Source: a virus | Lineage: Duplodnaviria > Heunggongvirae > Uroviricota > Caudoviricetes | Reading direction: 5' to 3' (one strand) | Length of the DNA: 64,000 nucleotides | Virus record (IMG/VR): IMGVR_UViG_2576861193_000004 | Coordinates: 32,001 to 96,000 of that record | In this document: positions 1 to 64,000 of the stretch, in pieces | Layout: each line of letters starts with the position of its first letter | How positions within the stretch are numbered: the stretch's first letter is position 1 | The notes under the pieces: model-generated | What the model saw: only the letters and a program-made list of their open reading frames with translations | What the model was told of the DNA's origin: nothing | The model's database searches: none | Made by a program: the position numbers and the translations under genes

Positions 1-176
1 TTGAAAACAGCCACGAAGCCAGCCGGAATATCTGGCGGTGCAATATCGGTACTGTTTGCAGGCAGACCTGTATGAGGTGGAATATATGCGTCACCGTCAC
101 CAATAAATTCATTAGTTCCGGACAACAGATTATAAATTTTTATGGTCCGTGCTTGTTCACTCATTCTGAATGCCAT
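1..176 (-). CDS. tfa: tail fibre assembly protein, N-terminal part (gene runs off window start)
   Basis: Minus-strand ATG at 176 overlaps the stf stop (TAATG). Translation [58 protein letters not shown] matches the conserved N-terminus of lambda-type Tfa as recalled. Confidence 0.75.
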
Positions 177-3100
177 TATGCAAGCCTCACAATATAGTTA
201 AATGCGATGTTTTTGACGGTGTTTTCCGCGTTACCAGCAGCGTTAACGGTGATGGTGTGTCCATGTGAGCCAATCGCAACCGAGTGCGTATGCGCACCAA
301 TACCTACAGTATGTGCATGTGCGCCAGAACTTGCTGCAGTACCAGACAGCGAGTGGGTATGAGCACCTGCTGACTGTGTCTGAATACGTTGATAATACGA
401 TCTACTGGAAGAAGTCCCCGGGCTTACTTGATACTGTGAATCCTGGACATAAGTGAACCCACCGCCATCATAAAATGCTAACGCAGAACCGCCGCCTCCT
501 GGCCAACGAATACCATTACCATGAGTATGAGCACCGGCAGCCCCCGTAGAGCCACTCAGACTGTGCGTATGCGCCCCGGTGTTATTCGTGGATTTAGTGC
601 CGTAATCAAACGACGATGTGGTTTTCGTCCCCAAATCCGTACTGGATGCGCTGGCGCTGTGGGTGTGCGATTTAATGCCGTCCTGTTCCTGAGACAATAC
701 GGCGCGACCACTGGCAGGTTTGCCCTTAATCGTCCAGCCACGCATATCAGGGATCACGCCTGACGGATAAGCGGCTGCAAGTTTCGGGTAAGCAGATTTG
801 TCAAAAGTCTGCCCCTGCATCAGGGCATAGCCAGACGGAACGGTATCTGATGGCCACGGGATTGGTGCACCGACTGGATAAAACTCTGCAGGAGGATGAG
901 CCGAGGTGTAAAGCTGCGCCCACGGCGACCAGTTTGCGTCGGTCGTATCCCGTCGTGAACGAATAAATGCCGGAGCATGAGCACCGCTTGTACCACTCCA
1001 GCCAATTAGCAACTCTCCCTCACCAGCAACTCTCGCACCTTTCATGTGCAATACGTTGCCATACGTGGTCGGGTAGCTATTGTTGTACGCCTCGTACATT
1101 TGAATGCCAGCAGTGCCTTGAGTAGAGCCGCTTAACGCCGTAACTTGGCCACGAGATACCAATGTATTAATGTTGATATCGCCTGAGCCATCAAACTTAA
1201 CACCATTGATGTTTCTCGCTGTTTGCAACTTCGTAGCTGTTGAAGCATTACCGTTCAAACTACCATTTACGCCACCAGTCACATTTAGTCCATTACCGAT
1301 CGTAACAGCACCATTGGCATTGTTAATGATAAGCGGCCTTAAACTATTCCATGATCCAAGATTGTCACCCGAGGCGGTCAACATGAAGTATGTGTTTGAA
1401 CCATCGTTTCGGATAAAGAATCCGTAGTTTCCGCAGACAATGCGCAGACCATTCGCCGATTTTGAAATGATCTCACCAGAAGATGTCAAACCTCCAGATA
1501 ATGTACCACCGGTAAGAGGTAATGCACCGACATCAGAGGCTGTTGGTTTGTTTTTCGTGTTATATACTCTTCGCCATCCTGGAGAATAATCTGTGCCATT
1601 AAATACATAGATAAACTCCGCATTAGTGAGAGCACCAGAGACACTCGTCGTTGTGGCCGTTGTTATACGGATCGTATAATTGTTTGAGCTACTACCGTTA
1701 TTAAATACCTCTATAACAGCTCCTGCCAATGGAATAACGCCACAACCAGTTTCACTATTTGGTATGGTTGCACTATTGGCATAGGCCCACGCACATCGAG
1801 CAATCCATGACCTTGTGGTAAACGCGCCGTTATTTTGCAATAACGTCACTAACTGTGCTGTTGTTATTGCTCCGCCATTACTTCCTGTAGTTAACCAACC
1901 AGTAGGAGATGCCGGGCAACCTATATCGGCAGGCCCCAACGATATATTTCTTGTGCCATCAAACGCAATACCGTTGATGGTTCTTGCGGTTTGCAACTTC
2001 GTAGCAGTAGCCGCGTTGCCCGTTGTATTCTGATTACCAGTCGTATTAACACCTGGCAAATTAATATTCGCAGTACCATCAAAGCTCACGCCGCCGATAG
2101 TTCTTGCCGTCTGAAGTTTTGTAGCAGTTGCAGCATTACCAGTGGTGTTCTGATTACCCGTAGTATTTACACCTGGAAGGTTGATATTTGCAGAACCGTC
2201 GAAACCAACTCCACCGATAGATCTTGCCGTCTGCAATTTCGTTGCTGTACTTGCATTACCATTTAATGTTCCGGTGATCCCACCAGTAACAGACAACGGA
2301 CCTGAAACTGTTCCTCCGGTTGTTGGCAGTGCACCAATATCTAACGGCGTCGGTTTCTTATGTGTGCTATACATCGTATAAACAACACCATCGGTAACGC
2401 TGGAAGGCTTACTCGCTGAATATGTTGGCGATGTATAAATAGAAACTGTCGCATTTGCAGTACAATCCCAATGGATATTTACACTAGTCGCATAATTGCC
2501 AATCTCAACGTAAATATCATATGTATCGCCGGATGTGTTGATCCAGGCGAAATTCGTTAATCCGACGGCTGTACGCTTCCACAAAGCCCCGGTAATTCCT
2601 TTGGGCATTCCATTGCCTGCTCGTAGAACCAGTTCTGAAATGCCTGCCTGTTGAGGTGACCCCACGTTAAATCCCGCGCCACCAATCAATGCGATGTAAA
2701 CGATGGAACTATTTTGTGGCATGGTAACCGTAGCCAGTTTGAACCACCCAGCCCCGCCAGAGAAAGACATCGTTATTGAATTTAAAGTACCAATATCTTT
2801 CGGCGTTAATGTGATATCCGCAGTCAGTGCTTTCCCGTTAATTTTTCGGTTAGATGGCACCCTGCTGTTCGCATTGTCATTGACTACTTTAACTGCTTTT
2901 GGCGTTGCGGCCAGCGATTCACTGGTGCTGTCGACAGCACTGCTAAGTTTCACAACACCTTTAGTTGTAAGGCTTGCGTCTTCCATCGCAACTGCACCGG
3001 CAATCTCTTCAGCACGATCAGCAGCAGCTTCCGCACGGGTCGCAGCGGATTCAGCAGCAGTTTTGCTCTGAGATGCTGCCGTCGCACTGCCAGCTGCCTC

Positions 3101-4348
3101 TGTCGCCTTCGTGGATGCCGTCGTGGCGCTGCTCTTCGCTGCTGACGCCTGTCTGGTCGCCTCATCTTTTGAAGCAGACGCCGATGATGCCGATGACGCC
3201 GCCGAACTGGCGGACGATGCGGCTGCCGTTTTTGAGGATTCTGCACGGGTTTCCGACGCTTTCGCGTTCGTTTCGGATGTCTTCGCTGCGGAAGCAGACC
3301 TCGCTGCTGCGCTGGCCTGTTCAGTGGCTTGGCCAGCCTTCGTTGTGGCAGTTGAAGCAGACGATGCGGCACTTTCTGCCGATTTTCCGGCGGCGGTGGC
3401 ACTGGCTGAGGCCTGCCCGGCACTTGTTGACGCGGCACTGGCAGACGACGCAGCCGCTGTTTTTGAGCCTGCCGCAGCCGAGGCGCTCTGTCCCGCTGCC
3501 GTTTCAGAAGACCTGGCGTTCGTCTCGGACGTTTTTGCCGCCTTCGCGGAATTTCCTGCCGCCGTTGCCGAGGAAGCGGCATTACTGGCGCTCGAGGCTG
3601 CGCTCGTTTCTGATGATTTCGCTGCCTCTTTTGAGGCCGCCGCATCCCGGGCTGAGGTGGCAGCTTCTGACGCCTTCGTGGTCGCGGTGGATGCAGAAGT
3701 GGCTGCAGATTTTTGTGACGCTGCAGCATTCGTTTCAGATTTTTTCGCATCAGTTGCACTCGCACTTGCGGCACTTTGTGAGGATGCCGCAGCGGATGCA
3801 CTTTGAGACGCTTGAGAGGCTTTTTCTCCAGCGGCATTGGCGCTTTTTGCTGCTGCGGCAGCACTGGCCGCCGCCTCACGAGCTTTGTCGCCAGCAGCAT
3901 CAATCGCGTCAGTGTTATTTTTATACCACTCAACGTTTTCGTTGTGCTCGTTGACGATCTGCATTAGCGGCTTAACGGTCACTTCTGTACCGTCTTCACG
4001 CTCGATTGTCACCTCATCCAGCGCAGTCAACCAACTGCGTATGGACTTGGAATCAGCCGACATACGCGACATTAGCGCAGTAAAGCGCGCGCTAAACTGT
4101 GTTAAGTCGCCTTCATAGGTCGTAATGATTCGGCACGGAACTTCAGACTGAGTTTCGCCGGTATAAGGTTCTGAGAGAACAATGTTCGTATCACTGGTTA
4201 CGCGCTTGATCTCATACAGCTTATTGTCGGGGCCAATGACGATCATCCCCGGCAACACACCATTAGCTGTTACGTTCCAGGCTGTCCCTGCCCCAACCAG
4301 AGTATTGCTGCCCTGTGTAAATGTGATAGTACCTTCCCTGTACCACAT
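176..4348 (-). CDS. stf: side tail fibre protein (Stf-like), 1390 aa
   Basis: Position between J-like gene and tfa. Long Ala/Ser/Thr-rich shaft, three tandem ~36-aa fibre repeats ([13 protein letters not shown]...[19 protein letters not shown]), His-rich C-terminus (GAHTHS repeats) as in lambda Stf / T4 gp37-type fibres. Confidence 0.8.
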
Positions 4349-4440
4349 GTTGAATATGCTCCTTGATTTGGCGGGCTATCCTTGCCCGCCATTAAGTATA
4401 TACTTACCTATTTTTACCGATATAAAATTTTTTTCCACCA

Positions 4441-7400
4441 TCACAGACGGCCAATTCTTACTCGTAAGACGTTGTTATCGTCATAAACGTCAATCCGCTG
4501 ACCATTTATAACCAATCGCCCATTGCCGCCGCTATTACCGTTGATCTCCAGCGTTCCATTTTTGCCGAACCGCCATCCAGATCTACCGCTAACAAAATTG
4601 GTAGATTGCAGATCGCCTACTTTTGCATTGGTGATTGTGCCATCCTTGATATACGCTCCATTCATATAGGCGATACTGTTTTCGATAACAAATGGCGTTG
4701 TGATCTTCCCGTTAACAGAGTTGACCAAACCAAACCTGTCCGCCTGAACCAAAAACTGAGATAGCCCAGTGGTGTCAATACCAAGCGCAATACCGGCAAC
4801 ATACTTCTGCCCTCCGCTCGTTGAAGTCTCCATTTTCAACGTCCACGCGGTTGATACTTTTTTGTTGGTATCAGCAATAGCTGTTGCCTGCTGTTGAATT
4901 GTCGCGGTATTTCCATCCACCTCTGCTTTCAGAGTATCGATTCGCCCACTCAGAGCATTATCTGCCTGCGTTCTCGCTGTCGTTTCAGTTGTTACCGCCG
5001 CGGAAATGTTGGCTGCCGTTTGAGACTCTAAGTTTGTGATTTGAGTCGCCAATGCAGCATCTTGCTCTGTACGCGTTTTCGTTTCGGTTGCTACAGCCGC
5101 TTTAATATCCTCTTTGTATTGAGAGGTCAGCTTGGTGATCTGAGACGACAACGCCGAGTCAGCATCAGTTCGAGCCTGCGTTTCAACTGCAACGGCCGCA
5201 CTAATATCTTTCGCTGTCTGTGCTTTTAAACTTGAAACCTCTTTTGTTAAAGCGGTATCACCATCTGCACGAGCCGTTGTTTCTCTGGCAAGAGACGCCT
5301 CGAGATCATTAGCTTTTGCTGTAAGAGACGTAATCTGGGTAGACAATGCACTATCGGCATCAGTCCTTGCTTTTGTCTCTACAGCAACCGCTGCGGCAAT
5401 ATCAGTTCCGGTTTGTGCTCGCAGGCTGTTAATTTCTCGTGAGAGCGCCTGGTCAGCACTTGCCCTGGCCTCCTGCTCCTGAGTGATGGCAGCGGATATA
5501 TCACCGTCAACCTTTGACTGAAGCTGGTTTATTTGTTTGGCTAACGCAGAGTCCCCGCTTGCTCGAGCCTCCTGCTCACTACGTATTGCAGCAGAAATAT
5601 CATCATCAACCTTTGCCTGAAGTTGGGTGATCTGGCTTGCCAGAGCCGAATCTTCCGTTGCTCGGGCTTCTTGCTCTTCCTTAATAGCTGCGACGATATC
5701 GTTGCTTACTTTCGACTCAAGCTGAGTGATCTGTGTCGTCAGAGCTTCATCGGCAGATGTACGAGCCTCCTGCTCTGTACTAATCGCCGCGCTGATATCT
5801 CCTTCAAACTTAGATTGCAGCTGAGTGACACGCTTTGCCAACGCTTCATCGCCATCGGCACGAGCGGTGGACTCTTCCAGAATACTGGCCTTAATGTCTT
5901 CGCCAATTTCTACGCGAATTTCCTCAACCTTCGTGGCCATTGCAGACATATCATCAGCAAAGGTTTTCTGTGTTGTTGCGATCTTCGCGTTATTGACCAT
6001 CTGCTTGTGCTGGTCTTCATCTTGACGAAGAGCCAGGTCAATATTTGTTTTGGCTAACGCCTCAATGTTCGTAGTCAGTTCTGCACTGGCACGATCGACC
6101 TCTGCAACCGTCTTTTTCATTTCTTCAACGGCAGCGGAGCTTTCCTCTACCGTTGACTGCAACACTTCCAGTTGTTTAGCGTTTGCAGCATCGCCTTCAA
6201 CACGAGCCTCGCTTTCCTTAGCAATAAGAGCCGCCGCTTCATCTCTTGCAGCCTTTATTGCCTCGACTGTATTAGCGAGAGCTTTATCGTGTTCAGATAC
6301 GGTGTTTTCGATTTCAACAATTGCAGCATCAGTAGCATCAATTTTTTCAAACGCTTCATTGACCTTGTCGATCGTTGCCGAAACCTCACCTTTAAGCTCG
6401 GTTTGTGCGTTCTCCAAAGCATCGCTACGCTCGTTGAATTTTATTTCAAAATCCGCGAGGTTATCGCTGAACTGCTTATCTAATTCAGCTATATCTTCCT
6501 TAACGTCGTTTACCGACCCCTCCAAAGATTCGACGCTCTGGTTGATATGCTCATTTAACTCGTCAACTGCTTCTTGAGAGGCTTTGCTGTTGATGTCCTC
6601 AAGCAGAGCCTGACCAAGCTCGGAAGATGTAATTTTGCCAGTCAGGAACGACAGTACATCGCGAGTTGTCGCCTCTGTACCCAAGTTTGAGTTCGGAGGA
6701 CTTAACATACCTCGCTTGTTCGATGCTCGAACCCAGTAATACCACGTTTCGCTATCCCCAAGACCAGCATGTGTAAAGGTGGTGCTTGCAGACTCTGCGA
6801 TCAGTTTCGCCGTATCCAGATTGTTGGTCTGGGATGCGTAAACATTAATGTGATCAAGGTCTACCGAATCTGGATTAACCCAATTCAGTATCACATTACG
6901 ATAGTCTCCAACGGCCGTTAATGACGTTGGGGAATCCGGCGGTGTCATTGTGCCCAACACCTGATAAACGGTACTGATAATCTCTGTTTTTTTACCGTTG
7001 AATGAAACCGCATACAGCTGGAAGTCGTAGCGTCCATTCTCCGCGACATTAACGATTTCGTATTGCTCTTCGGTTACACGCGCCGATTGCCAGTTCGATA
7101 CATTGTTTTCATCAGAACGTCGCCAACTGATCCAATACTCTGGAGATTTCCCTTCCCATGTTGCAGTCAGTTTTACTGACAGGTTGCCAGGGCTTGAGAG
7201 ATAAGTCCCTTCGGTGATTTGCAAATTAGACGGCTTGGAGTAAGTCGGGTCCAATACCGTCGTATTCTGCGGGATAAGCGTTGCACCATTGTCGATTGCC
7301 TCATATTTAGACGGATTGTTCTCAACAGCGGTGATGTCAAAGCTACCCGGCGTTTCCCCCTGCGCGATGTTAACGATGCGAACGCGCATAGGTTCGAGAT

Positions 7401-9174
7401 CTGGTTCTGTAATAGTCCAGACGCCGTTCAAAACAGGCGTTTCAGCCGAAGACAGGGATTTTGAAAACGTAACTTTTGTTATATTTTCGCCAGTTTCAAG
7501 AACATCGCGTTCAACGATTTTGCCTTCATGATTCAGTATTCGAATAAAGCAGCCGCCTTTGGCTAACGACACCGGCGCATCGAGTGTGACGCTGTTTTTG
7601 GTAAACGCCACAATTCGACCTGAGTTACGTTTGCCTGCGCGATATTTGTTCTGAATCAGAACGGTTTCACCAGGCATCAGAAATGACGCGTCTAAGCCGG
7701 CAGTAAATGTAATTACATCCGACTCCATTCTGGCGGTATATAAAAGCCACAAACCAACTCGGTGAGCCTGCCCTCGGCTTGTACAGCCAAATGCTACGAC
7801 TTCTGTCTTACGCTCACCATAACGGCGCATTGCGTCCTGATCTTCAACGTACTCGATGTTTTGCTTATAACCGTCCTCCTTGTTGTTGTAGGTTACGAGC
7901 GCAACGGATGGGCGATCTTTACGCGCAGAACCTTTATAGGTAAACAATCCATCTTTGACGTTAGAGTTGGTAAACATCATTACCGGATCTGATGGGCTAT
8001 CCTGCATGATGTTAACCATGCCACCAGCCCAAAACACCATACCGCGGAATGCACCGGCAATATCCTGAATTAGTCGGTATGCGTCCTGTCGACTGGTGAT
8101 CTGCGTATTGATTGCAAAGCGTTTCTCTTTGCCACCAAAGCCATCATCGACCTCTTCGTCACAATATCGACCAATCTGGTACAACTGGCCAAGGTCAATC
8201 ATAGATTCCGACACATACTGACCAAGGCCATATCGAGCATTGGTCAGCAAATCAAAGAGAATCCACGCGGGGTTCGAAGAAGACAACAGCTTAAAAGTGC
8301 CATCCCATACCCCAGCGTAAGTGTTACTGGACTCGTTATAGTTTGAAGGTACTCGAATTTTTAGGCCACGCACCAGATAAGAGCGAGATGGCATGGTGCT
8401 GCCGAATTGCTCAGAGTTTACCTTCAATCCAACTAAAACAGAGTTTGGATAGTTCATCGGTGTATCGACAATTTCCCCGATTGAATCCACCCATGTATCG
8501 TTATAGAGATACTGGCTACTGTTATCATCGGTAATACGGACTACACGAACCTTGTATGCGCGTCCAGGCTTAGGCAGCTTCAGCTCGTAGCTACGGTAAT
8601 AAACGCCGGTCTTCTTTGCTGTTAGCTTAATGCCAACGCTTTTTTCACCTTCCGCGACCACATCTACAAATGTTGAGTCGCCATTTGCTATCTGGAACTT
8701 GTACTCAACAGTCGTACCGTTCGTGTCACCAGTTTTTTTATCTATGCTTCGCAAAGAAGGAAACTTCATGATGACACGAACCCGATCAGCTTCATCGTTA
8801 TCGATTGAAACCGTTACATAATGTGTTTTTTTTAACTGGATATTGACGGATTTAGGCGTTTCAACGAAATCAAAGCCAGACATTGGAGTCTGGTCTTGTG
8901 AACCGTCGCGAAAATCCCATGTGATTCCGCTGAAGTTGGAGGAACCGTCTTCATTTACAATCGGCAGATCGTCGATAAAAATAGATCTTGCGCCATTTAC
9001 TAAGCCGCCAATTACCCCTTCCCCAAGAAGATCGAGGATAGCGGCCATTGCACGAGAATTTACGGTATCGTCGGCTTCAACCGGTGTACGGCTGGAGCTT
9101 TTGCTGCTTTTTTTACCACCCGCACCGGCAATAAACAGCGGTAGCTTTTTCTTCTTGAACTGTTCCATGTTCAA
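4441..9174 (-). CDS. host specificity / central tail fibre protein, lambda J-like, 1577 aa
   Basis: N-terminal and central regions align by eye with lambda J (e.g. YPNSVLVGLKVNSEQFGS...VPSNYN; AFGCTSRGQAHRVGLWL; KYVAGIALGIDTTGLSQFLV). Contains a long inserted alanine-rich tandem-repeat coiled coil. Confidence 0.85.
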   Translation of the reverse strand: MNMEQFKKKKLPLFIAGAGGKKSSKSSSRTPVEADDTVNSRAMAAILDLLGEGVIGGLVNGARSIFIDDLPIVNEDGSSNFSGITWDFRDGSQDQTPMSGFDFVETPKSVNIQLKKTHYVTVSIDNDEADRVRVIMKFPSLRSIDKKTGDTNGTTVEYKFQIANGDSTFVDVVAEGEKSVGIKLTAKKTGVYYRSYELKLPKPGRAYKVRVVRITDDNSSQYLYNDTWVDSIGEIVDTPMNYPNSVLVGLKVNSEQFGSTMPSRSYLVRGLKIRVPSNYNESSNTYAGVWDGTFKLLSSSNPAWILFDLLTNARYGLGQYVSESMIDLGQLYQIGRYCDEEVDDGFGGKEKRFAINTQITSRQDAYRLIQDIAGAFRGMVFWAGGMVNIMQDSPSDPVMMFTNSNVKDGLFTYKGSARKDRPSVALVTYNNKEDGYKQNIEYVEDQDAMRRYGERKTEVVAFGCTSRGQAHRVGLWLLYTARMESDVITFTAGLDASFLMPGETVLIQNKYRAGKRNSGRIVAFTKNSVTLDAPVSLAKGGCFIRILNHEGKIVERDVLETGENITKVTFSKSLSSAETPVLNGVWTITEPDLEPMRVRIVNIAQGETPGSFDITAVENNPSKYEAIDNGATLIPQNTTVLDPTYSKPSNLQITEGTYLSSPGNLSVKLTATWEGKSPEYWISWRRSDENNVSNWQSARVTEEQYEIVNVAENGRYDFQLYAVSFNGKKTEIISTVYQVLGTMTPPDSPTSLTAVGDYRNVILNWVNPDSVDLDHINVYASQTNNLDTAKLIAESASTTFTHAGLGDSETWYYWVRASNKRGMLSPPNSNLGTEATTRDVLSFLTGKITSSELGQALLEDINSKASQEAVDELNEHINQSVESLEGSVNDVKEDIAELDKQFSDNLADFEIKFNERSDALENAQTELKGEVSATIDKVNEAFEKIDATDAAIVEIENTVSEHDKALANTVEAIKAARDEAAALIAKESEARVEGDAANAKQLEVLQSTVEESSAAVEEMKKTVAEVDRASAELTTNIEALAKTNIDLALRQDEDQHKQMVNNAKIATTQKTFADDMSAMATKVEEIRVEIGEDIKASILEESTARADGDEALAKRVTQLQSKFEGDISAAISTEQEARTSADEALTTQITQLESKVSNDIVAAIKEEQEARATEDSALASQITQLQAKVDDDISAAIRSEQEARASGDSALAKQINQLQSKVDGDISAAITQEQEARASADQALSREINSLRAQTGTDIAAAVAVETKARTDADSALSTQITSLTAKANDLEASLARETTARADGDTALTKEVSSLKAQTAKDISAAVAVETQARTDADSALSSQITKLTSQYKEDIKAAVATETKTRTEQDAALATQITNLESQTAANISAAVTTETTARTQADNALSGRIDTLKAEVDGNTATIQQQATAIADTNKKVSTAWTLKMETSTSGGQKYVAGIALGIDTTGLSQFLVQADRFGLVNSVNGKITTPFVIENSIAYMNGAYIKDGTITNAKVGDLQSTNFVSGRSGWRFGKNGTLEINGNSGGNGRLVINGQRIDVYDDNNVLRVRIGRL

Positions 9175-9185
9175 AAAATCCTTGT

Positions 9186-9779
9186 TTACATTAGCTGGTC
9201 AATCGTGATTGAAGAACTCACAACCTGTGAGCCAACCAGAATTTCCTCGCCATAGATAAGTTGTACTGGGTTGCCCTGGTTTTCTGTATTTTGAGGGCCG
9301 TCGAAATAATAAGAGTTCGAGTTATCTGCCTGTCTCACACTTTCGTTAGTGGCTTGCGGCGATATGATTTGTGATATGCCGCCCATCATCAGTGACAAAC
9401 CGAGAGGTGCTAAAGCAGGCATCACTACCGCCGATACAACCAACAAAGCGGCCCCTACTACCGTCTGAAACCACCCAAAAGCAGATCCACCGCTTCCTCG
9501 CGGAACAGGTGTAATGCGGATTTTGGCAATGTTGTCAGACTGCCCCATCATCTGATATTCACTTTCGTCAACAGACCACTTGTGGCCCTGTTTATTGGTG
9601 ATCTGGATGTGGTAACGGTCATAGGTTTTGATATTGCGCTTCATCCATGCTTTAAACCCAGGCTTGTTGGCCTCAATTAAATCCAGAGCCTGTTTTGTAT
9701 TGCGCACCTTTAGATGCCAGTGGCGGCCAAAATGTTTGGCCATAGGGCCGCCAAGCTGCACATGAACTAACTCAGACAC
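9186..9779 (-). CDS. tail assembly protein, lambda I-like
   Basis: Position between K-like and J-like genes, size about 200 aa, hydrophobic C-terminal segment. Confidence 0.55.
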   Translation of the reverse strand: MSELVHVQLGGPMAKHFGRHWHLKVRNTKQALDLIEANKPGFKAWMKRNIKTYDRYHIQITNKQGHKWSVDESEYQMMGQSDNIAKIRITPVPRGSGGSAFGWFQTVVGAALLVVSAVVMPALAPLGLSLMMGGISQIISPQATNESVRQADNSNSYYFDGPQNTENQGNPVQLIYGEEILVGSQVVSSSITIDQLM

Positions 9780-10591
9780 GTCTCATCTCCCTTGAGCAAG
9801 TCTCTGTGACGCAAGTGATGCGTCGTATGTTTCTGATACATTCCGCCGTAATAAGCACGACAACTAAGACGGTCGATCTGGTGATGAAGAATCATTCCAT
9901 CGCCGATATAAACCGCGCAGTGATCTGGCATTTTCCCGTATTGAATAAAGAAGACGTCCCCACGTTGAGGCTCTGTTCCAGGCGCAAGCCGTACCAATCC
10001 TTCGTTTCGGTAGTTCTGGTCGAGAATGTCGTTATCGCCGGTGTACCACGATGGAATATGCAGGTGTGCGTTCGGGTTTAGTTCGACGTTAAACTCACGC
10101 TTCAAATAGTCCCGACACAACATCCAGCAATCAAATACGCCAAATACATACGGTCTGCCCAGGTATGGCATTTCGAAACCATCAGGTGTGATCACATTCA
10201 TCTCGCTAAAATGGAAAGGGGCATCTCCCTCAACATTCTTGCGAATAGCCAGAATCATCCACGGAACTTCCGTCGTTTCGCAGCCTGCACGATCGGCATA
10301 AGATGCTTCTGCTGATTCATCAGTATGTGAATGCCAGATTGCGATAACATCACCCGCATCCTCTGCCGCCATAATGTCGTCAACGTGCATTACAAAAGTG
10401 TTCTGCGGGTTCTCCGAAACATTCCGCGCTTCCATAAAGCGATATTTGTCGCCATTAGTTCTAACCAGAAAGCCACACGCTTCATTAGGGTAGCGATTTA
10501 TGGCGCAGAGATAGATTTGCTGCATAACGTCAGAGCCAAGCTCAGGGATTGCTTTATTACCCATACCGCGTAGCTCCAATAAATCCGCCAA
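9767..10591 (-). CDS. tail assembly protein, lambda K-like (JAMM/MPN plus NlpC/P60 domains)
   Basis: JAMM metalloprotease motif HSHTDESAEASYAD (HxH-x7-S-x2-D), C-terminal Cys/His region, position after L-like gene. Confidence 0.8.
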   Translation of the reverse strand: MADLLELRGMGNKAIPELGSDVMQQIYLCAINRYPNEACGFLVRTNGDKYRFMEARNVSENPQNTFVMHVDDIMAAEDAGDVIAIWHSHTDESAEASYADRAGCETTEVPWMILAIRKNVEGDAPFHFSEMNVITPDGFEMPYLGRPYVFGVFDCWMLCRDYLKREFNVELNPNAHLHIPSWYTGDNDILDQNYRNEGLVRLAPGTEPQRGDVFFIQYGKMPDHCAVYIGDGMILHHQIDRLSCRAYYGGMYQKHTTHHLRHRDLLKGDETCLS

Positions 10592-11288
10592 AATGGATCA
10601 CACCGTCGGCAAAATAATTCCGACGCGCATTACAGGCGTCATAACGTTTTGTGCAGTAATCCGCACCAGACATAGACGTCTGCTGGTTATTTTTGTCGAA
10701 ATATGGACCGGTATAGCCGCATTCTGGCCCTCGGTATTTCCACGGGCAGGTGTTTTTAATGATCTGACGATACGGCAGTTGCACCCCCATCAAATCGAAC
10801 ACACTGGACAATTCAAACTCGACAACCTGATGAGTTTCGAGAGTTTTCTGTTCGATAAACCACATTTCATCCGGGAAATGTTGGTTTGGATCTGCTGTTG
10901 GGTTGCCGTCTTTAAAATTAACGGCATCGAGGAAGCGAGCCAGCGTCATCTTGCGAATAATGCGGCAGCCAACAAGATCGTCGTTCGCCTGAACTTCCGC
11001 AGAGACGGTTCCGGCAAAGTTCGATACCTGAATTTTTGGACGTGGCAACGTTCCCTGGCCAGTTTTGTCAAAGCCTGATGCTTTGATTGGCCACGGCTCG
11101 TATGTCACTCCTTGCCAGACGACCGGTTGCATCAGTTCGTTTGTTCCGGCGTGGAAGAATAGCTTCCCCCCTGAAGTTGTGTTCGACATATCCAATACGA
11201 ACAACTCAATGAGTGCAGAGGGAGATAAGCTCTGAATATCAGCTTTAATTCCCATTGTTTCATCCTTGAAATAAGTAGGCGCTAACAT
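10557..11288 (-). CDS. minor tail protein, lambda L-like
   Basis: Conserved L motifs (ARFLDAVNF, NTCPWKYRGPECGYTGP) and Cys-rich C-terminus. Real start probably the internal MGIKAD near 11255. Confidence 0.85.
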   Translation of the reverse strand: MLAPTYFKDETMGIKADIQSLSPSALIELFVLDMSNTTSGGKLFFHAGTNELMQPVVWQGVTYEPWPIKASGFDKTGQGTLPRPKIQVSNFAGTVSAEVQANDDLVGCRIIRKMTLARFLDAVNFKDGNPTADPNQHFPDEMWFIEQKTLETHQVVEFELSSVFDLMGVQLPYRQIIKNTCPWKYRGPECGYTGPYFDKNNQQTSMSGADYCTKRYDACNARRNYFADGVIHFGGFIGATRYG

Positions 11289-11337
11289 CCTGTCAGCGCC
11301 ACAATGATAGTAAATTAGTACTTACTTATCCAGATGC

Positions 11338-11673
11338 TTAAGCCTCAAATACTTGTCTGAATGTAGCAGTTAAGACACAGTACCCCTGATATCGCTTGAC
11401 CGTATGACTGTCACATACAACTACAATCTGCTTGCCTCTTGGATTAACCCAATAGAACGATTCAACACCTGATCGCTCAGTCAGGAAGTCATCGATTGCA
11501 TTAATTTCGTTGTATGATCTGGTAAAGGTTAACGACCATTCTTCTTTAATACGATTAAGACCTTGAGCCTGTCGCTGCTCGTAGTCATCACCAAAATTAA
11601 GTACCGTTACATTCGGTTTTACGCTCTTTTCAGATTCGTAATCTGGATACCAATTAAACGTTTGTCTTTCCAT
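11338..11673 (-). CDS. minor tail protein, lambda M-like
   Basis: 111 aa, directly downstream of tape measure gene, pattern resembling lambda M (FGDDYEQR...SFYW). Confidence 0.7.
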   Translation of the reverse strand: MERQTFNWYPDYESEKSVKPNVTVLNFGDDYEQRQAQGLNRIKEEWSLTFTRSYNEINAIDDFLTERSGVESFYWVNPRGKQIVVVCDSHTVKRYQGYCVLTATFRQVFEA

Positions 11674-11715
11674 CTCACATCCTTGTGAGACTGCCCCGGT
11701 CGGGGCAGTCGATAG

Positions 11716-14700
11716 TTAGTTACGTTGAGTGTTTGGGTTGAGTGATCCGCCAGGGCGTTTCTCTTGAGCGATAGTCTCAAGCGCGATTGCTTTCATCCGT
11801 TGAGCGGCATTGTTCCATATGCTTTCTGTATCGCCGGATTCTGTCGTGCTACCGTCACTATGGACGTTGATCTCAATTGATACAGGAGAAAGAACATTTC
11901 CGCCTCCACTCATACCATCGGTACTGAGCGTTACAGGGATTGTTCGGCCATCAGGCAATGGAACATACGCCTCATTCATAGAACCTTCCCCAAACAACGC
12001 TAATTGAGGCGAGTTAGCAATACCGCCTTTCTGGTATGCCCGGAGCGGGATCACGCCGTCTTTTCCGAATATTCCTCCATTTGCAAACTTCGGGATTGCA
12101 GGAATGCCTTTAGTTCCGTCAGCCACACTGCTGGTTGCGGTTTTAGCAGAGCTTGATGTCACGCTGTCGAAACCACCGCCAGCCCAAGCTGAAACAAGAC
12201 CAGATGCAACCGTTGCTCCAAAACTCAACCACTTATTACCAGAGCCGGAAGCATTAGCTCCAAGCATTGCAAACGCGGCAGACAGCGCGCCGGTAACAGA
12301 GCTTAGGTTCTGCATCGAGAAGATGGAGTCCTTCACTGCTTTTGTCTCAGCATCTTTGGCTTCAGTGCTATCAAATAGCCCTGATACCCAGCTACCAATC
12401 GCATTTGTTGCTGTGCCAATTGCGCTGGTGGTCTGCTGTGTTGTTTGCCCCAATCCAGTTACCGAACTGGACGTCTCCTTCGTGGCTTCTCCTACTGACT
12501 TGTCGCCGTTAACAGTGTTACCCATTCGTACACCTTGATTGGCAACTGCGGAAGCAACCCCGGTGAGCAAATTACCACTCTGTAAACTACCAGCTGCGGT
12601 GGTTCCCATCCCCAACATGTTCATTAGAGGCAGCGTGATCTGCGACTTCACGACCATATTGGTGATATCTTTCAAAATGGACTGAGATAGGCTGGAGAAG
12701 CTCATCTTCCCGTTAATAACGAAATCAGTCAGGACATCAGTTAAGCCACTAAACAAATCAGTCCAGGTGCTTTCGATCTGCTCTGCCAGGTTTTCGTATT
12801 CCAGTGCCAACTTCTGCGTCGCAGTCCCCGTCTCTTTAATAAGCGCGGTATTGCCAGCAGCAATCAGTTGATTGATTTTCTTTGTATAAAGCGCCACAAC
12901 TTTAGGATCAGACGCCTTATCACGAAGTTCTATCAACGCTTTGAGATTGCGGTTGTAGGTGTCTTCGAAATCAGCAACTTTCTCTTCACGAGACGGCGTA
13001 TAGCCAGCACTAATAATGGAATCCGACTCCGGTGCCCAGGTGGAGATCATTTGCTCAACATTGCGGCGATTAAACATCTCGCGATATTCAGGTGTCGCAT
13101 TTTTGAGGTCTTCAAGACGTTTTTTCGCCTTGTCGATCATCTCTTGAGTGATGAACTCGTTAGGAACCGCATTAGCCAAATCAGTCAGCGATTTCGTTGT
13201 ATCGCGAAGAGACTGATCAAACGATACCGTAGCCTTAGAGCTTTCACCCATTTGCCCCATAAGCTGATCGGCTTTGTCCAGAGCCTTCTGGTATCCGGCT
13301 GCCAGTTTCTGTTGCGCTGCCTGTTCCTTCTTGGCCGCACGCTGCGAGGCGTTAGCTGATCGTTGGGCTGCTTTCTCGGCTGCTGCTGCATCCTGTTCAC
13401 GAGCTTTAGTCAGTGCGGCAATGGCTGCGGCACGCTCTTCATCGCTCATTTTCTCCAGAGAGCTGGCACTGGATGCTTTCTGCAAATTAAGCTGCGTCTT
13501 GAGTTGTTTAGGCCCAATAATCGGCTTACCTTCGAAGTCCATCATCGGAGTGCCGTCAGGCAAAGTACGTTGATAAGTCGCAGAATCCATCTGGTTTCGC
13601 ATATATTGCGCCAGCGCCTTCTGAGCTGCTTTATCAGTTGTACCTAACCCCAGAACAGTCCCCTGGTTTGACATTACGCCCTTACCAGTTTTGGCCGCGT
13701 TATCTCTCTCGAACTCTGCCTGAGTCAGTTCCTGAGCGACGACTTCCAAATTCTCCTGATAACCACGAATACTGCCTTGCAGTTTCTTGATCTGCTCGGT
13801 GTTTCCTTCCTTTTTCGCTTTTTCAAGCTGATCATTAAGAGTGGCTATTTGCCCCTCGACAGCATTCTTACGAGAAGAAAGTGAATCAACCAGTTTTTGC
13901 GCAGGCTCCAGATAGCTTTTGTTTACCGTTTCACGTAACGGTGCCAATAGTTTGTTCTTTTCGTCATCAGAAAGTGAATCGTCATCATTGATTTTTTGGA
14001 TCTTCTCCAGAGCCTCTTGACGAGCTTTAGCGAATGTTGCCGCAAAGTCTCTATTCTCTTCCCGTATTTTCTCTATCTGTGATTCTGCCGCATCTTTTGC
14101 AAGACGTTTGGCTACAGCAATGTCTCCGCGTTCAATTGCCCCAGTAGTTTTATCGCGTTTCTTACGAAGGTCATTTAGCTCATTTTCTATACGCTTACGT
14201 TCATCCTGATTAATCTTTACTGTAGTTCCGGCCATACCCGGCCCATAAACCACCTTTTCGCCAGATTTTAACTCTTGTTCCTTTTGCGTGATTTGTTGCT
14301 CAAGACGCGCTTTATACTCCGCCATTTGTGCACGTTTGGCCGCTGTCATCGCTTCTGGTATTTTCCTAATCTCGTCAACGACCTTTGAAGTTTCGCTGCG
14401 GAGCATGGTCATGTACGTGATTAGGCCAGCAACAGCTACAGTGGCAACTGTAAATGCTGCCCCTATAGGGTTTGCTGCAATGAACGCCGTTAATCCAGCA
14501 AAAGCGCCTTTAAGCCCCGTAATCGCCCCACGGATGGCGAAAATAAGAGAGGGGATCGGAGCCAGCCCCATACGTGCCGCACGATTGAATCGAGTTACTG
14601 CTGTAGCGCCGAGGTTAAATGGAGTCTGTATGGCGGTCGCCATCGTGGCAAAGGTGCTAACCATCTGGCTGCCTGCGCCAACTACCCCCATGATCCCTGC

Positions 14701-16296
14701 TCGCATCAGTTTGAACGCAACCATCGCGGCCACGACCTTACCGAGATTAATTACCAGCTCTTGGTTCTTTGCTAACCATTGAGCAAGCTGACGCAACCCA
14801 TCGATTGCCGTCGTTAACCCCGAACCTAAAGAATTGGCAAACGAAATCCCTTCGGCGCTATTCATGATTGAAGCCAGTTCTTTCATCCCCTTCGATAGAG
14901 AATCCAGATATCCGGCCTGACCAACCCGATCAGCAAATAACGTGAATGACGTCTGAAGTTGCGCCAGCGCACCTGTGTAGGTTTGCATCATGTCTTTCGC
15001 TGCGTTCTCATTCTCCGCACGCAGACCAACAAACATCAGAGACAACGCCTGTTTTGCCTCAACCGTACCGCTGGCAACGGCTTTAGTCAGTTCCCCCATA
15101 GTGATGCCTGCGGCGTCTGCCATTGCCTGCATCGCGTTAGGAACGGCTTCACCTAATTGCTGACGTAGCTCTTCCATTGACACAACGCCCTTACCGGACA
15201 TCTGCTGAACGGCCACAGCCGCACGTTTCAACAGCTCACTATCACCACCAAAACGAGCAACGGAGTCCACCAGCGCCTTCAGAGAACCATCGGTTGGATC
15301 TAAGCCAGCAGAACGAAACTTCACGAAGGAGTCTGTTAACGCCTGCATCGCGAACGGCGCATTTTGAGCCATGTCTACGATGTACTTCATATCATCAGCG
15401 GCAGCCTGGCCCGGGTTGGACTTCTCCTTATTCAACCCTCGAAGCATCACCCGCATACGTTCCATTTCGGCCGCAGCTTCAACAATAGGCTTCTGCCACC
15501 CAAACATGATGTCAGTAACCGTTCTGGCTGCATCTCCGATCTCGCCAAGCAGGAAAATGTTGCCACGAAGGCCAGAGAACATACCTCCTTCGTTACTTTT
15601 ACCGCTATGGCCAGAAGCGCCGCTACGCCGCCCGCTACCACCATCGCCACTTCCAGATGTACGAACGCGTACCGGCTTGCTAATCAGTTGCTGACGTCCG
15701 ATAACTTCGTCCATCTGCTCACGAACCTTTTTCAGTCCCTCGGCAGCCTGACTCGTTGTGACACCCCAATTACTGAGTCGCTTCGTCGTGGTATTAAGGC
15801 GCGTATTCATGCCACTCACGGACGCAGAGGCTTCTTTGACCTCCGTACCAAAGCGGCTTGCGCTTTTGCTTGCATAGGTCGCCCAATCAGAGAAATCATT
15901 TAGCTCTGATTGCACTTTACGTAATGACGCGGTGAGTTTATCTACTGAAGAAGTTGTCGTATCGACGCGCTCAATCAGGGCTTTAAGACCAGAATTGAGG
16001 CTGGTGATGTTGCCACGCATTTTACGCGTAGCATCTGAAGCAAGCTCAAAACCGGCAGCTACATCCTGTAGTTTATCTGCCGTAGAATCGAGCTTGCTTT
16101 CCAGAACGCCAATGATACGGGCGACCGAACCCAAAGAGCGTTCAAAGGTTTGGATTTTTTGAGCAGGCTTTGTTACCTGCTCACCAAATCGAGTAAGCAG
16201 TTTCCCCGCACGATCGATTGACGCTGTAAACTGTTTGTCTTCCAGCGACAGGATAAACTCTACGTTTTGTGACATTCCCTTGTCATCCTCTGCCAA
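11716..16296 (-). CDS. tail tape measure protein, 1526 aa
   Basis: Very long alpha-helical/coiled-coil protein with a hydrophobic central segment, between G/T chaperone genes and M/L/K/I/J. Confidence 0.85.
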   Translation of the reverse strand: MAEDDKGMSQNVEFILSLEDKQFTASIDRAGKLLTRFGEQVTKPAQKIQTFERSLGSVARIIGVLESKLDSTADKLQDVAAGFELASDATRKMRGNITSLNSGLKALIERVDTTTSSVDKLTASLRKVQSELNDFSDWATYASKSASRFGTEVKEASASVSGMNTRLNTTTKRLSNWGVTTSQAAEGLKKVREQMDEVIGRQQLISKPVRVRTSGSGDGGSGRRSGASGHSGKSNEGGMFSGLRGNIFLLGEIGDAARTVTDIMFGWQKPIVEAAAEMERMRVMLRGLNKEKSNPGQAAADDMKYIVDMAQNAPFAMQALTDSFVKFRSAGLDPTDGSLKALVDSVARFGGDSELLKRAAVAVQQMSGKGVVSMEELRQQLGEAVPNAMQAMADAAGITMGELTKAVASGTVEAKQALSLMFVGLRAENENAAKDMMQTYTGALAQLQTSFTLFADRVGQAGYLDSLSKGMKELASIMNSAEGISFANSLGSGLTTAIDGLRQLAQWLAKNQELVINLGKVVAAMVAFKLMRAGIMGVVGAGSQMVSTFATMATAIQTPFNLGATAVTRFNRAARMGLAPIPSLIFAIRGAITGLKGAFAGLTAFIAANPIGAAFTVATVAVAGLITYMTMLRSETSKVVDEIRKIPEAMTAAKRAQMAEYKARLEQQITQKEQELKSGEKVVYGPGMAGTTVKINQDERKRIENELNDLRKKRDKTTGAIERGDIAVAKRLAKDAAESQIEKIREENRDFAATFAKARQEALEKIQKINDDDSLSDDEKNKLLAPLRETVNKSYLEPAQKLVDSLSSRKNAVEGQIATLNDQLEKAKKEGNTEQIKKLQGSIRGYQENLEVVAQELTQAEFERDNAAKTGKGVMSNQGTVLGLGTTDKAAQKALAQYMRNQMDSATYQRTLPDGTPMMDFEGKPIIGPKQLKTQLNLQKASSASSLEKMSDEERAAAIAALTKAREQDAAAAEKAAQRSANASQRAAKKEQAAQQKLAAGYQKALDKADQLMGQMGESSKATVSFDQSLRDTTKSLTDLANAVPNEFITQEMIDKAKKRLEDLKNATPEYREMFNRRNVEQMISTWAPESDSIISAGYTPSREEKVADFEDTYNRNLKALIELRDKASDPKVVALYTKKINQLIAAGNTALIKETGTATQKLALEYENLAEQIESTWTDLFSGLTDVLTDFVINGKMSFSSLSQSILKDITNMVVKSQITLPLMNMLGMGTTAAGSLQSGNLLTGVASAVANQGVRMGNTVNGDKSVGEATKETSSSVTGLGQTTQQTTSAIGTATNAIGSWVSGLFDSTEAKDAETKAVKDSIFSMQNLSSVTGALSAAFAMLGANASGSGNKWLSFGATVASGLVSAWAGGGFDSVTSSSAKTATSSVADGTKGIPAIPKFANGGIFGKDGVIPLRAYQKGGIANSPQLALFGEGSMNEAYVPLPDGRTIPVTLSTDGMSGGGNVLSPVSIEINVHSDGSTTESGDTESIWNNAAQRMKAIALETIAQEKRPGGSLNPNTQRN

Positions 16297-16552
16297 ATAT
16301 TTGCATCAGTTGCTCTTTGGCGTCAGGGTCTGCCTTATCCTGGCTTGGATCGTAGACTTTATCTGTTACGACTGGTCTTCCAATCCTGAGTTGCAAACCC
16401 TCCATGAACGCCTTCACAGCCTCGCCATCCGCCTGGGACGCACGAGCGACTTGTAAGTTGCGGACATCCTCTTCCGCACGCAGACGGTCTATATTGCGAC
16501 TGAGCATCCAGAACATCGTGAGAGGAACGTTCAGTAGCTCTAATGGCGACAC
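16283..16552 (-). CDS. tail assembly chaperone, T-frame segment (possible G-T frameshift product)
   Basis: Small ORF between G-like gene and tape measure gene, overlapping the tape measure start. Arrangement as in lambda G/GT. Confidence 0.4.
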   Translation of the reverse strand: MSPLELLNVPLTMFWMLSRNIDRLRAEEDVRNLQVARASQADGEAVKAFMEGLQLRIGRPVVTDKVYDPSQDKADPDAKEQLMQIFGRG

Positions 16553-16632
16553 GGCGTAGTGAGCAACTACACGACTGAAATAGAATCCGAGATCTATTGA
16601 GACGGTCCTTGTCCCGGATTCATCGCGGGAAA

Positions 16633-16950
16633 TTACTTTGCCCCTTCGCCAGCCGCTTTTTCGTTTTCTTCATCAATCACTTCCATAGCGAAGGTGAAGA
16701 TCTGCTGGAGTTGCGGAACAGTCAGTTTTTCAAGAACTTCGTCAGGTACTGAAGGGATAACCTTACGAACCAGATCTGCATAAGCTGTCACTTGCTCAAC
16801 AGGAGACATGTTCTTGAGATCTTTGCCTTCCATCTGCTTGATGGAAACAAAGAGGCCGACGGTCATTTCAACGATGGGATATTCTTTGCCACCAAATTTG
16901 ATGCTTTTTTTCGGCGGCAGAATGGAGTCGAGATCGAGTAATTTGGTCAT
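16633..16950 (-). CDS. tail assembly chaperone, lambda G-like
   Basis: 105-aa acidic protein immediately downstream of major tail gene. Confidence 0.55.
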   Translation of the reverse strand: MTKLLDLDSILPPKKSIKFGGKEYPIVEMTVGLFVSIKQMEGKDLKNMSPVEQVTAYADLVRKVIPSVPDEVLEKLTVPQLQQIFTFAMEVIDEENEKAAGEGAK

Positions 16951-17011
16951 GGTTTAAATCCTTTTAAACTCATACAGAGGCCCATCCATGGGCCTCTTGG
17001 GTTATCACAAT

Positions 17012-17794
17012 TTAGCTTGCGGCAGTTACAGAGACGGCTTTGGTCGCCTTCTTGGCACCGTCATTAGTTGTGAAGGTGATATTGGCTGAACCGACAGCTT
17101 TACCAGTTACCAGTCCGTTCTGATCTACGGTCGCTTTATCAGTCGCATCAGAGCTCCACACGCCAGTCTTATTGGTTGCATCGGCCGGGGTGAAGGTTGC
17201 GCTCAATTGAACTTTAGTGCCCACTTTTACGGTCGGTGAAGACGGGGTCAGCGTGACGCTCTCAACCGGCTTTGGGAGGCTCATTTTCCCCAACACGCCA
17301 GCGTCGTCCGGGTAAGCGGAAAACTCAACTGAGAACACGCGAACGTCGTCAGACTGGTAGGTCATGGTGAAGTTACCCGCGGTTGCTGCTTTAGGGATGG
17401 TCAGAACATAATCCGTCGCATCCTGCGGGGTCAGCACCAACTCTTTCGCAACGTCGATCAGGTTCACTCCCTGCGCAGACGTGATGGTTACGGTATCTTC
17501 GCCAGAACTCAGCGTGGAACCTGGCATCAGATCGACCATGTTTTTCAACACGGATTCAGCCAGCGGCGCAGTAATGGTGATGTTGCGGCCCTGGATCAGC
17601 TCGGAGATCGTGGTCTGGCCCAGCTGGTCTACGGTCACTTTCAGCGTTTCGGTTGCGATTTCAACCTGAACACCACCTTTGGTGTAACCCAAATCCACAC
17701 CACCAAACGACACCTTACAGGCACCAAGTTTGATGTTTTTTACATGGGTATTAGACATTGATGGAAAACTCCTTTTTCCGTTAATTCTACGCAT
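17012..17794 (-). CDS. major tail protein with C-terminal Ig-like (Big_2-type) domain
   Basis: Position, size, and C-terminal Ig-like repeat similar to those in the 20418-21338 protein. Likely true start MSNTHVK near 17758. Confidence 0.7.
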   Translation of the reverse strand: MRRINGKRSFPSMSNTHVKNIKLGACKVSFGGVDLGYTKGGVQVEIATETLKVTVDQLGQTTISELIQGRNITITAPLAESVLKNMVDLMPGSTLSSGEDTVTITSAQGVNLIDVAKELVLTPQDATDYVLTIPKAATAGNFTMTYQSDDVRVFSVEFSAYPDDAGVLGKMSLPKPVESVTLTPSSPTVKVGTKVQLSATFTPADATNKTGVWSSDATDKATVDQNGLVTGKAVGSANITFTTNDGAKKATKAVSVTAAS

Positions 17795-17832
17795 TCATTG
17801 CGCTAATAGTAAGTATATACTTACCAATTGAG

Positions 17833-18339
17833 TTAATTCAATAAATAGCCAGCAAATTCAACAGGAATGCCTGCTTCTATTAATGCCCCATCATTTTTGG
17901 GATAAATGATTGGCATCGCCATCGGTCGTACAAGTCGAAAATACACACCACCAGATTCCGTTTCCTCTACTGGAAACATCTCAATGATTTTATTGGCTTT
18001 CTCAACCGTCGTAGTAATTGACGAACCACGCACAATGATTGTGAATGATTCGTGATAAAAGCCCTGTAGCTCATGATCGATGCTGATGCCGGTATTTGGA
18101 TTAATAAGCAGGACGCCAGATTTCACATTGGCAGGCAAGTAGTGACAGAAAATGTCAGTCCCGACCGTGCCAATCTTTGCCTTCTGCATCAAACTTGCAA
18201 ACGCTTCAATAAACACATTAACCTCTCGTAAATCCGGCTTTTCTGGCAGCCTCAAGAATCGCTTCTGAGAACTGCTTCTCGCTAATTTCCACCGCTCTTT
18301 CCAGAAAGTGTGGCCCAACACGGGGTTTAACACCGGCAA
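17833..18339 (-). CDS. tail terminator/completion protein (U-like); real start probably internal (~18189)
   Basis: Position in head-tail joining region. Track ORF overlaps the upstream gene by about 120 nt. Confidence 0.45.
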   Translation of the reverse strand: MPVLNPVLGHTFWKERWKLARSSSQKRFLRLPEKPDLREVNVFIEAFASLMQKAKIGTVGTDIFCHYLPANVKSGVLLINPNTGISIDHELQGFYHESFTIIVRGSSITTTVEKANKIIEMFPVEETESGGVYFRLVRPMAMPIIYPKNDGALIEAGIPVEFAGYLLN

Positions 18340-18691
18340 TTGGTGGGTTTGTCACGTTCTTCATTCGAGAAAGATAACCGAGTCGGTATTTACCCAGCTC
18401 CATGTACTTAGCATAGTCACCTACTTCTACACCCGGATGCCCCTGACGTGGTTTTGCTCCAGACACAGAAAGCTCAATGCGCAGCCCTGAATAACCTTCT
18501 TTAATCACCCTGGCAAAGATAGCTGTCTCCAGAGATCCGGTTTCCAGCGGGGCCATTGCACGGCTGAGGCGCTCAACCAAACGCGCCAGCTTTTCCATGT
18601 CCCGAATAAGATATCGCTTAAATGCTTTCTGGCTGTTATTGAGTCTATTCCCCGCACGTTTGAACTGATGCGCATCGTATTTCAGACCCAT
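18218..18691 (-). CDS. head-tail joining / tail completion protein (Z-like)
   Basis: Position between connector genes and U-like gene. Confidence 0.4.
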   Translation of the reverse strand: MGLKYDAHQFKRAGNRLNNSQKAFKRYLIRDMEKLARLVERLSRAMAPLETGSLETAIFARVIKEGYSGLRIELSVSGAKPRQGHPGVEVGDYAKYMELGKYRLGYLSRMKNVTNPPIAGVKPRVGPHFLERAVEISEKQFSEAILEAARKAGFTRG

Positions 18692-19122
18692 ATATTCGCC
18701 CCTACTTCAAGATGCCCAGGTCTTCCTCGTAGCCCCCAGCGGCGATGAACACTGGACACCTTTAATTTTTGACCTTCAAGGATCAGTACATCATCAAGTT
18801 GTACAGCCGCTTCTAAAGGGACAACTAACACAGCATCAAACAGCTCCAGACTCGCCTTACCACGACTACCAGAGCTATCAGCACGAACTGACGATTTCTC
18901 ATTACTCTGTTCGAACTTAACCACGCCGACATTCGTCTTCCTGACGAATTGTAATTGCGCCTCACCGTAAACGTTCTTTGCGCCAAAGCGGTAGATCGCA
19001 ATTTCTGTTTGCCATGAAATATTCATGCTCTCTCCCTGTTGTTGTCGGTCGCTCTCATTACTGGCCAAAAACCCTTTAGACCAAAAGTAAATAATGCGAC
19101 TGGCGTTACGCACGGCGAACAA
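18682..19122 (-). CDS. head-tail connector protein (hypothetical structural)
   Basis: Gene order within morphogenesis operon, tight overlaps with neighbours. Confidence 0.4.
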   Translation of the reverse strand: MFAVRNASRIIYFWSKGFLASNESDRQQQGESMNISWQTEIAIYRFGAKNVYGEAQLQFVRKTNVGVVKFEQSNEKSSVRADSSGSRGKASLELFDAVLVVPLEAAVQLDDVLILEGQKLKVSSVHRRWGLRGRPGHLEVGANIWV

Positions 19123-19939
19123 TCATACGGTTGTTGATGTAACTGACCAGCAAGCGCCAGGTGCTACGAGCCACATGCACGTTTGCAGCTTTACCGGTAC
19201 GGTACATGTTGGTTGTTTCACCGATGGACTCTGACAAAATGCCATCCTCTCGTGCTGCGGCTACATCATTGCCATTTGCGATCTCACACGCTTCGTTGAC
19301 AACGGCAAGCATCAACGCTTCTTTGAAGTAGTCAGGGAACTCTTCAAACTTCTCCTGCGTCATCTTTTCCCAATCGACTAAATCATGCCGGTACGCTCCA
19401 TCTGCTCCCCACGGAATATCATACACATTCAGCATATTTTGAGGGCGATCGTATCGGTCAAAGTCGATACGTAGAATTTTGCGGATTGAGAACGGTAAAG
19501 TTTTAATTCGTCTGGTAGCCTCAATGAGACGCTTGCGCATTAAGCCTTCACCATCCGACAGCAAAGTGTCCCCATTCAGCATATCGATCGCCTGCATTTG
19601 AGCATCAGCGACAGTTGCAAACGACTGTTCTGGTATCGACAGTTCAAAACTATTCAGCAGAACATACATTTGCCGCTCTTCATGCGTCAGACCCGATGCA
19701 ACAGCCTTCACAATGACGTACCGCAGATCTCGCTCTTTCTCAGAGAGCTGGTTATATTCAGCCGACACGACAACCGGAATCGACATTTGACCGTTGGTAA
19801 TTTCTAGCGGCTCGCCATCAACGAGAATAGCCCCGGTGCTGTCCTTTACTGTGTAGGTGGCAGATTCGATATCCAGCACGTTGAAGGCAAATGAAAGAGA
19901 AACAGCTTCACCGCTACGATACGAGTCGATCTGCGCCAT
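19106..19939 (-). CDS. hypothetical structural protein (head completion region)
   Basis: Gene order only. Confidence 0.4.
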   Translation of the reverse strand: MAQIDSYRSGEAVSLSFAFNVLDIESATYTVKDSTGAILVDGEPLEITNGQMSIPVVVSAEYNQLSEKERDLRYVIVKAVASGLTHEERQMYVLLNSFELSIPEQSFATVADAQMQAIDMLNGDTLLSDGEGLMRKRLIEATRRIKTLPFSIRKILRIDFDRYDRPQNMLNVYDIPWGADGAYRHDLVDWEKMTQEKFEEFPDYFKEALMLAVVNEACEIANGNDVAAAREDGILSESIGETTNMYRTGKAANVHVARSTWRLLVSYINNRMIVRRA

Positions 19940-20373
19940 TACTCACCACCTTGTGCTTTCAGGATGCCGTCAATCATTTCGACAATTCCTTTCGCTTTGA
20001 CACCAACCTGATTACCAATAACTCGTAGACCGGCAATACCTTCGTTGTCTGCAATTGACTCCAGTTCTTCTCGTGTGAAAGTCTGGATCTGTTTGGCCGG
20101 TTCATCTGGTGTCCCACGTTTCATTGGCACAATGTCAGGCGCTGCTGGCTCGGTAATCAGGTCTGCTGTCAATTCACCACGATCACTGTATGCGGCAGAC
20201 GGAGAAACATTTTTGCCCTCTACTGTTGACGCTCGCATTGAAGCACAAATCCTCTGCTGATCGATAAAAGGCAACTCCGCTACGGATACCCCGTTCTCGA
20301 ACTGAACGCCACACAGCATTCCCGAATAACCGGAAAATTGCGGTTCTAATAAAACAATTTTTGCTGGTTTCAT
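19939..20373 (-). CDS. hypothetical structural protein
   Basis: Gene order, overlapping start/stop with neighbour. Confidence 0.4.
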   Translation of the reverse strand: MKPAKIVLLEPQFSGYSGMLCGVQFENGVSVAELPFIDQQRICASMRASTVEGKNVSPSAAYSDRGELTADLITEPAAPDIVPMKRGTPDEPAKQIQTFTREELESIADNEGIAGLRVIGNQVGVKAKGIVEMIDGILKAQGGE

Positions 20374-20417
20374 AACGCTTTCTCTCCACTTGGGCGGCGA
20401 AAGCCGCCCAATATCGG

Positions 20418-21338
20418 TTATTCCTGTGCGGCAGTAACTTCTACAGTTGCTGTCGCTTTGTGGCTACCATCTTGGGTAGTAACCTCGATTGTGGCAGTAC
20501 CAGCCGCAACGCCAGTTACAACACCGGTTTCGCTATCCACCGTTGCAAACTCGGTATTTTTGGATTCCCAAGTAACGGTTTTATTTGTGGCTCCTGCCGG
20601 CTCGACATTTGCGGTCAGCTGAACAGTTTTGTTTGCCTCAACGGTTGTGCTATTTGGGTCGATTTCGACGGCGGTAACAGCCACAACAGGCGCAGTTACT
20701 TCCACCGTTGCAGTTGCCTTTTTGCTGCCATCTTGGGAAACGATCTCAATCGTCGCAGTGCCAACTTCTACACCAGTAACGTTCCCGCTCTGGTCTACCG
20801 TTGCCTTATCTTCATTTTTGGAAGACCAGGTAACAGCCTTATTCGTCGCATTTGACGGCTGAACATTCGCTTTCAGACTGACTGATTTCCCTTTCTCAAC
20901 AGACGTTGATTCTGGCGTTACCGTTACGGATTGAACGGCTACCGGATTTACGGTGACTTCCACTGAAGCGGAAAGCTGGGTTTCCTGATCAGTTGCAGTA
21001 ATTTTTACTTTGCCTGGTGCTACGCCAGTTACTAATCCAGTGCCGTTAACGGTTGCAATTTGGTCATTTGCTGACTTCCAGGTGAATGAACTGGCACTCT
21101 TACCCATACTAATACCTGCACTAAGTTGAACAGTTTTCCCAACCAAAACTGACGGTGAAGCCGGGGTTATGTTTACGGATTGGGAGAGGGGAACCGCCTG
21201 CAAACAAGCAGATAGCTGACTTTGTTGCCGCTCGGTTAAAGGTTCATCGGAGATAGAATTGGTAAATCCGGCACGGCACATATGCCCCGTAAAATCCGAA
21301 AATGCCTCTTCCGTAATCTTCATCTTTTGTTCTGGCAT
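20418..21338 (-). CDS. Ig-like (Big_2) repeat protein, probable head decoration protein
   Basis: Three tandem Ig-like repeats (VTVTPESTSVEKGKSV...ATNKAVTW...TATIEIVSQDGSKKATATVEVTA), directly downstream of capsid gene. Confidence 0.6.
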   Translation of the reverse strand: MPEQKMKITEEAFSDFTGHMCRAGFTNSISDEPLTERQQSQLSACLQAVPLSQSVNITPASPSVLVGKTVQLSAGISMGKSASSFTWKSANDQIATVNGTGLVTGVAPGKVKITATDQETQLSASVEVTVNPVAVQSVTVTPESTSVEKGKSVSLKANVQPSNATNKAVTWSSKNEDKATVDQSGNVTGVEVGTATIEIVSQDGSKKATATVEVTAPVVAVTAVEIDPNSTTVEANKTVQLTANVEPAGATNKTVTWESKNTEFATVDSETGVVTGVAAGTATIEVTTQDGSHKATATVEVTAAQE

Positions 21339-21411
21339 TTCTCGCTCCTACAAAAAGGGTGGGCGTATAGCCCACCCTTTAACATAGATAACTACTTATC
21401 TACTACACTGA

Positions 21412-22287
21412 TTAAATTTTTACATTGGTCAGTGCAGCGATAGCCTTATCGTGCTTATTCGCCAGAGAGCAGTACCACTTCACACGGGTACGTACTGCGT
21501 CTTTGTTCTGTACAGTACCAATGTTTTCAACAACGATACCTGCGTTGTCGCCGCCATACAGACCAGTAACGCCGTTCTCTTCTGACAGATGCAGGCAGTA
21601 GATGCTTGCTTTGCCAGAATCGGTCGGGATGAAGTCGTTGATGATGAACGGAACGCCGTTATGACACAGCATCGGACGACCGAAGTTCTCCATCATGATT
21701 TCAGACGGACCTACGTTTACTGTACGCAGCAGCGCACGGTAAGCACGCAGGTGCTCTGAACGCATCATGATGCAGTCAGCACCAAGATCTTTCACCGCAT
21801 CGACCAGTTCGTCGAACATAGAGAAAGTCATAGATGCACCGGCGATATCGATCTTCTGATCTGCGTGCATCAGGCGTGGAATGCCGTCAAACGCCTTGTT
21901 GTTGGAGCTGGAGTCACCCAAAATCAGGTTGCGACGGAACGCACGAGCCAGACCTTTAACTTTCTGACGAACCTGAATAGCCAACTGGTTGTTGGTGTCG
22001 GCCATAGTGGTCGCCAGGAATTTATCAACGTCTACGTCACCAGCCAGAATACGCAGTTTCGCAACGCATTCTTCGAAGGTTGCTGCACCTTCAGGGATGG
22101 TGTCGTTAACGTCGATGAAGGTAGCTTCACTCAGCGTTTTTTCACGGTTGTACAGATATGCCTTTGAATTAATTTTCATAAAAGGCAGGATGGCAAACAG
22201 GTCATCGCGATCGATGATAGTTTCGATCACACCCTGTTCAAGTTCGTTGTTAGACAGCTTTTCAGCTTCTTCACGCAGTAATGGCAT
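21412..22287 (-). CDS. major capsid protein (putative)
   Basis: 291 aa, position between scaffold and decoration genes. Confidence 0.6.
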   Translation of the reverse strand: MPLLREEAEKLSNNELEQGVIETIIDRDDLFAILPFMKINSKAYLYNREKTLSEATFIDVNDTIPEGAATFEECVAKLRILAGDVDVDKFLATTMADTNNQLAIQVRQKVKGLARAFRRNLILGDSSSNNKAFDGIPRLMHADQKIDIAGASMTFSMFDELVDAVKDLGADCIMMRSEHLRAYRALLRTVNVGPSEIMMENFGRPMLCHNGVPFIINDFIPTDSGKASIYCLHLSEENGVTGLYGGDNAGIVVENIGTVQNKDAVRTRVKWYCSLANKHDKAIAALTNVKI

Positions 22288-22312
22288 CTATCAATTCCCT
22301 TTGATTTAGATG

Positions 22313-23200
22313 TTACTTAAGTCCAATTTTCCCCAGACCGGAGGCCAACTTATCCATAGTCGACTTGTTCTTCGGTTGGGATATTGTGTAGGTCGATTTG
22401 GAATGTGAGCCTACACCCTGCTTGGCTTCGCTACGCATCAATGCGTCAGCTTCCGGATCTGCCCGCACAATGCGTTCAATCGCGGATTCAAACGGCAACG
22501 GCTTACCTTCACCGTCAACCAGAACAGCTCGTTCTTTGTGACCTGCCGGTTTGTCATAACCCACTACGCTACCGTCTTCACCCACTTCAAAATGAGAACC
22601 GTAGATCACGCGGGCTTTTGCCGGGGTCATCAGAACTTTGTCACGTAGGAAGAGAGAGTTACTGAAGGAAGCGCCCACGGTCATCTCGACTAATTGAGAT
22701 TTCAGTGATGCGTTTTCACTTTCCAGTGCTGCATAACGTTCGTCACGCTGTGCCAGCTCTGCCTGGTGTGCTTCGATCATCTGTTTTTTAACAGCATCGA
22801 ACTCACCACGACGCTCCAGTTCAGCTTGCTCCGCCTCACGACGTGCGTTTTCTGCGGCCTGTTCAGCTTCTAAAAGCTGGCGAGCACGAGCCGGATCGAT
22901 ATCACCGTACTGAGCAAGCTGATCGGCCAATGTGCGCTCTTTCTCTTTGCGCTTCATGTTCTCCTTCAGCAGTTCAGCACCAGCTTTCTTGGTTTTACGA
23001 AGTTCGGCCAGTAACTCTTCCTGAGTCATGCCAGCGTATTCGTCATCGCCCTTCGGCTGCTCTTTTTGTTCACCCTGTTTGTCAGGATCTTGTGTACTCT
23101 GCTCATTATCAGCAGCTACACCGCCAGCGCCTCCACGCTCATGCGCTTCAGCAACATCCATCAGACCACGACGGGCCAAAAGCATTTGCCACAGATTCAT
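22313..23200 (-). CDS. scaffolding protein (putative)
   Basis: Highly charged coiled-coil protein (EAEQAAENARREAEQAELERR...) between portal and capsid genes. Confidence 0.6.
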   Translation of the reverse strand: MNLWQMLLARRGLMDVAEAHERGGAGGVAADNEQSTQDPDKQGEQKEQPKGDDEYAGMTQEELLAELRKTKKAGAELLKENMKRKEKERTLADQLAQYGDIDPARARQLLEAEQAAENARREAEQAELERRGEFDAVKKQMIEAHQAELAQRDERYAALESENASLKSQLVEMTVGASFSNSLFLRDKVLMTPAKARVIYGSHFEVGEDGSVVGYDKPAGHKERAVLVDGEGKPLPFESAIERIVRADPEADALMRSEAKQGVGSHSKSTYTISQPKNKSTMDKLASGLGKIGLK

Positions 23201-23221
23201 AAAAATTCCTTTTGTTACTTA

Positions 23222-24796
23222 TCACTCGTTCTCTTGAGTAGATGAGTCCCCATTCCCTCGGGGTTGATCTTGCCCGCTTTCTTGGGCCGCACCACGATCA
23301 TAAGTAAGTACTGACTTATTTTCAAGGGTATTTAGATCATTTTTTGGAGGAAAATTCAAGAGATCTTTATCAAATTCCTTTTTCATCGCCTCAGTAATGT
23401 TCGGGAAAATCTTCTCAATAAGCATTTCCATCTGGTGACGACGTACAGAGTCCGGTGCCTGAAGTAATGACAGTTTCTCGGCAACAGAAAATTCATCAGT
23501 AAGGCCACGAATATCGAAACTTTCTGGATACGCAATTAAAGAGTGGTCTTCGTCCAGATCTACCCCCATCCATTTCGCAACCAGTAGCATGATTTGGCGT
23601 TCAGCCCTTTCCAGACGCTCTGCTTTTGTGACAAGCAAGCTATTTACACGCTGGAAGTCATACATTTTTGCGGCACCAGATGAATTATCGATTCCCTGTG
23701 CGTTGTCCTGCTTCGTTCGCTCACCAGCTACACCAACTGAATGGTAGATTTCGTTAATCACCGTCTTAATCGTAGTGATGATCATCTGAGCTTGTTTCGG
23801 GTCTGGTGACAGATAAAACGGCTGGTTTCCACCTTCAGAATCGTAGGTGAAGACTCGCTTTGTGCCCATTTCAAGCACTTTAGTGTGGTTTTCATCACCA
23901 GGTAAAAGCGACTGTACCGGTATAGCCAACTGGCTAAATGTCTGATCCTGAATAATGGCATCAAGGTTTGACAGATAGTTTGCAACCGCACGATCAAGAT
24001 AAGCAATATCATCGATCAACGATGGGCTGAAATACGGTGATTCACTTTCTCCAATACAATCAACAGGAAACACAGGAACTACGCCGAGATTATGCGCGCC
24101 GCTGTCCTCTAAAATAACTTTTGCCTGACGACGACCTGCTCCACCAGCCCCCTTCTTCACTTCCTCACGGAACAGATACCACTCGTTTTGTGTCCACAGA
24201 CGATAACGTTGGTATTCCTGACCTGTAGAAGTAAAAGGATCTGCGTCATCGCGAGCGACTTCCACAATTAACGCCCATAACATATTCCCGTCGTCGTCCC
24301 ATGCCACATCCAGCATTTGCTGAGGTGAAATCCAGTAGGCGTAGGCGCGAGCATCTTTCTTTTTCTCGTCAGCTACTGACTCAACATCACCACTCATCGT
24401 GCTATCGACAACAACCCATATGCGACCGTAAATAGACGACTGCAAATCAATAGCGGCCATAAATGAGTCAATAGAGGCATTCTGGCGAGTCGCACGTTTC
24501 CAGAAATTGCGGATCTGCTCTGGTGCCTCTTCGATATTTCTATGAATGTCTTCTTTAAAGAGATATTTGTTGATGAGGTTTACCACCTCACGAGTGTGGT
24601 TGAAGCGATAAGCACGCTCAACTCGCTCCTTAAACTCCTGATCTCCCTCTTTAAAGTAACGAAAGATATTGTCTGTAAACCAACCACGCCCGCCAGCGTA
24701 AGTGCTGGCGAGGAAGTCCCAATGTTCTTTTTTCTTTTCGTATTCCGGGTGGCGTCGCGCCACCAGATCCTTAATTTGTTTGTCGTTCAATTCCAT
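23222..24796 (-). CDS. portal protein (putative)
   Basis: 524 aa, immediately downstream of terminase large subunit gene. Confidence 0.6.
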   Translation of the reverse strand: MELNDKQIKDLVARRHPEYEKKKEHWDFLASTYAGGRGWFTDNIFRYFKEGDQEFKERVERAYRFNHTREVVNLINKYLFKEDIHRNIEEAPEQIRNFWKRATRQNASIDSFMAAIDLQSSIYGRIWVVVDSTMSGDVESVADEKKKDARAYAYWISPQQMLDVAWDDDGNMLWALIVEVARDDADPFTSTGQEYQRYRLWTQNEWYLFREEVKKGAGGAGRRQAKVILEDSGAHNLGVVPVFPVDCIGESESPYFSPSLIDDIAYLDRAVANYLSNLDAIIQDQTFSQLAIPVQSLLPGDENHTKVLEMGTKRVFTYDSEGGNQPFYLSPDPKQAQMIITTIKTVINEIYHSVGVAGERTKQDNAQGIDNSSGAAKMYDFQRVNSLLVTKAERLERAERQIMLLVAKWMGVDLDEDHSLIAYPESFDIRGLTDEFSVAEKLSLLQAPDSVRRHQMEMLIEKIFPNITEAMKKEFDKDLLNFPPKNDLNTLENKSVLTYDRGAAQESGQDQPRGNGDSSTQENE

Positions 24797-24822
24797 TTGA
24801 ATAACCTTAGATAATTACTTAC

Positions 24823-26079
24823 CTATCTAGAACCACCAAGAATAACACGGTTTTTGACTGGATACCTACGATGTACTGGATAGCCCAATGCGTCTGCACT
24901 ATGCTCAATGCCACCTGTCTTATCCATATCTCGTGTTCCAGGCTTGTAGATGACTTTTTCCAATGAATCAATCAAATGCTTGCACTTCGGATCGATATAC
25001 AGCCGGATATCTCCAGATGCGGTCATCAGCATTCGGTTAACAGCATTAACACGATCCGCAATTGGCGGGTGCTTTTTCGAATAATCGACACGTAAGAATC
25101 CCTTCTCTTTGAATATGTCGACGTCAGACTCCCCGCGAGCATGTTGGCGATAAGCACCTGCCGGATCTGGAAATACCGTTATCTGTGATTTCCAGCGCCA
25201 GAAGCGTCTCTCAAGCTCATCACAAACCTCTGCCGTGTTAGAGGAAAAGAGCACCAATTCATCAATTGCCCATAGCTCACCATTTGGCTGAGGTTGCAAA
25301 ATTACTGAAGACATCGGGTCAATGTTGAAGTCCTGCCCTACCCATATAGGCAACCGAGGGTTGAACTGAAGCGGTTTTACATGCACGTTACGATCGAACG
25401 GGTAGTAAACGCGCCCGGACATGTTCTCAAAGCTCGCCAGGTACTCCTGAGCGAACGATTTCGGGTCCATATCGTTCTTAGCAGCTTCAATTTCCGCCGT
25501 AGGCACAAACGGAGAATCGGCAGTTACAAACTGCCAGCTCTTCCACTGTCCCTTTCTTTGCAGCTCTACGTTCTGGCCTATAGTCCACAGTTTGTGAAAT
25601 TCCGAGAAGCCTTTTGGCGTACCAATGATCAGTGCACCGCCGCGTGTCGATGAAAGAGTAGGTCGTAACACCTTGTACCAGGTGTCAGCCTTCATATCCT
25701 GAAATTCATCAAGCACTACAAAATGCAACGCTACGCCGCGCAGAGTGTCAGGCTTATCAGCACCTTTGAGGGCGATCTCCGAACCGTTCTTCAACACGAT
25801 TGTCATCGTGGTGTCGTTCTTTTTCCTAACCCACTTACGAGGCAGAACTTCCTGTAGATCGTCCCACAAAATCTGGCGAGCCATCTGGTAAGTAGGAGCG
25901 ACATACCAGACCCTTTGCTTTTTTTCCTTTGCCGCCGCACGAATAATAGTGGAGATCGACAACCGGGATTTTCCCCAGCGTCGACCAGCACAAACAACTT
26001 TAAATCGATGCGGAGACTGGAAGACTTTCATCTGTCCAGAATGCAGTTGCACAAGACTGAGCGAGGACGGGATTGCCAT
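24823..26079 (-). CDS. terminase large subunit
   Basis: Walker A (CAGRRWGKS) and Walker B-like (VVLDEFQDM) motifs, nuclease-type C-terminus. Start overlaps terS stop. Confidence 0.8.
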   Translation of the reverse strand: MAIPSSLSLVQLHSGQMKVFQSPHRFKVVCAGRRWGKSRLSISTIIRAAAKEKKQRVWYVAPTYQMARQILWDDLQEVLPRKWVRKKNDTTMTIVLKNGSEIALKGADKPDTLRGVALHFVVLDEFQDMKADTWYKVLRPTLSSTRGGALIIGTPKGFSEFHKLWTIGQNVELQRKGQWKSWQFVTADSPFVPTAEIEAAKNDMDPKSFAQEYLASFENMSGRVYYPFDRNVHVKPLQFNPRLPIWVGQDFNIDPMSSVILQPQPNGELWAIDELVLFSSNTAEVCDELERRFWRWKSQITVFPDPAGAYRQHARGESDVDIFKEKGFLRVDYSKKHPPIADRVNAVNRMLMTASGDIRLYIDPKCKHLIDSLEKVIYKPGTRDMDKTGGIEHSADALGYPVHRRYPVKNRVILGGSR

Positions 26080-26711
26080 TATTCGTCCTCCCCTTCACTT
26101 CCATCATCTGTCGCATCAAATTCGCTTAGAGCTTCTTCTTCCAACGTCTCAAGCAATTCGTCATCGATGATTTCAGGCTCGTCGTCTTCCTGACGTAATT
26201 TCGCCACCTGGGAAGGCGTAAGCTCACCAAATACCAGGTTCGGAATTTCTTCCTCGTCATTTTCCGCATGATCCATGCCCAATGCTTTGGACGAAACTTC
26301 AAAGCATTTTGCAAGGGTATTACTGGCTCTCTGTAAGCTCTTGAGAGAATCCTCAATCGCCCCTAAAGGCCTACCCTCACGTTTGGCCGTAGTGACTTCG
26401 ACCATCACCATCTGCCCCAACGCATACGCCCAGCCGTCATAACGTGTACGACGTTCTTCTATCTTTTCCGCACGGGCTTTAGCGCGAAGCTCTGCGTCAG
26501 ATTTAAGAGACTCACGAACCATCTTCCCAACAGAGTCCGCGCCTTTCTCTAATCCTCGCTTTTTGAAATGTCTGGAGAGTGTTTCACGACGAATGCCGTA
26601 CTCTTCCTCCAGCTTTGAGAGTGTATATTCGCCTGACGTCCATTTGGCTTCAGCTTCGGCCCACTCCGCTGGTGTCAGGCGAGTTTTTACCTCGTCTTTT
26701 TCGACCGTCAT
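26079..26711 (-). CDS. terminase small subunit (putative)
   Basis: 210 aa with N-terminal HTH-like region and very acidic C-terminus, translationally coupled to terL. Confidence 0.6.
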   Translation of the reverse strand: MTVEKDEVKTRLTPAEWAEAEAKWTSGEYTLSKLEEEYGIRRETLSRHFKKRGLEKGADSVGKMVRESLKSDAELRAKARAEKIEERRTRYDGWAYALGQMVMVEVTTAKREGRPLGAIEDSLKSLQRASNTLAKCFEVSSKALGMDHAENDEEEIPNLVFGELTPSQVAKLRQEDDEPEIIDDELLETLEEEALSEFDATDDGSEGEDE

Positions 26712-26807
26712 AGATCCCTCTAAAACACACAGAGCGCGTCCATGCGCTCTAAAACAACTTGTTTACTGCATCTGCTAACCAACTTGTTTTCTGGGGTGTT
26801 TAATTAG

Positions 26808-26904
26808 GTCTGGGCATGTCTTATTAAGCCTGCTTCCGTATATATTTAATAAGTTACTTATTATTTATATATACAGAAGCAGGTCTTTAAATAAGCTCCC
26901 AGAC
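26808..26904. promoter_or_regulatory. compound inverted-repeat element upstream of terS (copy 1)
   Basis: Nested inverted repeats GTCTGGG...CCCAGAC and CTTCCGTATATAT...ATATATACAGAAG around TAATAAGTTACTTATTA. Near-identical copy at 58432-58535. Confidence 0.65.
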
Positions 26905-26907
26905 CGA

Positions 26908-27174
26908 TTACATCACCAGTAACTTCGCTTTGGCTCGACCTAAAGTGGTTAACCCAAGAGTTCGGCGGTGATAGCGATTGTCACTGCGTTGGCGCGTATG
27001 CCCTTTCTCCACCAGCCCCTTTTTTATCAGAGCGCGAATTGAGAACTGGATACTTTGCTTGGTTGTCTTGTACGGCAAAACTTCAAGCAATTCGTCCAGA
27101 TCAAGTAAATGACCTCGCTCATAACCGAGATTGAGCGTTTTGATGATGTCCTTTTGTTTATCGGTTAACGTCAT
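26908..27174 (-). CDS. small winged-helix DNA-binding protein (putative regulator)
   Basis: 88 aa, helix-turn-helix-like pattern, sits just upstream of the compound inverted-repeat element preceding terS. Confidence 0.4.
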   Translation of the reverse strand: MTLTDKQKDIIKTLNLGYERGHLLDLDELLEVLPYKTTKQSIQFSIRALIKKGLVEKGHTRQRSDNRYHRRTLGLTTLGRAKAKLLVM

Positions 27175-27183
27175 GGCAAATCC

Positions 27184-28074
27184 TTATGCCGGTAAAGCAA
27201 TTTCTAACGGTTTATCCAAAGGTTGTTTGTCGAATGCCAGCAGTGGCAGCGTGTCAGGCAGTCGACGACCAAAGTCAGGGTTTCGGTACACACCATACAA
27301 CGGAGACGTAAAGCTCAGGTTGTGAATGTCCTTGAGCAGCTTCACAATGCTGGCCTCGTCCACCAGACTGTCGGCAATGTCCTGAATCGTCGTGCCACGA
27401 TTCCGCCCAGCTTTTGCCAGGGAACTGTTCTTGTGGTAGTCCGCCACCAGATCACGCAGTGCACGGCGACGACGAGACTCGCTCATTGCGAACAACTCTT
27501 TGACGATCGCCTCGTTATCACCAGGGTCGGAACGGAAATGGCGCTGGAATACACGCAGTGCACTTTCATAGCTCTTCGGTCGCTCAGGGCGGATGAACTT
27601 AAACCCTGCTTTCATGGCGAAGGGATTGTATTTGCTCATCGAGGACTGGATCTCAATGATTGGCCGGTCATGCATCCTGCTAACCAGGTTAATCATTCGA
27701 TAAGAGACGCCTACGCCACGATACTGAGTATCCACAACTGAGCGACTGATCACCGCAAAGTTGTTATTCACGTACCGACCCCAGTACTGGTTAGCCACGG
27801 TGGTATTAGTGGTTGGTTTCAACTTAGGAAACATGCGGTGGCGAGGTGCCAGCAGTAGTTTCGGGTAAGCCATAACCACGACGCCCACCAGACGGTCATC
27901 AAGTTCGCAGCGATAGTAAGTTGGCGCGAAAGGTTTGCCGTCTGTTTTGTAGTGAAGCGACTTAAGAGCGTGCCAGTCCTCTACAGTTCCCTTTGTGACA
28001 GTCATTCGCTCCAGAAAGTCCAGATGACGCGGAAACTCTTCAGGGCGGTAGCGTTTAATGATGATGTCCGTCAT
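27184..28074 (-). CDS. hypothetical protein, possible GNAT-fold acyltransferase
   Basis: RGVGVS motif resembling the acetyl-CoA binding motif (R/Q-x-x-G-x-G/A). Last gene of a tightly overlapping four-gene cluster. Confidence 0.35.
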   Translation of the reverse strand: MTDIIIKRYRPEEFPRHLDFLERMTVTKGTVEDWHALKSLHYKTDGKPFAPTYYRCELDDRLVGVVVMAYPKLLLAPRHRMFPKLKPTTNTTVANQYWGRYVNNNFAVISRSVVDTQYRGVGVSYRMINLVSRMHDRPIIEIQSSMSKYNPFAMKAGFKFIRPERPKSYESALRVFQRHFRSDPGDNEAIVKELFAMSESRRRRALRDLVADYHKNSSLAKAGRNRGTTIQDIADSLVDEASIVKLLKDIHNLSFTSPLYGVYRNPDFGRRLPDTLPLLAFDKQPLDKPLEIALPA

Positions 28075-28736
28075 AAATGAACCTCATCATGACTACCATT
28101 GTGATATTCCACCTTCACGCGTTCTTTGTAGTGCTTGGTGATCTGCATATCCGGGCGCAGCGCGTTCTTCAGGTCTTCGTGAGTCGTCGCCACCATTACC
28201 GTCGCACCAACCTTTCGAGCGGCACGCTGGAGGTTAGATGCCACAACCTGAGCGGTTACACGGTCTAGAACAGCACCGAACTCGTCAGCAGCCCACACTT
28301 TAGCGCCTGACTCAATCAGTTTGGCAATCTTGAGACGATATTTCTGACCGTCTGACATTTCAGAAGGCTTGCGAACAAACAGATATGCATCGTTCAGACC
28401 AGCCATAGATAACAACCCAAGCGCATCGCTGGTCGTTTTGCCCAACTGATCGATGACGTTAACCTCATTATCGAAGGTAAAATCATCGATGGAGGCTACA
28501 GACAGCCCTTCATCCTTCATCTGTCGTTGCAACTCGCGCAGCACAACGGATTTGCCGGAACCGGATTGGCCGGTGATGTACACCACATCGCCCTGCTTCA
28601 CTTCCAGCTCCAGATTGTCGTAAAGCGTCCACTCTTTTTCGTCCAGGCCAAGCCCGAACGACTCAGCGATTTCCAACGTGCGCGTGGTTTTATTTACGCG
28701 TGTCTGAAACGATACGTTGATGATGTATTTGCTCAT
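28071..28736 (-). CDS. ABC-type ATPase (P-loop NTPase)
   Basis: Walker A GQSGSGKS, ABC-signature-like MSDGQKYR, Walker B VWAADEF. Overlaps both neighbours by 4 nt. Confidence 0.6.
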   Translation of the reverse strand: MSKYIINVSFQTRVNKTTRTLEIAESFGLGLDEKEWTLYDNLELEVKQGDVVYITGQSGSGKSVVLRELQRQMKDEGLSVASIDDFTFDNEVNVIDQLGKTTSDALGLLSMAGLNDAYLFVRKPSEMSDGQKYRLKIAKLIESGAKVWAADEFGAVLDRVTAQVVASNLQRAARKVGATVMVATTHEDLKNALRPDMQITKHYKERVKVEYHNGSHDEVHL

Positions 28737-29434
28737 GCAGCCATCTCCCCGGAAGAGATCTTCTCCGCATATGCCACAAATGCGTCTACACCGCTTTCTC
28801 CCGTCATTTCTTCCATATGGGCAAGCAAATCACCAACAACAATGGCAGAGCCAGCAGGGAGCGTTTTAAAGCCCAATACGTCGACAACACGTACTTCTTC
28901 CGCTGCAACTTCATGACTGATCTCGGTGTGTTCATCCTTCTGTCGTTTAGTTTCTTCGCCAAGATCGATAACTAGCGAGTCGGTGTCCATTTCTTCTGTC
29001 ATGCTGCCAACGAGAACATTCAACTCACGCTCTTCAAAGCCGAAAACCTCGATATCGTCCAGAACAAGCGACTCAAGCTCTTTCTGTAGCTTAATTGCAT
29101 CGTAATCAATGCTGGCAAGTCGGTTATCTTCAAGACGCTTCGCACGAACCTCGTCATCACTGAGATCATCGCGAACAATAACCGGTACGCGCTCAAGTCC
29201 AGCAAAAATTGCAGCCTCACGGCGGCCGTGGCCAGTAATAATTACGTCGTTCTTATCGACCGTAATTGGCTGGTCAAATCCGCGCTTTTTAATGGCTGCG
29301 GCCAGATCTCGGATCTGCTGTTCATCATGCTTTTTGGCATTCATCTCATAGGGAATAAGATCTGCCGGGTCGCGATATACGATTTCAAACTTTTTGGTCA
29401 TTACATACGCTCCTTGTAGTAGTCGACCAGCCAC
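28733..29434 (-). CDS. ParB/Srx-like nuclease-domain protein
   Basis: ParB N-terminal domain motif IITGHGRREAA, acidic C-terminal half. Confidence 0.6.
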   Translation of the reverse strand: MAGRLLQGAYVMTKKFEIVYRDPADLIPYEMNAKKHDEQQIRDLAAAIKKRGFDQPITVDKNDVIITGHGRREAAIFAGLERVPVIVRDDLSDDEVRAKRLEDNRLASIDYDAIKLQKELESLVLDDIEVFGFEERELNVLVGSMTEEMDTDSLVIDLGEETKRQKDEHTEISHEVAAEEVRVVDVLGFKTLPAGSAIVVGDLLAHMEEMTGESGVDAFVAYAEKISSGEMAA

Positions 29435-30099
29435 ACCAGAGCCTCACCAGCGTTTTCCATTTCATTGCCAGTATTAATTGCCTGGTCTTTGATGATGTTT
29501 TTTATGGTTTCTGCAACGCGATCTGACGCATCGAAAGTTACTTTGAAGCGCATGGTCTGATGTTCCGCACCGACACGTTCGGTTTTCTCTCGTTTGTCGG
29601 TATCGACAGGCTCATCACTACCACGAGACAACGCCTCCAGTGCTTCAAGGTCGATTGCCGCCTCTTTTGCTAAAACCATCGAGATTTCGTCGTCATACGG
29701 GGCGATTTCAGACAGTTGATAGTCAAGTTCTGACTGAATTTCTTCAATGAAGCGCTGCAATGCGATTTGGTCGTCTTCACCGTATCGCTCGTTGTCCACC
29801 AGTGACATCTGTTTAGCTACGACATCGCTAATTTTGCCCACAGAAAGCACCGGAACCGTTGAAATTCCTTGCTCAATAGCAGCACGCCAGCGATGTTCGC
29901 CGCCGAGGATTTCAAAAAATCCATCTTCAAGTTCACGAGCCAAAATTGGCTTAAAAAAGCCCAATTTTTCGATAGAACCTTTCAGTTTTTCAAAATTCTG
30001 CGCACCAACCGAATTGGTGTTCCAGGTATTCGGGCGAAGGTTGGCAACATCAACCTGCAAAATCGTGATTTTTACATCCATTTTATTGCTACAATCCAC
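29401..30099 (-). CDS. ParB/Srx-like nuclease-domain protein
   Basis: ParB box motif FEILGGEHRWRAA. Confidence 0.65.
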   Translation of the reverse strand: MDCSNKMDVKITILQVDVANLRPNTWNTNSVGAQNFEKLKGSIEKLGFFKPILARELEDGFFEILGGEHRWRAAIEQGISTVPVLSVGKISDVVAKQMSLVDNERYGEDDQIALQRFIEEIQSELDYQLSEIAPYDDEISMVLAKEAAIDLEALEALSRGSDEPVDTDKREKTERVGAEHQTMRFKVTFDASDRVAETIKNIIKDQAINTGNEMENAGEALVWLVDYYKERM

Positions 30100-30163
30100 T
30101 ATGTAATCACTTACTTATTATAATAGCCAAATAACATACAAAAGGCACTAAGGAAAGAGGTTT

Positions 30164-31723
30164 ATGACTGTTCGGATTGTATCTAACGCAGTAAATGCAC
30201 TTATTTCTGGCGCAGATGACAAGGTAAAGCAACTGGTGCAACAGATGTTGAGCTACGAAGTCGAGACTGGCGACTGGAAGGGCACAAGCACGATGTTCAA
30301 CTGGAGTAAAAACTCGTTCCCTGCTGGCTTTGCCAAGCCTGTAGCGGCGAACTTGAACAAGGCGGGCATCAAATGTGTTCATATCCGCAAAGACAAAGCC
30401 CCGGCGCTTGGAAAGCCAAATCCGGCGGTCAACCCATTCCCATACAATCCTGATTATGCATATCAGGATCAGACTGTGGAAACACTGGTTCGAGAGGGAA
30501 TGATGATTGCGCAGATCGCTACTGGTGGCGGGAAATCTAATGTTGCCTGCAAAGCAGCTGCACGTATCGGTCGAATGACATTATTTTTAACAACCCGCTC
30601 TGTTCTGATGTTTCAGATGGCCGAAAACTTCCAGAGATCCATCGACTACCGCGCCGAAAATGGCGAACCGTGGTTAAAAGACCAAAAGGTTGGAGTCATT
30701 GGCTCGGGTGAGTTCCAGGTATCACGACATATCAACGTCGCTACAGTTCAAACTCTGGCAAGTTTCCTTGAAGAACCACCACGCGATGCAACTCCAGATA
30801 AGAAGAGCTACCACCTCAAACGTCGGGACTTGGTGAAACGCTTCCTTTCAAGTGTGTCTCTTCTTATTCTGGAAGAGGCGCATGAGTCTTCAGGCTCTAA
30901 TTTCTATGACATCGCCAGATTATGTGCGAACGCAGACTATCGCCTGGCGCTTACGGCAACGCCGTTCATGAAGGATTCTACGGAAGCCAACATGCGTCTG
31001 ATGGCAGTGGCCGGGCGAATTGAAATAAAAGTCACGGAAAAGTATCTGATTGATAGAGGCATTCTGGCAAAGCCATACTTCCTTTATCATAAAGTTGCCT
31101 ACAAGCCGGACGAGGCCAGAATCAAGGCAGAACTTGCCAACAAACACCTCAATTTTAGAGTAGGTATGAGCACTGCCTACCAAAAGGCTTATCAGTTGGG
31201 GATCGTGTATAATTTGGGACGTAATGAGGCCATTGTTCGCGAAGCATTGCTCTATAAGCAACATTCTCTCAATTGTATGACTCTGGTTCGTCTTAAACGC
31301 CACGGGCAAATCCTGATGGAAATGATGAAAGAGTCCGGCCTTAGAGTTGACTTCATTTATGGGGAATCGAACCAGTCGACAAGGCAAGCAAAGCTGAACA
31401 GTTTAGCGTCTGGCGACATAGATGTTTTAATAGGCTCGACTATTCTGGATGTCGGTGTTGATGTGCCAAACGTTGGTGCGGTCATTCTTGCTGGTGGTGG
31501 GAAAGCAGAAGTTGAAATGAGACAACGTGTCGGTCGTGGCTTACGAGCCAAGAAGAATCAGGCAAACGTGTGTTTTGTCACTGATTTCATTGACATTAGC
31601 AACAAATACCTGTTGTCTCACTCTTATGAGCGAAAACACATCATCGACACCACACCTGGCTTTGCAGAAGGTGTATTGCCTGTTGATGGCGCATTCGATT
31701 TTGGAGTTCTGAAACGAGATTAG
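30164..31723 (+). CDS. SF2 DNA helicase (DEAH-type)
   Basis: Walker A ATGGGKS, motif II LEEAH, motif III TATP, motif VI-like QRVGRGLR. Confidence 0.8.
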   Translation: MTVRIVSNAVNALISGADDKVKQLVQQMLSYEVETGDWKGTSTMFNWSKNSFPAGFAKPVAANLNKAGIKCVHIRKDKAPALGKPNPAVNPFPYNPDYAYQDQTVETLVREGMMIAQIATGGGKSNVACKAAARIGRMTLFLTTRSVLMFQMAENFQRSIDYRAENGEPWLKDQKVGVIGSGEFQVSRHINVATVQTLASFLEEPPRDATPDKKSYHLKRRDLVKRFLSSVSLLILEEAHESSGSNFYDIARLCANADYRLALTATPFMKDSTEANMRLMAVAGRIEIKVTEKYLIDRGILAKPYFLYHKVAYKPDEARIKAELANKHLNFRVGMSTAYQKAYQLGIVYNLGRNEAIVREALLYKQHSLNCMTLVRLKRHGQILMEMMKESGLRVDFIYGESNQSTRQAKLNSLASGDIDVLIGSTILDVGVDVPNVGAVILAGGGKAEVEMRQRVGRGLRAKKNQANVCFVTDFIDISNKYLLSHSYERKHIIDTTPGFAEGVLPVDGAFDFGVLKRD

Positions 31724-31725
31724 TT

Positions 31726-32004
31726 ATGAGCGAAAAGAAAACAACTTATTGCCAAGTGGCATTGTCTGATAAGGCCAATGAAAAACTTGGAAAATTTCAA
31801 ATAAAACTCAAAGAGAAAAAAATCAAGATGTCTAAGGCTGAAGTTATCAATGCCATTCTGGAGACGATGACTATGGCTGAATTTGACAAAGTCACATCTG
31901 CCGTTGGGGTTTCCGCTAAGACGCGTGAGAAAATCATGCGCATCTATGAGAACTCCAATATGACAAAAAAAGATCTAGAGGAAATACTGAGCAGGTTGCC
32001 GTAA
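31726..32004 (+). CDS. hypothetical protein
   Basis: 92-aa ORF starting 3 nt after the helicase stop. Confidence 0.45.
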   Translation: MSEKKTTYCQVALSDKANEKLGKFQIKLKEKKIKMSKAEVINAILETMTMAEFDKVTSAVGVSAKTREKIMRIYENSNMTKKDLEEILSRLP

Positions 32005-32036
32005 CATTTCATATTTACCCCCTATCTACTAATTCT

Positions 32037-32636
32037 ATGATGTGCTCACTTGTTAGAAAGGAGCACATCATGAGTTGGTTAAAAGAATTATCATTTGTTG
32101 ACACCACTGGCGCTAAGAAAAATCATTCTTTCTGGAAAGTCAGCGATCCTTCTGATTTTCTTGTTGGTGCTAATGCTGCTTTTGAATTGCTTAACTTTTA
32201 TCAACGTTATCCTGAAATGAAACACAGTCCACTCCTGTACAGAATAACAAACGATATGAATAGGTCTGGTTTATTATCAAGTGAGTCAGCGAAAGGCTTT
32301 TTTAGCAAAATTACGCCACACATATCATTCGATTCAGCAAACGAAATTGATTATCTACCCACGAAACCTCAAGAACAATTATCTGTACCACCTGAGAAAA
32401 AAGAAAGACGAATTTCCAGCATTGAAAATATATCGAAAGAGCTTCGCACAACAACGTTGAGGCTGCTGAACTTTCTTACGCTACTTAATTGGATAGATGA
32501 TCAAACATTGATTCCATCAACCGATGCGTTGGATAACAGAGTCCTTAGGCTGAACAAAAAATCGCAATTTGGTTTTGTGTTCACCAAAAAAGGTGAAGAT
32601 TTAATCAAAAGAAAATATAGATTATTGAATGATTAA
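32037..32636 (+). CDS. hypothetical protein (probable start at ATG 32070)
   Basis: AT-rich ORF. SD AGGAG before ATG 32070. Start region lies inside an 11-bp-stem hairpin. Confidence 0.45.
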   Translation: MMCSLVRKEHIMSWLKELSFVDTTGAKKNHSFWKVSDPSDFLVGANAAFELLNFYQRYPEMKHSPLLYRITNDMNRSGLLSSESAKGFFSKITPHISFDSANEIDYLPTKPQEQLSVPPEKKERRISSIENISKELRTTTLRLLNFLTLLNWIDDQTLIPSTDALDNRVLRLNKKSQFGFVFTKKGEDLIKRKYRLLND

Positions 32637-32781
32637 TAGTCTACATGCAGGTGTATGAGAGCACCTGCATGTGACACTCATCACATTTTTTGAAGCACAC
32701 ACCTCCGGCTGAAAAAATTTCTTGATTGGCTGAACGATATTTGTAGGCTTTTCAATTGATAACTAAGGTCGGATACTGTAG

Positions 32782-33270
32782 ATGAGTATTTCTATAAACA
32801 AAATAATTAACTCTTTACGACATAAAATATCACATGGAAAAGATGTTCTTTTTAAAGAAAAATATTATCTATTCAACTTAGAGCCGTACAAATGTACAAA
32901 ATTTTATATCACTCGGAACCGTAAATATTCAGTTTCAATCACAAAAGACATGAAGAAAATCTCTTCAGAAGAGTACTTCATATCACATATTTATATCTAC
33001 CCATTTAAATTAGAACCATTAAATATAATTCTTCCTACAATAAAAGGGGTTGAACTTGAAGGTTATACTTTAAGCTCTAACTTTAATGATATGGGTGTAC
33101 AAAAACCAGGGACAAGGTCATACTACGCCTACAAAGTAAAATGCAATAACTACAACGCACTTAACATGCTAATCAGCAAACTTGAAACGGAGATAGTCGA
33201 AGGAAATCTAAATGATGATCATGAAAAATTAGAACAAATAGAAAAACTTAGAAAGTGTGATGTTAAATAA
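32782..33270 (+). CDS. hypothetical protein, first gene of AT-rich three-gene operon
   Basis: ORF with 1-nt gap to next gene, strongly AT-rich codon usage. Confidence 0.5.
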   Translation: MSISINKIINSLRHKISHGKDVLFKEKYYLFNLEPYKCTKFYITRNRKYSVSITKDMKKISSEEYFISHIYIYPFKLEPLNIILPTIKGVELEGYTLSSNFNDMGVQKPGTRSYYAYKVKCNNYNALNMLISKLETEIVEGNLNDDHEKLEQIEKLRKCDVK

Positions 33271-33885
33271 TTGGATTATCATGATATGAAAATGAAACTT
33301 TCGTTACTCCTTGCTTGTATATACCTCCCGGCGTTTCCCGCCAACGCATTATCAGATTTCGTCTCTGACATGCAAAAAACGTACAGCATGTTTACCTCCG
33401 AAGACGTAGTAGAATACAAATCACGAGGTCTGAATCAGCCAGTTTGGTTCAGATTCTCAGACAACGCAGAAGAAACAATACTTAATGGAGGAAAAGAAAG
33501 ATTACGGTTGCAAATTAACGGGACCGCTGTACCAGAAAACGTTAATGTAAGCTCTGACGAAGCCATGAAGCCATCTGGAATTGTTTTAGAAGTTCAAGAC
33601 GGCACACTTTACTGTGATGAAATGGCTACAACAGGTTGCCAAGTAAACATTAGGGTTGGCAATGAAGAGCCTATCGTTACTTACGCCAAGGCTGAAGGGA
33701 ATACAAGTGGAAAGGTATTGTTTATCGATGAAAATATCTCAAAACGTATCGTTCGTGACATACAGAAAACAGCTAACTCTAAATCCGTCGATAAAAAAAT
33801 CTATGTTGAGGTTCCCTTCTTTGTCGTTGGTAACAAAGAATTTAAATTTGGGTTGCTGAAAACACCTCTAAGAGTATCAGAATGA
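33271..33885 (+). CDS. hypothetical exported protein
   Basis: N-terminal signal-peptide-like segment MKMKLSLLLACIYLPAFPANA (AxA site or lipobox-like LLAC). Confidence 0.5.
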   Translation: MDYHDMKMKLSLLLACIYLPAFPANALSDFVSDMQKTYSMFTSEDVVEYKSRGLNQPVWFRFSDNAEETILNGGKERLRLQINGTAVPENVNVSSDEAMKPSGIVLEVQDGTLYCDEMATTGCQVNIRVGNEEPIVTYAKAEGNTSGKVLFIDENISKRIVRDIQKTANSKSVDKKIYVEVPFFVVGNKEFKFGLLKTPLRVSE

Positions 33886-34406
33886 GAACATTGGACATCA
33901 CCTACGGCATACCGGCTGAAGTCTGGCCGCGAGACTACGAACATGCTGAGAACATACTTATGTTCTGGCGGAAGAACAACATTCCTGTAAGAGTCACGCT
34001 TGAAGACGGTCAGGTGTTTTGCATGTACGTTCAGGGGACAATGCCTTCACGCAATAAGCTAGATTTATGCCCGATTCCATATGATAAAGAAAATCGTATA
34101 AGACTCCCACTTGAGCGCATTAGCACAATTGAATCAGGTGTAATCGATGGCATTGCTCGCGAGTTCAAAGGTAGGCTAACAATACATCCAGACTATGTTG
34201 ACAATCAGCCATCACGCCGTGACTTTTTTGCGATATGTCGCAAGGCTTATCAAAACGACCAATCTATAAGGGTCTACATGACAGACGGTCGTGAAATAGA
34301 AGGGGTGTCAAGAGGCGTTGATGCTTGCCAGGTCACTCTTAAGTTAGAAGACGGCAGAAAAATACTTGTTTTCTTCGATTGGGTTGAACGAATCCTTCCA
34401 TTTTAA
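33882..34406 (+). CDS. tandem Rof (YaeO)-like domain protein, candidate Rho antagonist
   Basis: Two repeats resembling the E. coli Rof pattern as recalled (VRVTLEDGQ...RIRLPLERISTIE and VTLKLEDGRKILVFFDWVERI). Overlaps previous gene by ATGA. Confidence 0.4.
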   Translation: MRTLDITYGIPAEVWPRDYEHAENILMFWRKNNIPVRVTLEDGQVFCMYVQGTMPSRNKLDLCPIPYDKENRIRLPLERISTIESGVIDGIAREFKGRLTIHPDYVDNQPSRRDFFAICRKAYQNDQSIRVYMTDGREIEGVSRGVDACQVTLKLEDGRKILVFFDWVERILPF

Positions 34407-34417
34407 ATCTATAAGGG

Positions 34418-34447
34418 TAATAACCGGCTAAGTCCGGTTATTATTTT
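34418..34447 (+). terminator. rho-independent terminator
   Basis: Hairpin AACCGGCTAAGTCCGGTT followed by T-run, 12 bp after the stop at 34406. Confidence 0.65.
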
Positions 34448-34599
34448 ACATGCCATTCATTTAAAACTCTTTCAATGCCACCCCGTATAAATATATAAGG
34501 TTAAAGGCCCGAATTGATTATTTATTTAGGGAACACCTTCGACGATCTCGCTTTTATTTCTAGGACTTTCATCCCTGCAGAAAATTTAAAAAAAAACAC

Positions 34600-34628
34600 T
34601 TGCAATCTTTTTTCACGTATTGATAATT
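34600..34628 (+). promoter_or_regulatory. sigma70-type promoter
   Basis: TTGCAA-17 bp-ATAATT upstream of the 34693 gene. Confidence 0.5.
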
Positions 34629-34692
34629 GAACTCGTCGAAAGCGAGCTGGCTAACGACAGTAAAAATAAATTCATTTTAATTTTTCGTAAGG

Positions 34693-35352
34693 ATGTCCAT
34701 CATGGCTAACATTATCATTTCTAAAAAGTCCATCATTGAAGCTGCTGCCATTGTATCCGACGAGCTGCGCGAAAAAGCAGATCTGGCAACTCAAACATAT
34801 AACGAACATTATAAAAATGGTACGCACACAAAAGCAGACAAAGCAAACATGCAAGCTGCGACCACTAAACTTGCTTACTTCATCAACAACGTTGTGAACG
34901 CAGTAGAAGACGAAAAATTATGCTCTGTTTTCTACTATGCGATTAAAGCAAGCAAACAAGCGCCAGAAGTATTTTTCCGTGATGCAATGACTAATAGTTA
35001 TTCTCTGGAAAAACTGGTTTATCTGGTTAAATCAATTAAATCTGGTAAATGCGTTTACTCCATCGCTGATATGTCTGGATCTCGTGTATTCGCTTTAATC
35101 GATATGATTAACGACGAGATCGACACGTTCACCAATGGCGCTGTTTTCGATTTAATGAATGAAGCTAAAAAAGCGTGCGAAATTAAATTGGACGCTGGCT
35201 ATACTCAAGCCAACCAGTTGATCAATCTTTGCGAACGTCTTGGACTTGTTGAGAAAGTCAAAGGAATGGGAAGCGCAAAAGCTGGTACGCAGCAATATCG
35301 CTTTATTAAAAATGATTTCTATAACTATCTGGCTGATGCTTTCAAAGCGTAA
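34693..35352 (+). CDS. hypothetical protein
   Basis: ORF preceded by a sigma70-like promoter (TTGCAA-17-ATAATT at 34600-34628) and SD AAGGA. Alternative start ATG 34702. Confidence 0.5.
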   Translation: MSIMANIIISKKSIIEAAAIVSDELREKADLATQTYNEHYKNGTHTKADKANMQAATTKLAYFINNVVNAVEDEKLCSVFYYAIKASKQAPEVFFRDAMTNSYSLEKLVYLVKSIKSGKCVYSIADMSGSRVFALIDMINDEIDTFTNGAVFDLMNEAKKACEIKLDAGYTQANQLINLCERLGLVEKVKGMGSAKAGTQQYRFIKNDFYNYLADAFKA

Positions 35353-35365
35353 TTAATGGAATCTT

Positions 35366-35386
35366 GCGCCCACTATGGGCGCTTTT
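35366..35386 (+). terminator. rho-independent terminator (copy 1 of repeated hairpin)
   Basis: GCGCCCACTATGGGCGC followed by TTTT. Confidence 0.6.
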
Positions 35387-35399
35387 AAGGAGCTTAATC

Positions 35400-35630
35400 A
35401 TGTTTATTCTTATCGCTGGCGTTAACGTGCGCAATGAATATTTTGTTAATCGCATCGCTGGGATCGCTGGTTACGCTGGGCGCGCAGTCGAGTTCATAAA
35501 TGAAACAACGCGAAGAATTGACTTATTGAACGACCAGGAGCGAAAAAAAGCAGACGTGAATGACGCTGATATATTTTTAATGTTGAAAGCGTTTGTAGAA
35601 ATGGGATTCAAAATTAGTTTACACAAATAA
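35400..35630 (+). CDS. hypothetical small protein (76 aa)
   Basis: ATG 35400 with SD AAGGAG. Flanked on both sides by copies of the same terminator hairpin. Confidence 0.45.
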   Translation: MFILIAGVNVRNEYFVNRIAGIAGYAGRAVEFINETTRRIDLLNDQERKKADVNDADIFLMLKAFVEMGFKISLHK

Positions 35631-35635
35631 AATCG

Positions 35636-35660
35636 AGCGCCCACTATGGGCGCTTTTTTC
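35636..35660 (+). terminator. rho-independent terminator (copy 2)
   Basis: GCGCCCACTATGGGCGC followed by T6, followed at 35683-35706 by a second hairpin GCGCCATCATTGGCGC plus T6. Confidence 0.65.
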
Positions 35661-36114
35661 GTTTCCAATACTCCCACCATAACGCGCCATCATTGGCGCG
35701 TTTTTTATTGTCTTTAACTCGCTCCAACAACATAAAAATAAGCACCAAAATAACGCCATAGACGCGCTTTTATATCCTTGTCAGTACATACCCATTACTT
35801 AACACATTAACGCGCTTAAAACGCGTTATATTGCGCTATAGAGTATGGTTAATCATTGGCTTTTAGTCTTGCTATGTGATCCGCGTTTATTTGTCGGCGC
35901 GGATCGGCTCTTTGTGTTGTTTTGTATCCGCTCGCGTATTATGTGCGCGTGATTTTTCACATAATCACACCACTTAATCACATATGTGATTACGCTACGA
36001 AAGAAATCTGGATGTCTCAGGCGACGAAAGTCATCATAATTTTCCCCGCTCACCTGTCCGACAACCGCTGGTTGGATTCCACCAGCTTCCCGATGTTTTT
36101 TCTACATAAAGGCG

Positions 36115-36240
36115 AATGCAGCCGTTTCCCGAAAAAATCCTGGCCGTTTCCCGTCGGCTCATGAATGCGTTCCTCGCCGTTTCTGAAAATTTCCCTGCGG
36201 CAGCTGGTGGCTATAGAGAAAGGGCCGTTTCTGGCCCTCT
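36115..36240. repeat. iteron cluster 1 (four GCCGTTTCC-type direct repeats)
   Basis: Copies at about 36121, 36143, 36176, 36224 (spacings 22, 33, 48 bp). Contains GCTGGTGG (Chi sequence) at 36203-36210. Confidence 0.7.
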
Positions 36241-36246
36241 TCTCAG

Positions 36247-36729
36247 TTACACGCCATCAAGGATGTGGATGCGGTTGCTTGCGTATACATTCAGCATAAA
36301 GTTAGCGCAAAACAGTTTCCATGTATCAACGCCAGCGGTATACGTAATGTTTTTGCATTTAATTGCATTGTTGGCGATCCGCATCCCCTGCGATACTGCT
36401 TCATCGTCGGAAAATTTGAACGACGATTGAGTTTTAATCCAGACAGAAATCTGCGTAGCGAACTCAATCAGCTTGGACTGGCAGAATCGCCCGGAGCGCA
36501 CCGGAAAGACGAACGTTCCGAATCCAGAATTTACCACATACGCTTTCTCAAATACCCGCGAGTAACGACGATTGCCAATGATGTCGCGTGCAATAATGCA
36601 TTTTTCTTGTGCTGACAGTTCTACCGTCTCATTGTCGCGCCATGCACCAAGTACTCGTTTTTCAATGTCAGAGAACGTTACAGCGATATTGCCATGTGCG
36701 GGTGCGTTTACAGTAGCGATAAAATTCAT
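36247..36729 (-). CDS. hypothetical protein (early-type cassette gene)
   Basis: ORF with the conserved promoter-palindrome cassette upstream. 3' end abuts iteron cluster 1. Confidence 0.5.
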   Translation of the reverse strand: MNFIATVNAPAHGNIAVTFSDIEKRVLGAWRDNETVELSAQEKCIIARDIIGNRRYSRVFEKAYVVNSGFGTFVFPVRSGRFCQSKLIEFATQISVWIKTQSSFKFSDDEAVSQGMRIANNAIKCKNITYTAGVDTWKLFCANFMLNVYASNRIHILDGV

Positions 36730-37079
36730 GATTAATTCCTTATCGTAAATAACAAATTGTTTTCTTGTTGGTGTTAATTATCGTTGTACGAATAAGGCGT
36801 CAAAGTGGAAAGTTGCGGTAGCCGGACGGGAACAGGTGGGTTTGTCGGTTGCCTGGAGGTAAGAGGTTGGTGTTTTTAGCCTGCGGGAAACAGGATGGTC
36901 ATTTAAGGCCACCAATGCTGATGGCCTTAATAATTATCGCCCTATTACGCTAAGGATCTTTTCCTCAACTGATTTGTTGTTGCGACTAAACTGCCTTGCG
37001 TATCTGATGACAGAAGAGGCGTTTTGCTTTCTGACCAATTCGACTCTTTCCTTCAGGGTTTTCTTGAAATCGCCCATAT

Positions 37080-37454
37080 TTACCACCAGGCGCAGAAGGT
37101 CAGTCTGTTATTGTGAAAGTCGTGGTTCCTGATCAGGTCTTCCACAAGTTTTTTCAGCTTATCCACGTCATGCCAGTAACCTTCGTCGTACTCCTGACTG
37201 CCGAAGAAAAAACCTTCCCGAGTAGGCAAGTACTCTTCGCAATTGCTTTCGTTTATGTGCATCAAATGAGCTTTCAGAAGACAAATGTCATTCATCGTTA
37301 ATTCTAAAAGCTCACAATTTTCGACTTCACCTACGTTGCGCTCCATCCACCCAACGAGCGCATTGAACTTACGGAAGTAAGCAACCTGCTTTCTGGATGC
37401 CTCGTTATTCAGATCGTTTTTAGGCTGTGTCTCGATATAGATATCAAGTCCCAT
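37080..37454 (-). CDS. hypothetical acidic protein
   Basis: ATG 37454 with SD AAGGAAA, conserved palindrome cassette upstream at about 37512-37528. Confidence 0.5.
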   Translation of the reverse strand: MGLDIYIETQPKNDLNNEASRKQVAYFRKFNALVGWMERNVGEVENCELLELTMNDICLLKAHLMHINESNCEEYLPTREGFFFGSQEYDEGYWHDVDKLKKLVEDLIRNHDFHNNRLTFCAWW

Positions 37455-37531
37455 GATGGTTTCCTTATTAAGTTGCTTCAGTGAAATCATTTTCACAAAT
37501 CAGATAAGGCAGAAAACAAATTGTTATCGGG

Positions 37532-37560
37532 CATAATAAAATGGCGCGGTTTACGCGCCA
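37532..37560 (-). terminator. rho-independent terminator
   Basis: Hairpin TGGCGCG-GTT-TACGCGCCA with T-run on minus strand, directly after the stop at 37572. Confidence 0.55.
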
Positions 37561-37571
37561 TTTAAAGAGGA

Positions 37572-37968
37572 TTAAGCGAATACGCTTTCAGGGATTAAGG
37601 TGTCGGCAGGAATGCCAGAGGTAATGCGCAGACCGTACTGGCCAATCCAGGTGGTGCTGGTGTTCAGGCTGGAGGCGAATACGGTGTTAACCATATTCAT
37701 CATGGTTTCAAACACCTCTTCATCAACCTGGCGGAAGTAGTTCTCGATTTTCAGCAGCAGCGGGTCAGTTGCATCGAGAATGGACTGGTATTGAGTCGCG
37801 TACTCGCCGCCGGAGGCATCACCTTTACGCACGATCGTACTGGCCTGGACTTCGGCACCAGTTTCGGTGTTGTACGTAACAACGGTAATTTTTGCCACAT
37901 TCTTACCTTCGGCGGTTTCAGAGGCATAGTAAACATCAACTGTCAGTTTTTCGCGTTTAACGGTCATT
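37572..37968 (-). CDS. hypothetical protein
   Basis: ATG about 37968 (MTVKREKL) with SD GGAGAG. Promoter-like TTGTAA-17-TAGAAT containing the GTAAGTATGTACTTAC palindrome upstream. Confidence 0.5.
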
Positions 37969-38030
37969 TCACTCTCCGTAGTGTCTTGGTTATTTTTATA
38001 TTCTATGATCGTAAGTATGTACTTACAATA

Positions 38031-38059
38031 CAAAAAAGCCCCGTAAGGATGGCGGGGCT
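38031..38059 (-). terminator. rho-independent terminator
   Basis: Minus strand AGCCCCGCCATCCTTACGGGGCTTTTTT, about 35 bp after the stop at 38094. Confidence 0.65.
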
Positions 38060-38093
38060 GTCGTACGGTCGACTAATTACCACTTGCACATTA

Positions 38094-38405
38094 TCAGGCT
38101 ATTGCCATCACTGATGCTCTCTGAATCTCTTGCTGGGCCACGCGGTTAACTTCCATCAAAGCCAGTTCGAGCTGATGTTCCGGCCACATTCTTTGAAATG
38201 CCACCCAGCCTTTTCCACGCTGGCGACGAACATTCATTACATAACGAGTAAAGGTGTTTTTATCGAAAGACACCGCTGTTTCACGGAACAGACGAATAGA
38301 GGTTCCATTGGCAACGATGTCCAGCAAAGTTAATTGAGCAACCAGCGCAGGCTTCTCTTTTCTCTTCTGGTCTTTGTCCAGACCAAGAACCAATGATTTT
38401 TTCAT
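38094..38405 (-). CDS. hypothetical basic protein (possible DNA-binding regulator)
   Basis: ATG 38405 (MKKSLVLG) with SD GGAG, conserved palindrome cassette immediately upstream, terminator downstream. Confidence 0.5.
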   Translation of the reverse strand: MKKSLVLGLDKDQKRKEKPALVAQLTLLDIVANGTSIRLFRETAVSFDKNTFTRYVMNVRRQRGKGWVAFQRMWPEHQLELALMEVNRVAQQEIQRASVMAIA

Positions 38406-38558
38406 CACAACTCCGTAAACAACTTGTTTTCTCAATGGCGTAAATAATACCAGTAAGAAAACGGCTACAAAGCATATTGATCAGGTGCATGAGCGATATG
38501 CAGGTTCTTCCCTGCGGCTATAGAGAAATTAAGCCAGCAATGCTGGCTTTGGTTGGGG

Positions 38559-38888
38559 TTACTCGAATACTTCAAGAAACTCCTGAACGTCCCAATGCTG
38601 GACGAGGTGAAGATAGACCTTAGAAATCACGTCATTTTCGCTATCGCATGTGAAGTAGTACTTCTGGCTGCGGTTGTATGTGTCCACACAAAATTCGCTC
38701 ATATCCATAAAGTCAGCATCTTCACCCATGTCGCAAATCATCAAAGCAGGTGCGTCATCACGAGTCATCAGCTCCAGCACCCATCTTGAATTAATCAGAG
38801 TGGAAGACCAACCTTCCAGCTCATAGAACTGGTCAAACTCTTTTTGAGTCAATTTCTTGATTTGGTTGATGTCGATATTTGCAAACAT
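38559..38888 (-). CDS. hypothetical highly acidic protein (candidate DNA mimic / anti-restriction)
   Basis: 109 aa with about 25 Asp/Glu against 8 Lys/Arg. ATG 38888 with SD AAGGA, conserved palindrome cassette upstream. Confidence 0.5.
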   Translation of the reverse strand: MFANIDINQIKKLTQKEFDQFYELEGWSSTLINSRWVLELMTRDDAPALMICDMGEDADFMDMSEFCVDTYNRSQKYYFTCDSENDVISKVYLHLVQHWDVQEFLEVFE

Positions 38889-39244
38889 AAAGCAATCCTT
38901 AAACAACATGTTTTCTTGATGGTGTTATTATCGCAATAACGCACAGGCGAAAAAGGATTTTATTCCGGTGAATGTGGTTTTGGCAGTGAGTTTTCAGGTT
39001 CAGTACCGAGTACACTTTTTACATTATTCTGATTTAGTGGCCGAAGGTGGCTGGTGGGCAGAATAATCATCTCCCCGAAAACCTACTGAAATCGATTGTG
39101 ACCCGCTGACTGTCTGGCACAATTACGCTGTAGTTGGGCATTCAGAGGGAATCCAGCGGTAAGTAAGTTCGCCTGCACGTGAGCGCCTCTCTTCTTCCCG
39201 CACATTACAGGTGGGTAGCCGCAACTCTCCCTATCGCTATACCG

Positions 39245-39385
39245 GTACGCCGCCGTTCCTGAACCGGCATCGAGCCTTTTCCCGAAATCCACACAGGCAA
39301 CTCGACCGTTTCCCTGAAAACCTCCAGCCGTTCCCCGAAGGCAACCCAGCCGTTTCTGTAGCGGGATGCAGCCTTTTCCCTGTAT
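39245..39385. repeat. iteron cluster 2 (six (A)GCCGTTTCCC-type direct repeats, 22-bp periodicity)
   Basis: Copies at about 39252, 39274, 39305, 39327, 39349, 39371; the last four form an uninterrupted 22-bp tandem array. Confidence 0.75.
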
Positions 39386-39419
39386 GGACCTAAGGCTGAC
39401 CGTAGGGGTGTTACGGGGG

Positions 39420-40330
39420 ATAAAATCAGGAGTTGATTAAATACGAAAAAGGAGGCGACACCCCTCCTTCCCTCCCCACTTATACATACCTGTCTTGTTC
39501 GCTATACATGTTGTGTTTTCTTCGTGTTTTATCTGTCTCAACCTCTCTATAGGCGTTAATGCTCACTCCTTCCAGAATGTTCTATACGGCGACTATTTCT
39601 GTTGGTGAATTGGGTGTGTTGTTTTCTCTGTCGGTGTATGTGGTTTCGTTCGTTTTGCGGTGGTTCTTCTATGGGGTGTTCTCGTCGTTTTGGTGATTGT
39701 TCTTCTCCGTGTATGGAGTAATGGCAGGTGGGCGATTCCTTTCGTTATTGTGTTTGAGTTGTTTGTCTGGAGTGTGAAAGGCTTTTGTAGTTATTCGTGT
39801 ATTGGGTAATGGCGTTTCCCGTGATTGTTATGTTTCGTGTCTTTTGGGATTGAGAGAAACCTTGCGGTTACAGGCTTCGTTGGGGTTTCAGTGATTCTGG
39901 TGTTTCTTCGCTGTTTGGGTAATGGCGTGTCGTGGGTATCGCGCGTATGAATGTTTTCGGATTGCCTGTGAAAGTTAGGTTGGTTGTCCGGTAGCCTGGG
40001 GAGAAGAGGTGGGTCTTTTCGGTAGCCTGCCATAAAGAGGTTGGTTGTTTTGGGGAATGGCATGTGTGTTATTTAGTTGTTTTGTTATGCCTGAAAATAA
40101 GTTGTTTATATGGTTGTGTAACGCAACGGGAACGATTTTGAGCGTGTGTTTTTGTTGGTGGTGTGTTGGGTCGTCTGTGGTGAAAATTGGACGCTGTGGC
40201 GCTGTCTGCTGCGTAGAATTACGGGTATAAGAAGTGATGTGTGAATACGTCAATTTTTTAGACCAAATCGGGTGAAAGCGTTGACGTTTCGTTGATCTGT
40301 TATTCAGTTGTTTTCTTATTGGTATAAACA
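39420..40330. other. ORF-poor, strongly G+T-skewed segment with periodic GGGTAATGGCG-like motifs
   Basis: Plus strand is almost only G and T over about 0.9 kb. Repeated motif at about 39712, 39800, 39918, 40052 and tandem CGGTAGCCTG / GGTTGGTTGT pairs. Track ORFs here have implausible composition. Confidence 0.6.
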
Positions 40331-40450
40331 ACGTTAACCTATTGATATTTAAAGGTGTGATTGCAGGTATGGAAGGAGAGTAGTGGCGATCAACAGATTC
40401 TTATAGAAAAGAATCAAATTGTGACCGCCATTATCAATAAGTTGCAACCG

Positions 40451-41020
40451 TTAGTTGTTCAGATAAACATTTGGAACACGGACGTAGAAGTTCCTGTCGC
40501 CGGTAAGTTCCAGAGTAATGTTAATGTCATTACCATTGTCTAGTGTAGCCGTTGCTCTATAGAACTTATCCGTCACCTTGTCCTCTATTGTCACCTTCAT
40601 ACATTTTGGTGCAGTCGAACCGTTATTCTCTTTCAGAATAGTTGTCACGAGAGGGCAGGCTGCTTCTTCAAGAGCAACCTCGTCCTTGTGTGGGATGCCG
40701 ATGAAGATAATCCAAGCCAGCGACGCAACGATTATGATAAATGGCACTCTGCTGCCTTTTGTAATAGTCGCGCGCTTCCAGAGATAGACAGGCAGGAGGA
40801 ATACCCCCCATAGAATTGAAGGTGGTTCACAGCCAGACTCCGATAGAGCCATTCTGTCAGCTACTAACAAACCGATGGTAGTTACACCCCCAATTATAAT
40901 AGCGTAATTGGTATACTCTTCCGGCGATACTCCAAAGAAGAAAGGCATGAACGCTAGAATCCACGCATAAATGTTATTCAGAGGTTTTGTTTGTTGGTTC
41001 TGGGTTTCCATCACATCCAT
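40451..41020 (-). CDS. integral membrane protein (about 4 TM helices)
   Basis: Hydrophobic segments (IYAWILAFMPFFFG, IIIGGVTTIGLLV, ILWGVFLLPVYLW, FIIIVASLAWIIFIGI) plus soluble C-terminal domain. Confidence 0.55.
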   Translation of the reverse strand: MDVMETQNQQTKPLNNIYAWILAFMPFFFGVSPEEYTNYAIIIGGVTTIGLLVADRMALSESGCEPPSILWGVFLLPVYLWKRATITKGSRVPFIIIVASLAWIIFIGIPHKDEVALEEAACPLVTTILKENNGSTAPKCMKVTIEDKVTDKFYRATATLDNGNDINITLELTGDRNFYVRVPNVYLNN

Positions 41021-41172
41021 TCCATCACATAAAAATCGCGTTTATATATTATCAATTTTCTCACTTGTATAACCTAAATACGCATCCGTTTATCAATCCA
41101 CCTTCCACAAACATCAGCTTTAGCTATGAAAAATAACAATCTCAAAGTGAAAACCATTATCATAGGAAACGA

Positions 41173-41358
41173 TTAGATGAGATGGTCTAATTCATCATCT
41201 ATCATTGCTTTAACACTTGAGTCATTAACCCCGTATTGATTTATGAGCCGTTTCAGCTCCGGTGAAAACTGAAGGTAGATATCGTGAGCGTTTTTCACTG
41301 TAGGTTCAACGCCACGCATTTCAAGCGCCTTTAGTAGATATGAGTCTTCTTTAAGCAT
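41173..41358 (-). CDS. hypothetical small protein
   Basis: 61-aa ORF between two early-type genes. Confidence 0.3.
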   Translation of the reverse strand: MLKEDSYLLKALEMRGVEPTVKNAHDIYLQFSPELKRLINQYGVNDSSVKAMIDDELDHLI

Positions 41359-41394
41359 AAATTCTCCGTTATCTAGTATGAAGCGATTGCCGGA

Positions 41395-41694
41395 TTACCA
41401 TTGCCAGCACTCTAGCCCTTCAACGACCGGTGCACCACAATCAAAATGTACAGAGTCAAAGCCTACATCAAGTACTTTCTGAATGTTAGCAATCGCGCCT
41501 TCGGATATACCATATCGACGCAAGTCATCTTTCCAGACATCATCCTGTAACCCGGCGTGGACAATACAACCGCCATCAATTTGTGAAACCCAATCCAGCT
41601 CATTGCTTGCGATCATGAATCGGCGAGCATCTTCCTCTGATGTATGAGATGAACTGATCAATGCCACCTGGTAGGCTTGGGTAATGTTCAACAT
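41395..41694 (-). CDS. hypothetical protein (early-type cassette gene)
   Basis: ORF preceded by two copies of the AACAAnTTGTT palindrome flanking a GATAAT -10-like hexamer. Starts about 160 bp downstream of the metG terminator. Confidence 0.5.
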   Translation of the reverse strand: MLNITQAYQVALISSSHTSEEDARRFMIASNELDWVSQIDGGCIVHAGLQDDVWKDDLRRYGISEGAIANIQKVLDVGFDSVHFDCGAPVVEGLECWQW

Positions 41695-41702
41695 TTCAAC
41701 AA

Positions 41703-41780
41703 CTCCGAAACAATTTGTTTTCTTATGTGGCTTATTATCTCAATCAACAAAAGGTAGAAAACAAATTGTTTTAGGGTTTG
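41703..41780 (-). promoter_or_regulatory. conserved promoter-palindrome cassette (two AACAAnTTGTT sites flanking GATAAT)
   Basis: GAAACAATTTGTTTTC (41707-41722) and GAAAACAAATTGTTTTA (41757-41773) around a minus-strand GATAAT hexamer. The same cassette is upstream of genes starting at 36729, 37454, 38405, 38888, 55263, 55986 and terS. Confidence 0.6.
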
Positions 41781-41807
41781 TTAAAGTCAGAAGGGGTTGT
41801 GTCTATA

Positions 41808-41836
41808 TGAAAATGCCCAGCGTGTTGCCGGGCATT
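41808..41836 (-). terminator. metG terminator
   Basis: Hairpin ATGCCC...GGGCAT followed by T-run on minus strand, 20 bp after the metG stop. Confidence 0.6.
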
Positions 41837-41855
41837 GCGAACAGAGGTTGTTTAA

Positions 41856-43889
41856 TTACTTAACCTGGTGGCCTGGTTTAGCACCAGCATCCGGGCTTAA
41901 CAGGAAGATATCTTTCCCGCCGGGGCCAGCAGCCATCACCATGCCTTCGGAGATACCGAAGCGCATTTTACGCGGAGCCAGGTTAGCCACCATAATGGTG
42001 TGACGACCAATCAGTGCCTGTGGGTCTGGATAAGCAGAACGGATGCCTGAGAAGACATTACGCTTTTCACCACCGAGATCCAGTGTCAGACGCAGCAGTT
42101 TGTCAGAACCTTCGACAAACTCCGCGTTTTCAATCAGCGCCACACGCAGGTCAACTTTGGCGAAGTCGTCAAAGGTGATGGTTTCCTGAATCGGGTCGTC
42201 AGCCAGTGGGCCAGTTACCGGTGCAGCTGTGGCTTTCACTTCTTCTTTGGATGCTTCCACCAGTGCTTCCACCTGTTTCATATCGATACGGTTATACAGT
42301 GCCTTGAACGGATTCACTTTATGGCCCAGCAGCGGTTGCTGGATACCATCCCAGGTCAGTTCTGTATTCAGGAATGCTTCTGCACGTTCAGTCAGTTTCG
42401 GCAGTACCGGTTTCAGGTACGTCATCAGCACGCGGAACAGGTTAATGCCCATAGAGCAAATCGCCTGCAGGTCGGCATCGCGGCCTTCCTGCTTCGCCAC
42501 CACCCACGGAGCCTGTTCATCAACATAGCGGTTAGCCAGGTCAGCCAGTGACATGATTTCACGGATAGCTTTGCCAAATTCGCGGCTTTCCCACGCTTCA
42601 CCAATCACTTCAGCGGCATCAGTGAAGGTTTTGTACAGTTGCGGGTCAGCCAGTTCGCTTGCCAGCACGCCGTCAAAACGTTTGTTGATAAAACCTGCAT
42701 TACGGGAGGCCAGGTTAACCACTTTGTTCACGATATCGGCATTCACGCGCTGAACAAAATCTTCCAGGTTGAGATCGATATCATCAATGCGCGAAGAGAG
42801 TTTCGCAGTGTAGTAGTAACGCAGGCTGTCGGCGTCAAAATGATTCAGCCAGGTGCTGGCTTTAATAAAGGTGCCGCGAGACTTGGACATCTTCGCGCCG
42901 TTCACCGTCACATAGCCGTGAACAAACAGGTTGGTCGGCTTGCGGAAGTTGCTGCCTTCCAGCATGGCAGGCCAGAACAGGCTGTGGAAGTAAACGATAT
43001 CTTTACCGATGAAGTGGTACAGCTCGGCGGTGGAGTCTTTCTTCCAGTATTCGTCGAAGCTGGTAGTGTCGCCGCGTTTGTCGCACAGATTCTTGAAGGA
43101 ACCCATGTAGCCAATCGGCGCGTCCAGCCAGACGTAGAAATATTTGCCCGGTGCGTTCGGAATTTCAAAACCGAAGTACGGCGCATCGCGGGAGATATCC
43201 CACTGTTGCAGGCCAGATTCAAACCACTCCTGCATTTTGTTTGCCACCTGCTCCTGCAACGCACCGCTGCGGGTCCATGCCTGCAACATTTCGCTGAAAG
43301 AGGGCAGATCAAAGAAGAAGTGTTCAGAATCACGCATTACCGGCGTAGCGCCAGAAACCACCGATTTCGGCTCGATCAATTCAGTCGGGCTATATGTTGC
43401 GCCGCAGACTTCACAGTTATCGCCGTATTGATCTGGCGCTTTACATTTAGGACAGGTGCCTTTTACAAAACGGTCCGGCAGGAACATGCCTTTTTCCGGG
43501 TCGTACAACTGAGAGATAGTGCGGTTTTTAATAAAACCGTTCTCTTTCAGGCGAGTATAGATAAGCTCAGACAACTGACGGTTCTCTTCGCTGTGCGTCG
43601 AGTGATAGTTGTCATAGCTGATGTTAAAGCCTGCGAAATCAGTCTGGTGTTCCTGACTCATTTCGCCAATCATCTGCTCCGGTGTGATACCAAGCTGCTG
43701 TGCTTTCAGCATGATCGGCGTACCGTGGGCATCGTCGGCACAGATGAAATTAACCTCGTGGCCGCGCATTCGCTGGTAACGAACCCAGACATCAGCCTGG
43801 ATGTGCTCCAGCATATGGCCGAGGTGGATTGAGCCGTTAGCGTACGGCAGCGCGCACGTCACCAGAATTTTCTTCGCGACTTGGGTCAT
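41856..43889 (-). CDS. metG: methionine--tRNA ligase
   Basis: 677-aa product essentially identical by eye to E. coli MetG ([29 protein letters not shown]...KMSKS...). Track ORF begins at an upstream in-frame start; true ATG at 43889. Confidence 0.95.
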
Positions 43890-44046
43890 AGTAGGCATTA
43901 CTTCTTTGTAGTGAAAAGGGGCTTGATAGTAACAAAATGGCCTTATGTCTGCCATGTGATAACAGCATTTCTCATAAATGATTAAATGTCGTAGCTGGAG
44001 TACACTACAAGGCGACAATTGCGCAAATTAAAATAAAGGAGACGGG

Positions 44047-45147
44047 ATGAGCGAGTCCAAATCGCCGGATGCCCTGAGAGCAATGGTAGCCGGTACGCTG
44101 GCTAATTTTCAGCACCCAACCCTGAAACACAACCTGACTACGCTTAAAGCGTTACACCATGTTGCGTTGATGGATGACACACTGCATGTCGAACTAATCA
44201 TGCCTTTCGTGTGGAATAAGCCTTTTGAAGACCTGAAAGAGCAATGTAGTGGTGATCTGCTCCGTATCACTGGCGCAAAGGCTATTGACTGGAAGCTGTC
44301 GTACAACATTGCCACGCTTAAGCGCGTCAAAAACCAACCAGGCATTAATGGCGTTAAGAACATTATCGCCGTCAGCTCAGGCAAGGGCGGCGTGGGTAAA
44401 TCCTCCACGGCGGTAAACCTGGCACTGGCGTTGGCTGCTGAAGGTGCGAAAGTTGGTATTTTGGATGCCGATATCTATGGTCCATCAATTCCAACCATGC
44501 TGGGCGCGGAAAACCAACGTCCAACCTCACCTGACGGTACTCACATGGCACCTATCATGTCTCATGGCCTGGCAACCAACTCTATTGGTTATCTGGTCAC
44601 CGACGACAATGCAATGGTGTGGCGTGGACCGATGGCCAGCAAGGCGCTGATGCAGATGTTGCAGGAAACTCTATGGCCTGATCTGGACTATCTCGTTCTC
44701 GATATGCCGCCGGGCACTGGTGATATTCAGTTGACGCTGGCGCAGAACATTCCTGTAACTGGTGCGGTTGTGGTAACTACGCCGCAAGACATCGCGCTGA
44801 TCGATGCGAAGAAAGGCATTGTGATGTTCGAAAAAGTCGAAGTGCCGGTACTGGGTATCGTCGAAAACATGAGTGTGCATATTTGCAGTAACTGCGGTCA
44901 TCACGAGCCAATTTTTGGCACCGGTGGCGCACAGAAACTGGCCGAGAAATACAACACGCAGTTGTTAGGCCAAATGCCACTTCATATCTCTCTTCGTGAA
45001 GATCTGGATAACGGAACACCAACCGTTATTAGTCGTCCAGATAGCGAATTTACGGCTATTTATCGTGACCTCGCAGATCGCGTTGCTGCCCAAATGTATT
45101 GGCAAGGTGAAGTAATACCTGGCGAAATCGCATTCCGCGCAGTGTGA
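44047..45147 (+). CDS. apbC: iron-sulfur cluster carrier protein ApbC/Mrp
   Basis: P-loop GKGGVGKSSTAVNLA, CxxC motif (CSNCGHHEP), divergent from metG as in E. coli. Confidence 0.95.
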   Translation: MSESKSPDALRAMVAGTLANFQHPTLKHNLTTLKALHHVALMDDTLHVELIMPFVWNKPFEDLKEQCSGDLLRITGAKAIDWKLSYNIATLKRVKNQPGINGVKNIIAVSSGKGGVGKSSTAVNLALALAAEGAKVGILDADIYGPSIPTMLGAENQRPTSPDGTHMAPIMSHGLATNSIGYLVTDDNAMVWRGPMASKALMQMLQETLWPDLDYLVLDMPPGTGDIQLTLAQNIPVTGAVVVTTPQDIALIDAKKGIVMFEKVEVPVLGIVENMSVHICSNCGHHEPIFGTGGAQKLAEKYNTQLLGQMPLHISLREDLDNGTPTVISRPDSEFTAIYRDLADRVAAQMYWQGEVIPGEIAFRAV

Positions 45148-45176
45148 TAAAAAGGCGGTGCATTGCACCGCCTAAT
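45148..45176 (-). terminator. hairpin terminator between apbC and the umuD'-like gene
   Basis: Perfect hairpin GGCGGTGCA-T-TGCACCGCC. The T-run lies on the minus-strand side, so it is oriented for the umuD'-like gene. Confidence 0.55.
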
Positions 45177-45184
45177 CAGTTCTC

Positions 45185-45574
45185 CTACATCACGGGACAA
45201 TCATCAAACTCGCCACTTCTTGCGTCGTTGATAATGTGAGTGATCACACCAAACACGGCATTGCTGCCCGTGCATCCATCGTCATCCTTTGGCAATGCTT
45301 CCTTCTTACCGGTTCTTAAATCCTCCAGATGCTGACGTGGGTACTTCCGGTATCTTTTTACGCGATATTCCCCATCCAGAGCGCATACAAGCAGAGAACC
45401 ATCAACCGGGGTAAGTGAGGAATCGACCACCAGCAATGCACCCTGTAATATTCCCTCACGATGATGACTATCAGCTGCCCTCATGAAGTAGGTCGCTGAA
45501 GGATGTCTAATTATCTGCTGATCAAGAGAAATACGGCTCTCAGCATAATCCGCCGCAGGAGAAGGGAAGCCCAT
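45185..45574 (-). CDS. UmuD'-like (HumD-like) S24 peptidase-fold protein lacking the N-terminal cleavable arm
   Basis: Aligns with UmuD from about residue 25 (GFPSPAADY...HPSATYF). Ser (DSH) and Lys (RVKRY) positions retained. In-frame stop 5 codons upstream of ATG, SD GAGGTG. Confidence 0.8.
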   Translation of the reverse strand: MGFPSPAADYAESRISLDQQIIRHPSATYFMRAADSHHREGILQGALLVVDSSLTPVDGSLLVCALDGEYRVKRYRKYPRQHLEDLRTGKKEALPKDDDGCTGSNAVFGVITHIINDARSGEFDDCPVM

Positions 45575-45592
45575 AGCGTTTTCACCTCAGAG

Positions 45593-45612
45593 TACTGTTT
45601 ATCCATACAGTA
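45593..45612 (-). promoter_or_regulatory. LexA (SOS) box
   Basis: TACTGTTTATCCATACAGTA matches CTGT-N8-ACAG; located about 20 bp upstream of the umuD'-like ATG. Confidence 0.75.
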
Positions 45613-45672
45613 TACATTAAAGATGCTTGAAGTGTGCAATAGCGCGATGCTTTGCGCTCGCCTGGTGGCGCG

Positions 45673-45936
45673 TTATTTTTTGGCTATATCTTCTTTCTGA
45701 TATACCGGATCGTTTCCTTTTGGCAGCAGGAGGCTTAACTGCCGGTAGTGCCGTAGCCGTTCCATGAAATAGGTGCGCAGGTTCTCAGGTTGCTCACGGG
45801 CTACCTGTTCCGCTATGACGGGTATGTTCAATCGCTCTTTGTAGGCAACCCCCCTGGCAGCCAGGTCAACGTTAACTTTATTCCTTTCTTCCTGGCTTTT
45901 AGCTGCTATGTTCCATTCGTTCATATTAAATCCCAT
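45673..45936 (-). CDS. hypothetical protein
   Basis: 87-aa ORF upstream of the LexA box and umuD'-like gene. Start uncertain (ATG 45936 or 45924), weak SD. Confidence 0.35.
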
Positions 45937-46392
45937 CCAGAATAATTGAATAACGGCTATTATTTAGTCGCCGCAATATCTTCAAAGTTTTTTTTCTCAC
46001 CCCATTGCTTTTTGCGCACAGCTTATCTGGCTTGCGGTGCGCGAAATGTAAATTCGCCTTCAGAGTTATCCACAAAGTTATGCACTTGCAACGGGGCCAT
46101 TTTCCTCATACCGTGTTTGCACACACAGGAAATGGATATTTTATTAATTGAATTTTATTAAATAATAATGATAAGGAGAAAATTTGAGATGTAATCATGA
46201 CATTAATAGATAGGGCCTGCATTACAGGCCCCAACTACATCAAGGAATTCACAGTTCCCTGATTTTTATACCGAAAACATGTGCCGTAAGTTCACGTTAA
46301 CGACTTTCTTTCACCGAATCCAACTATATAGAGGTTGGGTTTCTACGTCAACGTGAGAGCACGCAGCTTTACATTAGACGAGGATTACCCTG

Positions 46393-46530
46393 ATGATTGT
46401 ATTTTTTCAGTTTCTAAGTGCATTTTTAAATGCGCCTGTTCTTAGCCAAGTGCTGGCGATTGTCTTCATCGTGGTTCTGATATGGTTTTTCAAGTCAGTG
46501 ATAAACAGAGGCGTGCGCTGGCTTATTTAA
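46393..46530 (+). CDS. small hydrophobic peptide (45 aa, single predicted TM helix)
   Basis: ATG 46393 preceded by SD GAGGA at 9 nt. Sequence MIVFFQFLSAFLNAPVLSQVLAIVFIVVLIWFFKSVINRGVRWLI. Below the ORF-track size cutoff. Confidence 0.3.
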   Translation: MIVFFQFLSAFLNAPVLSQVLAIVFIVVLIWFFKSVINRGVRWLI

Positions 46531-47062
46531 TGTCGCGATGAGATATTAATTCCCTTGCTGTTTAACCATTTTTTGTGTGTGCTGGTGAGCGTGTGAAGGC
46601 TCAATTTGTTGCCCACCAGTATTTACTATTTCTAAGCTCCACAGTGTCACTTCCGCACAAACAACTTAGCGCGGAATCAGTATTCGGCCCAAGATGTAAA
46701 AAGCCAACCTGCGTTATGGTTCGCATTTCCAAATAGTGTTCTGAACGCCCTTGCCGGGCGCGAGATGTAGATTAGCGTTCACGCTATGCTGATATACGGC
46801 TTTAGACTTTCCATATTGCTGACAGGCTTTATCTGCGGTTTTTTGCAGGCTATCCAGCCCATACCAGCCATCAGACTGGATGCTTACCTTTTCACCGTCA
46901 TTGTATTGCACCATCGCGCACCCAAACATGGCTATCATCGCACCGACAATACCACTTTTCCAAAAAGCTCTAATTAGGTCATTCGTTACCTAATGTCCGA
47001 ACTGCTAAAGCATCCAAGTTGCTGTAGAATCACCGCCAATTACATAAGCCTGAAATAAGTGG

Positions 47063-48625
47063 ATGAAAATGACAAGTATTCAACAACGTGCAGAGCTTCA
47101 TCGTCAAATCTGGCAAATTGCTAACGATGTCAGGGGTTCGGTCGATGGATGGGATTTTAAGCAATACGTTCTGGGCGCACTTTTCTACCGTTTTATCAGC
47201 GAAAATTTTTCCAGTTATATTGAAGCCGGTGATGACAGTATCTGTTATGCGAAACTGGATGACAGCGTAATTACTGATGACATTAAAGACGATGCCATCA
47301 AAACTAAAGGCTACTTCATCTACCCCAGTCAGCTTTTCTGCAACGTAGCTGCGAAAGCAAATACTAATGACAGACTGAATGCAGATTTAAACAGCATCTT
47401 CGTTGCTATCGAAAGTTCTGCTTACGGTTATCCTTCAGAAGCAGACATCAAAGGTTTGTTTGCTGATTTCGATACCACCAGTAACCGCCTGGGTAACACC
47501 GTTAAAGATAAAAATGCCCGCCTGGCTGCGGTTCTGAAAGGGGTTGAAGGGTTAAAACTTGGTGACTTCAACGAACATCAGATTGACCTGTTCGGTGATG
47601 CCTATGAGTTCCTGATTTCTAACTATGCGGCAAATGCCGGTAAGTCAGGCGGTGAGTTCTTTACACCGCAGCACGTCTCCAGGCTGATTGCACAACTGGC
47701 AATGCATGGCCAGACCCACGTTAACAAAATCTACGACCCGGCAGCGGGTTCCGGCTCACTGTTGTTGCAGGCGAAAAAACAGTTTGATAACCACATCATC
47801 GAAGAAGGCTTTTTCGGTCAGGAAATCAACCATACGACCTATAACCTGGCGCGTATGAACATGTTTTTGCACAATATCAACTACGACAAGTTTGATATCA
47901 AGCTGGGTAATACACTGACTGAGCCGCACTTCAGAGATGAAAAACCGTTTGACGCCATCGTATCTAACCCACCGTATTCGGTGAAATGGATTGGCAGCGA
48001 TGACCCGACGCTGATTAACGATGAGCGTTTTGCCCCGGCTGGCGTTCTGGCCCCCAAATCCAAAGCTGACTTTGCGTTTGTATTACATGCACTGAACTAT
48101 CTTTCTGCCAAAGGTCGTGCTGCGATTGTCTGCTTCCCGGGTATTTTTTACCGTGGCGGCGCGGAGCAGAAAATCCGTCAGTATCTGGTCGATAATAACT
48201 ATGTCGAAACCGTGATTTCACTGGCACCGAACCTGTTCTTTGGCACCACCATTGCAGTAAACATTCTGGTGCTGTCTAAACATAAAACGGATACCAACGT
48301 TCAGTTTATTGACGCCAGCGAACTGTTCAAAAAAGAGACTAACAACAATATCCTGACCGATGCCCATATCGAACAGATTATGCAGGTATTTGCCAGCAAG
48401 GAAGATGTTGCTCATCTGGCGAAATCTGTCACGTTTGAGACCGTTGTCGCGAATGACTATAACCTGTCGGTAAGCAGCTATGTGGAAGCGAAAGATACTC
48501 GCGAAATTATCGATATCGCTGAGTTGAATGCAGAACTGAAAACCACGGTCAGCAAAATCGACCAGTTGCGTAAAGATATTGATGCGATTGTGGCTGAAAT
48601 TGAAGGCTGCGAGGTGCAGAAATGA
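47063..48625 (+). CDS. hsdM: type I restriction-modification methyltransferase subunit
   Basis: N-terminal HsdM pattern ([10 protein letters not shown]...[17 protein letters not shown]), N6-adenine MTase motif NPPYS, 520 aa as recalled for EcoR124I HsdM. Confidence 0.9.
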
Positions 48626-49857
48626 GCGAGTTGAGTTATCTGGAAAAATTGCTGGATGGGGTTGAGGTTGAGTGGTTGCCATTGGGGAAACTAGGTGAAT
48701 TAGTTCGTGGAAATGGATTGCCTAAGTCTGATTTTACCGAATCTGGGGTTCCTGCCATACACTATGGTCAGATATATACTTTTTACGGATTATCTACTGA
48801 AACAACAAAGTCATTTGTTTCCCATGAAACGGCGAAGAAGCTTAAAAAGGTTAACTCTGGTGATGTTGTTATTACTAACACAAGCGAAAATTTTACTGAT
48901 GTTGGTAAGGCGCTTGTTTATCTAGGTAAAGAGCAAGCTGTTACTGGTGGCCATGCAACTATTTTCAAGCCAAATAGCACTATTATTGGGAAATACTTTG
49001 CCTATTTCACGCAAACGGATTCTTTTGCAAATGAGAAAAGGAAATACTCCAAGGGAACTAAAGTAATTGATGTGTCTGCATCGGATATGGCGAAAATTAT
49101 TATCCCTATCCCCTGTCCGGAAAATCCCAAAAAATCCCTTGCTATCCAGTCTGAAATCGTTCGGATTCTGGACAAATTTACTGCACTTACCGCTGAGCTT
49201 ACCGCTGAGCTTACCATGCGTAAAAAACAGTACAACTACTATCGCGACCAATTGCTGAGTTTTAAAGAAGGTGAGGTTGAGTGGAAAACTTTGGGAGAAG
49301 TGGCTCAATACTCGAAAACAAGAATTAGTTTCGAACTACTTGATGAAAGGAATTATGTTGGCGTAGATAATCTGCTGCAAAACAGAGCAGGAAAATCATT
49401 ATCTAATCATGTACCCACATCAGGTAAATTAACGGAGTTTATACCTAACGATATACTGATTGGGAATATCCGCCCATATTTGAAAAAAATTTGGCAAGCA
49501 GATTGTATCGGTGGAACAAATGGCGATGTATTGGTTATTCGTTGCATAGATAGCTCAATAAATACCAGATATCTATATCAGATTTTGGCAGATGACAAAT
49601 TCTTTGAATACAACATGCAGCATGCTAAAGGAGCAAAAATGCCGCGTGGCAGTAAAGAGGATATAATGAAATACCCAATCCCTGTACCGCCACTCACCTT
49701 GCAAGCTCGCATTGTCGAAATACTCAACAAATTCGATACCCTGACAAACTCCATCACTGAAGGTCTTCCGCGTGAAATCGAATTACGCCAGAAACAATAC
49801 GAATACTACCGTGATTTACTGTTCAGTTTCCCAAAACCTGAAACTGTCAGTAATTAA
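48622..49857 (+). CDS. hsdS: type I restriction-modification specificity subunit, type IC-like
   Basis: Two target-recognition domains separated by a central conserved region carrying the TAELTAEL repeat. C-terminal YYRDLL repeat of the conserved motif. Overlaps hsdM stop. Confidence 0.9.
49186..49209 (+). repeat. 2 x 12-bp tandem repeat CTTACCGCTGAG encoding TAEL-TAEL in HsdS
   Basis: Perfect tandem duplication inside the hsdS central conserved region. Confidence 0.9.
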
Positions 49858-49978
49858 TTGACCATTGCTACCGACCGGGCCACCTTAACACCCGGTCTGT
49901 ATATAGACTATTTTTTACGCGCCGGAAGTCACTCTTAACGCCCTTCCGGCCCTTGCCAGGCGGCACAAAGGATGCGCT

Positions 49979-52900
49979 ATGACTCATCAAACACACACCA
50001 TTGCTGAATCCAATAACTTTATCGTCCTTGATAAGTACATCAAAGCTGAGCAAACAAGCGACAGCTACCAGAGCGAATCGGACCTGGAACGTGAACTGAT
50101 TCAGGACCTGCGGAATCAGGGTTATGAATTTATTTCCGTAAAATCACAGTCGGCAATGCTGTCCAATGTTCGGGAACAGCTTCAGAGCCTCAATGGTGTG
50201 ATGTTTAATGACAGCGAGTGGCGGCGCTTCACGGAGCAGTATCTGGACAATCCCAGCGATGGTATTCTGGATAAGACCCGTAAAATCCATATCGACTATA
50301 TCTGCGACTTTATTTTTGACGACGGGCGTCTTGAGAACATCTATCTGATCGATAAAAAGAATCTCATGCGCAACAAAGTGCAGATTATCCAGCAGTTTGA
50401 ACAGGCAGGTTCTCATGCTAACCGTTATGACGTCACGATCCTGGTTAATGGCTTGCCTCTGGTGCAAATCGAACTGAAAAAGCGCGGCGTGGCGATTCGT
50501 GAGGCTTTCAACCAGATACATCGTTACAGCAAAGAGAGTTTTAACAGCGAAAATTCCCTGTTTAAGTATCTGCAACTGTTTGTCATTTCTAACGGCACCG
50601 ATACCCGTTATTTTGCCAACACCACAAAGCGCGATAAAAACAGTTTTGACTTCACCATGAACTGGGCGAAATCAGACAACACGCTGATTAAAGACCTCAA
50701 AGACTTTACCGCTACCTTTTTCCAGAAACATACCCTGCTTAATGTTCTGGTGAACTACAGCGTGTTTGACAGTAGTCAGACGCTACTGGTGATGCGACCG
50801 TACCAGATTGCAGCTACCGAACGGATCTTATGGAAAATCAACAGCTCCTATAAAGCGAAAAACTGGTCTAACCCCGAAAGCGGTGGCTTTATCTGGCACA
50901 CCACTGGTTCCGGTAAAACACTGACCAGCTTTAAAGCCGCGCGTCTGGCAACTGAACTGGACTTTATTGATAAAGTCTTCTTCGTGGTCGACAGGAAAGA
51001 CCTCGATTACCAGACCATGAAGGAATATCAGCGTTTTTCGCCAGACAGCGTCAACGGCTCGGAAAATACCGCAGGTCTTAAACGAAATCTGGATAAGGAC
51101 GATAACAAAATTATCGTCACCACTATTCAGAAACTTAATAACCTGATGAAAGCAGAAAGCGACCTGCCTGTATACAATCAGCAAGTGGTGTTTATATTTG
51201 ATGAATGCCACCGCAGCCAGTTTGGAGAAGCGCAGAAAAACCTGAAGAAGAAATTCAAACGCTATTATCAGTTTGGTTTTACCGGCACCCCTATTTTCCC
51301 GGAAAATGCCTTAGGCTCAGAAACGACCGCCAGCGTATTTGGTCGTGAATTGCATTCGTATGTAATTACCGATGCGATTCGTGACGAAAAAGTGCTCAAA
51401 TTCAAGGTGGACTACAACGATGTGCGGCCACAGTTTAAGTCTTTAGAGACAGAAACTGACGAGAAAAAACTGAGTGCGGCTGAAAATCAGCAGGCGTTTC
51501 TTCATCCCATGCGTATTCAGGAAATCACGCAATATATCCTGAACAACTTCCGCCAGAAGACTCACCGTACTTACCCCGGCTCCAAAGGTTTTAATGCCAT
51601 GCTGGCAGTAAGCAGCGTGGATGCCGCGAAAGCCTATTACGCGACGTTTAAACGGTTACAAGAGGAAGCCGCTAATAAATCTGCTACCTATAAACCACTG
51701 CGTGTTGCGACAATCTTCTCCTTTGCCGCCAATGAAGAACAAAATGCCATTGGTGAAATTTCCGATGAAACTTTTGATACCAGCGCAATGGACAGCAGTG
51801 CTAAAGAGTTTCTTGACGCTGCAATTCGTGAGTATAACAGCTATTTTAAAACTAACTTCAGCACCGACAGTAACGGTTTTCAGAACTACTATCGTGATTT
51901 AGCCCAACGGGTTAAAAATCAGGATATCGATCTGTTAATTGTCGTTGGGATGTTTTTAACCGGCTTCGACGCTCCAACATTGAACACGCTATTCGTCGAT
52001 AAAAACTTGCGTTTTCACGGCCTGATGCAGGCATTCTCCCGTACCAACCGCATTTATGACGCTACTAAAACCTTCGGTAACATCGTCACTTTTCGGGATC
52101 TGGAACGCTCAACCATTGATGCCATAACGCTGTTTGGTGATAAAAATACTAAAAATGTGGTGTTAGAAAAGAGTTATGCAGAGTATATGGAAGGCTTTAC
52201 TGATGCTGCTACAGGTGAAGCTAAACGCGGCTTTATGGCAGTAGTTTCAGAACTGGAACAACGGTTCCCTGACCCTGCCAGTATTGAAAGTGAAAAAGAG
52301 AAGAAAGACTTCGTTAAACTGTTTGGCGAATACCTGCGTGCCGAGAACATCCTGCAAAACTATGATGAATTTGCCACGCTGAAAGCCCTGCAACAAATCG
52401 ATCTTAGCGATCCTGTTGCGGTAGAAAAATTCAAAGAAGAACATTATGTGGATGATGAAAAGTTCGCTGAATTGCAAACGATTCGTCTCCCTGCTGAACG
52501 CAAGATTCAGGATTATCGTTCTGCCTATAACGATATTCGTGACTGGCAGCGCCGCGAGAAAGAAGCTGATAAAAAAGAAAAATCAACCACTGACTGGGAT
52601 GACGTGGTTTTTGAGGTCGATTTGCTGAAGTCTCAGGAAATAAACCTGGATTATATCCTTGGACTGATTTTCGAACACAACAGACAAAATAAAGGCAAGG
52701 GCGAAATGATCGAAGAGGTCAAACGCTTAATTCGTTCAAGCCTGGGGAACCGGGCGAAAGAGGGCCTGGTGGTCGATTTTATTCAGCAAACGAACCTGGA
52801 TGATTTACCAGACAAAGCCAGCATCATTGACGCGTTCTTTACCTTTGCTCAACACGAACAGCTACGTGAAGCAGAAGCGTTGATTAAAGAAGAAAATCTC

Positions 52901-53095
52901 AATGAAGAGGCGGCGAAACGCTATATTCGCACGTCTTTAAAACGCGAATACGCCACCGAAAATGGCACAGAATTAAACGAGACATTACCAAAACTTAGTC
53001 CGTTAAACCCGCAATATAAAACGAAAAAACAGACGGTTTTCCAGAAAATCGTCACGTTTATTGAAAAGTTCAAAGGAGTAGGTGGGCAGATATAG
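49979..53095 (+). CDS. hsdR: type I restriction enzyme endonuclease/translocase subunit
   Basis: 1038 aa with SF2 helicase motifs (TGSGKT, DECHRS, GFTGTP). Confidence 0.9.
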
Positions 53096-53153
53096 TGTAT
53101 TAATCTGAACCAGATCTGGCAGATATCTGTGCAAATTGCAGATAGCTGTCAGA

Positions 53154-53564
53154 TCAAGCCATCGTAGGGATGTCTGTATCCACTTTGAACTCCGGTACAC
53201 CAACGAACTCTTTAACCTTCATCTGATAGCCGGTTCTGTCAGTTTTGATGACTTCCTGCTTGCCCTCGATAAATTGCTCACGCCACTCGTCGCGACGGGA
53301 AGCTGGCATGATCAGCAAAACGTTAGTCATATCCGTGACCTTCCTCCAGTACTCGGCCCAAATATTCTGTTTCACCCATTCCAGATCGACTTTATCCAGC
53401 CAAGCTCGATTCAAACGTGAGCGATCTTCATCTGGTCGATGGTTTAGTCTCAGCAGGCGATTAATCATGTTGTGGCGTTCGTCGCCATAAACGAAGTCGT
53501 GTACCTGATACATGAAGGCGATCTCTTTCTCGCACTCGGCCACGATTTCGTGGATGACATTCAT
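53154..53564 (-). CDS. hypothetical protein
   Basis: 136-aa ORF convergent with hsdR, SD AGGAA before ATG 53564. Confidence 0.5.
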   Translation of the reverse strand: MNVIHEIVAECEKEIAFMYQVHDFVYGDERHNMINRLLRLNHRPDEDRSRLNRAWLDKVDLEWVKQNIWAEYWRKVTDMTNVLLIMPASRRDEWREQFIEGKQEVIKTDRTGYQMKVKEFVGVPEFKVDTDIPTMA

Positions 53565-53740
53565 TTCCTGCCGATAGTCGATAGTCGATAGCAGCGTTTG
53601 AGTTGGGATCGTCGATGATGGAAAGGGCTGTATTCATAATAGCACCATTAAGAAGTGATTTGTTTAATGGTGCTATTATTTCAAAAATGAAAAGGTACTA
53701 AATAGAAATAAACCGGCAATCCTTCAAATAAAGGCATTGT

Positions 53741-54355
53741 CTAATCATACTTGGAGGTATTTATCACCAGAATTTTGTTTGTATAAATCTTCTTAATATC
53801 CCATGTGACATTACCGGAATACCATTGGCCGTTATACACTTGGTTTCCAGTTGCACCTGTCATAGTTACATAGACAGGTCTGTCGTAATCGGTTCGTCTA
53901 TAGTTATATACCCCAACCATAGCAGGCATTACTGCGCACGGATACCCCATATCTATTGTAAATTGTGGGTCAGAAATAGTGATAAGTTTCGCATCAAGGG
54001 GCATCATCTCACCGTGATACACCATTGCGCCTGCGCTGTTATACATGGCAATGCCATAGCCAGAATGTGGTAACACCATATCAGAAAAAGCATAAACTGT
54101 TATTGTTCCGGGGCTACCATTTACCTGATGCAATCTGAGAGCATTGTATCCGTTACTATTTTCATGAATAAACATCATGTTCGCCTTATTACTGCTTTTT
54201 ATGAAGAAAAAGCATGATTTGTTTGATGGGATTGATGTTTTAAAAACAGAACCTTTAGATGCAGACATTGTCCCTTTATTAATCAGATTTTGCGGAGTAA
54301 ATTCTGGACTCATCCACAAACCTCCATCTGATTGAGTAATTGACATCCCGAACAT
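53741..54355 (-). CDS. hypothetical beta-rich protein (Asn/Tyr/Gly/Thr-rich)
   Basis: AT-rich ORF. Track start 54412 is TTG. ATG at 54355 lies 2 nt after the stop of the upstream 93-aa gene. Confidence 0.45.
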   Translation of the reverse strand: MFGMSITQSDGGLWMSPEFTPQNLINKGTMSASKGSVFKTSIPSNKSCFFFIKSSNKANMMFIHENSNGYNALRLHQVNGSPGTITVYAFSDMVLPHSGYGIAMYNSAGAMVYHGEMMPLDAKLITISDPQFTIDMGYPCAVMPAMVGVYNYRRTDYDRPVYVTMTGATGNQVYNGQWYSGNVTWDIKKIYTNKILVINTSKYD

Positions 54356-54357
54356 AA

Positions 54358-54639
54358 TTATCCCCAGTATGTGTATATGTAAGAACCAAGCCCCGTATAT
54401 AAATTTGACCAACTAACCGTATTTCCATTAATAGTAACTTTCGGAACAGGTAAATTGATGTAGTTGTCGTTGTTAAGAGGCATCAATGACCACACGGCAT
54501 GAAGTGATTTACCCGGTGGCGGATTAGAGTACGTCTTAGAGCCTGATGACGCCGTAAATCGATCAAGAAAAAAAATAGGTGTAAGGAAGCCAGTAACGTT
54601 AATTCCTTTATTGTTGTAAATCCCTGTACCGTATGCCAT
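54358..54639 (-). CDS. hypothetical protein (93 aa)
   Basis: ATG 54639 with SD AGGGTG, terminator-like hairpin upstream, coupled to the following gene. Confidence 0.45.
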   Translation of the reverse strand: MAYGTGIYNNKGINVTGFLTPIFFLDRFTASSGSKTYSNPPPGKSLHAVWSLMPLNNDNYINLPVPKVTINGNTVSWSNLYTGLGSYIYTYWG

Positions 54640-54693
54640 TTTTCACCCTTGTTTTTATCAACACAATATGGCCGATCATGCGGCCATATCAGA

Positions 54694-55263
54694 TCAATTA
54701 GAGCTTTGAAAGACTTTGTGTGGTTGTGTTGCGAGGTTATGTCGATGGCTTAACTCACGCATCATGTCTTCAAGGCGACTCTTTGTGTCGTCGAGTTGGT
54801 CGGCCATTGCTCCCAAAAGCTGACGAACGGCCATCGGATCATCGCTGTTTAGTGATGGCATTTTATAACCCGCCTGAGAAGACATAAGATTGAACGCAGA
54901 CATCAACATCGTTAGAGAGGATTTAAGCCCAGCAATTTCACGATCTTTGCTGGCAATAATCGCCTCACTCTTGTTAGTGTCATCAGTACGTTGAGTCTCG
55001 CTCACCATATCCAAAGTCGCCTGCAACTTATCAGCGAGCTCTTTTTCAGCAAGATAATGAACGCCGAAATGATGTGCTAAAGCTACAACCTGAGTTGGTT
55101 CTTCAAAGGTGGAATTAAAATTAAGTACTGTAAACAGTCTCTCAAATATGGAAACGTCTTCTGTTCCCCGAACAATACCTAACATTTTGACAAGTTCATT
55201 AGCATCCATTTCTTCGAATAGGGCGTTTTGTTCATCAGCTATTGCTTTGCATTTCTCGCACAT
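54694..55263 (-). CDS. hypothetical protein with N-terminal CxxC
   Basis: 189-aa ORF (MCEKCK...) preceded by the conserved promoter-palindrome cassette. Confidence 0.5.
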   Translation of the reverse strand: MCEKCKAIADEQNALFEEMDANELVKMLGIVRGTEDVSIFERLFTVLNFNSTFEEPTQVVALAHHFGVHYLAEKELADKLQATLDMVSETQRTDDTNKSEAIIASKDREIAGLKSSLTMLMSAFNLMSSQAGYKMPSLNSDDPMAVRQLLGAMADQLDDTKSRLEDMMRELSHRHNLATQPHKVFQSSN

Positions 55264-55560
55264 GTGTTTTCCTTAATTCTTAAACAAGTTGTTTTCTTAT
55301 TGGGTTTATTGTGATGTGGCATATAAGGGGAGCAAGCTAAACGTAAAGGTGCAAACTCTCTATTTTGGTCAACGAAACACAAGGGCCATTTGGCCCTTGC
55401 CATTAACACGTTGCTTTACGGACTAGCGGATAGGCGAAGTAGATCGCCAAACCAATGAGGACGCCATCAGAAATGACAGACATCATCTTTCCCGTAAAAT
55501 CCACCAACACCGCCATCACCAGAAGAGCAATGACGGTCACAAGCCGGAATCTCTCAAGCA

Positions 55561-55986
55561 TTAGAGATAAGCATCCAGTGACAACTGAAGCGCCTGGGCG
55601 ATCTTTTTCAGTGCCTGCTCTTCTTGTTCACCAATGCCGTCCTGGTCGGCAATATCAAGGCACAGACACAGAACATCGACCGCCTCTGGAGTGCCCGCAA
55701 TATCAGCCAGCTCACGCATAGCCTGCGCATTCGCAGAACGAGGGGACGCTTCGTAACGAGCACGGATATTGGCGCTCATTTGGGCAATTTCACCAGCAAA
55801 CGGAGAAAACGCAGGCAGAGCTGCAATTGTCTTCTCAAGAATGGCAATTTCTTTTGCGTCACATGTGCCGTCGGCATAGGAGATCATGTACGCGCCCCAC
55901 ACGGTGGCCTCAACCGCATCACGGTTCTCCATTTTTTTGACTTCGATAACAGCTTTACGAGTTTTCTTTTTGAAGAAACCTAACAT
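55561..55986 (-). CDS. TerB-like (tellurite-resistance TerB fold) protein
   Basis: 141 aa with a TerB-like helical pattern. Preceded by the conserved palindrome cassette. Confidence 0.5.
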   Translation of the reverse strand: MLGFFKKKTRKAVIEVKKMENRDAVEATVWGAYMISYADGTCDAKEIAILEKTIAALPAFSPFAGEIAQMSANIRARYEASPRSANAQAMRELADIAGTPEAVDVLCLCLDIADQDGIGEQEEQALKKIAQALQLSLDAYL

Positions 55987-56079
55987 GTGTTTTCCTTTTG
56001 TTATTTGTCAAAACAAGTTGTTTTATAGTTTCATAAATTGCTTACGCAAAGATGGTCAATGCATATGCACTAACAACCG

Positions 56080-56268
56080 TCAGAAATAACCAAGTACCGA
56101 ACCGACTGGAAAAACAAAAATCCCAACTACACGAGCCAAGGTCATGCCAGCCTGAAACTTGAGATCACCTGAGCAAACGAGTTTTATAATGTTGGATACC
56201 CAACCGGCGGCCATGAGAGCCAGAATTGCCAGCCAAATTTTCCCAAAGTGATTTGAAAGCCAGTTCAT
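56080..56268 (-). CDS. small membrane protein with two TM helices (holin-like)
   Basis: 62 aa with TM1 IWLAILALMAAGWV and TM2 VVGIFVFPVGSVLGYF. Start overlaps stop of upstream small ORF. Confidence 0.45.
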   Translation of the reverse strand: MNWLSNHFGKIWLAILALMAAGWVSNIIKLVCSGDLKFQAGMTLARVVGIFVFPVGSVLGYF

Positions 56269-56516
56269 ACAACCACCTTAGTCACAACATGATCCTGAGT
56301 AACTGGATGAACTTGAGGTATCGCATCCACCGTCATCCCATCCAGAGTGACAGGACGCTCTACTGTAGTGGTGGTAATTGTCGTCGACGGAGGTGTGGTG
56401 ATGGATGAATCCGGCATCAAAAGGCTCTGACCGGCTGGTACGGTAATCGCTGCCAGAGTTGCCAAAATCACTCCGTAGGCCATTGGCTTCAGTCGATTTC
56501 GTTGAAAATTTTCCAT
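56265..56516 (-). CDS. small protein with hydrophobic segment and Thr/Pro-rich linker
   Basis: ATG 56516 with SD AAGGA at 8 nt. Translationally coupled to the 2-TM gene. Lies inside a longer alternative-frame ORF (56278-56772). Confidence 0.35.
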   Translation of the reverse strand: MENFQRNRLKPMAYGVILATLAAITVPAGQSLLMPDSSITTPPSTTITTTTVERPVTLDGMTVDAIPQVHPVTQDHVVTKVVV

Positions 56517-56914
56517 GAGAACTGTCCTTGTGTGTCCGGGTTTCACGCAACACACGAGAAGCGACGCTATTACGCACCTTCTCCATGCCTACTGTCGTGC
56601 CCAGATTAGCTATGGCGGTAGCTTGCGCATTAATGCGCTTCTCCAGTTCAAACACTCGTTCTTCCAGTTCCGTAAGGCGTGCGGAAACACGACCACTAAA
56701 CAGCTCGGTCAGCACCAGGCGAATTGAACGGGGACGTTTATTGAAAGAAGTGAAAGACGTTTGACGGGCCATGTGGATTCCATTCAGTGTCAGAAAGAGT
56801 TGCGGCTGGCCAAGCCAGCCGCCTTTTGGCGTTCCATCCTGGAACCGTACCTAACCGGTACTTCGTCATCCTGACGATTTATAAGATACCTGATTTATTA
56901 TAGTGGGTAAATAC

Positions 56915-57523
56915 TTACTTATCTTTTTGTGACAAAAACCCAATGTCATGCTTGTGAGGCATATCAGCTGCGGAATAGGCGGCGATCTTCGCCAGACGGT
57001 CACACATTTCGTTCTCGCGATGACCTGCATGGCCTTTAACCCACTTCCAGCGGACATTATGACGACTGGCGGCCGCGTCGAGACGTTTCCAGAGATCCAC
57101 GTTTTTGACTGGCTTCTTCTCAGACGTGATCCATCCGTTACGCTTCCAGCCTTTCATCCAGAGCGTCATGCCGTTTTTAAGATACTGGCTGTCGGAATGC
57201 AGGATCACGTTGCAGGGGTACTTCAGACGCTCCAGCGCAATCAGGGCGCCCATCATCTCCATCCGATTGTTGGTCGTGCTGTGAAAGCCCTCAGAAAGCT
57301 CGCGCTCTTCGCCTCGATACTGGAGAACGATGCCGTAACCGCCCGGCCCGCCCGGATTTTTGAGGCAAGAGCCATCACTGAATACTTTTACGGTTTTGAG
57401 CTGGGGATTGAACTCGACTACGGGGGTTTTGAAGTTGGTACGGGATTGCTGGTGGGTTTGGTATCTGGCTTTGGACTTCGTGCGGCAGCCAGTATGTTGC
57501 CGGGCTGGGGTCTTGGTCGTCAT
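56915..57523 (-). CDS. ribonuclease H (RNase HI family) with N-terminal basic extension
   Basis: RNase HI core motifs ([53 protein letters not shown]). ATG 57523 with SD GGAG; track start 57580 is GTG. Confidence 0.85.
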
Positions 57524-57552
57524 TTTGGCTCCAGAATCGCGCGCCGCGACGA

Positions 57553-57591
57553 TTTTTTTTTCCCTCGCGCGTGTGCGCACGCGTGCGTGTA
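57553..57591. promoter_or_regulatory. T9 homopolymer followed by a 26-bp perfectly alternating pyrimidine-purine GC-rich tract
   Basis: Read directly: TTTTTTTTT then CGCGCGTGTGCGCACGCGTGCGTGTA, containing the 12-bp palindrome CGCACGCGTGCG. Lies 20-60 bp upstream of the RNase H ATG. Confidence 0.6.
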
Positions 57592-58117
57592 AATATTAAA
57601 AATTTTTTAGAAAAGAAAAATTACTTCCCAGAACAGGTTTTAATAAAACCTGAACTGAACGAACGAAGTGAGTGAAGTTCACCTCGAACGAAGTGAGAGG
57701 TTGTCTTTTCAGGTAATACTCTCCCAGGGAGGTGAGTACAAAATTACCTCACCAACCTGGTCGTTTCATAACCTGAAAAGTTATGACCTAAGTCTACTGC
57801 CAGCTTAGGCTTGGGAAGTTATGGATGACAGCACCCCAGAACCGAGATCTTCCCACACTTTATGAAGGGGAGTACTGGATTCAACCTCTCGAAACACTCC
57901 AGACTCGACAATCATAAAGTGACCCTTCTCTCTGCCCACTTTGGTTCCCCCTTCCCCAACCCCTAAACGGTGCCGGTTCTACGCTGGTAGTGAGCTTTTT
58001 TAAACCTGACGCCAGTGACGCTATCCCCCACCCATCAGGTCGAGCTGCCAAAAGTATCCGGAAGCGGATAGATTGTATCACTGGTTAGTGGTGTTTTGAA
58101 TGGTAAGTACTTACATA

Positions 58118-58348
58118 TTATATTGATTGATTAATTTCTCGCCCATGAAGCTGGACGTTCAGGGCAAACACCTCATTGATGAGTTCCCCTAACAGCTGCT
58201 CCACCAGCTCTTTGTGCTCGCCTGAATGAAGACATTTGAGCGACCATTCGTAGAGACTGAAAGCCTTATCGCGATCTTTCATCATGTCGCGCACTGTGGC
58301 CAGAAAATCGCTCTCAACGAGCGCTACGACGTTCGTCGGGTATACCAT
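58118..58348 (-). CDS. hypothetical protein
   Basis: 76-aa ORF downstream of the compound inverted-repeat element. Confidence 0.4.
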   Translation of the reverse strand: MVYPTNVVALVESDFLATVRDMMKDRDKAFSLYEWSLKCLHSGEHKELVEQLLGELINEVFALNVQLHGREINQSI

Positions 58349-58431
58349 GATAGTTTTCCTTACTGTGGTTCATAAAATCGATTCTAGAGCGTCTGGAGAG
58401 GGGCTCCAGTAGGTTCTGAAGGTGTAAAACG

Positions 58432-58535
58432 GTCTGGGAGTTGTTTGGAAATCACGTCTTAAAAAGCCTGCGTCTGTATATATTAATAATTAGTACTTAG
58501 TTATTTATATATACGGAAGCAGGTTCTCAAACTAA
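58432..58535. promoter_or_regulatory. compound inverted-repeat element (copy 2), upstream of the 58118-58348 gene
   Basis: Same nested architecture and about 80 percent identity by eye to the 26808-26904 element. Confidence 0.65.
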
Positions 58536-58550
58536 CTCCCAGACTGGTGT

Positions 58551-59144
58551 TTACGCTGCCTTTTTACGTGGTCTCTTCTTCCTGACAACATTGGCAGGGT
58601 CATAACCAACCAGCTTTTTCATCACCGCCAGCGGTATTTTACTGATGGTGTGCCCAGCTTCCTGACAGTAGCCACGGAAGATAAGCAACATGCTGCCACC
58701 AGGGTTGATGTCTACTTCCACCAGCCCAAGTTCAACATCCGGCTCAACAAATGCCACGCGGCCACCTGACAAGATGACTGTTTCGTTTGCGCACTCAGCC
58801 GCACGCTCATACCACCGCGTATCGAGGGATTGTGGTATCAGCATGATCGTCGTCACTCCACGCGTCTGCTCGCGAATGGCCGCTTCTATCCAGGGGGTGA
58901 TTTTGGAGTAAGGCGGGTTAAGGAACGCCACAGTGCCAGGTTCTCCCCAACTGCACTTGAGCGCATCACGCTCAACACCGATAAAGTTCGGCAGGAGAGC
59001 ATTATCTTTGTTGCAGGCGACGTCCACATCGAACTTTACGCCTATGTAACGTTGGATGGCGACAAACAACCACTGCGGTGTGCGCCAAAGGTCGCGAAGA
59101 GAGGCATCACGCTCTCGCTTTTTGATTTTTTCGGCTGCGATCAT
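58551..59144 (-). CDS. DNA N6-adenine methyltransferase (phage Dam-type)
   Basis: Motifs DLWRTPQWLF and FLNPPYS typical of small phage N6A methyltransferases. Confidence 0.8.
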   Translation of the reverse strand: MIAAEKIKKRERDASLRDLWRTPQWLFVAIQRYIGVKFDVDVACNKDNALLPNFIGVERDALKCSWGEPGTVAFLNPPYSKITPWIEAAIREQTRGVTTIMLIPQSLDTRWYERAAECANETVILSGGRVAFVEPDVELGLVEVDINPGGSMLLIFRGYCQEAGHTISKIPLAVMKKLVGYDPANVVRKKRPRKKAA

Positions 59145-59299
59145 TACTTTACTCTGATAGGTAAATACTTACCTATTTTTTCATTTAATCCAACGGATAG
59201 CAAACAAAGAAGAACGCGCCAGATTCGCAAACGGGAAGCTCTCTGGCGCGTTTTATCGATGCTGGGTATGCAATGAGCTTACCCAGCGTCCTAAAGCTC

Positions 59300-60256
59300 T
59301 CAGGGTGCTTTAGATCGCGCAGAGGAACATTGTTCAATGGAATACTCCGCTATGAATTTTTTGACGATCGGCGACTCTTTATTAAGCGTTAGATTTCCAC
59401 CTTCTCTGGTGGCAATGCCTGTGGCCGGAAACACAGCCATCATCTGGCCAGCCTGAGTCGAAGCCGTGTTAAGTGGATATGGTTTCTCCGGGTAGCTCAT
59501 TAGCGCCAGTTTAATGCTATTGCTGGTCGCCGTGTTCGTATCAAGAATATGGCGCATTGCGATTACCGTGTAGACGCTGATTTCCGGGCCACCACTAAAC
59601 CAGTTCAGGAGGTTTAAGATTTTGTCTTTCGCTTTGACCGGCGCGCCTTCAAATGCGGCAGTAAAGCGCTCACTATCCAGACCGGCTGTCACATAGAACG
59701 ATTCATCCTTACCCTCCAGCGTGAAGCGAGGTTTGGTCGGCGCACGCTTTGATTGTGCCTTCTGGTGTTTTGGCTGCTCTTCTTCAGGTTTAGGCCCAGA
59801 CTCCACTGAAGGTAAAAGCGTTGGAGCTATATCGGTGGTCTCAGCGCTTCGAGCATCAAGTTCAGGTGTTGGCTCGTCCACTATCTCCGCAATAGGGCCA
59901 CGCTCTGGCACCTCGACCTTCACCGATTCGTGTGCAATCTCAAGCTCTTCCAGAACGCCACTCAGATCGCCGGTAGAGCTGACATTCATGACTTCATCTG
60001 CCACCGCCTCGACTGGTTTTGCGATTGCATCATCCAGACCAGAAAGAAGATCGTCGATCTCGTCGACACCGCTCATTTTCGCAGCTTTCTGAACCGGTTC
60101 TTCGAGAGATTGCAGCATTGCAGTCAATTCATCCAGGTCATCGTTTTTAACAATGTTTGAAACTGCGCTCATTTTTAACTCCTTATGTTTTCGTTGGTGC
60201 ATTTCCGCGTTTTGGTTGAGCTTATTCTGGCAAAACCTATCAGGCAGAAAAGTCAT
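59300..60256 (-). CDS. hypothetical protein with acidic N-terminal region (start probably internal, ~60172)
   Basis: ORF. N-terminal half is Asp/Glu-rich low complexity. Confidence 0.45.
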   Translation of the reverse strand: MTFLPDRFCQNKLNQNAEMHQRKHKELKMSAVSNIVKNDDLDELTAMLQSLEEPVQKAAKMSGVDEIDDLLSGLDDAIAKPVEAVADEVMNVSSTGDLSGVLEELEIAHESVKVEVPERGPIAEIVDEPTPELDARSAETTDIAPTLLPSVESGPKPEEEQPKHQKAQSKRAPTKPRFTLEGKDESFYVTAGLDSERFTAAFEGAPVKAKDKILNLLNWFSGGPEISVYTVIAMRHILDTNTATSNSIKLALMSYPEKPYPLNTASTQAGQMMAVFPATGIATREGGNLTLNKESPIVKKFIAEYSIEQCSSARSKAP

Positions 60257-60300
60257 AACTACAGGCAGTTAAAGGAACTGGAGGCAAAGAAAAAGCGCCA

Positions 60301-60855
60301 TCAGGCGCTTTCGAATGGGAGTTTGAAGAAGCCGTATTTCTCTCGGGCTTTGAAGAAACACTGCATCATCAGATCAGTATCGTAGAGAGCACTGTGGGCT
60401 TTCTCACGGTCGTAAGTGAACCCAAGTGAGAATGCCAGCTCTTCCAGGCGTGGGCGCTTCCCATCCTCGGTAGCCCACAGGGAAAATAGAGTGTCAACCA
60501 GAGGGATTTCTGGCAATTTCACTCCATAGCTTCCGAACTCGTGGCGAATGAACGGAAGGTCAAAAGCCTCCCCGTTATGGGCGACTAACGCGCTACATGC
60601 CCCCATATATGCAGCAATCTTACCTGCGTGATCAGCCAACAGCGGTTCAGCAGCCAGTTCTTCCAGAGAGATACCATGTACAGCCTGCGCCTTCGGATCG
60701 ATGCTACGACGCGGGTTGAAGCGCATCTCAAGGCTGTCAATGCGCTTCTGGGTTTCCAGTTCATAACGAGATATCGCGATTTCGATAATTTTGTGGCCGG
60801 ATGTGAAGTCCAGCCCCGTGGACTCAATATCGACGCCACCGACAATCGTGGTCAT
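60301..60855 (-). CDS. DnaQ-like 3'-5' exonuclease (DEDDh)
   Basis: Exo I VDIESTGLD, Exo II HNGEAFDLPF, Exo III HSALYDTD. Confidence 0.75.
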   Translation of the reverse strand: MTTIVGGVDIESTGLDFTSGHKIIEIAISRYELETQKRIDSLEMRFNPRRSIDPKAQAVHGISLEELAAEPLLADHAGKIAAYMGACSALVAHNGEAFDLPFIRHEFGSYGVKLPEIPLVDTLFSLWATEDGKRPRLEELAFSLGFTYDREKAHSALYDTDLMMQCFFKAREKYGFFKLPFESA

Positions 60856-60864
60856 TGGTACTCC

Positions 60865-61299
60865 TTACAGCTTCTTCGCGCCTTTCAGCAGTGCGCCACG
60901 CACAAACTGAGCAGCCTTTTTTAGTGCGTCCTCGCCGCTTTCGCAGACGACCGGCTCACGCCATTCGCCCGTTGACGTGTTGAGGAGCTGGATTTGGTTA
61001 GTCTCCAGGCAAACGGACACATACAAAACCGTACCGCCCGAGAGTTTGAGATGCATAGGAAACAGAGAGCGCTTGGTGCCGCCATTGAATTGCGACATCG
61101 CCGCATTAATGGCTTCACCAACCTCTTCCCCAACAAGACCTTGAACGGACTCAAACACTGCTCGGATAGCCAGACGTGCTTCACGTTCACTCATTAAGGA
61201 ACGGGATTGTTCGTCAGCAATACGGATCAGTGCTTCAATCGCTTTGCGATCTAATTCATCCGACAGGGGAAGTTCATCTATCATTCTGTTTTTCCTCAA
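60865..61299 (-). CDS. hypothetical protein
   Basis: 144-aa ORF in operon context. Confidence 0.45.
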   Translation of the reverse strand: MRKNRMIDELPLSDELDRKAIEALIRIADEQSRSLMSEREARLAIRAVFESVQGLVGEEVGEAINAAMSQFNGGTKRSLFPMHLKLSGGTVLYVSVCLETNQIQLLNTSTGEWREPVVCESGEDALKKAAQFVRGALLKGAKKL

Positions 61300-61347
61300 T
61301 TCATTTCGCGTGTCTTATTGTCACACTGCCCAACAGGGGAACAACAT

Positions 61348-61992
61348 TCAGTGGAAGGTCACTCGTCCTGTTATACGGCTCTCGATGTTTTCAGTGGCTC
61401 TTTCCAGCACACGCAATACCGATCTGGCTCGCGCCTCAACCGTGCGGCACTTTTCAGAGATAATGAAAACCTGCAAATCGCCGGTATGGGGAAGGGCACT
61501 AATTTTCGTCAGCTCGCCACACATAAGTGCATCGATGCGAGCAACATAGAGACGGTCAAGCGATCCTCGCTGGGGACGCGCGAGATCTTTGCCGGAAAGA
61601 TCAACGCCCGGGCGAAGACCCGCTATAGCATTAAAGTTGGAAATGGCCGCTTTGTGGCAAAACTGCTCAATGTCGAGAGCCAGCTCGATGCAGCGGTCTT
61701 CGTTGGTCTGGCCGACCAGGTCAAGCGTATAAGCCATGACATCGGCTGGCGTGCGGTCGATGACAAAACCTTCAACGCCGCGGGTGATCATCTCGATGTG
61801 TCTGGCAATCTCCATCTGAACCTGAAGACGCTCGTAAAGGGGCAAACGCTCGCCAACCTTCACCCCCAGACTGCTCATCAGCTTGCCAACACCGGCATCC
61901 ACATACGGAATGCCATAGTGCGCATCGATGTACCTTGCCAGGGTTGTTTTCCCACTGCCCTGTGCGCCAGTGATTCCAATCCGGTAATCCAT
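61348..61992 (-). CDS. P-loop nucleotide kinase (putative dNMP kinase)
   Basis: Walker A GITGAQGSGKTT at N-terminus. Next to DHFR and ThyA genes. Confidence 0.55.
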   Translation of the reverse strand: MDYRIGITGAQGSGKTTLARYIDAHYGIPYVDAGVGKLMSSLGVKVGERLPLYERLQVQMEIARHIEMITRGVEGFVIDRTPADVMAYTLDLVGQTNEDRCIELALDIEQFCHKAAISNFNAIAGLRPGVDLSGKDLARPQRGSLDRLYVARIDALMCGELTKISALPHTGDLQVFIISEKCRTVEARARSVLRVLERATENIESRITGRVTFH

Positions 61993-62468
61993 TACGACCT
62001 TCTGTATACGATCTGCAAAAAGCCAGGCTCATCCTCATTTGCACGTTGGGTATAAGCCGTTTCGACTGGTACGAACCCTAAAGAACGCATCATTGGCGCC
62101 GGGAAGAACGCATCCGCGCACGGCACATCCACGCCAATATGCGATAGCCAGATCTCTTCTACGTATGGCAGAAATAGCGAATAAATCTGCCCGCCACCAA
62201 TCACCCAGACCGGAGCTGGTAGTTTCAAAACGTCATCGATGCCAGCGGGGTAGAAACCATTGGGGATATAGCCACGAGAGCGCGTCAAAATGAGGTTATG
62301 GCGCTCTGGCAGCGGGCGTTTGAGACTTTCCATCGTCTTACGTCCCATCACGACAGTGGCGTTTTTGGTGAGTTGTTTGAACAGTTTCAGATCGGTCGGG
62401 CAACGCCAGGGAAGTTCGTTGCCAATGCCGATTTCATAGTTGCGGCCGACAGCTGCAATCATCTTCAT
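61992..62468 (-). CDS. dihydrofolate reductase
   Basis: DHFR pattern MIAAVGRNYEIGIGNELPW...LKLFKQLTKNATVVMGRKT, 158 aa. Coupled to kinase gene (ATGA). Confidence 0.85.
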   Translation of the reverse strand: MKMIAAVGRNYEIGIGNELPWRCPTDLKLFKQLTKNATVVMGRKTMESLKRPLPERHNLILTRSRGYIPNGFYPAGIDDVLKLPAPVWVIGGGQIYSLFLPYVEEIWLSHIGVDVPCADAFFPAPMMRSLGFVPVETAYTQRANEDEPGFLQIVYRRS

Positions 62469-62974
62469 TGGCTTACCTCATAGATGGTTGGTCGCTGGTG
62501 AGAATCTGCCAGCGCAGAACGCAGACGCGGATCATGAACCAGTGCGGCGATAAGTAAGTCGCCTTTGTGCTCTGCCAGCGTGCGCTTGATATGGGTTTCA
62601 AAACTGACACCGCGCGGAACCAGGTGGAGCCAGTCATAATCAATGCCGAAGTCCTTCAGCCAGCGCTTGGTTGGGCCTTCGAGCGCTTCCGGACGACTAC
62701 TGATAAGCACCACTTCAGCACCGGAGCGAGCAAAACCACGCAACATGCGGCTGGTGGGAAAGATGAGTTCATCACCGGCAATGAGAGCGCCTGCATCCGC
62801 ATCAGGCACTGCTTTGCGATGGCTGGCTCTCGCCAGCACACCTTCAATTTCACACAACACATACATCCCTCTGGCCATATCACACCGCCACTGGAACCTT
62901 GATCCACGGAAGAGGGCTGTAGCCGCACACCTGCACACCTTCCCATTTGAAGTCGTCCAGTTCGGCCCATTCAT
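62465..62974 (-). CDS. hypothetical protein (start likely internal ATG ~62878)
   Basis: ORF overlapping the ThyA 3' end. Shorter version starting MARGMYV would overlap by only a few nt. Confidence 0.35.
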   Translation of the reverse strand: MNGPNWTTSNGKVCRCAATALFRGSRFQWRCDMARGMYVLCEIEGVLARASHRKAVPDADAGALIAGDELIFPTSRMLRGFARSGAEVVLISSRPEALEGPTKRWLKDFGIDYDWLHLVPRGVSFETHIKRTLAEHKGDLLIAALVHDPRLRSALADSHQRPTIYEVSQ

Positions 62975-63995
62975 GCGGGAAGATGACTACCGGGTCGGAC
63001 TCTTTGGGCGGCTCGCGCTTCATCAGTTCCTCAACGCCTTCCATGTGGTTGTCGTAGAGATGAACGTCAAAGCCAAAATGCACGAATGCGCCAGCCATGT
63101 GGCCGGTGATCTTCGCGAGGAAGTGGGTGAGAATGCCGTAACCGGCGATGTTGAACGGCATACCAACAAAGGTATCGACACTGCGTTGAACCAGGCATGA
63201 GTTCAGAATGCGTTTCGGGATGCCCAGCTCGTCCAGCATGTTCTCAGTAATGCCGCCATCTCTTTCCAGAAGACACAGCATCTGGGTGTAAATGGACTCG
63301 TGGCCGTGGCGGTTGTGCTGTATGCCAATGTCGGTGGCCATAGTCAGTCGGGTCTCAAAGTCCAGCTCGCGACTCCACAGTGAAAACACGAAATGGCATG
63401 GCGGCAGCTTCATATCTTCCAGTTCGCCAACATTCCAGGCATTCAGCAGGATGCGACGATCTGTAGGGTTGGTGCGAAGCGTGTCAACGATACGCTGTAG
63501 CTGGTCAATTTCACGGGACAACACAACGCGATCTTCACTTACGCCCAGATACCCCTCGACCTTGTACCCGCGCTCACGGAACGTGTCGATTTTGCGCAGA
63601 TACTCGCTATGGCTCACGATGCGAGTGTCTTCCCACCGACGCCATTGCTTGCCATAGACCGGGCCTAAATCGCCATTTTCATCGGCCCAGGCATCCCAGA
63701 TTTTGACGCCATTGTCTTTCAGGAACTGGATGTTGCCTGTTCCTTTGAGATACCACTCCAGCTCAACCAGTAACGGCTTCAGATTGACGGCTTTTCCGGA
63801 GATAAGTGGAACAGATCCGCCCGTCAGCATGTAGCAGGAAGGGACATATGAAACACTTTTTGTGCCGGTTCCGGTGCGATCACCCGCGTGAACGCCAGTG
63901 TTGAGCACCGTTTCAACCACTTTGGCATACGAACCACTGGCAAACTGACCGTTCGTAAAGTCTCGATTCAGTAGGATAGACAAAATCAACCTCAC
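62880..63995 (-). CDS. thymidylate synthase with insertions
   Basis: ThyA motifs DRTGTGT, WADENGDLGPVYGKQWR, NAWNVGELEDMKLPPCH, GMPFNIAGY; about 100 aa longer than E. coli ThyA. Confidence 0.8.
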   Translation of the reverse strand: MRLILSILLNRDFTNGQFASGSYAKVVETVLNTGVHAGDRTGTGTKSVSYVPSCYMLTGGSVPLISGKAVNLKPLLVELEWYLKGTGNIQFLKDNGVKIWDAWADENGDLGPVYGKQWRRWEDTRIVSHSEYLRKIDTFRERGYKVEGYLGVSEDRVVLSREIDQLQRIVDTLRTNPTDRRILLNAWNVGELEDMKLPPCHFVFSLWSRELDFETRLTMATDIGIQHNRHGHESIYTQMLCLLERDGGITENMLDELGIPKRILNSCLVQRSVDTFVGMPFNIAGYGILTHFLAKITGHMAGAFVHFGFDVHLYDNHMEGVEELMKREPPKESDPVVIFPHEWAELDDFKWEGVQVCGYSPLPWIKVPVAV

Positions 63996-64000
63996 ACAAG

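What the first reader, a model, noticed from the sequence alone, without database searches (positions are those of the whole stretch)
55561..56030. Stand-alone TerB-like protein expressed from a phage early cassette
TerB-domain proteins are components of some recently described defence systems (for example Shango) and of stress-response operons. Here a 141-aa TerB-like protein is monocistronic behind the conserved palindrome cassette, without the ATPase or helicase partners.
Basis: inference. Interest (0 to 1): 0.4.

Follow-up and report, generated by a model that had tools for sequence, protein, structure and literature searches.

The report
Phage P1-type TciA–TciB gene pair
The gene is real and does encode a TerB-family protein, but it is an already catalogued phage accessory gene, 79% identical to phage P1 TciA. 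It is not stand-alone: it is coupled to a tiny membrane-protein gene (TciB). What the pair does is still untested.

Summary
The ORF at 55561-55986 (minus strand, 141 aa) is real and is a genuine TerB-family protein. It passes the Pfam TerB cut-off, its profile matches solved Klebsiella TerB (2JXU, E=1.6e-11), and a confident model finds TerB-like structures first.

It is not a new or orphan protein. It matches PHROG 632 and is 79% identical over its full length to phage P1 TciA. The 96%-identical region of phage-plasmid Cyrano is already annotated "P1 TciA-like".

"Stand-alone, monocistronic" is wrong. The TAA stop overlaps the ATG of a 52-aa two-helix membrane protein (DUF3927, TciB-like), and a hairpin follows. 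This pair, with a 1- or 4-nt overlap, was found in every locus examined, from temperate and virulent phages.

The upstream palindrome is real: 12 copies against 0.29 expected. It is conserved before tciA in SSU5-like elements. In Cyrano lysogens the two genes are at the transcript floor, so lytic-phase expression is plausible, but "early" is unproven.

Nothing links it to Shango-type defence: no PADLOC hit and no ATPase or helicase nearby.

The best reading, which is inferred, is a soluble acidic TerB module held at the inner membrane by TciB that modulates membrane or ion state during lytic growth. Interest is low.

The parts
55561..55986 (-). tciA-like CDS, 141 aa including the stop. TerB-family protein with a basic N-terminal tail (residues 1-21, net charge +5) and an acidic six-helix body (net charge -10). 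It carries two DGx5E motifs, at residues 39-46 and 116-123.
55403..55561 (-). tciB-like CDS, 52 aa including the stop. DUF3927 micro-protein with two hydrophobic segments, predicted to form an inner-membrane helical hairpin. Its ATG overlaps the tciA stop codon by one base (TAATG).
   Evidence: Pfam DUF3927 E=1.9e-12. phrog_1470 'TciB-like' E=7.8e-21. Sequence read. Hydropathy. A TciB homologue follows tciA in every one of the 169 loci held, though the Vibrio locus matches only by construction of the model.
55379..55400 (-). Terminator-like G+C-rich hairpin (9-bp stem) immediately after the tciB stop. Its T-tract is weak.
   Evidence: Consensus scan. Sequence read.
55993..55997 (-). Shine-Dalgarno-like AAGGA, 6 nt before the tciA ATG. 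The 14-nt string AAGGAAAACACATG is shared with the next cassette, at 55263.
   Evidence: Sequence read.
56010..56024 (.). Perfect 7+1+7 palindrome AAAACAAgTTGTTTT, a putative operator for an unidentified dimeric DNA-binding protein.
   Evidence: 12 copies with at most 2 mismatches in the window against 0.29 expected. 11 of the 12 lie 7-64 nt upstream of a minus-strand ORF start. Conserved 38-41 nt upstream of tciA in SSU5-like loci, and absent from lambdoid and P1 contexts.
56030..56059 (-). Weak promoter-like hexamers, TTGACC-N18-TATGAA. They would place the transcription start inside the palindrome. This is inferred only.
   Evidence: Read from the sequence. It was NOT called by the sigma-70 consensus scan.

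Best explanation
This is the SSU5-like phage-plasmid copy of the phage P1-type tciA-tciB accessory module.

Shown:
- TciA is a soluble, acidic, single-domain TerB-family protein homologous over its whole length to TerB of the terZABCDE operon.
- It is translationally coupled to TciB, a 52-aa two-segment hydrophobic DUF3927 protein.
- The two genes form one unit, bounded by a palindrome-bearing upstream region and a downstream hairpin.
- The pair is conserved as a pair in temperate and strictly virulent phages.
- The orthologous genes are silent in Cyrano lysogens, and the P1 genes are dispensable for plaque formation.

Inferred:
- TciB anchors TciA to the cytoplasmic face of the inner membrane, taking the place that the integral membrane protein TerC has next to TerB in ter operons.
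- The complex is made when the palindrome-controlled promoter is released during lytic development.
- There it binds divalent cations through the paired DGx5E motifs and stabilises the inner membrane or ion state of the infected cell against depolarising insults. Such insults would include pore-forming colicins, superinfecting phage and membrane-triggered abortive responses.

It is not a tellurite-resistance determinant on its own and is not a Shango-type defence system.
For: Identity:
- Pfam TerB; PHROG 632 and 1470.
- 79.4% identical to P1 TciA.
- Cyrano annotation 'P1 TciA-like / TciB-like'.
- Profile hit to KP-TerB 2JXU at E=1.6e-11 over residues 13-135.
- AF2 model of six helices, pLDDT 88.2.

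Coupling:
- TAATG overlap.
- A TciB homologue follows tciA in every one of the 169 loci held, with the start overlapping the stop by 1 nt (121 loci) or 4 nt (22 loci).
- The pair is also present in N4-like, jumbo, lambdoid and P7 phages at 35-64% identity.
- DUF3927 genes sampled from Serratia, Dryocola and E. coli always follow a TerB gene.

Membrane link:
- TciB hydropathy, and TciA's basic tail with acidic body.
- TerB reported as the partner of integral-membrane TerC and as membrane-associated or amphitropic (as cited in PMC11003894, PMC12054061 and the 2022 and 2025 bioRxiv preprints).
- A Vibrio N4-like phage carries a TerC/Alx gene directly upstream of its TerB-like gene.

Timing:
- CYRAN_85/86 are at the read floor in LB lysogens, while the putative repressor is expressed.
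- P1 tciABC lies in the C1-controlled ban operon.
- The palindrome is conserved upstream.

Not a tellurite-resistance gene: in Y. pestis, terCDE confers resistance and terZAB does not (PMC4633105).

Non-essential in P1 (PMC10695390).
Against: - No experiment on any TciA or TciB protein was found, and the physical TciA-TciB interaction is untested.
- TciB shows no detectable similarity to TerC.
- The consensus scan did not call a promoter at the palindrome.
- The palindrome's binding protein is unknown, and the Cyrano immunity region has no match in this window.
- Expression timing differs between phage types: the P1 repressor-controlled ban operon against the position after Q in lambdoid prophages. 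No single 'early' role is therefore implied.
- The protective-membrane function rests on analogy with phenotypes of the whole ter cluster, not of TerB alone.
Confidence: 0.55

Rival explanations
1. Lysogenic-conversion resistance module. TciA/TciB would be expressed in the lysogen and protect the host, like the Ter/Phi/PacB phenotypes of the terZABCDE cluster, against tellurite, pore-forming colicins or other phages.
For: [quoted passage not shown]
- The ter cluster has been linked to phage inhibition and colicin resistance (Whelan 1995, as cited in PMC7371120).
- The pair sits in the classic moron position after Q in lambdoid prophages.
Against: - The Cyrano orthologues are at the transcript floor in lysogens and are not listed as morons.
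- The pair also occurs in strictly virulent N4-like and jumbo phages.
- There are no TerC, TerD or TerZ partners nearby.
- Tellurite resistance maps to terCDE, not terZAB.
Confidence: 0.15
2. Host-takeover inhibitor of cell division. The pair would block septation during lytic growth, which is the 'ci' in Tci.
For: - terZAB, not terCDE, causes filamentation in Y. pestis and E. coli (PMC4633105).
- In P1 the genes share an operon with a dicF-like region.
Against: - Filamentation has never been assigned to TerB alone. Lethality in the R478 cluster was mapped to terZA.
- No FtsZ- or Min-related motif was seen.
- No phenotype is reported for P1 tciA knock-down.
Confidence: 0.12
3. Anti-defence decoy. 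A phage-made TerB domain would compete with, or poison, host TerB-containing membrane-surveillance systems (Shango, Bunzi, Dionysus, or the ter cluster's Phi function).
For: - TerB domains are the presumed sensor parts of those systems.
- The pair occurs in virulent phages, including jumbo phages. Dionysus targets Pseudomonas jumbo phages.
- Lytic-phase expression is plausible.
Against: - This is purely an analogy, with no experimental report found.
- There was no PADLOC similarity to the defence TerB proteins.
- The invariant acidic motifs and the obligate TciB partner suggest an intrinsic activity rather than mimicry.
Confidence: 0.1

Closest known systems
Phage P1 TciA / TciB (tciABC, in the ban operon); PHROG 632 and PHROG 1470
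   Same: - 79.4% identical to P1 TciA over all 141 residues.
- Followed by an overlapping DUF3927 / TciB gene.
- Carried on a phage-plasmid.
- Probably under repressor control.
   Different: - No tciC: there is no similarity, and a hairpin follows tciB directly.
- Not embedded among tRNA genes, and not upstream of a ban helicase gene.
- It has its own palindrome-bearing upstream region instead of the C1 operator Op72.
TerB of the terZABCDE tellurite-resistance cluster (Klebsiella KP-TerB, PDB 2JXU)
   Same: - Same single-domain size, about 140-150 aa.
- Homologous across the whole domain (E=1.6e-11).
- Same all-helical TerB-like fold.
- The same two acidic motifs align.
   Different: - No TerZ, TerA, TerC, TerD or TerE neighbours.
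- The downstream membrane partner is a 52-aa DUF3927 protein rather than the multi-pass TerC, and the two show no detectable similarity.
- A single-sequence search does not reach 2JXU, so the relationship is distant.
Shango (SngABC), Bunzi and Dionysus anti-phage systems with TerB-domain components
   Same: All contain a TerB domain that is thought to act at the membrane.
   Different: - No ATPase, helicase or pore-forming partner here.
- No PADLOC model hit.
- Encoded by phages, including virulent ones.
- Silent in the Cyrano lysogen.
DjlA N-terminal TerB-like domain (E. coli membrane-anchored DnaK co-chaperone)
   Same: A TerB-like module held at the cytoplasmic face of the inner membrane by a transmembrane helix (bioRxiv 10.1101/2024.08.29.610257). 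This is the same geometry as inferred for TciA with TciB.
   Different: - In DjlA the anchor and the domain are one polypeptide with a J domain.
- Here the anchor is a separate gene product and there is no J domain.

Membership tests
TerB family (Pfam PF05099) | Scores above the Pfam gathering threshold | tested here: met
   31.6 bits against a cut-off of 24.4, E=2.2e-7, covering residues 33-136.
TerB family (Pfam PF05099) | Homology to an experimentally solved bona fide TerB across the domain | tested here: met
   Profile of 40 homologues against the PDB: 2JXU (KP-TerB) at E=1.6e-11, residues 13-135 aligned to 19-144. The single-sequence search missed it.
TerB family (Pfam PF05099) | All-alpha TerB-like fold | tested here: met
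TerB family (Pfam PF05099) | Paired acidic (A)DGx5E motifs, the putative metal site | tested here: met
   DGTCDAKE at residue 39 and DGIGEQEE at residue 116. D39, G40, E46, G117 and E122 are invariant or nearly so. Metal binding itself was not tested.
terZABCDE tellurite-resistance cluster | TerC and TerD-family genes in the same locus | tested here: not met
   Neighbours within about 2 kb are DUF3927, unknown PHROGs and RNase H. The Cyrano annotation for +/-4 kb shows no ter genes.
P1 TciA/TciB module (PHROG 632 + 1470) | Full-length similarity to P1 TciA | tested here: met
   79.4% identity over residues 1-141. PHROG 632 E=1.5e-63.
P1 TciA/TciB module (PHROG 632 + 1470) | An overlapping downstream DUF3927 (TciB) gene | tested here: met
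   TAATG overlap. DUF3927 E=1.9e-12 and phrog_1470 E=7.8e-21. A TciB homologue follows tciA in all loci checked.
P1 TciA/TciB module (PHROG 632 + 1470) | A third small gene, tciC | tested here: not met
   A hairpin follows tciB directly. The only overlapping ORF has no similarity to P1 TciC. tciC is also missing from the other non-P1 contexts seen.
Shango defence system | A TerB-domain SngA together with the SngB ATPase and SngC helicase | tested here: not met
   No PADLOC hit for TciA, TciB or three neighbouring ORFs. No ATPase or helicase domains in the neighbours.
Bunzi / Dionysus TerB-containing systems | A TerB protein together with transmembrane or pore-forming effector genes of those systems | tested here: inconclusive
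   No PADLOC hit, but the 2023 library predates Dionysus. The only membrane partner here is a 52-aa DUF3927 protein, unlike the four-TM pore-forming DinC described in the preprint.

The most novel reading that the evidence does not exclude
The tciA-tciB pair could be a phage counter-defence or membrane-guard module. A phage-made TerB domain, tethered by TciB, would blunt host membrane-surveillance immunity (TerB-containing Shango, Bunzi or Dionysus, or the Phi function of ter clusters), or would prevent depolarisation-triggered abortive infection. That would explain why the pair is kept by temperate and virulent phages from N4-like to jumbo phages.
Probability: 0.1. Interest if true: 0.55.

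Novelty: already known. Interest (0 to 1): 0.15.

Why it matters
For this window it matters little. The gene is a routine member of a named, widely annotated phage family, and identical copies are already in public phage collections.

The broader point is that the family is really a two-gene module, TerB plus DUF3927. It is conserved across very different phages and still has no tested function. A simple deletion or interaction study in P1, Cyrano or PhiR41_1 would fill a gap in P1 biology that has been open since the gene was named by homology. It could also clarify what TerB domains do at the membrane, a question now relevant to several anti-phage systems.

Tried and rejected
- Single-sequence phmmer against the PDB gave only noise. 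A profile was needed.
- PADLOC gave no hit for TciA or TciB. The weak Csn2 hits of the neighbouring 189-aa ORF were judged spurious.
- NCBIfam had nothing above cut-off.
- hhalign of the TciB alignment against a phage TerC showed no similarity, so 'TciB is a TerC fragment' is rejected.
- tRNA-gene linkage was checked. tRNA genes flank the pair in P1/P7-like, some lambdoid, jumbo and Pseudomonas phages, but are absent from the SSU5-like loci scanned and from the window. It is not a general feature.
- Natural TerB-DUF3927 'fusions' (P0099, P0127) come from one contig each and look like frameshifts, so they were not used as evidence.
- I tried to tie the palindrome to the prophage repressor. The Cyrano immunity region has no match in the window and no such palindromes beside the repressor gene.
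- Pfam and PHROG searches on the palindrome-controlled genes were uninformative.
- The P1 genome paper and the Anantharaman 2012 Ter paper are not held. What I say about them rests on citing papers and record annotations.
- Searches of viral contigs with the Vibrio-type query found nothing, and the Pseudomonas-type query found one locus.
- A second structure job on a fusion protein was not run, because the tool reports no inter-domain confidence.

Full report
**Observation.** The window has a 141-aa ORF at 55561..55986 on the minus strand.
- Read on that strand, an AAGGA Shine-Dalgarno sequence lies 6 nt before the ATG.
- A perfect 7+1+7 palindrome, AAAACAAgTTGTTTT, lies at 56010-56024, 23 nt upstream of the ATG.
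- The ORF matches Pfam TerB (PF05099) at E=2.2e-7, 31.6 bits against a curated cut-off of 24.4.
- So the core observation, a TerB-like 141-aa protein behind a palindrome, is correct.

**Not monocistronic.**
- The TAA stop (55563-55561) shares its last base with the ATG of a 52-aa ORF at 55403..55561, in the arrangement TAATG.
- That ORF matches Pfam DUF3927 (E=1.9e-12) and phrog_1470, 'TciB-like inhibition of cell division or resistance to colicin' (E=7.8e-21).
- The only terminator-like hairpin in the unit lies right after this second gene, at 55400-55379.
- The unit is therefore palindrome region, then tciA, then tciB, then hairpin. 'Monocistronic' and 'stand-alone' are wrong.

**What element this is.**
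- The surrounding DNA is 93-96% identical to the E. coli phage-plasmids Cyrano (pLF82), CMS-2020a and PhiR41_1, and the RNase H side matches Salmonella phage SSU5.
- In Cyrano the two genes are already annotated 'P1 TciA-like protein' and 'P1 TciB-like protein'.
- The protein is 79.4% identical over all 141 residues to TciA of phage P1 and scores E=1.5e-63 against PHROG 632, 'tellurite resistance'.
- Copies with 100% protein identity exist in IMG/VR.
- 224 clusters at 90% identity match the single protein, and many are named 'tellurite resistance TerB family protein' or 'tellurite/colicin resistance protein'.
- This is a named, widely annotated family.

**TerB membership.**
- A single-sequence search of PDB sequences found nothing meaningful.
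- A profile of 40 homologues spanning 35-98% identity hit the NMR structure of Klebsiella TerB, 2JXU, at E=1.6e-11 over residues 13-135. It also hit the COG3793 'tellurite resistance protein' 2OU3 weakly.
- An AlphaFold2 model built on that alignment is confident (pLDDT 88.2, pTM 0.83). It has six helices, and the first 9 residues are disordered.
- Foldseek also puts 2H5N first, with probability 1.0 and TM about 0.55, though its E-value is only 0.03.
- I regard 2H5N as a TerB-like superfamily structure from my own knowledge of the structural classifications. 2OU3 is labelled as such by its depositors.
- The two DGx5E motifs (residues 39-46 and 116-123) are invariant or nearly so across the family and align with the corresponding motifs of KP-TerB.

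**The pair is the conserved unit.**
- In all 82 loci first collected (80 viral contigs at 84% identity or more, plus Cyrano and P1), a TciB homologue follows TciA directly.
- After adding P7-type and other loci, HMM searches found the pair in 148 of 169 loci outright. In the other 21, the TciB hit ended immediately downstream, and they had been missed only because my ORF caller picked a longer upstream start.
- The Vibrio locus matches the TciB model only by construction, because its downstream ORF was in the alignment the model was built from.
- The tciB start overlaps the tciA stop by 1 nt in 121 loci and by 4 nt in 22.
- The pair is present at 35-64% TciA identity in several other phage types:
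  - the virulent N4-like Salmonella phage FSL SP-076;
  - the Erwinia jumbo phage ChrisDB;
  - the lambdoid phage JLK-2012;
  - P7;
  - Pseudomonas phage phiK7B1.
- Going the other way, DUF3927 proteins sampled from Serratia, Dryocola and E. coli chromosomes always lie directly after a TerB gene (141-143 aa in all but one place, where the called gene is 222 aa). In lambdoid prophages that position is between antiterminator Q and the lysis or NanS-p genes.
- The one exception seen is a Vibrio N4-like phage. Its downstream ORF is not clearly TciB, but a TerC/Alx-family membrane protein gene sits directly upstream of the TerB-like gene.

**Properties of the two proteins.**
- TciA has no hydrophobic segment. 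Its first 21 residues are basic (net +5, conserved M-x-G-x-F-K-K-K) and the rest is acidic (net -10).
- TciB is strongly hydrophobic, with two segments separated by a short D-F-T-G/S turn and with basic residues at both ends. This fits a helical hairpin with both termini in the cytoplasm.
- TciB has no detectable similarity to TerC.

**The palindrome cassette.**
- AAAACAAsTTGTTTT with at most 2 mismatches occurs 12 times in the window against 0.29 expected.
- Eleven copies lie 7-64 nt upstream of the start of a minus-strand ORF, usually just after a GATAAT-like hexamer.
- In all SSU5-like relatives the palindrome is kept 38-41 nt before the tciA ATG even where flanking bases differ. It is absent from lambdoid and P1 contexts. 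It therefore belongs to the phage-plasmid backbone, not to tciA.
- The genes behind the other copies are almost all of unknown function.
- At tciA I can read only weak promoter-like hexamers (TTGACC-N18-TATGAA), and the consensus scan called no promoter there.
- The binding protein is unknown. The Cyrano immunity region has no counterpart in this window and no such palindromes beside its repressor gene.

**Expression.**
- In the published LF82 transcriptomes, CYRAN_85 and CYRAN_86 have log2(fpkm+5) of 2.32-3.18 in overnight LB. That is the floor, the same as the terminase genes.
- The putative repressor CYRAN_45 is at 6.4-6.75. Neither CYRAN_85 nor CYRAN_86 is among the 13 Cyrano morons (PMC9928086).
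- In P1, tciABC lies inside the C1-repressed ban operon.
- This favours lytic-phase rather than lysogenic expression. 'Early' is not shown for this element, and in lambdoid prophages the pair is in the late operon.

**What is known about function.**
- I found no experiment on any TciA or TciB.
- P1 tciA, tciB and tciC are scored non-essential by CRISPRi (PMC10695390).
- The P1 name was given by homology.
- For the ter cluster, tellurite resistance maps to terCDE, while terZAB is linked to filamentation (PMC4633105).
- TerB is reported as the interaction partner of the membrane protein TerC (Turkovicova 2016, as cited in PMC11003894 and PMC12054061).
- TerB domains in Shango, Bunzi and Dionysus are proposed, without mechanism, to act in membrane surveillance.
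- DjlA carries a TerB-like domain tethered to the inner membrane.
- PADLOC models give no hit for TciA or TciB, and no ATPase or helicase is nearby.

**Most likely mechanism (inferred).**
- TciB anchors TciA at the cytoplasmic face of the inner membrane, in the position TerC holds beside TerB.
- The complex is produced during lytic development. Using the paired acidic motifs, it modulates divalent-cation or membrane state so that the infected cell resists depolarising insults.
- I put about 0.95 on the identity and pair architecture and about 0.3 on this specific mechanism.
- The rivals are a lysogenic-conversion resistance function, a cell-division inhibitor and an anti-defence decoy. Each is listed with its refuting experiment.

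**Verdict.**
- The gene is a known P1-type TciA, paired with TciB. It is not a stand-alone TerB protein, and it has no evidence of a Shango-like role.
- Novelty: already known. Interest: low (0.15).
- The residual interest is that the widespread TerB-DUF3927 phage module remains functionally untested.

Noticed in passing
window 26751-26790, 34358, 36749, 37513, 38416, 38900, 40094, 41707-41772, 55281, 56010: The window holds a regulon-like set of 12 copies of the palindrome AAAACAAnTTGTTTT, against 0.29 expected. Eleven lie just upstream of minus-strand ORF starts, typically 12 nt after a GATAAT-like hexamer. Two copies precede a 210-aa phrog_867 'DNA binding domain' gene (26082-26711), which is a candidate autoregulated binder. 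Two more flank the promoter of a DUF5983 gene (41398-41694). The binding protein is unknown.
   Followed up: partly
window 56080-56268 (-) and 56278-56772 (-): Directly upstream of the tciA cassette, on the same strand, lie two ORFs. One encodes a 62-aa protein with two hydrophobic segments (phrog_6006). The other encodes a 164-aa protein with a coiled-coil N-terminus and a Ser/Thr/Asp-rich tail (phrog_10411). Both are of unknown function. No terminator was predicted between them and tciA, so read-through into tciA is possible.
   Followed up: no
window 54694-55263 (-) with palindrome at 55281-55295: The next cassette downstream has the same 14-nt RBS-to-start string, AAGGAAAACACATG, as tciA. 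It drives a 189-aa protein of unknown function (phrog_5508). That protein gives weak PADLOC Csn2 hits (best E=9e-4), which are probably spurious.
   Followed up: partly
L002 (P1), L086 (P7), L085 (JLK-2012), L084 (ChrisDB), L087 (phiK7B1), L089-L131: In P1/P7-like elements, some lambdoid prophages, an Erwinia jumbo phage and a Pseudomonas phage, the tciA-tciB pair is flanked by tRNA genes (Asn, Thr, Ser, Met/Ile and others). This is not so in the SSU5-like loci scanned or in many other prophages, and the window has no tRNA genes at all.
   Followed up: partly
L088 375-1923 (Vibrio phage vB_VpaP-MS02): A TerC/Alx-family membrane protein gene lies directly upstream of the TerB-like gene in an N4-like Vibrio phage, and the ORF after it is not clearly TciB-like. 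This suggests TerC and TciB may be alternative membrane partners for phage TerB proteins.
   Followed up: no
L172 4531-4767 (Dryocola prophage): A gene hitting Pfam Acb2_Tad1_hairpin (an anti-CBASS/anti-Thoeris sponge family) sits just after the lysis cassette, in the same late operon that carries tciA-tciB.
   Followed up: no
window 56915-57580 (-): The RNase H gene (Pfam RNase_H, E=8e-46) has an N-terminal extension of about 60 aa, rich in basic residues, when read from the first possible start. Cyrano annotates a shorter product, so the start codon is uncertain.
   Followed up: no
P0099, P0127: Two database proteins are TerB-DUF3927 fusions of 196-197 aa, one P1-type and one lambdoid-type. 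Each comes from a single contig. The junction sequences look like frameshifts at the overlapping stop and start rather than true fusions.
   Followed up: partly

Follow-up and report, generated by a model that had tools for sequence, protein, structure and literature searches.

A homopolymeric run and an alternating GC tract lie where a structured non-coding RNA meets a variable gene slot in SSU5-like phage-plasmids

Why do a long homopolymer and a long alternating GC tract lie side by side just upstream of a phage-borne RNase H gene? We addressed this question in a 64-kb stretch of viral DNA (64,000 nucleotides, hereafter the window), which is an SSU5-like phage-plasmid: the region concerned shares 97% identity with Salmonella phage SSU5 and 80-88% with other SSU5-like phage-plasmids. 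The sequence-only reading that drew attention to the locus had placed a T9 tract at 57553-57561 and, beside it, an alternating pyrimidine-purine tract containing a palindrome, and direct reading of the letters bears out both. The T9 homopolymer lies on the plus strand (A9 in the transcript) and is adjoined by CCC at 57562-57564, and the genes in the part of the window around it are all on the minus strand. The perfectly alternating, strand-neutral tract CGCGCGTGTGCGCACGCGTGCGTGTA spans 26 nt of CG, TG and CA steps (57566-57591), with the palindrome CGCACGCGTGCG inside it at 57576-57587. The run does lie upstream of the RNase H start codon, although at a distance of 29 nt rather than the approximately 20 bp first estimated (ATG at 57523-57521, GGAG at 57532-57529). 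By itself the T9 run is unremarkable, since the 64 kb contain two such runs and 2.9 are expected from dinucleotide-preserving shuffles. The tract, by comparison, is unusual, being the sole alternating run of at least 18 nt in the 64 kb (0.22 expected, with zero shuffles reaching the observed count). Its surroundings had been described as AT-rich intergenic DNA, which holds for the adjoining 29 nt (57592-57620) but not for 57621-58065, where we find a conserved structured RNA of ordinary GC content. Taken alone, run and tract are ordinary simple sequence, and the notable result of the analysis lies outside the coordinates originally noted, in a well-supported structured RNA that heads a slot of variable cargo genes.

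The run had been predicted to vary in length, and it does. Among 67 related loci, gathered from IMG/VR by an exact 21-mer, every length from T5 to T10 occurs (T5 in 24 loci, T6 in 6, T7 in 23, T8 in 8, T9 in 5 and T10 in 1), with at least 22 independent changes over the 67 tips of a neighbour-joining tree built from the surrounding ~660 nt, and with a nearest neighbour of different run length at 24 of the 67 loci. Within the E. coli-type lineage the run takes each value from 5 to 9 between the identical flanks GCGCCGCGCCGA and CCTCGCGCGTGCGCACACGCGTGCGTGT, and among three pig-isolate plasmids that equal the window throughout the 208 aligned nt surrounding the run, one has T9 and two have T8, a difference to which homopolymer sequencing error may contribute. 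In nine pairs of loci that are identical elsewhere, however, run length is equal within each pair, indicating moderate mutability rather than extreme instability.

Such polymorphism is reminiscent of the homopolymeric contingency loci of Neisseria, Haemophilus and Campylobacter, where slipped-strand mispairing acts on a long A/T run near a gene start and its length differs between close relatives. By analogy, a run situated in the 5' leader and found as T8 or T9 in otherwise identical plasmids could switch or tune RNase H expression. Its position yields no on/off logic, however. A promoter scan and inspection of five lineages found no -35/-10 hexamers flanking the run on either strand, and no conserved reading frame crosses it, as lengths from 5 to 10 all occur with a conserved GGAG-N5-7-ATG downstream. 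The Klebsiella lineage is fixed at T5 with its gene intact, the same run precedes unrelated cargo genes in relatives, and varying it from A3 to A12 shifts the predicted RNA fold energy by at most 1.5 kcal/mol; the nine concordant pairs argue in the same direction. A regulatory switch for RNase H, lying neither in a promoter spacer nor in a conserved frame and accompanying the upstream non-coding module rather than rnhA, is therefore not what the comparisons reveal, and we consider a contingency function very unlikely.

The position of the run just upstream of rnhA has nonetheless misled automated annotation. The gene itself (minus strand, 56915-57532, including its ribosome site) encodes a 202-aa RNase HI with a PF00075 domain. 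In the SSU5 record (L001, 4010-4774) the RNase H is annotated as 254 aa and runs into the non-coding RNA, and in the three pig-isolate plasmids, RefSeq E. coli records near-identical to the window (L297, L298 and L299; two with T8, one with T9), the rnhA calls extend beyond the run and are flagged as a 'frameshifted' pseudogene. Both the flags and the 254-aa call look like artefacts of N-terminal over-extension around the homopolymer, and the conserved GGAG-N5-7-ATG start speaks for the 202-aa protein as the true RNase H product. We likewise rejected a coding role for the region, or an N-terminally extended RNase H, because run lengths break the frame, internal ORFs are disrupted and the Shine-Dalgarno sequence and ATG are conserved downstream.

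The GC tract evolves differently in its parts. In the main clade it is always alternating, over 14-29 nt, and is kept in all 51 junction variants, far better conserved than the adjoining AU-rich spacer. The palindrome is not kept across lineages: the E. coli type has TGCGCACACGCGTGCGTGT in the tract, and the Salmonella type has (TGTGCG)3TGTAT or (TGTGCG)2TGTAT in place of the palindrome. Units of 2 to 10 nt are gained or lost, as in the 10-nt deletion of plasmid pA_CitB, and the lineage differences compared are either transitions or such repeat-unit changes. Because transitions and unit slippage maintain alternation automatically, its preservation is weak evidence for selection on Z-DNA. Apart from a few degenerate variants, the sole part of the tract kept in every clade is CGCGCGAG(G); comparison of lineages places this near-constant core, which in the RNA sense reads CGCGCGAGG, at 57563-57571 on the minus strand, and it is weakened to GCGUGCGAGG in pA_CitB and L287 and to CACGAGAU in L269. 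A divergent clade, found via its neighbouring Dam gene and a 22-nt motif (L221, L222, L225, L277, L291, L252 and L257), retains only (Y)GCGCGAG(R), 8 nt, followed by an A/U-rich stretch (for example UUUCGCGCGAGAAAUUUCC, GCGUGCGCGAGGUAAAUUUU and CCCGCGCGAGGCGAAAAUAAG). It has neither the long GC tract nor the long A-run, so that neither can be essential to the RNA. Four further metagenome loci that match the 22-nt motif (L249, L270, L283 and L284) were set aside as unrelated, given that only a ~27-nt motif fits the RNA profile; in L249 the match falls within a 442-aa ORF.

To which neighbour do run and tract belong? Downstream, homology between relatives ends at the run or a few bases after it, the A9 run being the last element common to relatives whose downstream genes differ. 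BLAST matches of many plasmids begin at window position 57557, 57576 or ~57620, and direct alignment shows the sequences of pCAV1741-110 and pA_CitB to be identical to that of the window on the right, beginning with the T-run, and unrelated to it on the left. Between the A-run and a conserved 164-aa gene (56278-56772) lies a slot (56773-57552) with alternative cargos in L060, L071, L269, L280, L287, L292, L295 and L296. Its occupants among the relatives include an 822-aa TIR-domain protein, an HNH endonuclease, a GmrSD-type restriction enzyme, an LprI-like lipoprotein and several unknown proteins, and in the divergent clade the next gene encodes a 207-aa protein that is not an RNase H. No RNase H motif was found downstream in the alternative-cargo loci, and a search of genome contigs for RNase H returned chromosomal rnhA genes only. 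The cargos other than rnhA have in common ~35 nt right after the run (UCGCCCAUCGYAAUGUCUUCAAUGUGCCA). RNase H is thus one alternative cargo among others, and sequence comparison assigns run and tract to the upstream RNA module rather than specifically to an RNase H leader.

With unrelated genes alternating between conserved flanks, the slot looks, from its gene content, like an accessory or defence hotspot. It shares with the P2/P4-type hotspots of temperate phages and satellites the alternation of unrelated genes, TIR, HNH and GmrSD among them, but differs in having on its left side not a protein gene but a structured RNA that closes with a GC tract and an A-run; the defence cargos are putative. 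Elsewhere in the window, 47063-53095 (plus strand) holds type I restriction-modification genes (hsdM-like at 47063-48625, hsdR-like at 49979-53095), an accessory cargo of the phage-plasmid.

The clustering of homology breakpoints at 57557, 57576 and ~57620 also bears on a role of the tract as a DNA structure. With uninterrupted pyrimidine-purine alternation over 26 bp, mostly in CG steps, it qualifies as a candidate Z-DNA former, and it could flip to Z-DNA under negative supercoiling, or the palindrome could extrude a cruciform, serving either as a torsional sink behind a strong upstream promoter or as a recombination-favouring fragile site that sets the slot boundary. The main clade's 14-29 nt of alternation, present even where the palindrome is lost, would fit such a role. 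Yet transitions and slippage suffice to explain the alternation, the tract is down to 8 nt in the divergent clade, and any conserved module would be expected to show breakpoints at its edge, making a dedicated DNA structure a doubtful explanation in our estimation.

Upstream, the non-coding block is more conserved than its neighbouring genes. Read along the gene strand, the module consists of a promoter, a 5' hairpin of variable sequence, a core of ~445 nt and an AU-rich spacer, after which come the GC tract, with CGCGCGAGG as its last part, and the A-run. The minus-strand spacer (57592-57620) varies in sequence between lineages and measures 21-36 nt in relatives at 73-96% A+T. The core (57621-58065, minus strand) is 95-100% conserved, compared with ~80% identity in the flanking genes. 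No gene is annotated within it in the annotated records examined, and of its two internal ORFs one is broken in 17 and the other in 46 of 56 relatives. The consensus fold reaches -150 kcal/mol on the minus strand versus -114 on the plus strand.

Covariation was assessed on 56 distinct sequences and 124 of the 127 predicted pairs, three spurious long-range pairs having been removed. Across this set 99.7% of cells are paired, and 158 are compensatory, compared with 48 +/- 9.5 in shuffles, none of 500 shuffles reaching 158; sliding the partners as a control collapses pairing to 36-47%. When the divergent clade is added, 30 of 100 predicted pairs stay paired through changes on both sides, although these mostly reflect one split between two clades and correspond to fewer than 30 independent events. 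G.U cells number 765 on the minus strand and 12 when the same pairs are read on the plus strand, a count biased by derivation of the structure on the minus strand; positions that vary from Watson-Crick to G.U point to the same strand independently of that count. Compensatory pairs, strand-specific G.U pairing and the lack of a conserved ORF together identify 57621-58065, on comparative grounds, as a structured non-coding RNA.

No match at Rfam 15 gathering scores occurs in the window (4227 families without a sequence or structure match); for 57600-58100 nothing appears at E<=1 and a single chance miRNA match at E<=10, and ARAGORN finds no tRNA or tmRNA. The literature on SSU5, pHCM2, pECOH89 and phage-plasmid RNAs does not describe the region. 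The ~445-nt RNA is previously undescribed, no database or paper that could be searched covering such an RNA. It resembles ROOL and GOLLD in being several hundred nucleotides long, multi-helical, supported by covariation and carried by phage-like elements, but is so far confined to SSU5-like phage-plasmids of Enterobacteriaceae and, unlike them, is apparently co-transcribed with downstream cargo. Within that range it is widespread: the block is present in 687 PLSDB plasmids from Klebsiella, Escherichia, Enterobacter, Salmonella, Citrobacter and Cronobacter, and in 232 of 5426 complete E. coli genomes, nearly always on plasmids.

Several features of the core deserve mention in their own right. 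Two exact 13-nt direct repeats CUCACUUCGUUCG lie 25 nt apart on the minus strand (57660-57672 and 57685-57697), within 60 nt of 100% conservation across the main clade, and the divergent clade retains CUCAC-N2-3-CGUUCG twice; the repeats may serve the RNA for binding a protein or for pairing. A trans-acting antisense target was considered and rejected, there being no second copy of CUCACUUCGUUCG or CGCGCGAGG elsewhere in the window. Across 57846-57852, 57815-57822 and 57623-57630, ACUUCCCA has two potential partners, UGGGAAG upstream and a second UGGGAAGU located at the core's 3' end. The pairing with UGGGAAG is backed by compensatory changes in the divergent clade and the alternative is conserved in the main clade only; the two may represent alternative conformers. 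Lastly, a G-rich segment GGGGUUGGGGAAGGGGGAACCAAAGUGGG with at least four G-runs (57925-57960, minus strand), largely conserved in the main clade, could in principle form a G-quadruplex in the RNA.

The module is preceded by a sigma-70 promoter with an extended -10 element (58072-58100, minus strand), comprising TTCAAA at 58100-58095, a 17-nt spacer, TG at 58080-58079 and TACAAT at 58077-58072. The pattern TGnTAnnAT is kept in most lineages with varying middle positions, and in the Klebsiella lineage the TG directly adjoins the -10 hexamer. From these elements we infer a transcription start near 58065. Two further features lie on the far side of this promoter: a conserved palindrome GTAAGTACTTAC at 58104-58115, just past the stop codon of a 76-aa ORF, and a long AT-rich inverted repeat at 58458-58531, flanked by that ORF and the Dam methylase gene, with weak miRNA-like Rfam matches only.

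Between the putative start and rnhA no terminator is predicted on the gene strand, which suggests that RNA and cargo are co-transcribed; the next predicted site is a terminator-like hairpin downstream of rnhA (56822-56802), identified by a terminator scan and likely to mark the end of the transcription unit. At the junction itself the gene strand holds no intrinsic terminator, the A-run lying inside the hairpin and the tail AUUCUGG offering three U only. A plus-strand terminator composed of TCGCGCGCCGCGA and the T9 run was also rejected: it amounts to a 5-bp hairpin in the window that does not form in the E. coli or Klebsiella lineages, and no plus-strand gene ends at TCGCGCGCCGCGA and T9.

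A promoter about half a kilobase upstream, a folded RNA, an A-run at its end and a connection to RNase H together call to mind the ColE1 origin, whose RNA II is ~555 nt long and whose primer ends in an A-run. By this analogy the ~510-nt transcript would persist as a hybrid, and RNase H would cut it at the polypurine run GAGGGAAAAAAAAA to yield a primer; the ~512 nt of largely structured RNA from promoter to A-run, and a purine tract with an RNase HI gene immediately downstream, agree with it. In relatives, however, the module does without RNase H, many of them keeping the RNA with no rnhA in the slot. The divergent clade has no purine run, there is no GC-skew change at the locus, and neither an antisense regulator nor an RNA I-like unit was found. 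Inspection by eye revealed no iteron array beyond the two 13-nt repeats in the RNA and no DnaA boxes. An RNA-primed origin of this kind is, in our view, extremely improbable.

What, then, might the run and tract do at the end of the module? RNA folding predicts a junction stem-loop on the minus strand (57538-57581, -20.7 kcal/mol) in which GGG and A9 form the loop. The 3' arm would come from UCGUCGCGGCGCGCG, a GC box shortly before the ribosome site of rnhA (57538-57552, minus strand), within which GCGGCGC is conserved in the rnhA-linked lineages; the outer stem would join 57581-57575 with 57544-57538 and the inner stem 57571-57565 with 57552-57545. When folded, each of the 44 distinct junction variants is predicted to present the A-run in the apical loop of a GC stem, built from the tract's 3' half and the nucleotides that come directly after the run. 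Complementary arms occur with three different downstream flanks. In L071, which has a different downstream flank, both arms are changed yet complementary (ACAAG-C-GAGG...CCUC-CC-CUUGU), and in L024 and L050 a U.G pair has become U-A opposite the same U. Pairing comes easily to CG-rich flanks, however: against dinucleotide shuffles the native fold does not stand out (z = +0.32), and 14-35% of trials with shuffled flanks enclose the run with as many pairs. We therefore treat the junction stem-loop as plausible rather than demonstrated.

A third SSU5-like lineage (L226-L233) provides an analogy by position. It carries an unrelated structured non-coding region of ~430 nt at the equivalent place (5040-5500 in L226, 5060-5500 in L230), with compensatory changes between L226 and L230 and no Rfam match. 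A -10 element of its own and a 5' hairpin open this region, and a canonical terminator, UUCGGCC...GGCCGAA followed by U7-8, closes it ~25 nt short of the next gene. The window's GC stem occupies the position of that terminator, which favours a role at the junction.

The same observations allow a rival account, in which run and tract have no dedicated function and are slippage-born simple sequence tolerated at the boundary between RNA module and cargo, with only the short CGCGCGAG constrained. It would readily accommodate the 22 or more changes in run length among the 67 loci, the gain and loss of units ((TGTGCG)2 versus (TGTGCG)3, and the deletion in pA_CitB), substitutions in the form of transitions with their automatic alternation, the divergent clade's getting by with 8 nt, and a hairpin no better than shuffles. 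It is harder to reconcile with a 14-29-nt tract, the sole one of its kind in the 64 kb, persisting in all 51 main-clade junction variants at a level far above the spacer, and with complementary arms recurring next to three different flanks. We regard this by-product account as less probable than a junction role, yet as a serious contender for all but the CGCGCGAG core.

We tentatively favour, at a little short of even confidence, the reading in which run and tract are the 3' junction of a module composed of a promoter and a long structured RNA, placed before the variable slot of SSU5-family phage-plasmids, with the stem-loop as the junction element. The arrangement of the locus, its conservation, its polymorphism and the module boundary are shown directly, while the hairpin is predicted and its role proposed. 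Transcription would start near 58065 from the extended -10 promoter, and the transcript would cross the ~445-nt RNA, the AU-rich spacer, the GC tract and the A-run before continuing into rnhA. The 3' half of the GC tract would then pair with the GC box that precedes the ribosome site of rnhA, and the A-run would form the loop of the resulting hairpin of about -21 kcal/mol. Such a stem-loop between the non-coding RNA and the cargo mRNA could serve as a processing or stability hairpin or as a leaky attenuator. Run length would be nearly neutral, given an effect of at most 1.5 kcal/mol, and we propose that it drifts for this reason. Like known intercistronic stem-loops (REP-type stabilisers, the RNase III sites of phage T7 and leaky attenuators), the predicted element places a GC-rich stem between transcript segments, near the next ribosome site and with no strong U-tract; unlike them, it has an A-rich loop of 12-15 nt and a fold not better than shuffles.

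The junction reading can be taken further, to a more speculative and distinctly unlikely proposal in which the ~445-nt RNA is a new class of cis-acting regulated leader for whatever cargo the slot holds, with CGCGCGAGG, the GC stem and the A-loop as its output element. If true, the tract would be the expression platform of an RNA sensor in a family of phage-plasmids that ~4% of complete E. coli genomes carry, and the amount of transcription or translation reaching the cargo would be set by the output element. Among clinical Klebsiella, E. coli, Enterobacter and Salmonella, SSU5-like phage-plasmids are common, and a conserved RNA at the edge of their slot for RNase H and defence-type genes could reveal how accessory cargo is expressed or regulated.

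Follow-up and report, generated by a model that had tools for sequence, protein, structure and literature searches.

The segment between the genes for RNase HI and a 76-aa protein in the 64,000-nt stretch of viral DNA analysed here (the window) most likely encodes, on its minus strand, a highly structured non-coding RNA of about 455 nt that is transcribed as a unit of its own and most likely acts in trans by binding a protein or a larger machine. We assign this reading a probability of about 0.6. The whole RNA is predicted to occupy positions 57609–58065 (minus strand), beginning at the proposed transcription start and including the U tract of the terminator, as indicated by the promoter, the terminator fold, the consensus structure with its covariation, and RNA-seq data of the orthologous locus of Cyrano. 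The window is 100% identical to the E. coli plasmid pYLPD4a, an SSU5/pHCM2-type phage-plasmid, and 96.6% identical to Salmonella phage SSU5.

The downstream neighbour encodes a canonical RNase HI, extended at its N-terminus by a basic stretch of about 43 aa (56915–57523, minus strand; PF00075 over residues 44–182, E = 6.8e-46; phrog_531). The upstream neighbour (58118–58348, minus strand; phrog_5343) encodes the 76-aa protein, whose function is unknown and which showed no match in Pfam. In the sequence-only reading the segment was delimited at 57600–58110. A conserved unit is indeed located there, but its true boundaries differ: the transcription unit spans from about 58115, with an operator-like palindrome and a promoter, to about 57609 at the end of the U tract. 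Between this unit and the start of RNase H at 57523, immediately ahead of the ribosome-binding site for RNase H, lies a GC-rich purine/pyrimidine block (57537–57592). It contains the palindrome CGCACGCGTGCG (57576–57587), found once in the window, an A/T homopolymer (57553–57561) and a GC hairpin, and is kept in all lineages with a homopolymer of 5 to 9. Because it folds no better than shuffled sequences (z = +0.55), the block looks like a DNA-level site rather than an RNA structure. It is an adjacent feature, and its membership in the RNA unit is uncertain.

It had been claimed that no ORF of 60 aa or more occurs in the segment. This was incorrect, as the ORF listing contains a 66-aa ORF starting with GTG (57881–58081, minus strand); moreover, a GTG would allow the RNase H frame to begin further upstream, reaching 57580. 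Among 61 distinct homologous sequences, no ORF on either strand was intact throughout, and the seven small candidates were broken in 14 to 57 of them. The segment is still considered non-coding because no small ORF is intact across the homologs. A conserved small protein, which had been named as one of the findings that would refute the proposal, did not emerge from these seven ORFs. A small-protein gene at this locus, or several of them, such as the 44-aa ORF CYRAN_81 of Cyrano or the 66-aa ORF, is hardly credible. A 44-aa CDS is annotated there and the locus is transcribed, but frameshifts or truncations affect this ORF in 15 of the 61 sequences and the 66-aa ORF in 50; furthermore, the substitutions spare no reading frame and one-base indels are tolerated.

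A core of 386 nt (57655–58040) shows 91–99% identity between lineages. For the adjacent RNase H gene in the same lineages, synonymous third positions are 48–62% identical and first and second codon positions 89–95%. The RNA is the most conserved sequence in the stretch of about 3 kb that was compared across lineages. It was found in 687 plasmids of PLSDB from Klebsiella, Escherichia, Enterobacter, Salmonella (including Typhi), Citrobacter and Cronobacter, and in 232 of 5,426 complete E. coli genomes. In every family member, as seen in 171 extracted full-length copies and in 73 distinct sequences, the RNA lies in the same orientation directly upstream of RNase H. Another phage (L022) possesses a 94%-identical RNase H without the RNA. 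Since the variable hairpins follow the lineages of the flanking genes, the block was inherited vertically.

Wider searches added little to this distribution. Two Kluyvera contigs were the only result of the genome-contig search, the 34 matches of the metagenome search contained no new lineage, and the viral-contig search returned the SSU5-type contigs already found and nothing further. Loci located through their proteins added a single lineage of real divergence (L163/L164) and, on a chromosome, one decayed copy (L168). L166 and L167 have an RNA-like but unrelated region in the corresponding place. No homologs beyond SSU5-type elements were detected in the virus, metagenome and genome scans, and no similarity to the E. 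coli chromosome, which might have indicated host mimicry, was found at E ≤ 0.1. Judged from these sequence searches, the RNA family is narrow and appears specific to SSU5/pHCM2-type phage-plasmids. It also belongs to no known RNA family: no match was obtained with the 4227 models of Rfam 15 at gathering thresholds over the whole window, permissive filters over 57300–58500 yielded only three chance matches to microRNA/lncRNA models (E = 2.6–3.8), and the RNA regions of L163, L166 and L168 gave nothing. The Rfam hit that had been named as a refutation was thus not found. ARAGORN detected no tRNA or tmRNA gene in the window, RefSeq carries no annotation at the RNA locus, and the literature search found no paper describing the RNA.

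Several observations show that the conserved entity is a folded RNA of the minus strand. The gene-sense strand folds with z = -4.18 versus -2.74 for the plus strand. The consensus structure comprises 129 pairs in 16 predicted helices, with 99.2% of cells canonical. Double compensatory changes occur at 9 pairs (29 cells) versus 4.5 and 6.8 in shuffled alignments; none of 500 shuffles matched the observed values, and slid controls gave 1–3 pairs. With G-U pairs in 11.6% of cells, the opposite strand is canonical in only 87.8%. Compensatory change is thus above background and specific to one strand, with informative variation in about 6 of the 16 helices, most helices being invariant. This covariation stems from few lineages (the Klebsiella clade, the Salmonella Anatum clade and L163) and hence represents few independent events. 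In L163, whose RNase H is 68% identical in protein and whose RNA is 80–85% identical, the helices are preserved by further compensatory changes; in the chromosomal relic L168 they are broken. Together with the published transcript signal, these results support the structured RNA that had been one of three proposals for the segment.

The predicted fold can be described domain by domain from the 5' end. At the predicted transcription start, the terminal hairpin P1 (58044–58065, minus strand) is hypervariable in sequence, and its stem is always kept: 11 sequence variants from different lineages all form a hairpin of 6–11 bp at the same position, with the pair types CG/UA/AU/GC/UG in its columns. 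The hairpin P2, GACCUGAUGGGUGG...CACUGGCGUCAGGUU (58003–58041, minus strand; helix 1), consists of 15 pairs and is paired in 100%; three of its pairs are changed on both sides (AU<->GC, CG<->UA), and L163 adds UG->AU. The P3 domain (57934–57995, minus strand; helices 2–4) is composed of an outer helix, an inner helix and a G-rich internal loop, with UA/CG/UG at one pair and GU/GC/AU in the inner helix. The central multi-helix junction (57695–57932, minus strand; helices 5–14) has arms at 57921–57856, 57855–57812, 57810–57786 and 57780–57705, and two of its helices correspond to the inverted repeats I3 and I5 of the repeat search. Changes of CG<->UA occur once in helix 7 and twice in helix 12, while L163 shows U-A->A-U, G-C->A-U and the paired deletion of one C-G pair.

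Towards the 3' end, a hairpin (57660–57690, minus strand) contains both direct repeats noticed earlier, CUCACUUCGUUCG twice in RNA sense, and the palindrome between them. On the plus strand, inspection of the sequence and the repeat search confirmed the two copies of CGAACGAAGTGAG at 57660–57672 and 57685–57697, flanking the palindrome GTGAAGTTCAC at 57673–57683. This hairpin and the repeats are invariant in the main family, and L163 keeps only one copy of the repeat. The 10 pairs of helix 15, which forms the hairpin, never vary, and their pairing is therefore unproven. By eye, a candidate anti-Shine-Dalgarno mimic, UCACCUCC, and a T-loop-like sequence, GGUUGAAUCC, were also spotted in the segment. 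A tertiary pairing of GAAGGGG with CCCCUUC, both of which are invariant in the alignment, is suspected as well.

The C-rich tract at about 57946–57965 had likewise been described correctly; on the gene-sense strand it reads GGGGTTGGGGAAGGGGG. Its proposed formation of a G-quadruplex was not supported, as only GGGGAAGGGGGAACC is invariant in this part of P3, even in L163 and the decayed L168, and the first and fourth G runs are not conserved. Instead of four conserved runs of at least three G, GGGGAAGGGGG alone is invariant. The first run reads GGUGUC in 22–23 of the 61 sequences (E. coli clade) and is placed in a helix by covariation, and the sole candidate for a fourth run, GUGGGC, has the form GUGAGC in 37 of the 61.

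The RNA most probably has a promoter of its own. A predicted sigma-70 promoter (58072–58100, minus strand) consists of a -35 element TTCAAA (58100–58095), a 17-nt spacer and an extended -10 element TG-A-TACAAT (-10 at 58077–58072), the scan match having TG ahead of the -10. The pattern TGnTAnnAT with TTnAnA is retained in nearly all lineages while the surrounding bases vary. The exception is the Klebsiella clade, in which TG abuts TAGAAT directly and the spacer base is absent; the orthologous promoter there scores too (TTTACG-17-TAGAAT, seen in L064). A promoter of its own that is conserved across lineages is a property of an independent non-coding RNA gene. The sole plus-strand promoter-like site in the consensus scan, which a weak promoter could escape, lies at 58096–58124 and faces away from the RNA.

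Abutting the -35 element is an operator-like palindrome, GGTAAGTACTTAC(A) (58102–58115), with about 9–12 similar copies in the window. At up to 3 mismatches 12 matches were counted versus 1.17 expected, and none of 100 shuffles reached 12. About 9 of the 12 copies are intergenic and, read on the gene-sense strand, agree in a longer consensus, AAAATA-GGTAAGTAnnTACY-TA. The palindrome thus belongs to the GGTAAGTAnnTACC sites repeated in the genome. The GTAAGTACTTAC palindrome, which had been regarded as the end of the segment, is present at 58104–58115; it is not a part of the RNA but this repeated motif, situated just upstream of the RNA promoter.

At the other end, an intrinsic terminator is predicted (57609–57669, minus strand), which is composed of a long interrupted hairpin (57669–57623; -16 kcal/mol, z = -4.3) followed by AAUUUUUCUUUUCU. 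Its apical stem (helix 16) shows UA<->GC changes, and L163 has a different long hairpin and a U run in the same place.

The locus is expressed separately from its neighbours in lysogens. CYRAN_81 was annotated as a 44-aa ORF within the block of Cyrano that is orthologous to the RNA locus (PMC9928086). In E. coli LF82 lysogens of Cyrano it had 117 normalised reads, in comparison to 9.5 for the upstream gene and 8.4, corresponding to background, for RNase H; this locus-level signal, which leaves the strand open, is about 12–14 times that of both neighbours (PMC9928086). CYRAN_81 is among the few Cyrano loci expressed in dormancy, and in macrophages, where it was induced in one data set, its log2 FPKM reached up to 10.3 with neighbours at 2.6–5.8 (PMC9928086). 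A terminator of its own and a transcript level distinct from the neighbours are in agreement with an independent RNA gene, the ends of which are predicted. In being expressed in lysogens with the downstream genes off (PMC9928086), the locus resembles the immunity RNAs P4 CI, P1 c4 and N15 CA.

These data bear on a very improbable explanation, namely that the block acts as DNA (a site for packaging, an array bound by protein, or an initiation signal folded as single-stranded DNA) or was recently spread by recombination, and that its conservation is unrelated to RNA. The invariant 3' part, a palindrome between direct repeats, resembles a protein-binding site; phage genomes are mosaic, and a folded single-stranded DNA signal would covary too. 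On the other hand, the limits of conservation coincide with the promoter and the terminator, the block descended vertically with its flanking genes, the G-U cells are strand-specific, and the transcript is about 12 times more abundant than those of the neighbours. In addition, near-invariance over 450 nt far exceeds that of known pac or ssi sites.

A more serious alternative, which we nevertheless consider unlikely, is a function in cis: the RNase H operon would have the RNA as its long 5' leader, and the terminator would be the point of control, shut during lysogeny and overcome by read-through or anti-termination after induction. This would resemble the 6S leader of lambda PR' or the immunity RNAs P4 CI, P1 c4 and N15 CA, and P1, P4 and N15 are plasmid-prophages too. 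The constant position and orientation upstream of RNase H would fit such a leader, as would a high RNA level with silent downstream genes in lysogens. Moreover, the promoter scan detected no sigma-70-like promoter between the RNA terminator and RNase H; expression of RNase H may therefore need read-through, a point in favour of action in cis. Copy 2 of the direct repeat has two possible places to pair, one within the 3' hairpin and one at the terminator base, and these pairings exclude each other; however, the repeat needed for this switch is absent from L163. The RNA is also about 6 times larger than the immunity RNAs of P4, P1 and N15, it matches no riboswitch or leader family, and near-total invariance over about 390 nt far exceeds the needs of an attenuator. 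The occurrence of RNase H without the RNA in L022 was likewise counted for an independence of the RNA from RNase H in cis.

Complementary targets, as used by the immunity RNAs, were not evident either. Exact complementary 11–12-mers in the window were as frequent as expected by chance (about 13), and a search of the reconstructed 112-kb plasmid for ungapped duplexes of at least 13 nt, in which G-U pairs were permitted, yielded nothing convincing; the best one (18 nt, 15 Watson-Crick pairs) includes a variable loop. In the window and the 112-kb plasmid, complementarity to any site, including the RNase H leader, did not exceed chance. Two further candidates were rejected. A CsrA sponge is not indicated, as the approximately 7 GGA motifs in about 440 nt correspond to chance level. 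Type III toxin-antitoxin systems of the ToxIN type consist of tandem RNA repeats of about 30–40 nt upstream of a ToxN/AbiQ-type endoribonuclease toxin; here, only two 13-nt repeats, 25 nt apart, precede a canonical RNase HI (PF00075).

The proximity of RNase HI raises the further, very unlikely explanation that the transcript is a replication pre-primer or forms an R-loop origin, as known from ColE1 RNA II, T4 oriF/oriG or mitochondrial CSBII. The G-rich transcript would stay on its template, and the neighbouring RNase H would cut it and thereby prime DNA synthesis. An RNA II-like size, an own promoter, stem-loops at the 5' end, G clusters in the first 130 nt, an AT-rich stretch beyond the 3' end and the RNase HI gene immediately downstream are in line with this, and the element possesses its own replisome (DnaE, a DnaB-like helicase, ligase and a 5'-3' exonuclease). 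Against it, the RepA replicon is located 14.7 kb away and differs in type between lineages sharing the RNA (IncFIB, rep_cluster_488, rep_cluster_763). No DnaA box was found within 11 kb, the repeat search revealed no iterons nearby, and the GC skew does not turn at the site; the proposals of an origin or a packaging site are thus unsupported. Only one block of G runs is conserved, the transcript is ended by a terminator hairpin, not at a C-rich template that would form a hybrid, and compensatory changes along the full length point to a folded free RNA. Hence the characteristics of an RNA II-type primer, which is the initiator of its replicon, has the origin at its 3' end and needs no Rep, were not found. 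Taken together, the observations of the sequence-only reading were partly confirmed and its interpretation was partly supported.

Our best guess is a trans-acting RNA of the lysogenic state that has a conserved partner; the terminator of this RNA would also protect the RNase H operon downstream. The host sigma-70 extended -10 promoter would fire in the plasmid (lysogenic) state, and it would adjoin the genome-wide operator-like palindrome rather than lie beneath it. The transcript would open with the P1 stem-loop, which may protect the 5' end by analogy with other stable bacterial RNAs, and would continue with the second hairpin, the G-rich internal-loop domain, the four-arm central junction and the 3' hairpin. 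The intrinsic terminator would keep RNase H and the lytic replication genes free of transcription. In the dormant phage-plasmid, the RNA would most likely act in trans, serving as a scaffold for a ribonucleoprotein or as a decoy, with the invariant single-stranded GGGGAAGGGGGAACC, CUCCCCUUC and CUCACUUCGUUCG as putative contact surfaces. Near-invariance of the RNA between hosts could be explained by a partner that would itself be conserved across Enterobacteriaceae.

More tentatively, the RNA may represent a new class of large folded bacterial RNA, a ribonucleoprotein scaffold or a ribozyme, through which these widespread clinical plasmids would address a conserved host machine in order to manage their plasmid-prophage lifestyle. 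If this is true, candidates for the machine include the apparatus for transcription, translation, RNA decay or defence, and a constraint above that of the first and second codon positions of RNase H would reflect a three-dimensional structure with contacts at almost every nucleotide. New bacterial RNAs of more than 400 nt with a complex fold are rare, and earlier ones led to new biochemistry. SSU5/pHCM2-type phage-plasmids are common in clinical Enterobacteriaceae and are known carriers of resistance genes. The finding corrects the annotation of a locus that is currently annotated as nothing or as a spurious 44-aa protein, and the RNA gives direct experimental access to the maintenance of lysogeny, the manipulation of the host or immunity in phage-plasmids. 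It could also serve as an extremely conserved diagnostic marker of the SSU5-type plasmid family.

Among known systems, the immunity RNAs P4 CI, P1/P7 c4 and N15 CA resemble the RNA in being non-coding, in belonging to phages living as plasmids and in being made in lysogeny; they also lie in the same orientation just upstream of silent lytic or replication genes and are followed by a termination point. They differ in their size of about 70–80 nt and in pairing with repeated targets in their operons, whereas the RNA described here has about 455 nt in several domains, lacks a complementary target in the 112-kb element and shows no sequence or Rfam relationship to them. ColE1 RNA II shares the length of several hundred nucleotides, a constitutive promoter of its own, 5' stem-loops and G-rich segments. 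RNA II is functionally tied to RNase H, while only adjacency is seen here; moreover, the RepA replicon is located elsewhere, the RNA ends in a terminator hairpin, the consensus promoter scan showed no antisense unit like RNA I, and no sign of an origin at the 3' end was seen.

The units for lambda 6S and oop are likewise placed between phage genes and have a host-type promoter and an intrinsic terminator. These RNAs comprise 77–194 nt with little structure beyond the terminator, in contrast to the 16 helices predicted here and to a conservation well beyond that of the surrounding coding sequence. GOLLD, ROOL, OLE, raiA and HEARO are similar in that they are unusually large, intricate and strongly conserved bacterial RNAs, borne by mobile elements, often phages or prophages, and with a function that is not obvious from the context. 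The RNA described here differs from them by having no Rfam match and by its occurrence in phage-plasmids of Enterobacteriaceae rather than mainly in Firmicutes and others; GOLLD and ROOL are larger, and it is not located beside tRNA genes.

The gap between the gene for a 76-aa protein (58118-58348, minus strand) and the RNase HI gene (56915-57523, minus strand) encodes an RNA on the gene-sense (minus) strand. A promoter scan revealed a sigma-70 promoter (TTCAAA, 17 nt, TG-A-TACAAT; 58100-58072, minus strand), whose extended -10 (TGnTAnnAT) and -35 (TTnAnA) elements are preserved in nearly all lineages despite differing surrounding bases. In the Klebsiella clade, TG immediately abuts TAGAAT, and this orthologue also scores in the scan. 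Transcription is predicted to start near 58065, at the base that opens the first hairpin. The 3' terminator consists of a long, interrupted hairpin (57669-57623, minus strand; -16 kcal/mol, z = -4.3) and the AAUUUUUCUUUUCU that follows it, and the diverged lineage L163 possesses a different long hairpin and a U run at this position. From the predicted start and the terminator, the RNA therefore comprises about 455 nt. A promoter-like site inside the RNA (TGGGCA-16-TATGAT; 57911-57938, minus strand) is conserved in the scanned relatives L001 and L064; it may have arisen by chance and been retained with the RNA, or it might yield a shorter 3' isoform of about 290-300 nt.

Independent experimental support for transcription of the locus comes from published data on the phage-plasmid Cyrano in E. 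coli LF82. There, the 44-aa ORF CYRAN_81, annotated in the orthologous block, is listed as a lysogen-expressed gene, 12-fold over the local background (PMC9928086). CYRAN_81 had 117 normalised reads, which may stem from either strand, whereas the upstream gene had 9.5 and RNase H 8.4; six hours into macrophage infection, the log2 FPKM of CYRAN_81 rose to 10.3 (neighbours 2.6-5.8) (PMC9928086).

The minus strand folds more stably than shuffled sequences (z = -4.18) and outdoes the plus strand (z = -2.74). RNAalifold analysis of 23 representative sequences yielded 129 pairs in 16 helices, of which about ten are invariant, so that their pairing is predicted only, the informative changes coming from a handful of lineages. 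Standard pairs make up 99.2% of the cells in this alignment. Both sides were changed in nine pairs (29 cells; shuffles 4.5 and 6.8), values reached in none of 500 shuffles, and 1-3 double-changed pairs remained in a control with the partners slid by 1-3 columns. Because G-U pairs account for 11.6% of the cells, the mirrored structure on the opposite strand is only 87.8% canonical. The clearest case is the first hairpin, for which eleven different lineage sequences each form a stem of 6-11 bp at the same site. In L163 and L164, found via RNase H at 68% protein identity, the RNA is 80-85% identical and its helices are maintained by further compensatory changes (a U-A to A-U swap, G-C to A-U, and paired loss of a C-G). 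Strand-specific folding, compensatory changes and the transcript signal bear out the structured RNA, which the sequence-only reading had listed among several options.

A natural example of the locus free of selection is present in the E. coli chromosome CP125919.1 (402262-408870), an integrated, gene-poor SSU5-type remnant. In its 74%-identical copy of the RNA (L168), the source of many unpaired cells in a 12-sequence alignment, whole segments are swapped out and many helices disrupted. The copy is evidently decaying, and broken helices are expected without selection.

On the minus strand, the RNA begins with the 5' hairpin P1 (58065-58044) and P2 (58041-58003), and an A-rich linker leads to a domain with the invariant GGGGAAGGGGGAACC in an internal loop (57995-57934). 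A central junction follows (57932-57695; arms 57921-57856, 57855-57812, 57810-57786 and 57780-57705), and then a 3' hairpin (57690-57660) and the terminator. The 3' hairpin consists of the direct repeat CGAACGAAGTGAG, noticed previously and located at 57660-57672 and 57685-57697; the palindrome between both copies, the C-rich tract and the GTAAGTACTTAC palindrome are likewise present as described. The G-rich loop contains GAAGGGG, which could form a tertiary pairing with the complementary CCCCUUC at ~57870; both sequences are invariant. The 3' base of the terminator stem consists of the invariant UGGGAAGUAAU (57620-57630), which is also complementary at 10 of 11 positions to AUAACUUCCCA (57812-57822), the 3' arm of junction arm 57812-57855; this putative alternative long-range pairing would compete with the junction-arm helix and the terminator.

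Across eight aligned relatives, 50-nt bins show a column identity of 91-99% at 57650-58045 and of 78-94% in the flanking genes. Between lineages, the RNase H gene is 89-95% identical at first and second codon positions and only 48-62% at synonymous third positions; in the same comparisons the 386-nt core (57655-58040) is 91-99% identical. Compared to Cyrano, the core shows 99.0% identity and synonymous sites 54%. The limits of the block coincide exactly with the promoter at one end and the terminator at the other. Because three short hairpin tips within the unit vary along with the flanking-gene lineages, the pattern argues for vertical inheritance under strong constraint rather than a recent recombinational sweep. 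That this constraint reflects small proteins is most improbable: among 61 distinct homologs, each of the seven candidate ORFs is disrupted in 14-57. These include a 66-aa GTG ORF (57881-58081, minus strand), which slightly corrects the earlier statement that no ORF of 60 aa or more exists, and the ORF named CYRAN_81 by the Cyrano annotators, with a frameshift or truncation in 15 of the 61. The data show a separately transcribed, terminated, folded and non-coding RNA, present in lysogens, with its ends predicted.

No Rfam family matched the window, the locus or the RNA regions of L163, L166 and L168 at any useful threshold, no tRNA or tmRNA occurs in the window, and no similarity to E. coli chromosomal sequence was found. 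A ToxIN-like repeat array was rejected from the repeat content of the locus. The G-quadruplex proposed earlier is not supported, as in the E. coli clade GGUGUC stands in place of the first G run and is part of a covarying helix, and the sole possible fourth run is gone in most sequences. An origin is likewise unsupported: no DnaA box exists within 11 kb, neither iterons nor a skew change were found at the locus, repA is 14.7 kb away and the carriers differ in replicon type. An RNA II-like primer is accordingly improbable; a DNA-level site is slightly more so, and the packaging site suggested before was judged wrong. Each of these, like the small proteins, is less likely than a trans-acting RNA or a cis-acting leader.

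Since 1 kb around the locus is 96.6% identical to Salmonella phage SSU5 and the RNA region 100% identical to E. coli plasmid pYLPD4a (NZ_CP074008.1), the window belongs to an SSU5/pHCM2-type phage-plasmid. The locus lies within a minus-strand series of early and replication genes (3'-5' exonuclease, adenine methyltransferase, 76-aa protein, gap, RNase HI, TerB/TciA-like proteins). According to the pYLPD4a annotation, the phage-plasmid also carries host-type genes for methionine-tRNA ligase (metG) and ApbC, an iron-sulfur carrier (window ~42666-44699 and 44857-45957; record 82576-85867), together with a type I restriction-modification system (record 87001-93012) and a DNA polymerase III theta subunit. 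In PLSDB, the RNA was found in 687 plasmids (Klebsiella 310, Escherichia 195, Enterobacter 88, Salmonella 49, Citrobacter 24, Cronobacter 10, others). It also occurs in 12 phage records, 74 IMG/VR stretches, 34 metagenome contigs (mainly human gut), two Kluyvera species representatives and 232 complete E. coli genomes; among the matches listed for the latter, RefSeq annotates nothing under the match. There is one copy per searched record, with a second matching place in two records.

It is likely, with a probability of about 0.6, that this folded lysogenic RNA acts in trans on a conserved partner while its terminator additionally insulates the RNase H operon. The RNA would serve as a binding platform or decoy, and its partner would be conserved across Enterobacteriaceae. 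This reading is based on a conservation that, from Cronobacter to Klebsiella, is higher than at first and second codon positions, a level typical of RNAs whose tertiary structure is intricate and whose macromolecular partners are fixed. The main rival, a cis-acting leader or attenuator of RNase H, is rather unlikely. RNase H follows the RNA in all copies whose downstream flank could be inspected, and no recognisable promoter separates it from the terminator; however, the size of the RNA and the lack of target complementarity speak against it, and another phage (L022) has a 94%-identical RNase H without the RNA. No antisense target was detectable across the 112-kb plasmid. In two IMG/VR stretches (3300011640_000018 and 3300045988_161591; 450-2500), an insert of about 2 kb, probably an insertion sequence disrupting RNase H, separates the intact, unaltered RNA from the C-terminal half of RNase H, of which only residues 97-200 are still contiguous.

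The palindrome GGTAAGTACTTACC is a repeated motif, with 12 matches (≤3 mismatches) in the window compared to 1.17 expected. The 14-nt sites are located at 4395, 17812, 21387, 23303, 24810, 38014, 56906, 58102 and 59160, and weaker ones at 5451, 35779 and 51357; about nine of the 12 are intergenic and, on the gene-sense strand, have the extended consensus AAAATA-GGTAAGTAnnTACY-TA in common. The site at the RNA promoter (58102) lies upstream of the -35, and those at 56906 and 59160 overlap or adjoin a promoter or start-codon region. The motif resembles a multi-copy operator or a promoter element specific to the phage, in a layout comparable to the scattered C1 operators of phage P1. A similar site, ATAGGTAAGTGCTTATCTA, occurs upstream of the RNase H homolog in the unrelated contig L022 (~2352-2376).

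A conserved GC-rich block of alternating purines and pyrimidines (57537-57592), immediately preceding the ribosome-binding site of RNase H, could potentially form Z-DNA; its folding as RNA does not surpass that of shuffled sequences. It contains the perfect palindrome CGCACGCGTGCG, unique in the window, beside a GC hairpin and an A/T homopolymer of 5 to 9 residues that differs in length among otherwise near-identical sequences. The block could be an operator or a phase-variable spacer, or the homopolymer mere sequencing noise.

In the distant relatives L166 (1765-2476) and L167 (Logan assemblies SRR29676975 and SRR27492615), whose RNase H is 62% identical to that of the window, a different sequence occupies the matching position, flanked by a 74-aa gene on one side and a tandem pair of RNase H genes on the other. 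It is ORF-free, about 440 nt long, folds strongly (z = -5.2), is preceded by a GTTTGTAGTTACC motif and starts with a hairpin. It showed no similarity to the RNA by nhmmer and no PLSDB or Rfam match, and may represent another, analogous family of RNAs. In L163, a long near-perfect hairpin of about 120 nt (2010-2130), located upstream of the 74-aa gene, gave chance microRNA-precursor matches on both strands (E down to 1e-4, far under the gathering score).

The RNA gene is real, unannotated and probably important, and no description of it was found in searchable databases or literature. Phage-encoded non-coding RNAs produced in lysogeny are already known as a kind; in size, fold and degree of constraint, however, nothing comparable to this RNA has been described from phages or plasmids of enterobacteria.

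What the first reader, a model, noticed from the sequence alone, without database searches (positions are those of the whole stretch)
58551..63995. Nucleotide-metabolism module with an insertion-bearing thymidylate synthase
Dam-type methylase, DnaQ-like exonuclease, P-loop kinase, DHFR and ThyA are co-linear on the minus strand. The ThyA is about 100 residues longer than E. coli ThyA, with insertions after the YGKQWR and PPCH motifs. Such modules are typical of large virulent phages and of SSU5/pHCM2-type phage-plasmids rather than of lambda-like prophages, which conflicts with the lambda-like tail module on the left.
Basis: partly seen in the sequence, partly recalled or inferred. Interest (0 to 1): 0.4.

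Follow-up and report, generated by a model that had tools for sequence, protein, structure and literature searches.

The report
Phage-plasmid dTMP operon, long ThyA
This is the already annotated nucleotide-supply gene block of an SSU5-type phage-plasmid of E. coli; its thymidylate synthase really carries two folded, conserved extra segments, a trait it shares with many large phages whose purpose nobody has tested.

Summary
On the minus strand lie a Dam-type methylase, a DEDDh exonuclease, a P-loop NTPase, DHFR and ThyA. The region is 95% identical in DNA to Salmonella phage SSU5 and 99% to E. coli plasmids. The tail module also belongs to SSU5-type phages, so the "conflict" does not exist. ThyA (367 aa, TTG start at 63983) is 99% identical to SSU5 ThyA. 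Compared with E. coli ThyA it has a 15-aa N-extension, a 34-aa insert (Ec 105/106) and a 51-aa insert (Ec 156/157). These inserts are not frame errors, introns or inteins. The ORF is continuous, both inserts are under purifying selection, AlphaFold2 predicts them with pLDDT above 90, and they match no known domain. All catalytic residues are intact, so a canonical thymidylate synthase is expected. The same inserts occur in 84 of the 150 best 50%-identity cluster representatives and in 240-kb jumbo phages. The DHFR is the recently named DfrA51 type. The module is already known. The role of the inserts is untested; I think a peripheral structural or partner-docking role most likely. Interest is low.

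The parts
62880..63983 (-). thyA: thymidylate synthase, 367 aa, TTG start (a GTG at 63995 would give 371 aa)
   Evidence: PF00303 E=4e-79. TIGR03284 220.8 bits against a cutoff of 108. 365/367 identical to SSU5 ThyA. AF2 pLDDT 93.7. Foldseek TM-score 0.94 over E. coli TS. All catalytic residues invariant.
63519..63620 (-). ThyA insert 1: residues 122-155, 34 aa, between E. coli residues 105 and 106. Predicted to extend a beta-hairpin into three strands plus two short helices.
   Evidence: position. (strands 117-124, 141-146, 152-159; helices 125-130, 132-137; pLDDT 91-97). (pN 0.038 against pS 0.561 versus Cyrano). No Pfam or PDB match when searched alone.
63213..63365 (-). ThyA insert 2: residues 207-257, 51 aa, between E. 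coli residues 156 and 157. Predicted as three helices replacing the tight beta-turn of the central sheet.
   Evidence: position. (helices 209-225, 231-242, 247-253; pLDDT 94-98). (pN 0.134 against pS 0.816). No Pfam or PDB match when searched alone.
63939..63983 (-). ThyA N-terminal extension, residues 1-15. The first 5 residues are predicted with pLDDT below 50.
62465..62878 (-). 137-aa HAD-fold protein resembling the PNKP 3'-phosphatase domain, with E-x-E/D where HAD enzymes have DxD. Starts 1 nt after the thyA stop and overlaps the DHFR start by 4 nt.
   Evidence: phrog_5387, with a weak hit to the polynucleotide kinase phrog_415. Pnkp1 (4xrp) E=7e-5, aligning VICDLDGTL with VLCEIEGVL. E10 invariant in 12 homologues. 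AF2 pLDDT 86. Foldseek TMq 0.81 to Pnkp1 and to the T4 Pnkp phosphatase.
61992..62468 (-). Dihydrofolate reductase, DfrA51 type, 158 aa
   Evidence: PF00186 E=1e-34. NF047324 trim_DfrA51 351.6 bits against a cutoff of 322. 152/158 identical to SSU5 DfrA51. Literature: PMC12217456 and PMC7725336.
61348..61992 (-). P-loop NTPase, 214 aa, N-terminal Walker A (GAQGSGKTT). A nucleotide-kinase-like protein with unknown substrate. Overlaps the DHFR stop by 1 nt.
   Evidence: AAA_28 38.7 bits against a cutoff of 27. phrog_2107 'thymidylate kinase' E=6e-10. A profile searched against PDB matches only the Walker A region.
60865..61284 (-). 139-aa conserved hypothetical protein
   Evidence: phrog_5373 E=2e-80, no function assigned. 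Annotated as hypothetical in SSU5, Cyrano and the Klebsiella relative.
60301..60855 (-). DEDDh 3'-5' exonuclease, DnaQ/RNase T-like, 184 aa
   Evidence: PF00929 E=4e-21. phrog_192 E=2e-47. Matches DnaQ equivalog models but scores below their cutoffs.
59300..60172 (-). 290-aa conserved hypothetical protein with an acidic N-terminal half
   Evidence: phrog_5235 E=2e-132, no Pfam match.
58551..59144 (-). Phage-type Dam N6-adenine DNA methyltransferase, 197 aa
   Evidence: PF05869 E=1e-36. TIGR01712 111.9 bits against a cutoff of 97.

Best explanation
The region is the conserved DNA-precursor and replication-accessory block of an SSU5-type phage-plasmid (a siphovirus that persists as a plasmid of about 100-115 kb).

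Core operon. The core is four tightly packed genes: thyA, a HAD-like gene, dfr and a P-loop gene. Junctions are 1 nt apart or overlap by 1-4 nt.
- ThyA methylates dUMP to dTMP with methylene-THF and releases dihydrofolate.
- The adjacent DHFR reduces dihydrofolate back to THF. The element therefore carries its own thymidylate cycle to sustain dTTP supply during its replication.
- Inferred: the P-loop protein phosphorylates a nucleotide.
- The role of the HAD-like protein is open.

ThyA chemistry. ThyA is chemically a canonical thymidylate synthase. Every catalytic, dUMP-binding and folate-binding residue and the C-terminal PVA[IV] are retained.

The inserts. The two inserts are independently folded surface elaborations placed at two loops of the TS fold: a beta-hairpin after QWR, and the turn between two central strands. 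They were inherited from a large clade of big-phage ThyA rather than acquired recently.

What the inserts do (inferred, about 50%): they modify quaternary contacts or dock partner proteins rather than change the chemistry. This could mean stabilising or privatising the obligate homodimer, or docking partners of the dTMP pathway. Otherwise (about 35%) they are stabilising decorations with no separate function.

Shown: gene identities, synteny, position of the inserts, their conservation, their predicted fold, and the intact active site.
Inferred: enzyme activity, the timing of expression, and the role of the inserts.

The confidence given (0.85) is for the identity of the module and for ThyA being a canonical thymidylate synthase, not for the role of the inserts.
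For: - Identity to SSU5 and to 696 plasmid records.
- Same gene order in SSU5, Cyrano and the Klebsiella phage-plasmid: RNaseH-hyp-Dam-hyp-exo-hyp-Ploop-DHFR-HAD-ThyA-MazG-NrdB-NrdA.
- ThyA scores above the TIGR03284 cutoff.
- Invariant residues R36, E74, W96, W99, Y110, R176, R177, C196, H197, R267, S268, D270, N278, H308 and Y310. These correspond to E. coli R21, E58, W80, W83, Y94, R126, R127, C146, H147, R166, S167, D169, N177, H207 and Y209.
- C146/N177/Y94/W80 are present in 149 of 150 representatives.
- AF2 pLDDT 93.7 with both inserts above 90.
- The core superposes on E. coli TS at TMt 0.94 but covers only 68% of the model.
- Long jumbo-phage TS models cover 84-87% of the model.
- pN/pS is 0.07 for ins1, 0.16 for ins2 and 0.07 for the core, measured against Cyrano.
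- 84 of 150 representatives carry both inserts; 33 carry only ins1 and 20 only ins2.
- Relatives P0046 and P0064 sit on phage-like contigs of 104 kb and 356 kb.
- The nearest annotated relatives are 240-kb jumbo phages.
- GC content of the inserts equals that of the gene.
- thyA/dhfR/nrdAB have been described on pHCM2 since 2002, as cited in PMC12928451.
Against: - No enzymology exists for this ThyA or for any insert-bearing relative that I could find.
The position of the inserts relative to the dimer interface and the active site is therefore not established here, and the partner-docking idea has no direct support.
- Distant insert-bearing ThyA genes are not next to DHFR, the HAD-like gene or the P-loop gene. 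This argues against the inserts being specific docking sites for those three proteins.
- Either insert can occur without the other.
Confidence: 0.85

Rival explanations
1. The ThyA homologue is not a thymidylate synthase. It is a dUMP or dCMP hydroxymethylase that feeds a DNA hypermodification pathway, with the P-loop protein acting as a 5-hmdU DNA kinase and the HAD-like protein as a helper.
For: - TS-fold hydroxymethylases and P-loop kinases do cluster together in thymidine-hypermodifying phages (established knowledge: T4 gp42, SPO1 gp29, the ViI/M6 systems).
- The P-loop and HAD-like proteins here have no assigned substrate.
- BFVD also lists dCMP hydroxymethylases as remote structural matches (TMq 0.48).
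Against: - Asn177, the dUMP-specific residue, is kept; it is not the Asp found in dCMP hydroxymethylase.
- W80, W83, Y94, H147 and the C-terminal PVAV that closes the TS active site are all retained.
- The protein scores above the thymidylate synthase equivalog cutoff.
- A translationally coupled DHFR makes sense only if dihydrofolate is produced; hydroxymethylases release THF.
Confidence: 0.04
2. The extra ThyA length is an artefact or a mobile insertion: a mis-assigned frame, a group I intron as in T4 td, or an intein. A canonical 264-aa ThyA would remain after correction.
For: Phage thyA/td genes are classic hosts of group I introns (PMC3984707). Some metagenomic relatives carry inserts of 130-270 aa at the same site.
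Against: - A single uninterrupted ORF is conserved at the same length in SSU5, Cyrano and the Klebsiella relative.
- The inserts are 34 and 51 aa, far below the size of an intein.
- No Hint, HNH or LAGLIDADG hit, or any other significant Pfam hit.
- No Rfam intron.
- Purifying selection acts at the protein level.
- The predicted fold is confident.
- GC content is the same as the rest of the gene.
Confidence: 0.01
3. The block is best seen as antibiotic-resistance cargo. The DHFR (DfrA51) gives the host trimethoprim resistance, and ThyA is accessory to that.
For: - The DHFR passes the NCBIfam DfrA51 cutoff and is 96% identical to the SSU5 protein.
- Cloned dfrA51 raised the trimethoprim MIC from 2-4 to 256-512 mg/L.
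- The protein bound trimethoprim about 9-fold more weakly than E. coli DHFR (PMC12217456).
Against: - The SSU5-clade DHFR of an E. coli O104:H4 plasmid did not confer resistance in another study (PMC7725336).
- The resistance data come from expression vectors, not from the native operon.
- No mobile element flanks the gene (PMC12217456).
- The gene is in conserved synteny with thyA, mazG and nrdAB in every relative, like the frd-td pair of lytic phages.
Confidence: 0.15

Closest known systems
Salmonella phage SSU5 genes SSU5_081-088 (and the pHCM2 / Escherichia phage Cyrano / Klebsiella ST13-OXA48phi12.3 equivalents)
   Same: Same genes in the same order and on the same strand. DNA is 95.3% identical to SSU5. 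ThyA is 99%, DHFR 96% and the P-loop protein about 95% identical.
   Different: - The window is a mosaic. Its tail module is Cyrano-like (97%), whereas this block is SSU5-like and only 76% identical to Cyrano.
- The closest E. coli plasmid lacks nrdAB beyond mazG.
- A type I R-M system lies to the left.
E. coli ThyA (PDB 2TSC, 1AOB and others) and human TS
   Same: 44% identity over the shared core and the same fold (TM-score 0.94). All active-site residues and the C-terminus are the same.
   Different: The window protein is 103 aa longer. Ins1 is 34 aa against 8 in human TS and 0 in E. coli. Ins2 (51 aa) has no counterpart in any solved TS; the best PDB match covers only 68% of the model.
ThyA of 240-kb jumbo phages (Salmonella SPN3US/SEGD1, Erwinia Wellington/Machina, Cronobacter CR5; also Pseudomonas 201phi2-1)
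   Same: Both inserts are present. One contiguous alignment spans 340-360 residues at 37-41% identity. Structural coverage is TMq 0.84-0.87.
   Different: These are virulent myoviruses. Their thyA is not coupled to dfr, the HAD-like gene or the P-loop gene, as judged from the contexts of metagenomic relatives. Some carry a further large insert at the site where L. casei TS has one.
T4 frd-td (DHFR-thymidylate synthase) pair
   Same: A phage-encoded thymidylate cycle next to nrdAB (established knowledge; PMC7725336).
   Different: T4 td is interrupted by a group I intron and lacks these protein inserts. The gene order is reversed, and there is no HAD-like gene between the two.

Membership tests
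Thymidylate synthase ThyA (PF00303 / TIGR03284, EC 2.1.1.45) | Profile score above the curated cutoff | tested here: met
   PF00303 266 bits against 24.3. TIGR03284 220.8 bits against 108.35.
Thymidylate synthase ThyA (PF00303 / TIGR03284, EC 2.1.1.45) | Catalytic Cys146; dUMP-specific Asn177; phosphate-binding Arg21, Arg166 and Arg126'/127'; Glu58, Trp80, Trp83, Tyr94, His147, Asp169; C-terminal PVA[IV] | tested here: met
   All aligned and invariant.
Thymidylate synthase ThyA (PF00303 / TIGR03284, EC 2.1.1.45) | TS fold | tested here: met
   AF2 model with pLDDT 93.7. Foldseek TMt 0.94 to E. coli TS.
Thymidylate synthase ThyA (PF00303 / TIGR03284, EC 2.1.1.45) | Catalyses dUMP + CH2-THF to dTMP + DHF | not testable with these tools
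   Needs an enzyme assay or complementation of a thyA mutant.
SSU5-type phage-plasmid | Collinear high nucleotide identity to SSU5-group phages in both the structural and the replication/nucleotide modules, and occurrence as non-mobilizable plasmids of about 100-115 kb | tested here: met
   The best plasmids are 106-114 kb; 684 of 696 are non-mobilizable; the one inspected is typed IncFIB. A ParA-like gene lies at 44047-45147.
DfrA51 (NCBIfam NF047324) | Score above the curated cutoff, with near-identity to SSU5 AFL47010.1 | tested here: met
   351.6 bits against 322. 152/158 identical.
DfrA51 (NCBIfam NF047324) | Confers trimethoprim resistance | not testable with these tools
   The literature conflicts: yes when cloned (PMC12217456), no for an O104:H4 homologue (PMC7725336).
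dCMP/dUMP hydroxymethylase (TS-fold) | Asp in place of Asn177 (for dCMP), loss of the TS hydride-transfer and closure residues, and no need for DHFR | tested here: not met
   Asn177, Trp80/83, Tyr94 and the PVAV C-terminus are retained, and a DHFR is coupled to the gene.
Intein / group I intron insertion | Hint domain of at least about 130 aa with a nucleophile and a terminal HN, or a non-coding ribozyme interrupting the ORF | tested here: not met
   The inserts are 34 and 51 aa and have no significant Pfam hit. No Rfam hit. The ORF is continuous.
HAD phosphatase, PNKP 3'-phosphatase type (for ORF 62465-62878) | HAD Rossmann-like fold | tested here: met
   Foldseek TMq 0.81 to 4xrp and 5uj0.
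HAD phosphatase, PNKP 3'-phosphatase type (for ORF 62465-62878) | Motif I DxD[GT] with an Asp nucleophile | tested here: not met
   The motif is E10-I-E12 (E or D at position 12), and E10 is invariant. The protein should not be filed as an active PNKP-type phosphatase.
Nucleoside/nucleotide monophosphate kinase (for ORF 61348-61992) | N-terminal Walker A plus recognisable NMP-binding and LID regions of a defined kinase family | tested here: inconclusive
   The Walker A motif and AAA_28 match are met. Beyond residue 60 or so there is no significant match to any solved kinase.

The most novel reading that the evidence does not exclude
The two inserts define an uncharacterised, phage-specific subfamily of thymidylate synthase, found in SSU5-type phage-plasmids and many jumbo phages. 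In this reading the added subdomains have a function of their own. They might prevent mixed dimers with the host's 44%-identical ThyA, or assemble a phage dTMP-synthesis complex. The function would not be mere decoration.
Probability: 0.25. Interest if true: 0.45.

Novelty: already known. Interest (0 to 1): 0.2.

Why it matters
The finding matters little as a discovery. The element, its gene order and its annotations are public, and the DHFR was recently named dfrA51. It has three practical points.
1. It removes a false anomaly: a lambda-like tail together with a "virulent-phage" nucleotide module is simply what SSU5-type phage-plasmids look like.
2. It flags that this window carries a gene that resistance pipelines will call trimethoprim-resistant, on evidence that is contested.
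3. It documents that a large clade of phage thymidylate synthases carries two conserved, confidently folded inserts that no solved structure contains. This is a tractable structure-function question for a classic drug-target enzyme.

Tried and rejected
I redid it with session sequences only.
- The afdb50 fold library was unavailable.
- Model coordinates are not exposed. I therefore could not measure where the inserts sit relative to the dimer interface or the active site.
- Searching each insert alone against Pfam and PDB sequences gave nothing significant. The Sedlin_N hit (E=0.0096) is below its cutoff and I take it as chance.
- Pfam on relatives with inserts of 130-270 aa showed no intein or endonuclease domain.
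- Rfam found no match in 54000-64000.
- Promoter and terminator scans were not above the shuffled expectation.
- A profile of the P-loop protein searched against PDB matched only the Walker A region, so no substrate could be assigned.
- Literature searches for a description of the TS inserts found none.
- The hydroxymethylase/hypermodification idea was considered and rejected on active-site residues and DHFR coupling.


Full report
**What is there.** The minus strand of 58551-63995 carries eight closely packed ORFs.
- a phage-type Dam methylase (58551-59144; PF05869 E=1e-36; TIGR01712 above its cutoff);
- a DEDDh/DnaQ-like exonuclease (60301-60855; PF00929);
- a P-loop NTPase (61348-61992; AAA_28 above its cutoff; Walker A at residues 8-16);
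- a DHFR (61992-62468; PF00186);
- a thymidylate synthase (62880-63983; PF00303 E=4e-79; TIGR03284 220.8 bits against a cutoff of 108).

Two are conserved hypotheticals (59300-60172, phrog_5235; 60865-61284, phrog_5373). The third is a 137-aa ORF (62465-62878) wedged between thyA and dfr. The junctions thyA / 137-aa ORF / dfr / P-loop are a 1-nt gap, a 4-nt overlap and a 1-nt overlap. These four genes therefore look translationally coupled.

**What element this is.** The block is 95.3% identical over 99% of its length to Salmonella phage SSU5. It is up to 99.5% identical to E. coli plasmids of 106-114 kb. In all, 696 plasmid records match, and 684 of them are typed non-mobilizable. The gene order RNaseH-hyp-Dam-hyp-exo-hyp-Ploop-DHFR-HAD-ThyA-MazG-NrdB-NrdA is the same in SSU5, Escherichia phage Cyrano and Klebsiella phage ST13-OXA48phi12.3.

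The left part of the window (tape measure, J, K, L, I) is 97% identical to Cyrano and 80% to SSU5. There is some mosaicism: the tail is Cyrano-like, while this block is SSU5-like and only 76% identical to Cyrano. The presence of rnhA, dhfR, thyA and nrdAB on pHCM2 has been reported since 2002, as cited in PMC12928451.

**The ThyA inserts are real.** RefSeq and the SSU5 record start the gene at TTG 63983, 6 nt after a GAGG, giving 367 aa. The protein is 365/367 identical to SSU5 ThyA. Against E. coli ThyA, HMMER gives three aligned blocks. A multiple alignment places the extra residues as follows:

| Extra segment | Residues | Length | Position |
|---|---|---|---|
| N-extension | 1-15 | 15 aa | before E. 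coli residue 1 |
| ins1 | 122-155 | 34 aa | between E. coli 105 and 106 |
| ins2 | 207-257 | 51 aa | between E. coli 156 and 157 |
| minor | 57; 326-327 | 1 and 2 aa | elsewhere |

**The inserts are not artefacts or mobile elements.**
- The ORF is continuous and has the same length in relatives that are about 76% identical in DNA.
- Against Cyrano, synonymous sites are near saturation (pS 0.56-0.82) while pN is 0.038 in ins1, 0.134 in ins2 and 0.056 in the core. Both inserts are therefore under purifying selection, ins1 as strongly as the core.
- GC content of the inserts equals that of the gene.
- Neither insert alone matches any Pfam family significantly or any PDB sequence, and Rfam finds no intron.
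- Lengths of 34 and 51 aa are far below the size of an intein.

**Predicted structure.** AlphaFold2 with 72 sequences gives pLDDT 93.7, and both inserts score above 90. Ins1 prolongs the hairpin after QWR into three strands (117-124, 141-146, 152-159) with two short helices. Ins2 forms three helices (209-225, 231-242, 247-253). The core superposes on E. coli TS at TM-score 0.94, but solved structures cover only 68% of the model. No solved TS therefore contains these segments. In the viral predicted-structure library the best matches, covering 84-87% of the model, are long TS proteins of jumbo phages such as Pseudomonas phage 201phi2-1.

**Chemistry.** All residues that define a thymidylate synthase are invariant in the alignments. 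In E. coli numbering these are R21, E58, W80, W83, Y94, R126, R127, C146, H147, R166, S167, D169, N177, H207 and Y209. The C-terminal PVAV is also retained. C146/N177/Y94/W80 are present in 149 of the 150 best cluster representatives. Together with the coupled DHFR, which is needed only if dihydrofolate is produced, this argues for a canonical TS and against a dUMP or dCMP hydroxymethylase. Activity itself is inferred, not shown.

**How widespread the inserts are.** Long ThyA proteins (350-378 aa, 46-87% identical) occur on contigs of about 100-113 kb. These come from Salmonella, Klebsiella, Enterobacter, Raoultella, Providencia, Xenorhabdus and Morganella. An exhaustive HMMER search of 1.84 billion representatives gives 10,916 hits. 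Among the best 150, 117 have at least 15 extra residues at the ins1 site and 104 have at least 20 at the ins2 site. Of these, 84 have both, so 33 have only ins1 and 20 have only ins2. Thirty-eight also have an insert at the site where L. casei TS carries one (my recollection of that site), and a few have 130-270 aa at the ins1 site with no Pfam domain.

Two distant members lie on phage-like contigs of 104 kb and 356 kb, with no adjacent DHFR. Among annotated phages, the nearest relatives outside the SSU5 group are 240-kb jumbo phages: Erwinia Wellington and Machina, Salmonella SPN3US and SEGD1, and Cronobacter CR5. They align in one contiguous stretch at 37-41% identity. The inserts are thus an old family trait of a big-phage ThyA clade, not a peculiarity of this window.

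**Role of the inserts.** This could not be determined. The sequence argues against a nucleic-acid-binding role: ins2 is acidic (9 D+E against 4 K+R) and ins1 is neutral.

My preferred reading is that they alter quaternary or partner contacts. This is inferred, at about 50%. One possibility is that they keep the obligate homodimer from mixing with the host's homologous ThyA. The main alternative is a stabilising decoration without separate function. I found no publication describing the inserts.

**Neighbouring genes.**
- DHFR. It scores 351.6 bits on NCBIfam trim_DfrA51 (cutoff 322) and is 152/158 identical to the SSU5 protein. Wang et al. 2025 (PMC12217456) named that gene dfrA51. When cloned, it raised the trimethoprim MIC to 256-512 mg/L, and its Kd for trimethoprim was 6.4 µM against 0.73 µM for E. 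coli DHFR. They noted no flanking mobile elements. Sánchez-Osuna et al. 2020 (PMC7725336) found that an SSU5-clade DHFR from an E. coli O104:H4 plasmid did not confer resistance. Whether the native operon gives resistance is unresolved.
- The 137-aa ORF. It aligns with the phosphatase domain of Pnkp1 (E=7e-5). It is predicted to fold as a PNKP-type HAD domain (pLDDT 86; TMq 0.81). It has E-I-E/D where HAD enzymes have DxD, and this Glu is invariant in 12 homologues. It should not be called an active phosphatase without an assay.
- The P-loop protein. Beyond its Walker A region it resembles no solved kinase. "Kinase" remains an inference.

**Verdict.** The module is already known and annotated. 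The only open point is the untested function of two conserved ThyA inserts, which are shared with many large phages.

Noticed in passing
window 61992-62468 (-): The DHFR passes the curated NCBIfam cutoff for trimethoprim-resistant DfrA51 and is 96% identical to the SSU5 protein. Two papers disagree on whether this clade confers resistance (PMC12217456 against PMC7725336).
   Followed up: partly
window 62465-62878 (-): A 137-aa protein sits between thyA and dfr. It has a PNKP-type HAD phosphatase fold, but an invariant Glu replaces the Asp nucleophile (E-x-E/D instead of DxD), and the motif IV acidic residues are not conserved. It may be a pseudo-enzyme or a repurposed domain. A strongly conserved PTSRMLRGFxRSGxE motif lies at residues 41-55.
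   Followed up: partly
window 47063-53095 (+): A complete type I restriction-modification system: hsdM 47063-48625, hsdS 48622-49857, hsdR 49979-53095. It lies in a lower-GC stretch that the phage relatives (SSU5, Cyrano) do not cover, so it is probably defence cargo. It is also present in plasmid NZ_CP122497.
   Followed up: partly
window 1-25000 versus 58000-64000: The window is a mosaic. The tail module is 97% identical to Escherichia phage Cyrano and 80% to SSU5. The nucleotide module is 95% identical to SSU5 and only 76% to Cyrano.
   Followed up: partly
L002 (NZ_CP122497) 14164-17372, beyond the right end of the window: In the closest E. coli plasmid inspected, the genes after mazG are hypotheticals and an SbcC-like ATPase. 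SSU5, Cyrano and the Klebsiella relative have nrdB-nrdA at that position.
   Followed up: no
proteins P0169, P0170, P0181, P0183, P0190, P0175, P0197: Some metagenomic ThyA relatives carry very large inserts: 130-270 aa at the ins1 loop, or 60-200 aa at the L. casei-type site. No Pfam domain, including inteins, is found in them. The TS fold seems to have three insertion hot spots.
   Followed up: partly
window 32001-36000: Marked GC dip (0.36-0.40 against about 0.48 elsewhere) in the middle of the window. Its content was not examined.
   Followed up: no
window 56802-56822 (-): A strong terminator-like hairpin (9-bp stem, 8 G-C pairs) lies about 90 nt downstream of the rnhA-like gene (56915-57523). 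It may be the end of the long minus-strand transcription unit.
   Followed up: no
window 44047-45147 (+): A 366-aa ParA/Mrp-like P-loop NTPase (PF10609 E=2e-102).
   Followed up: no
L006 (Cyrano) 5560-6663: The Cyrano record labels its ThyA homologue 'ThyX Thymidylate synthase'. The protein is a ThyA (87% identical to this one), so that annotation is wrong.
   Followed up: yes
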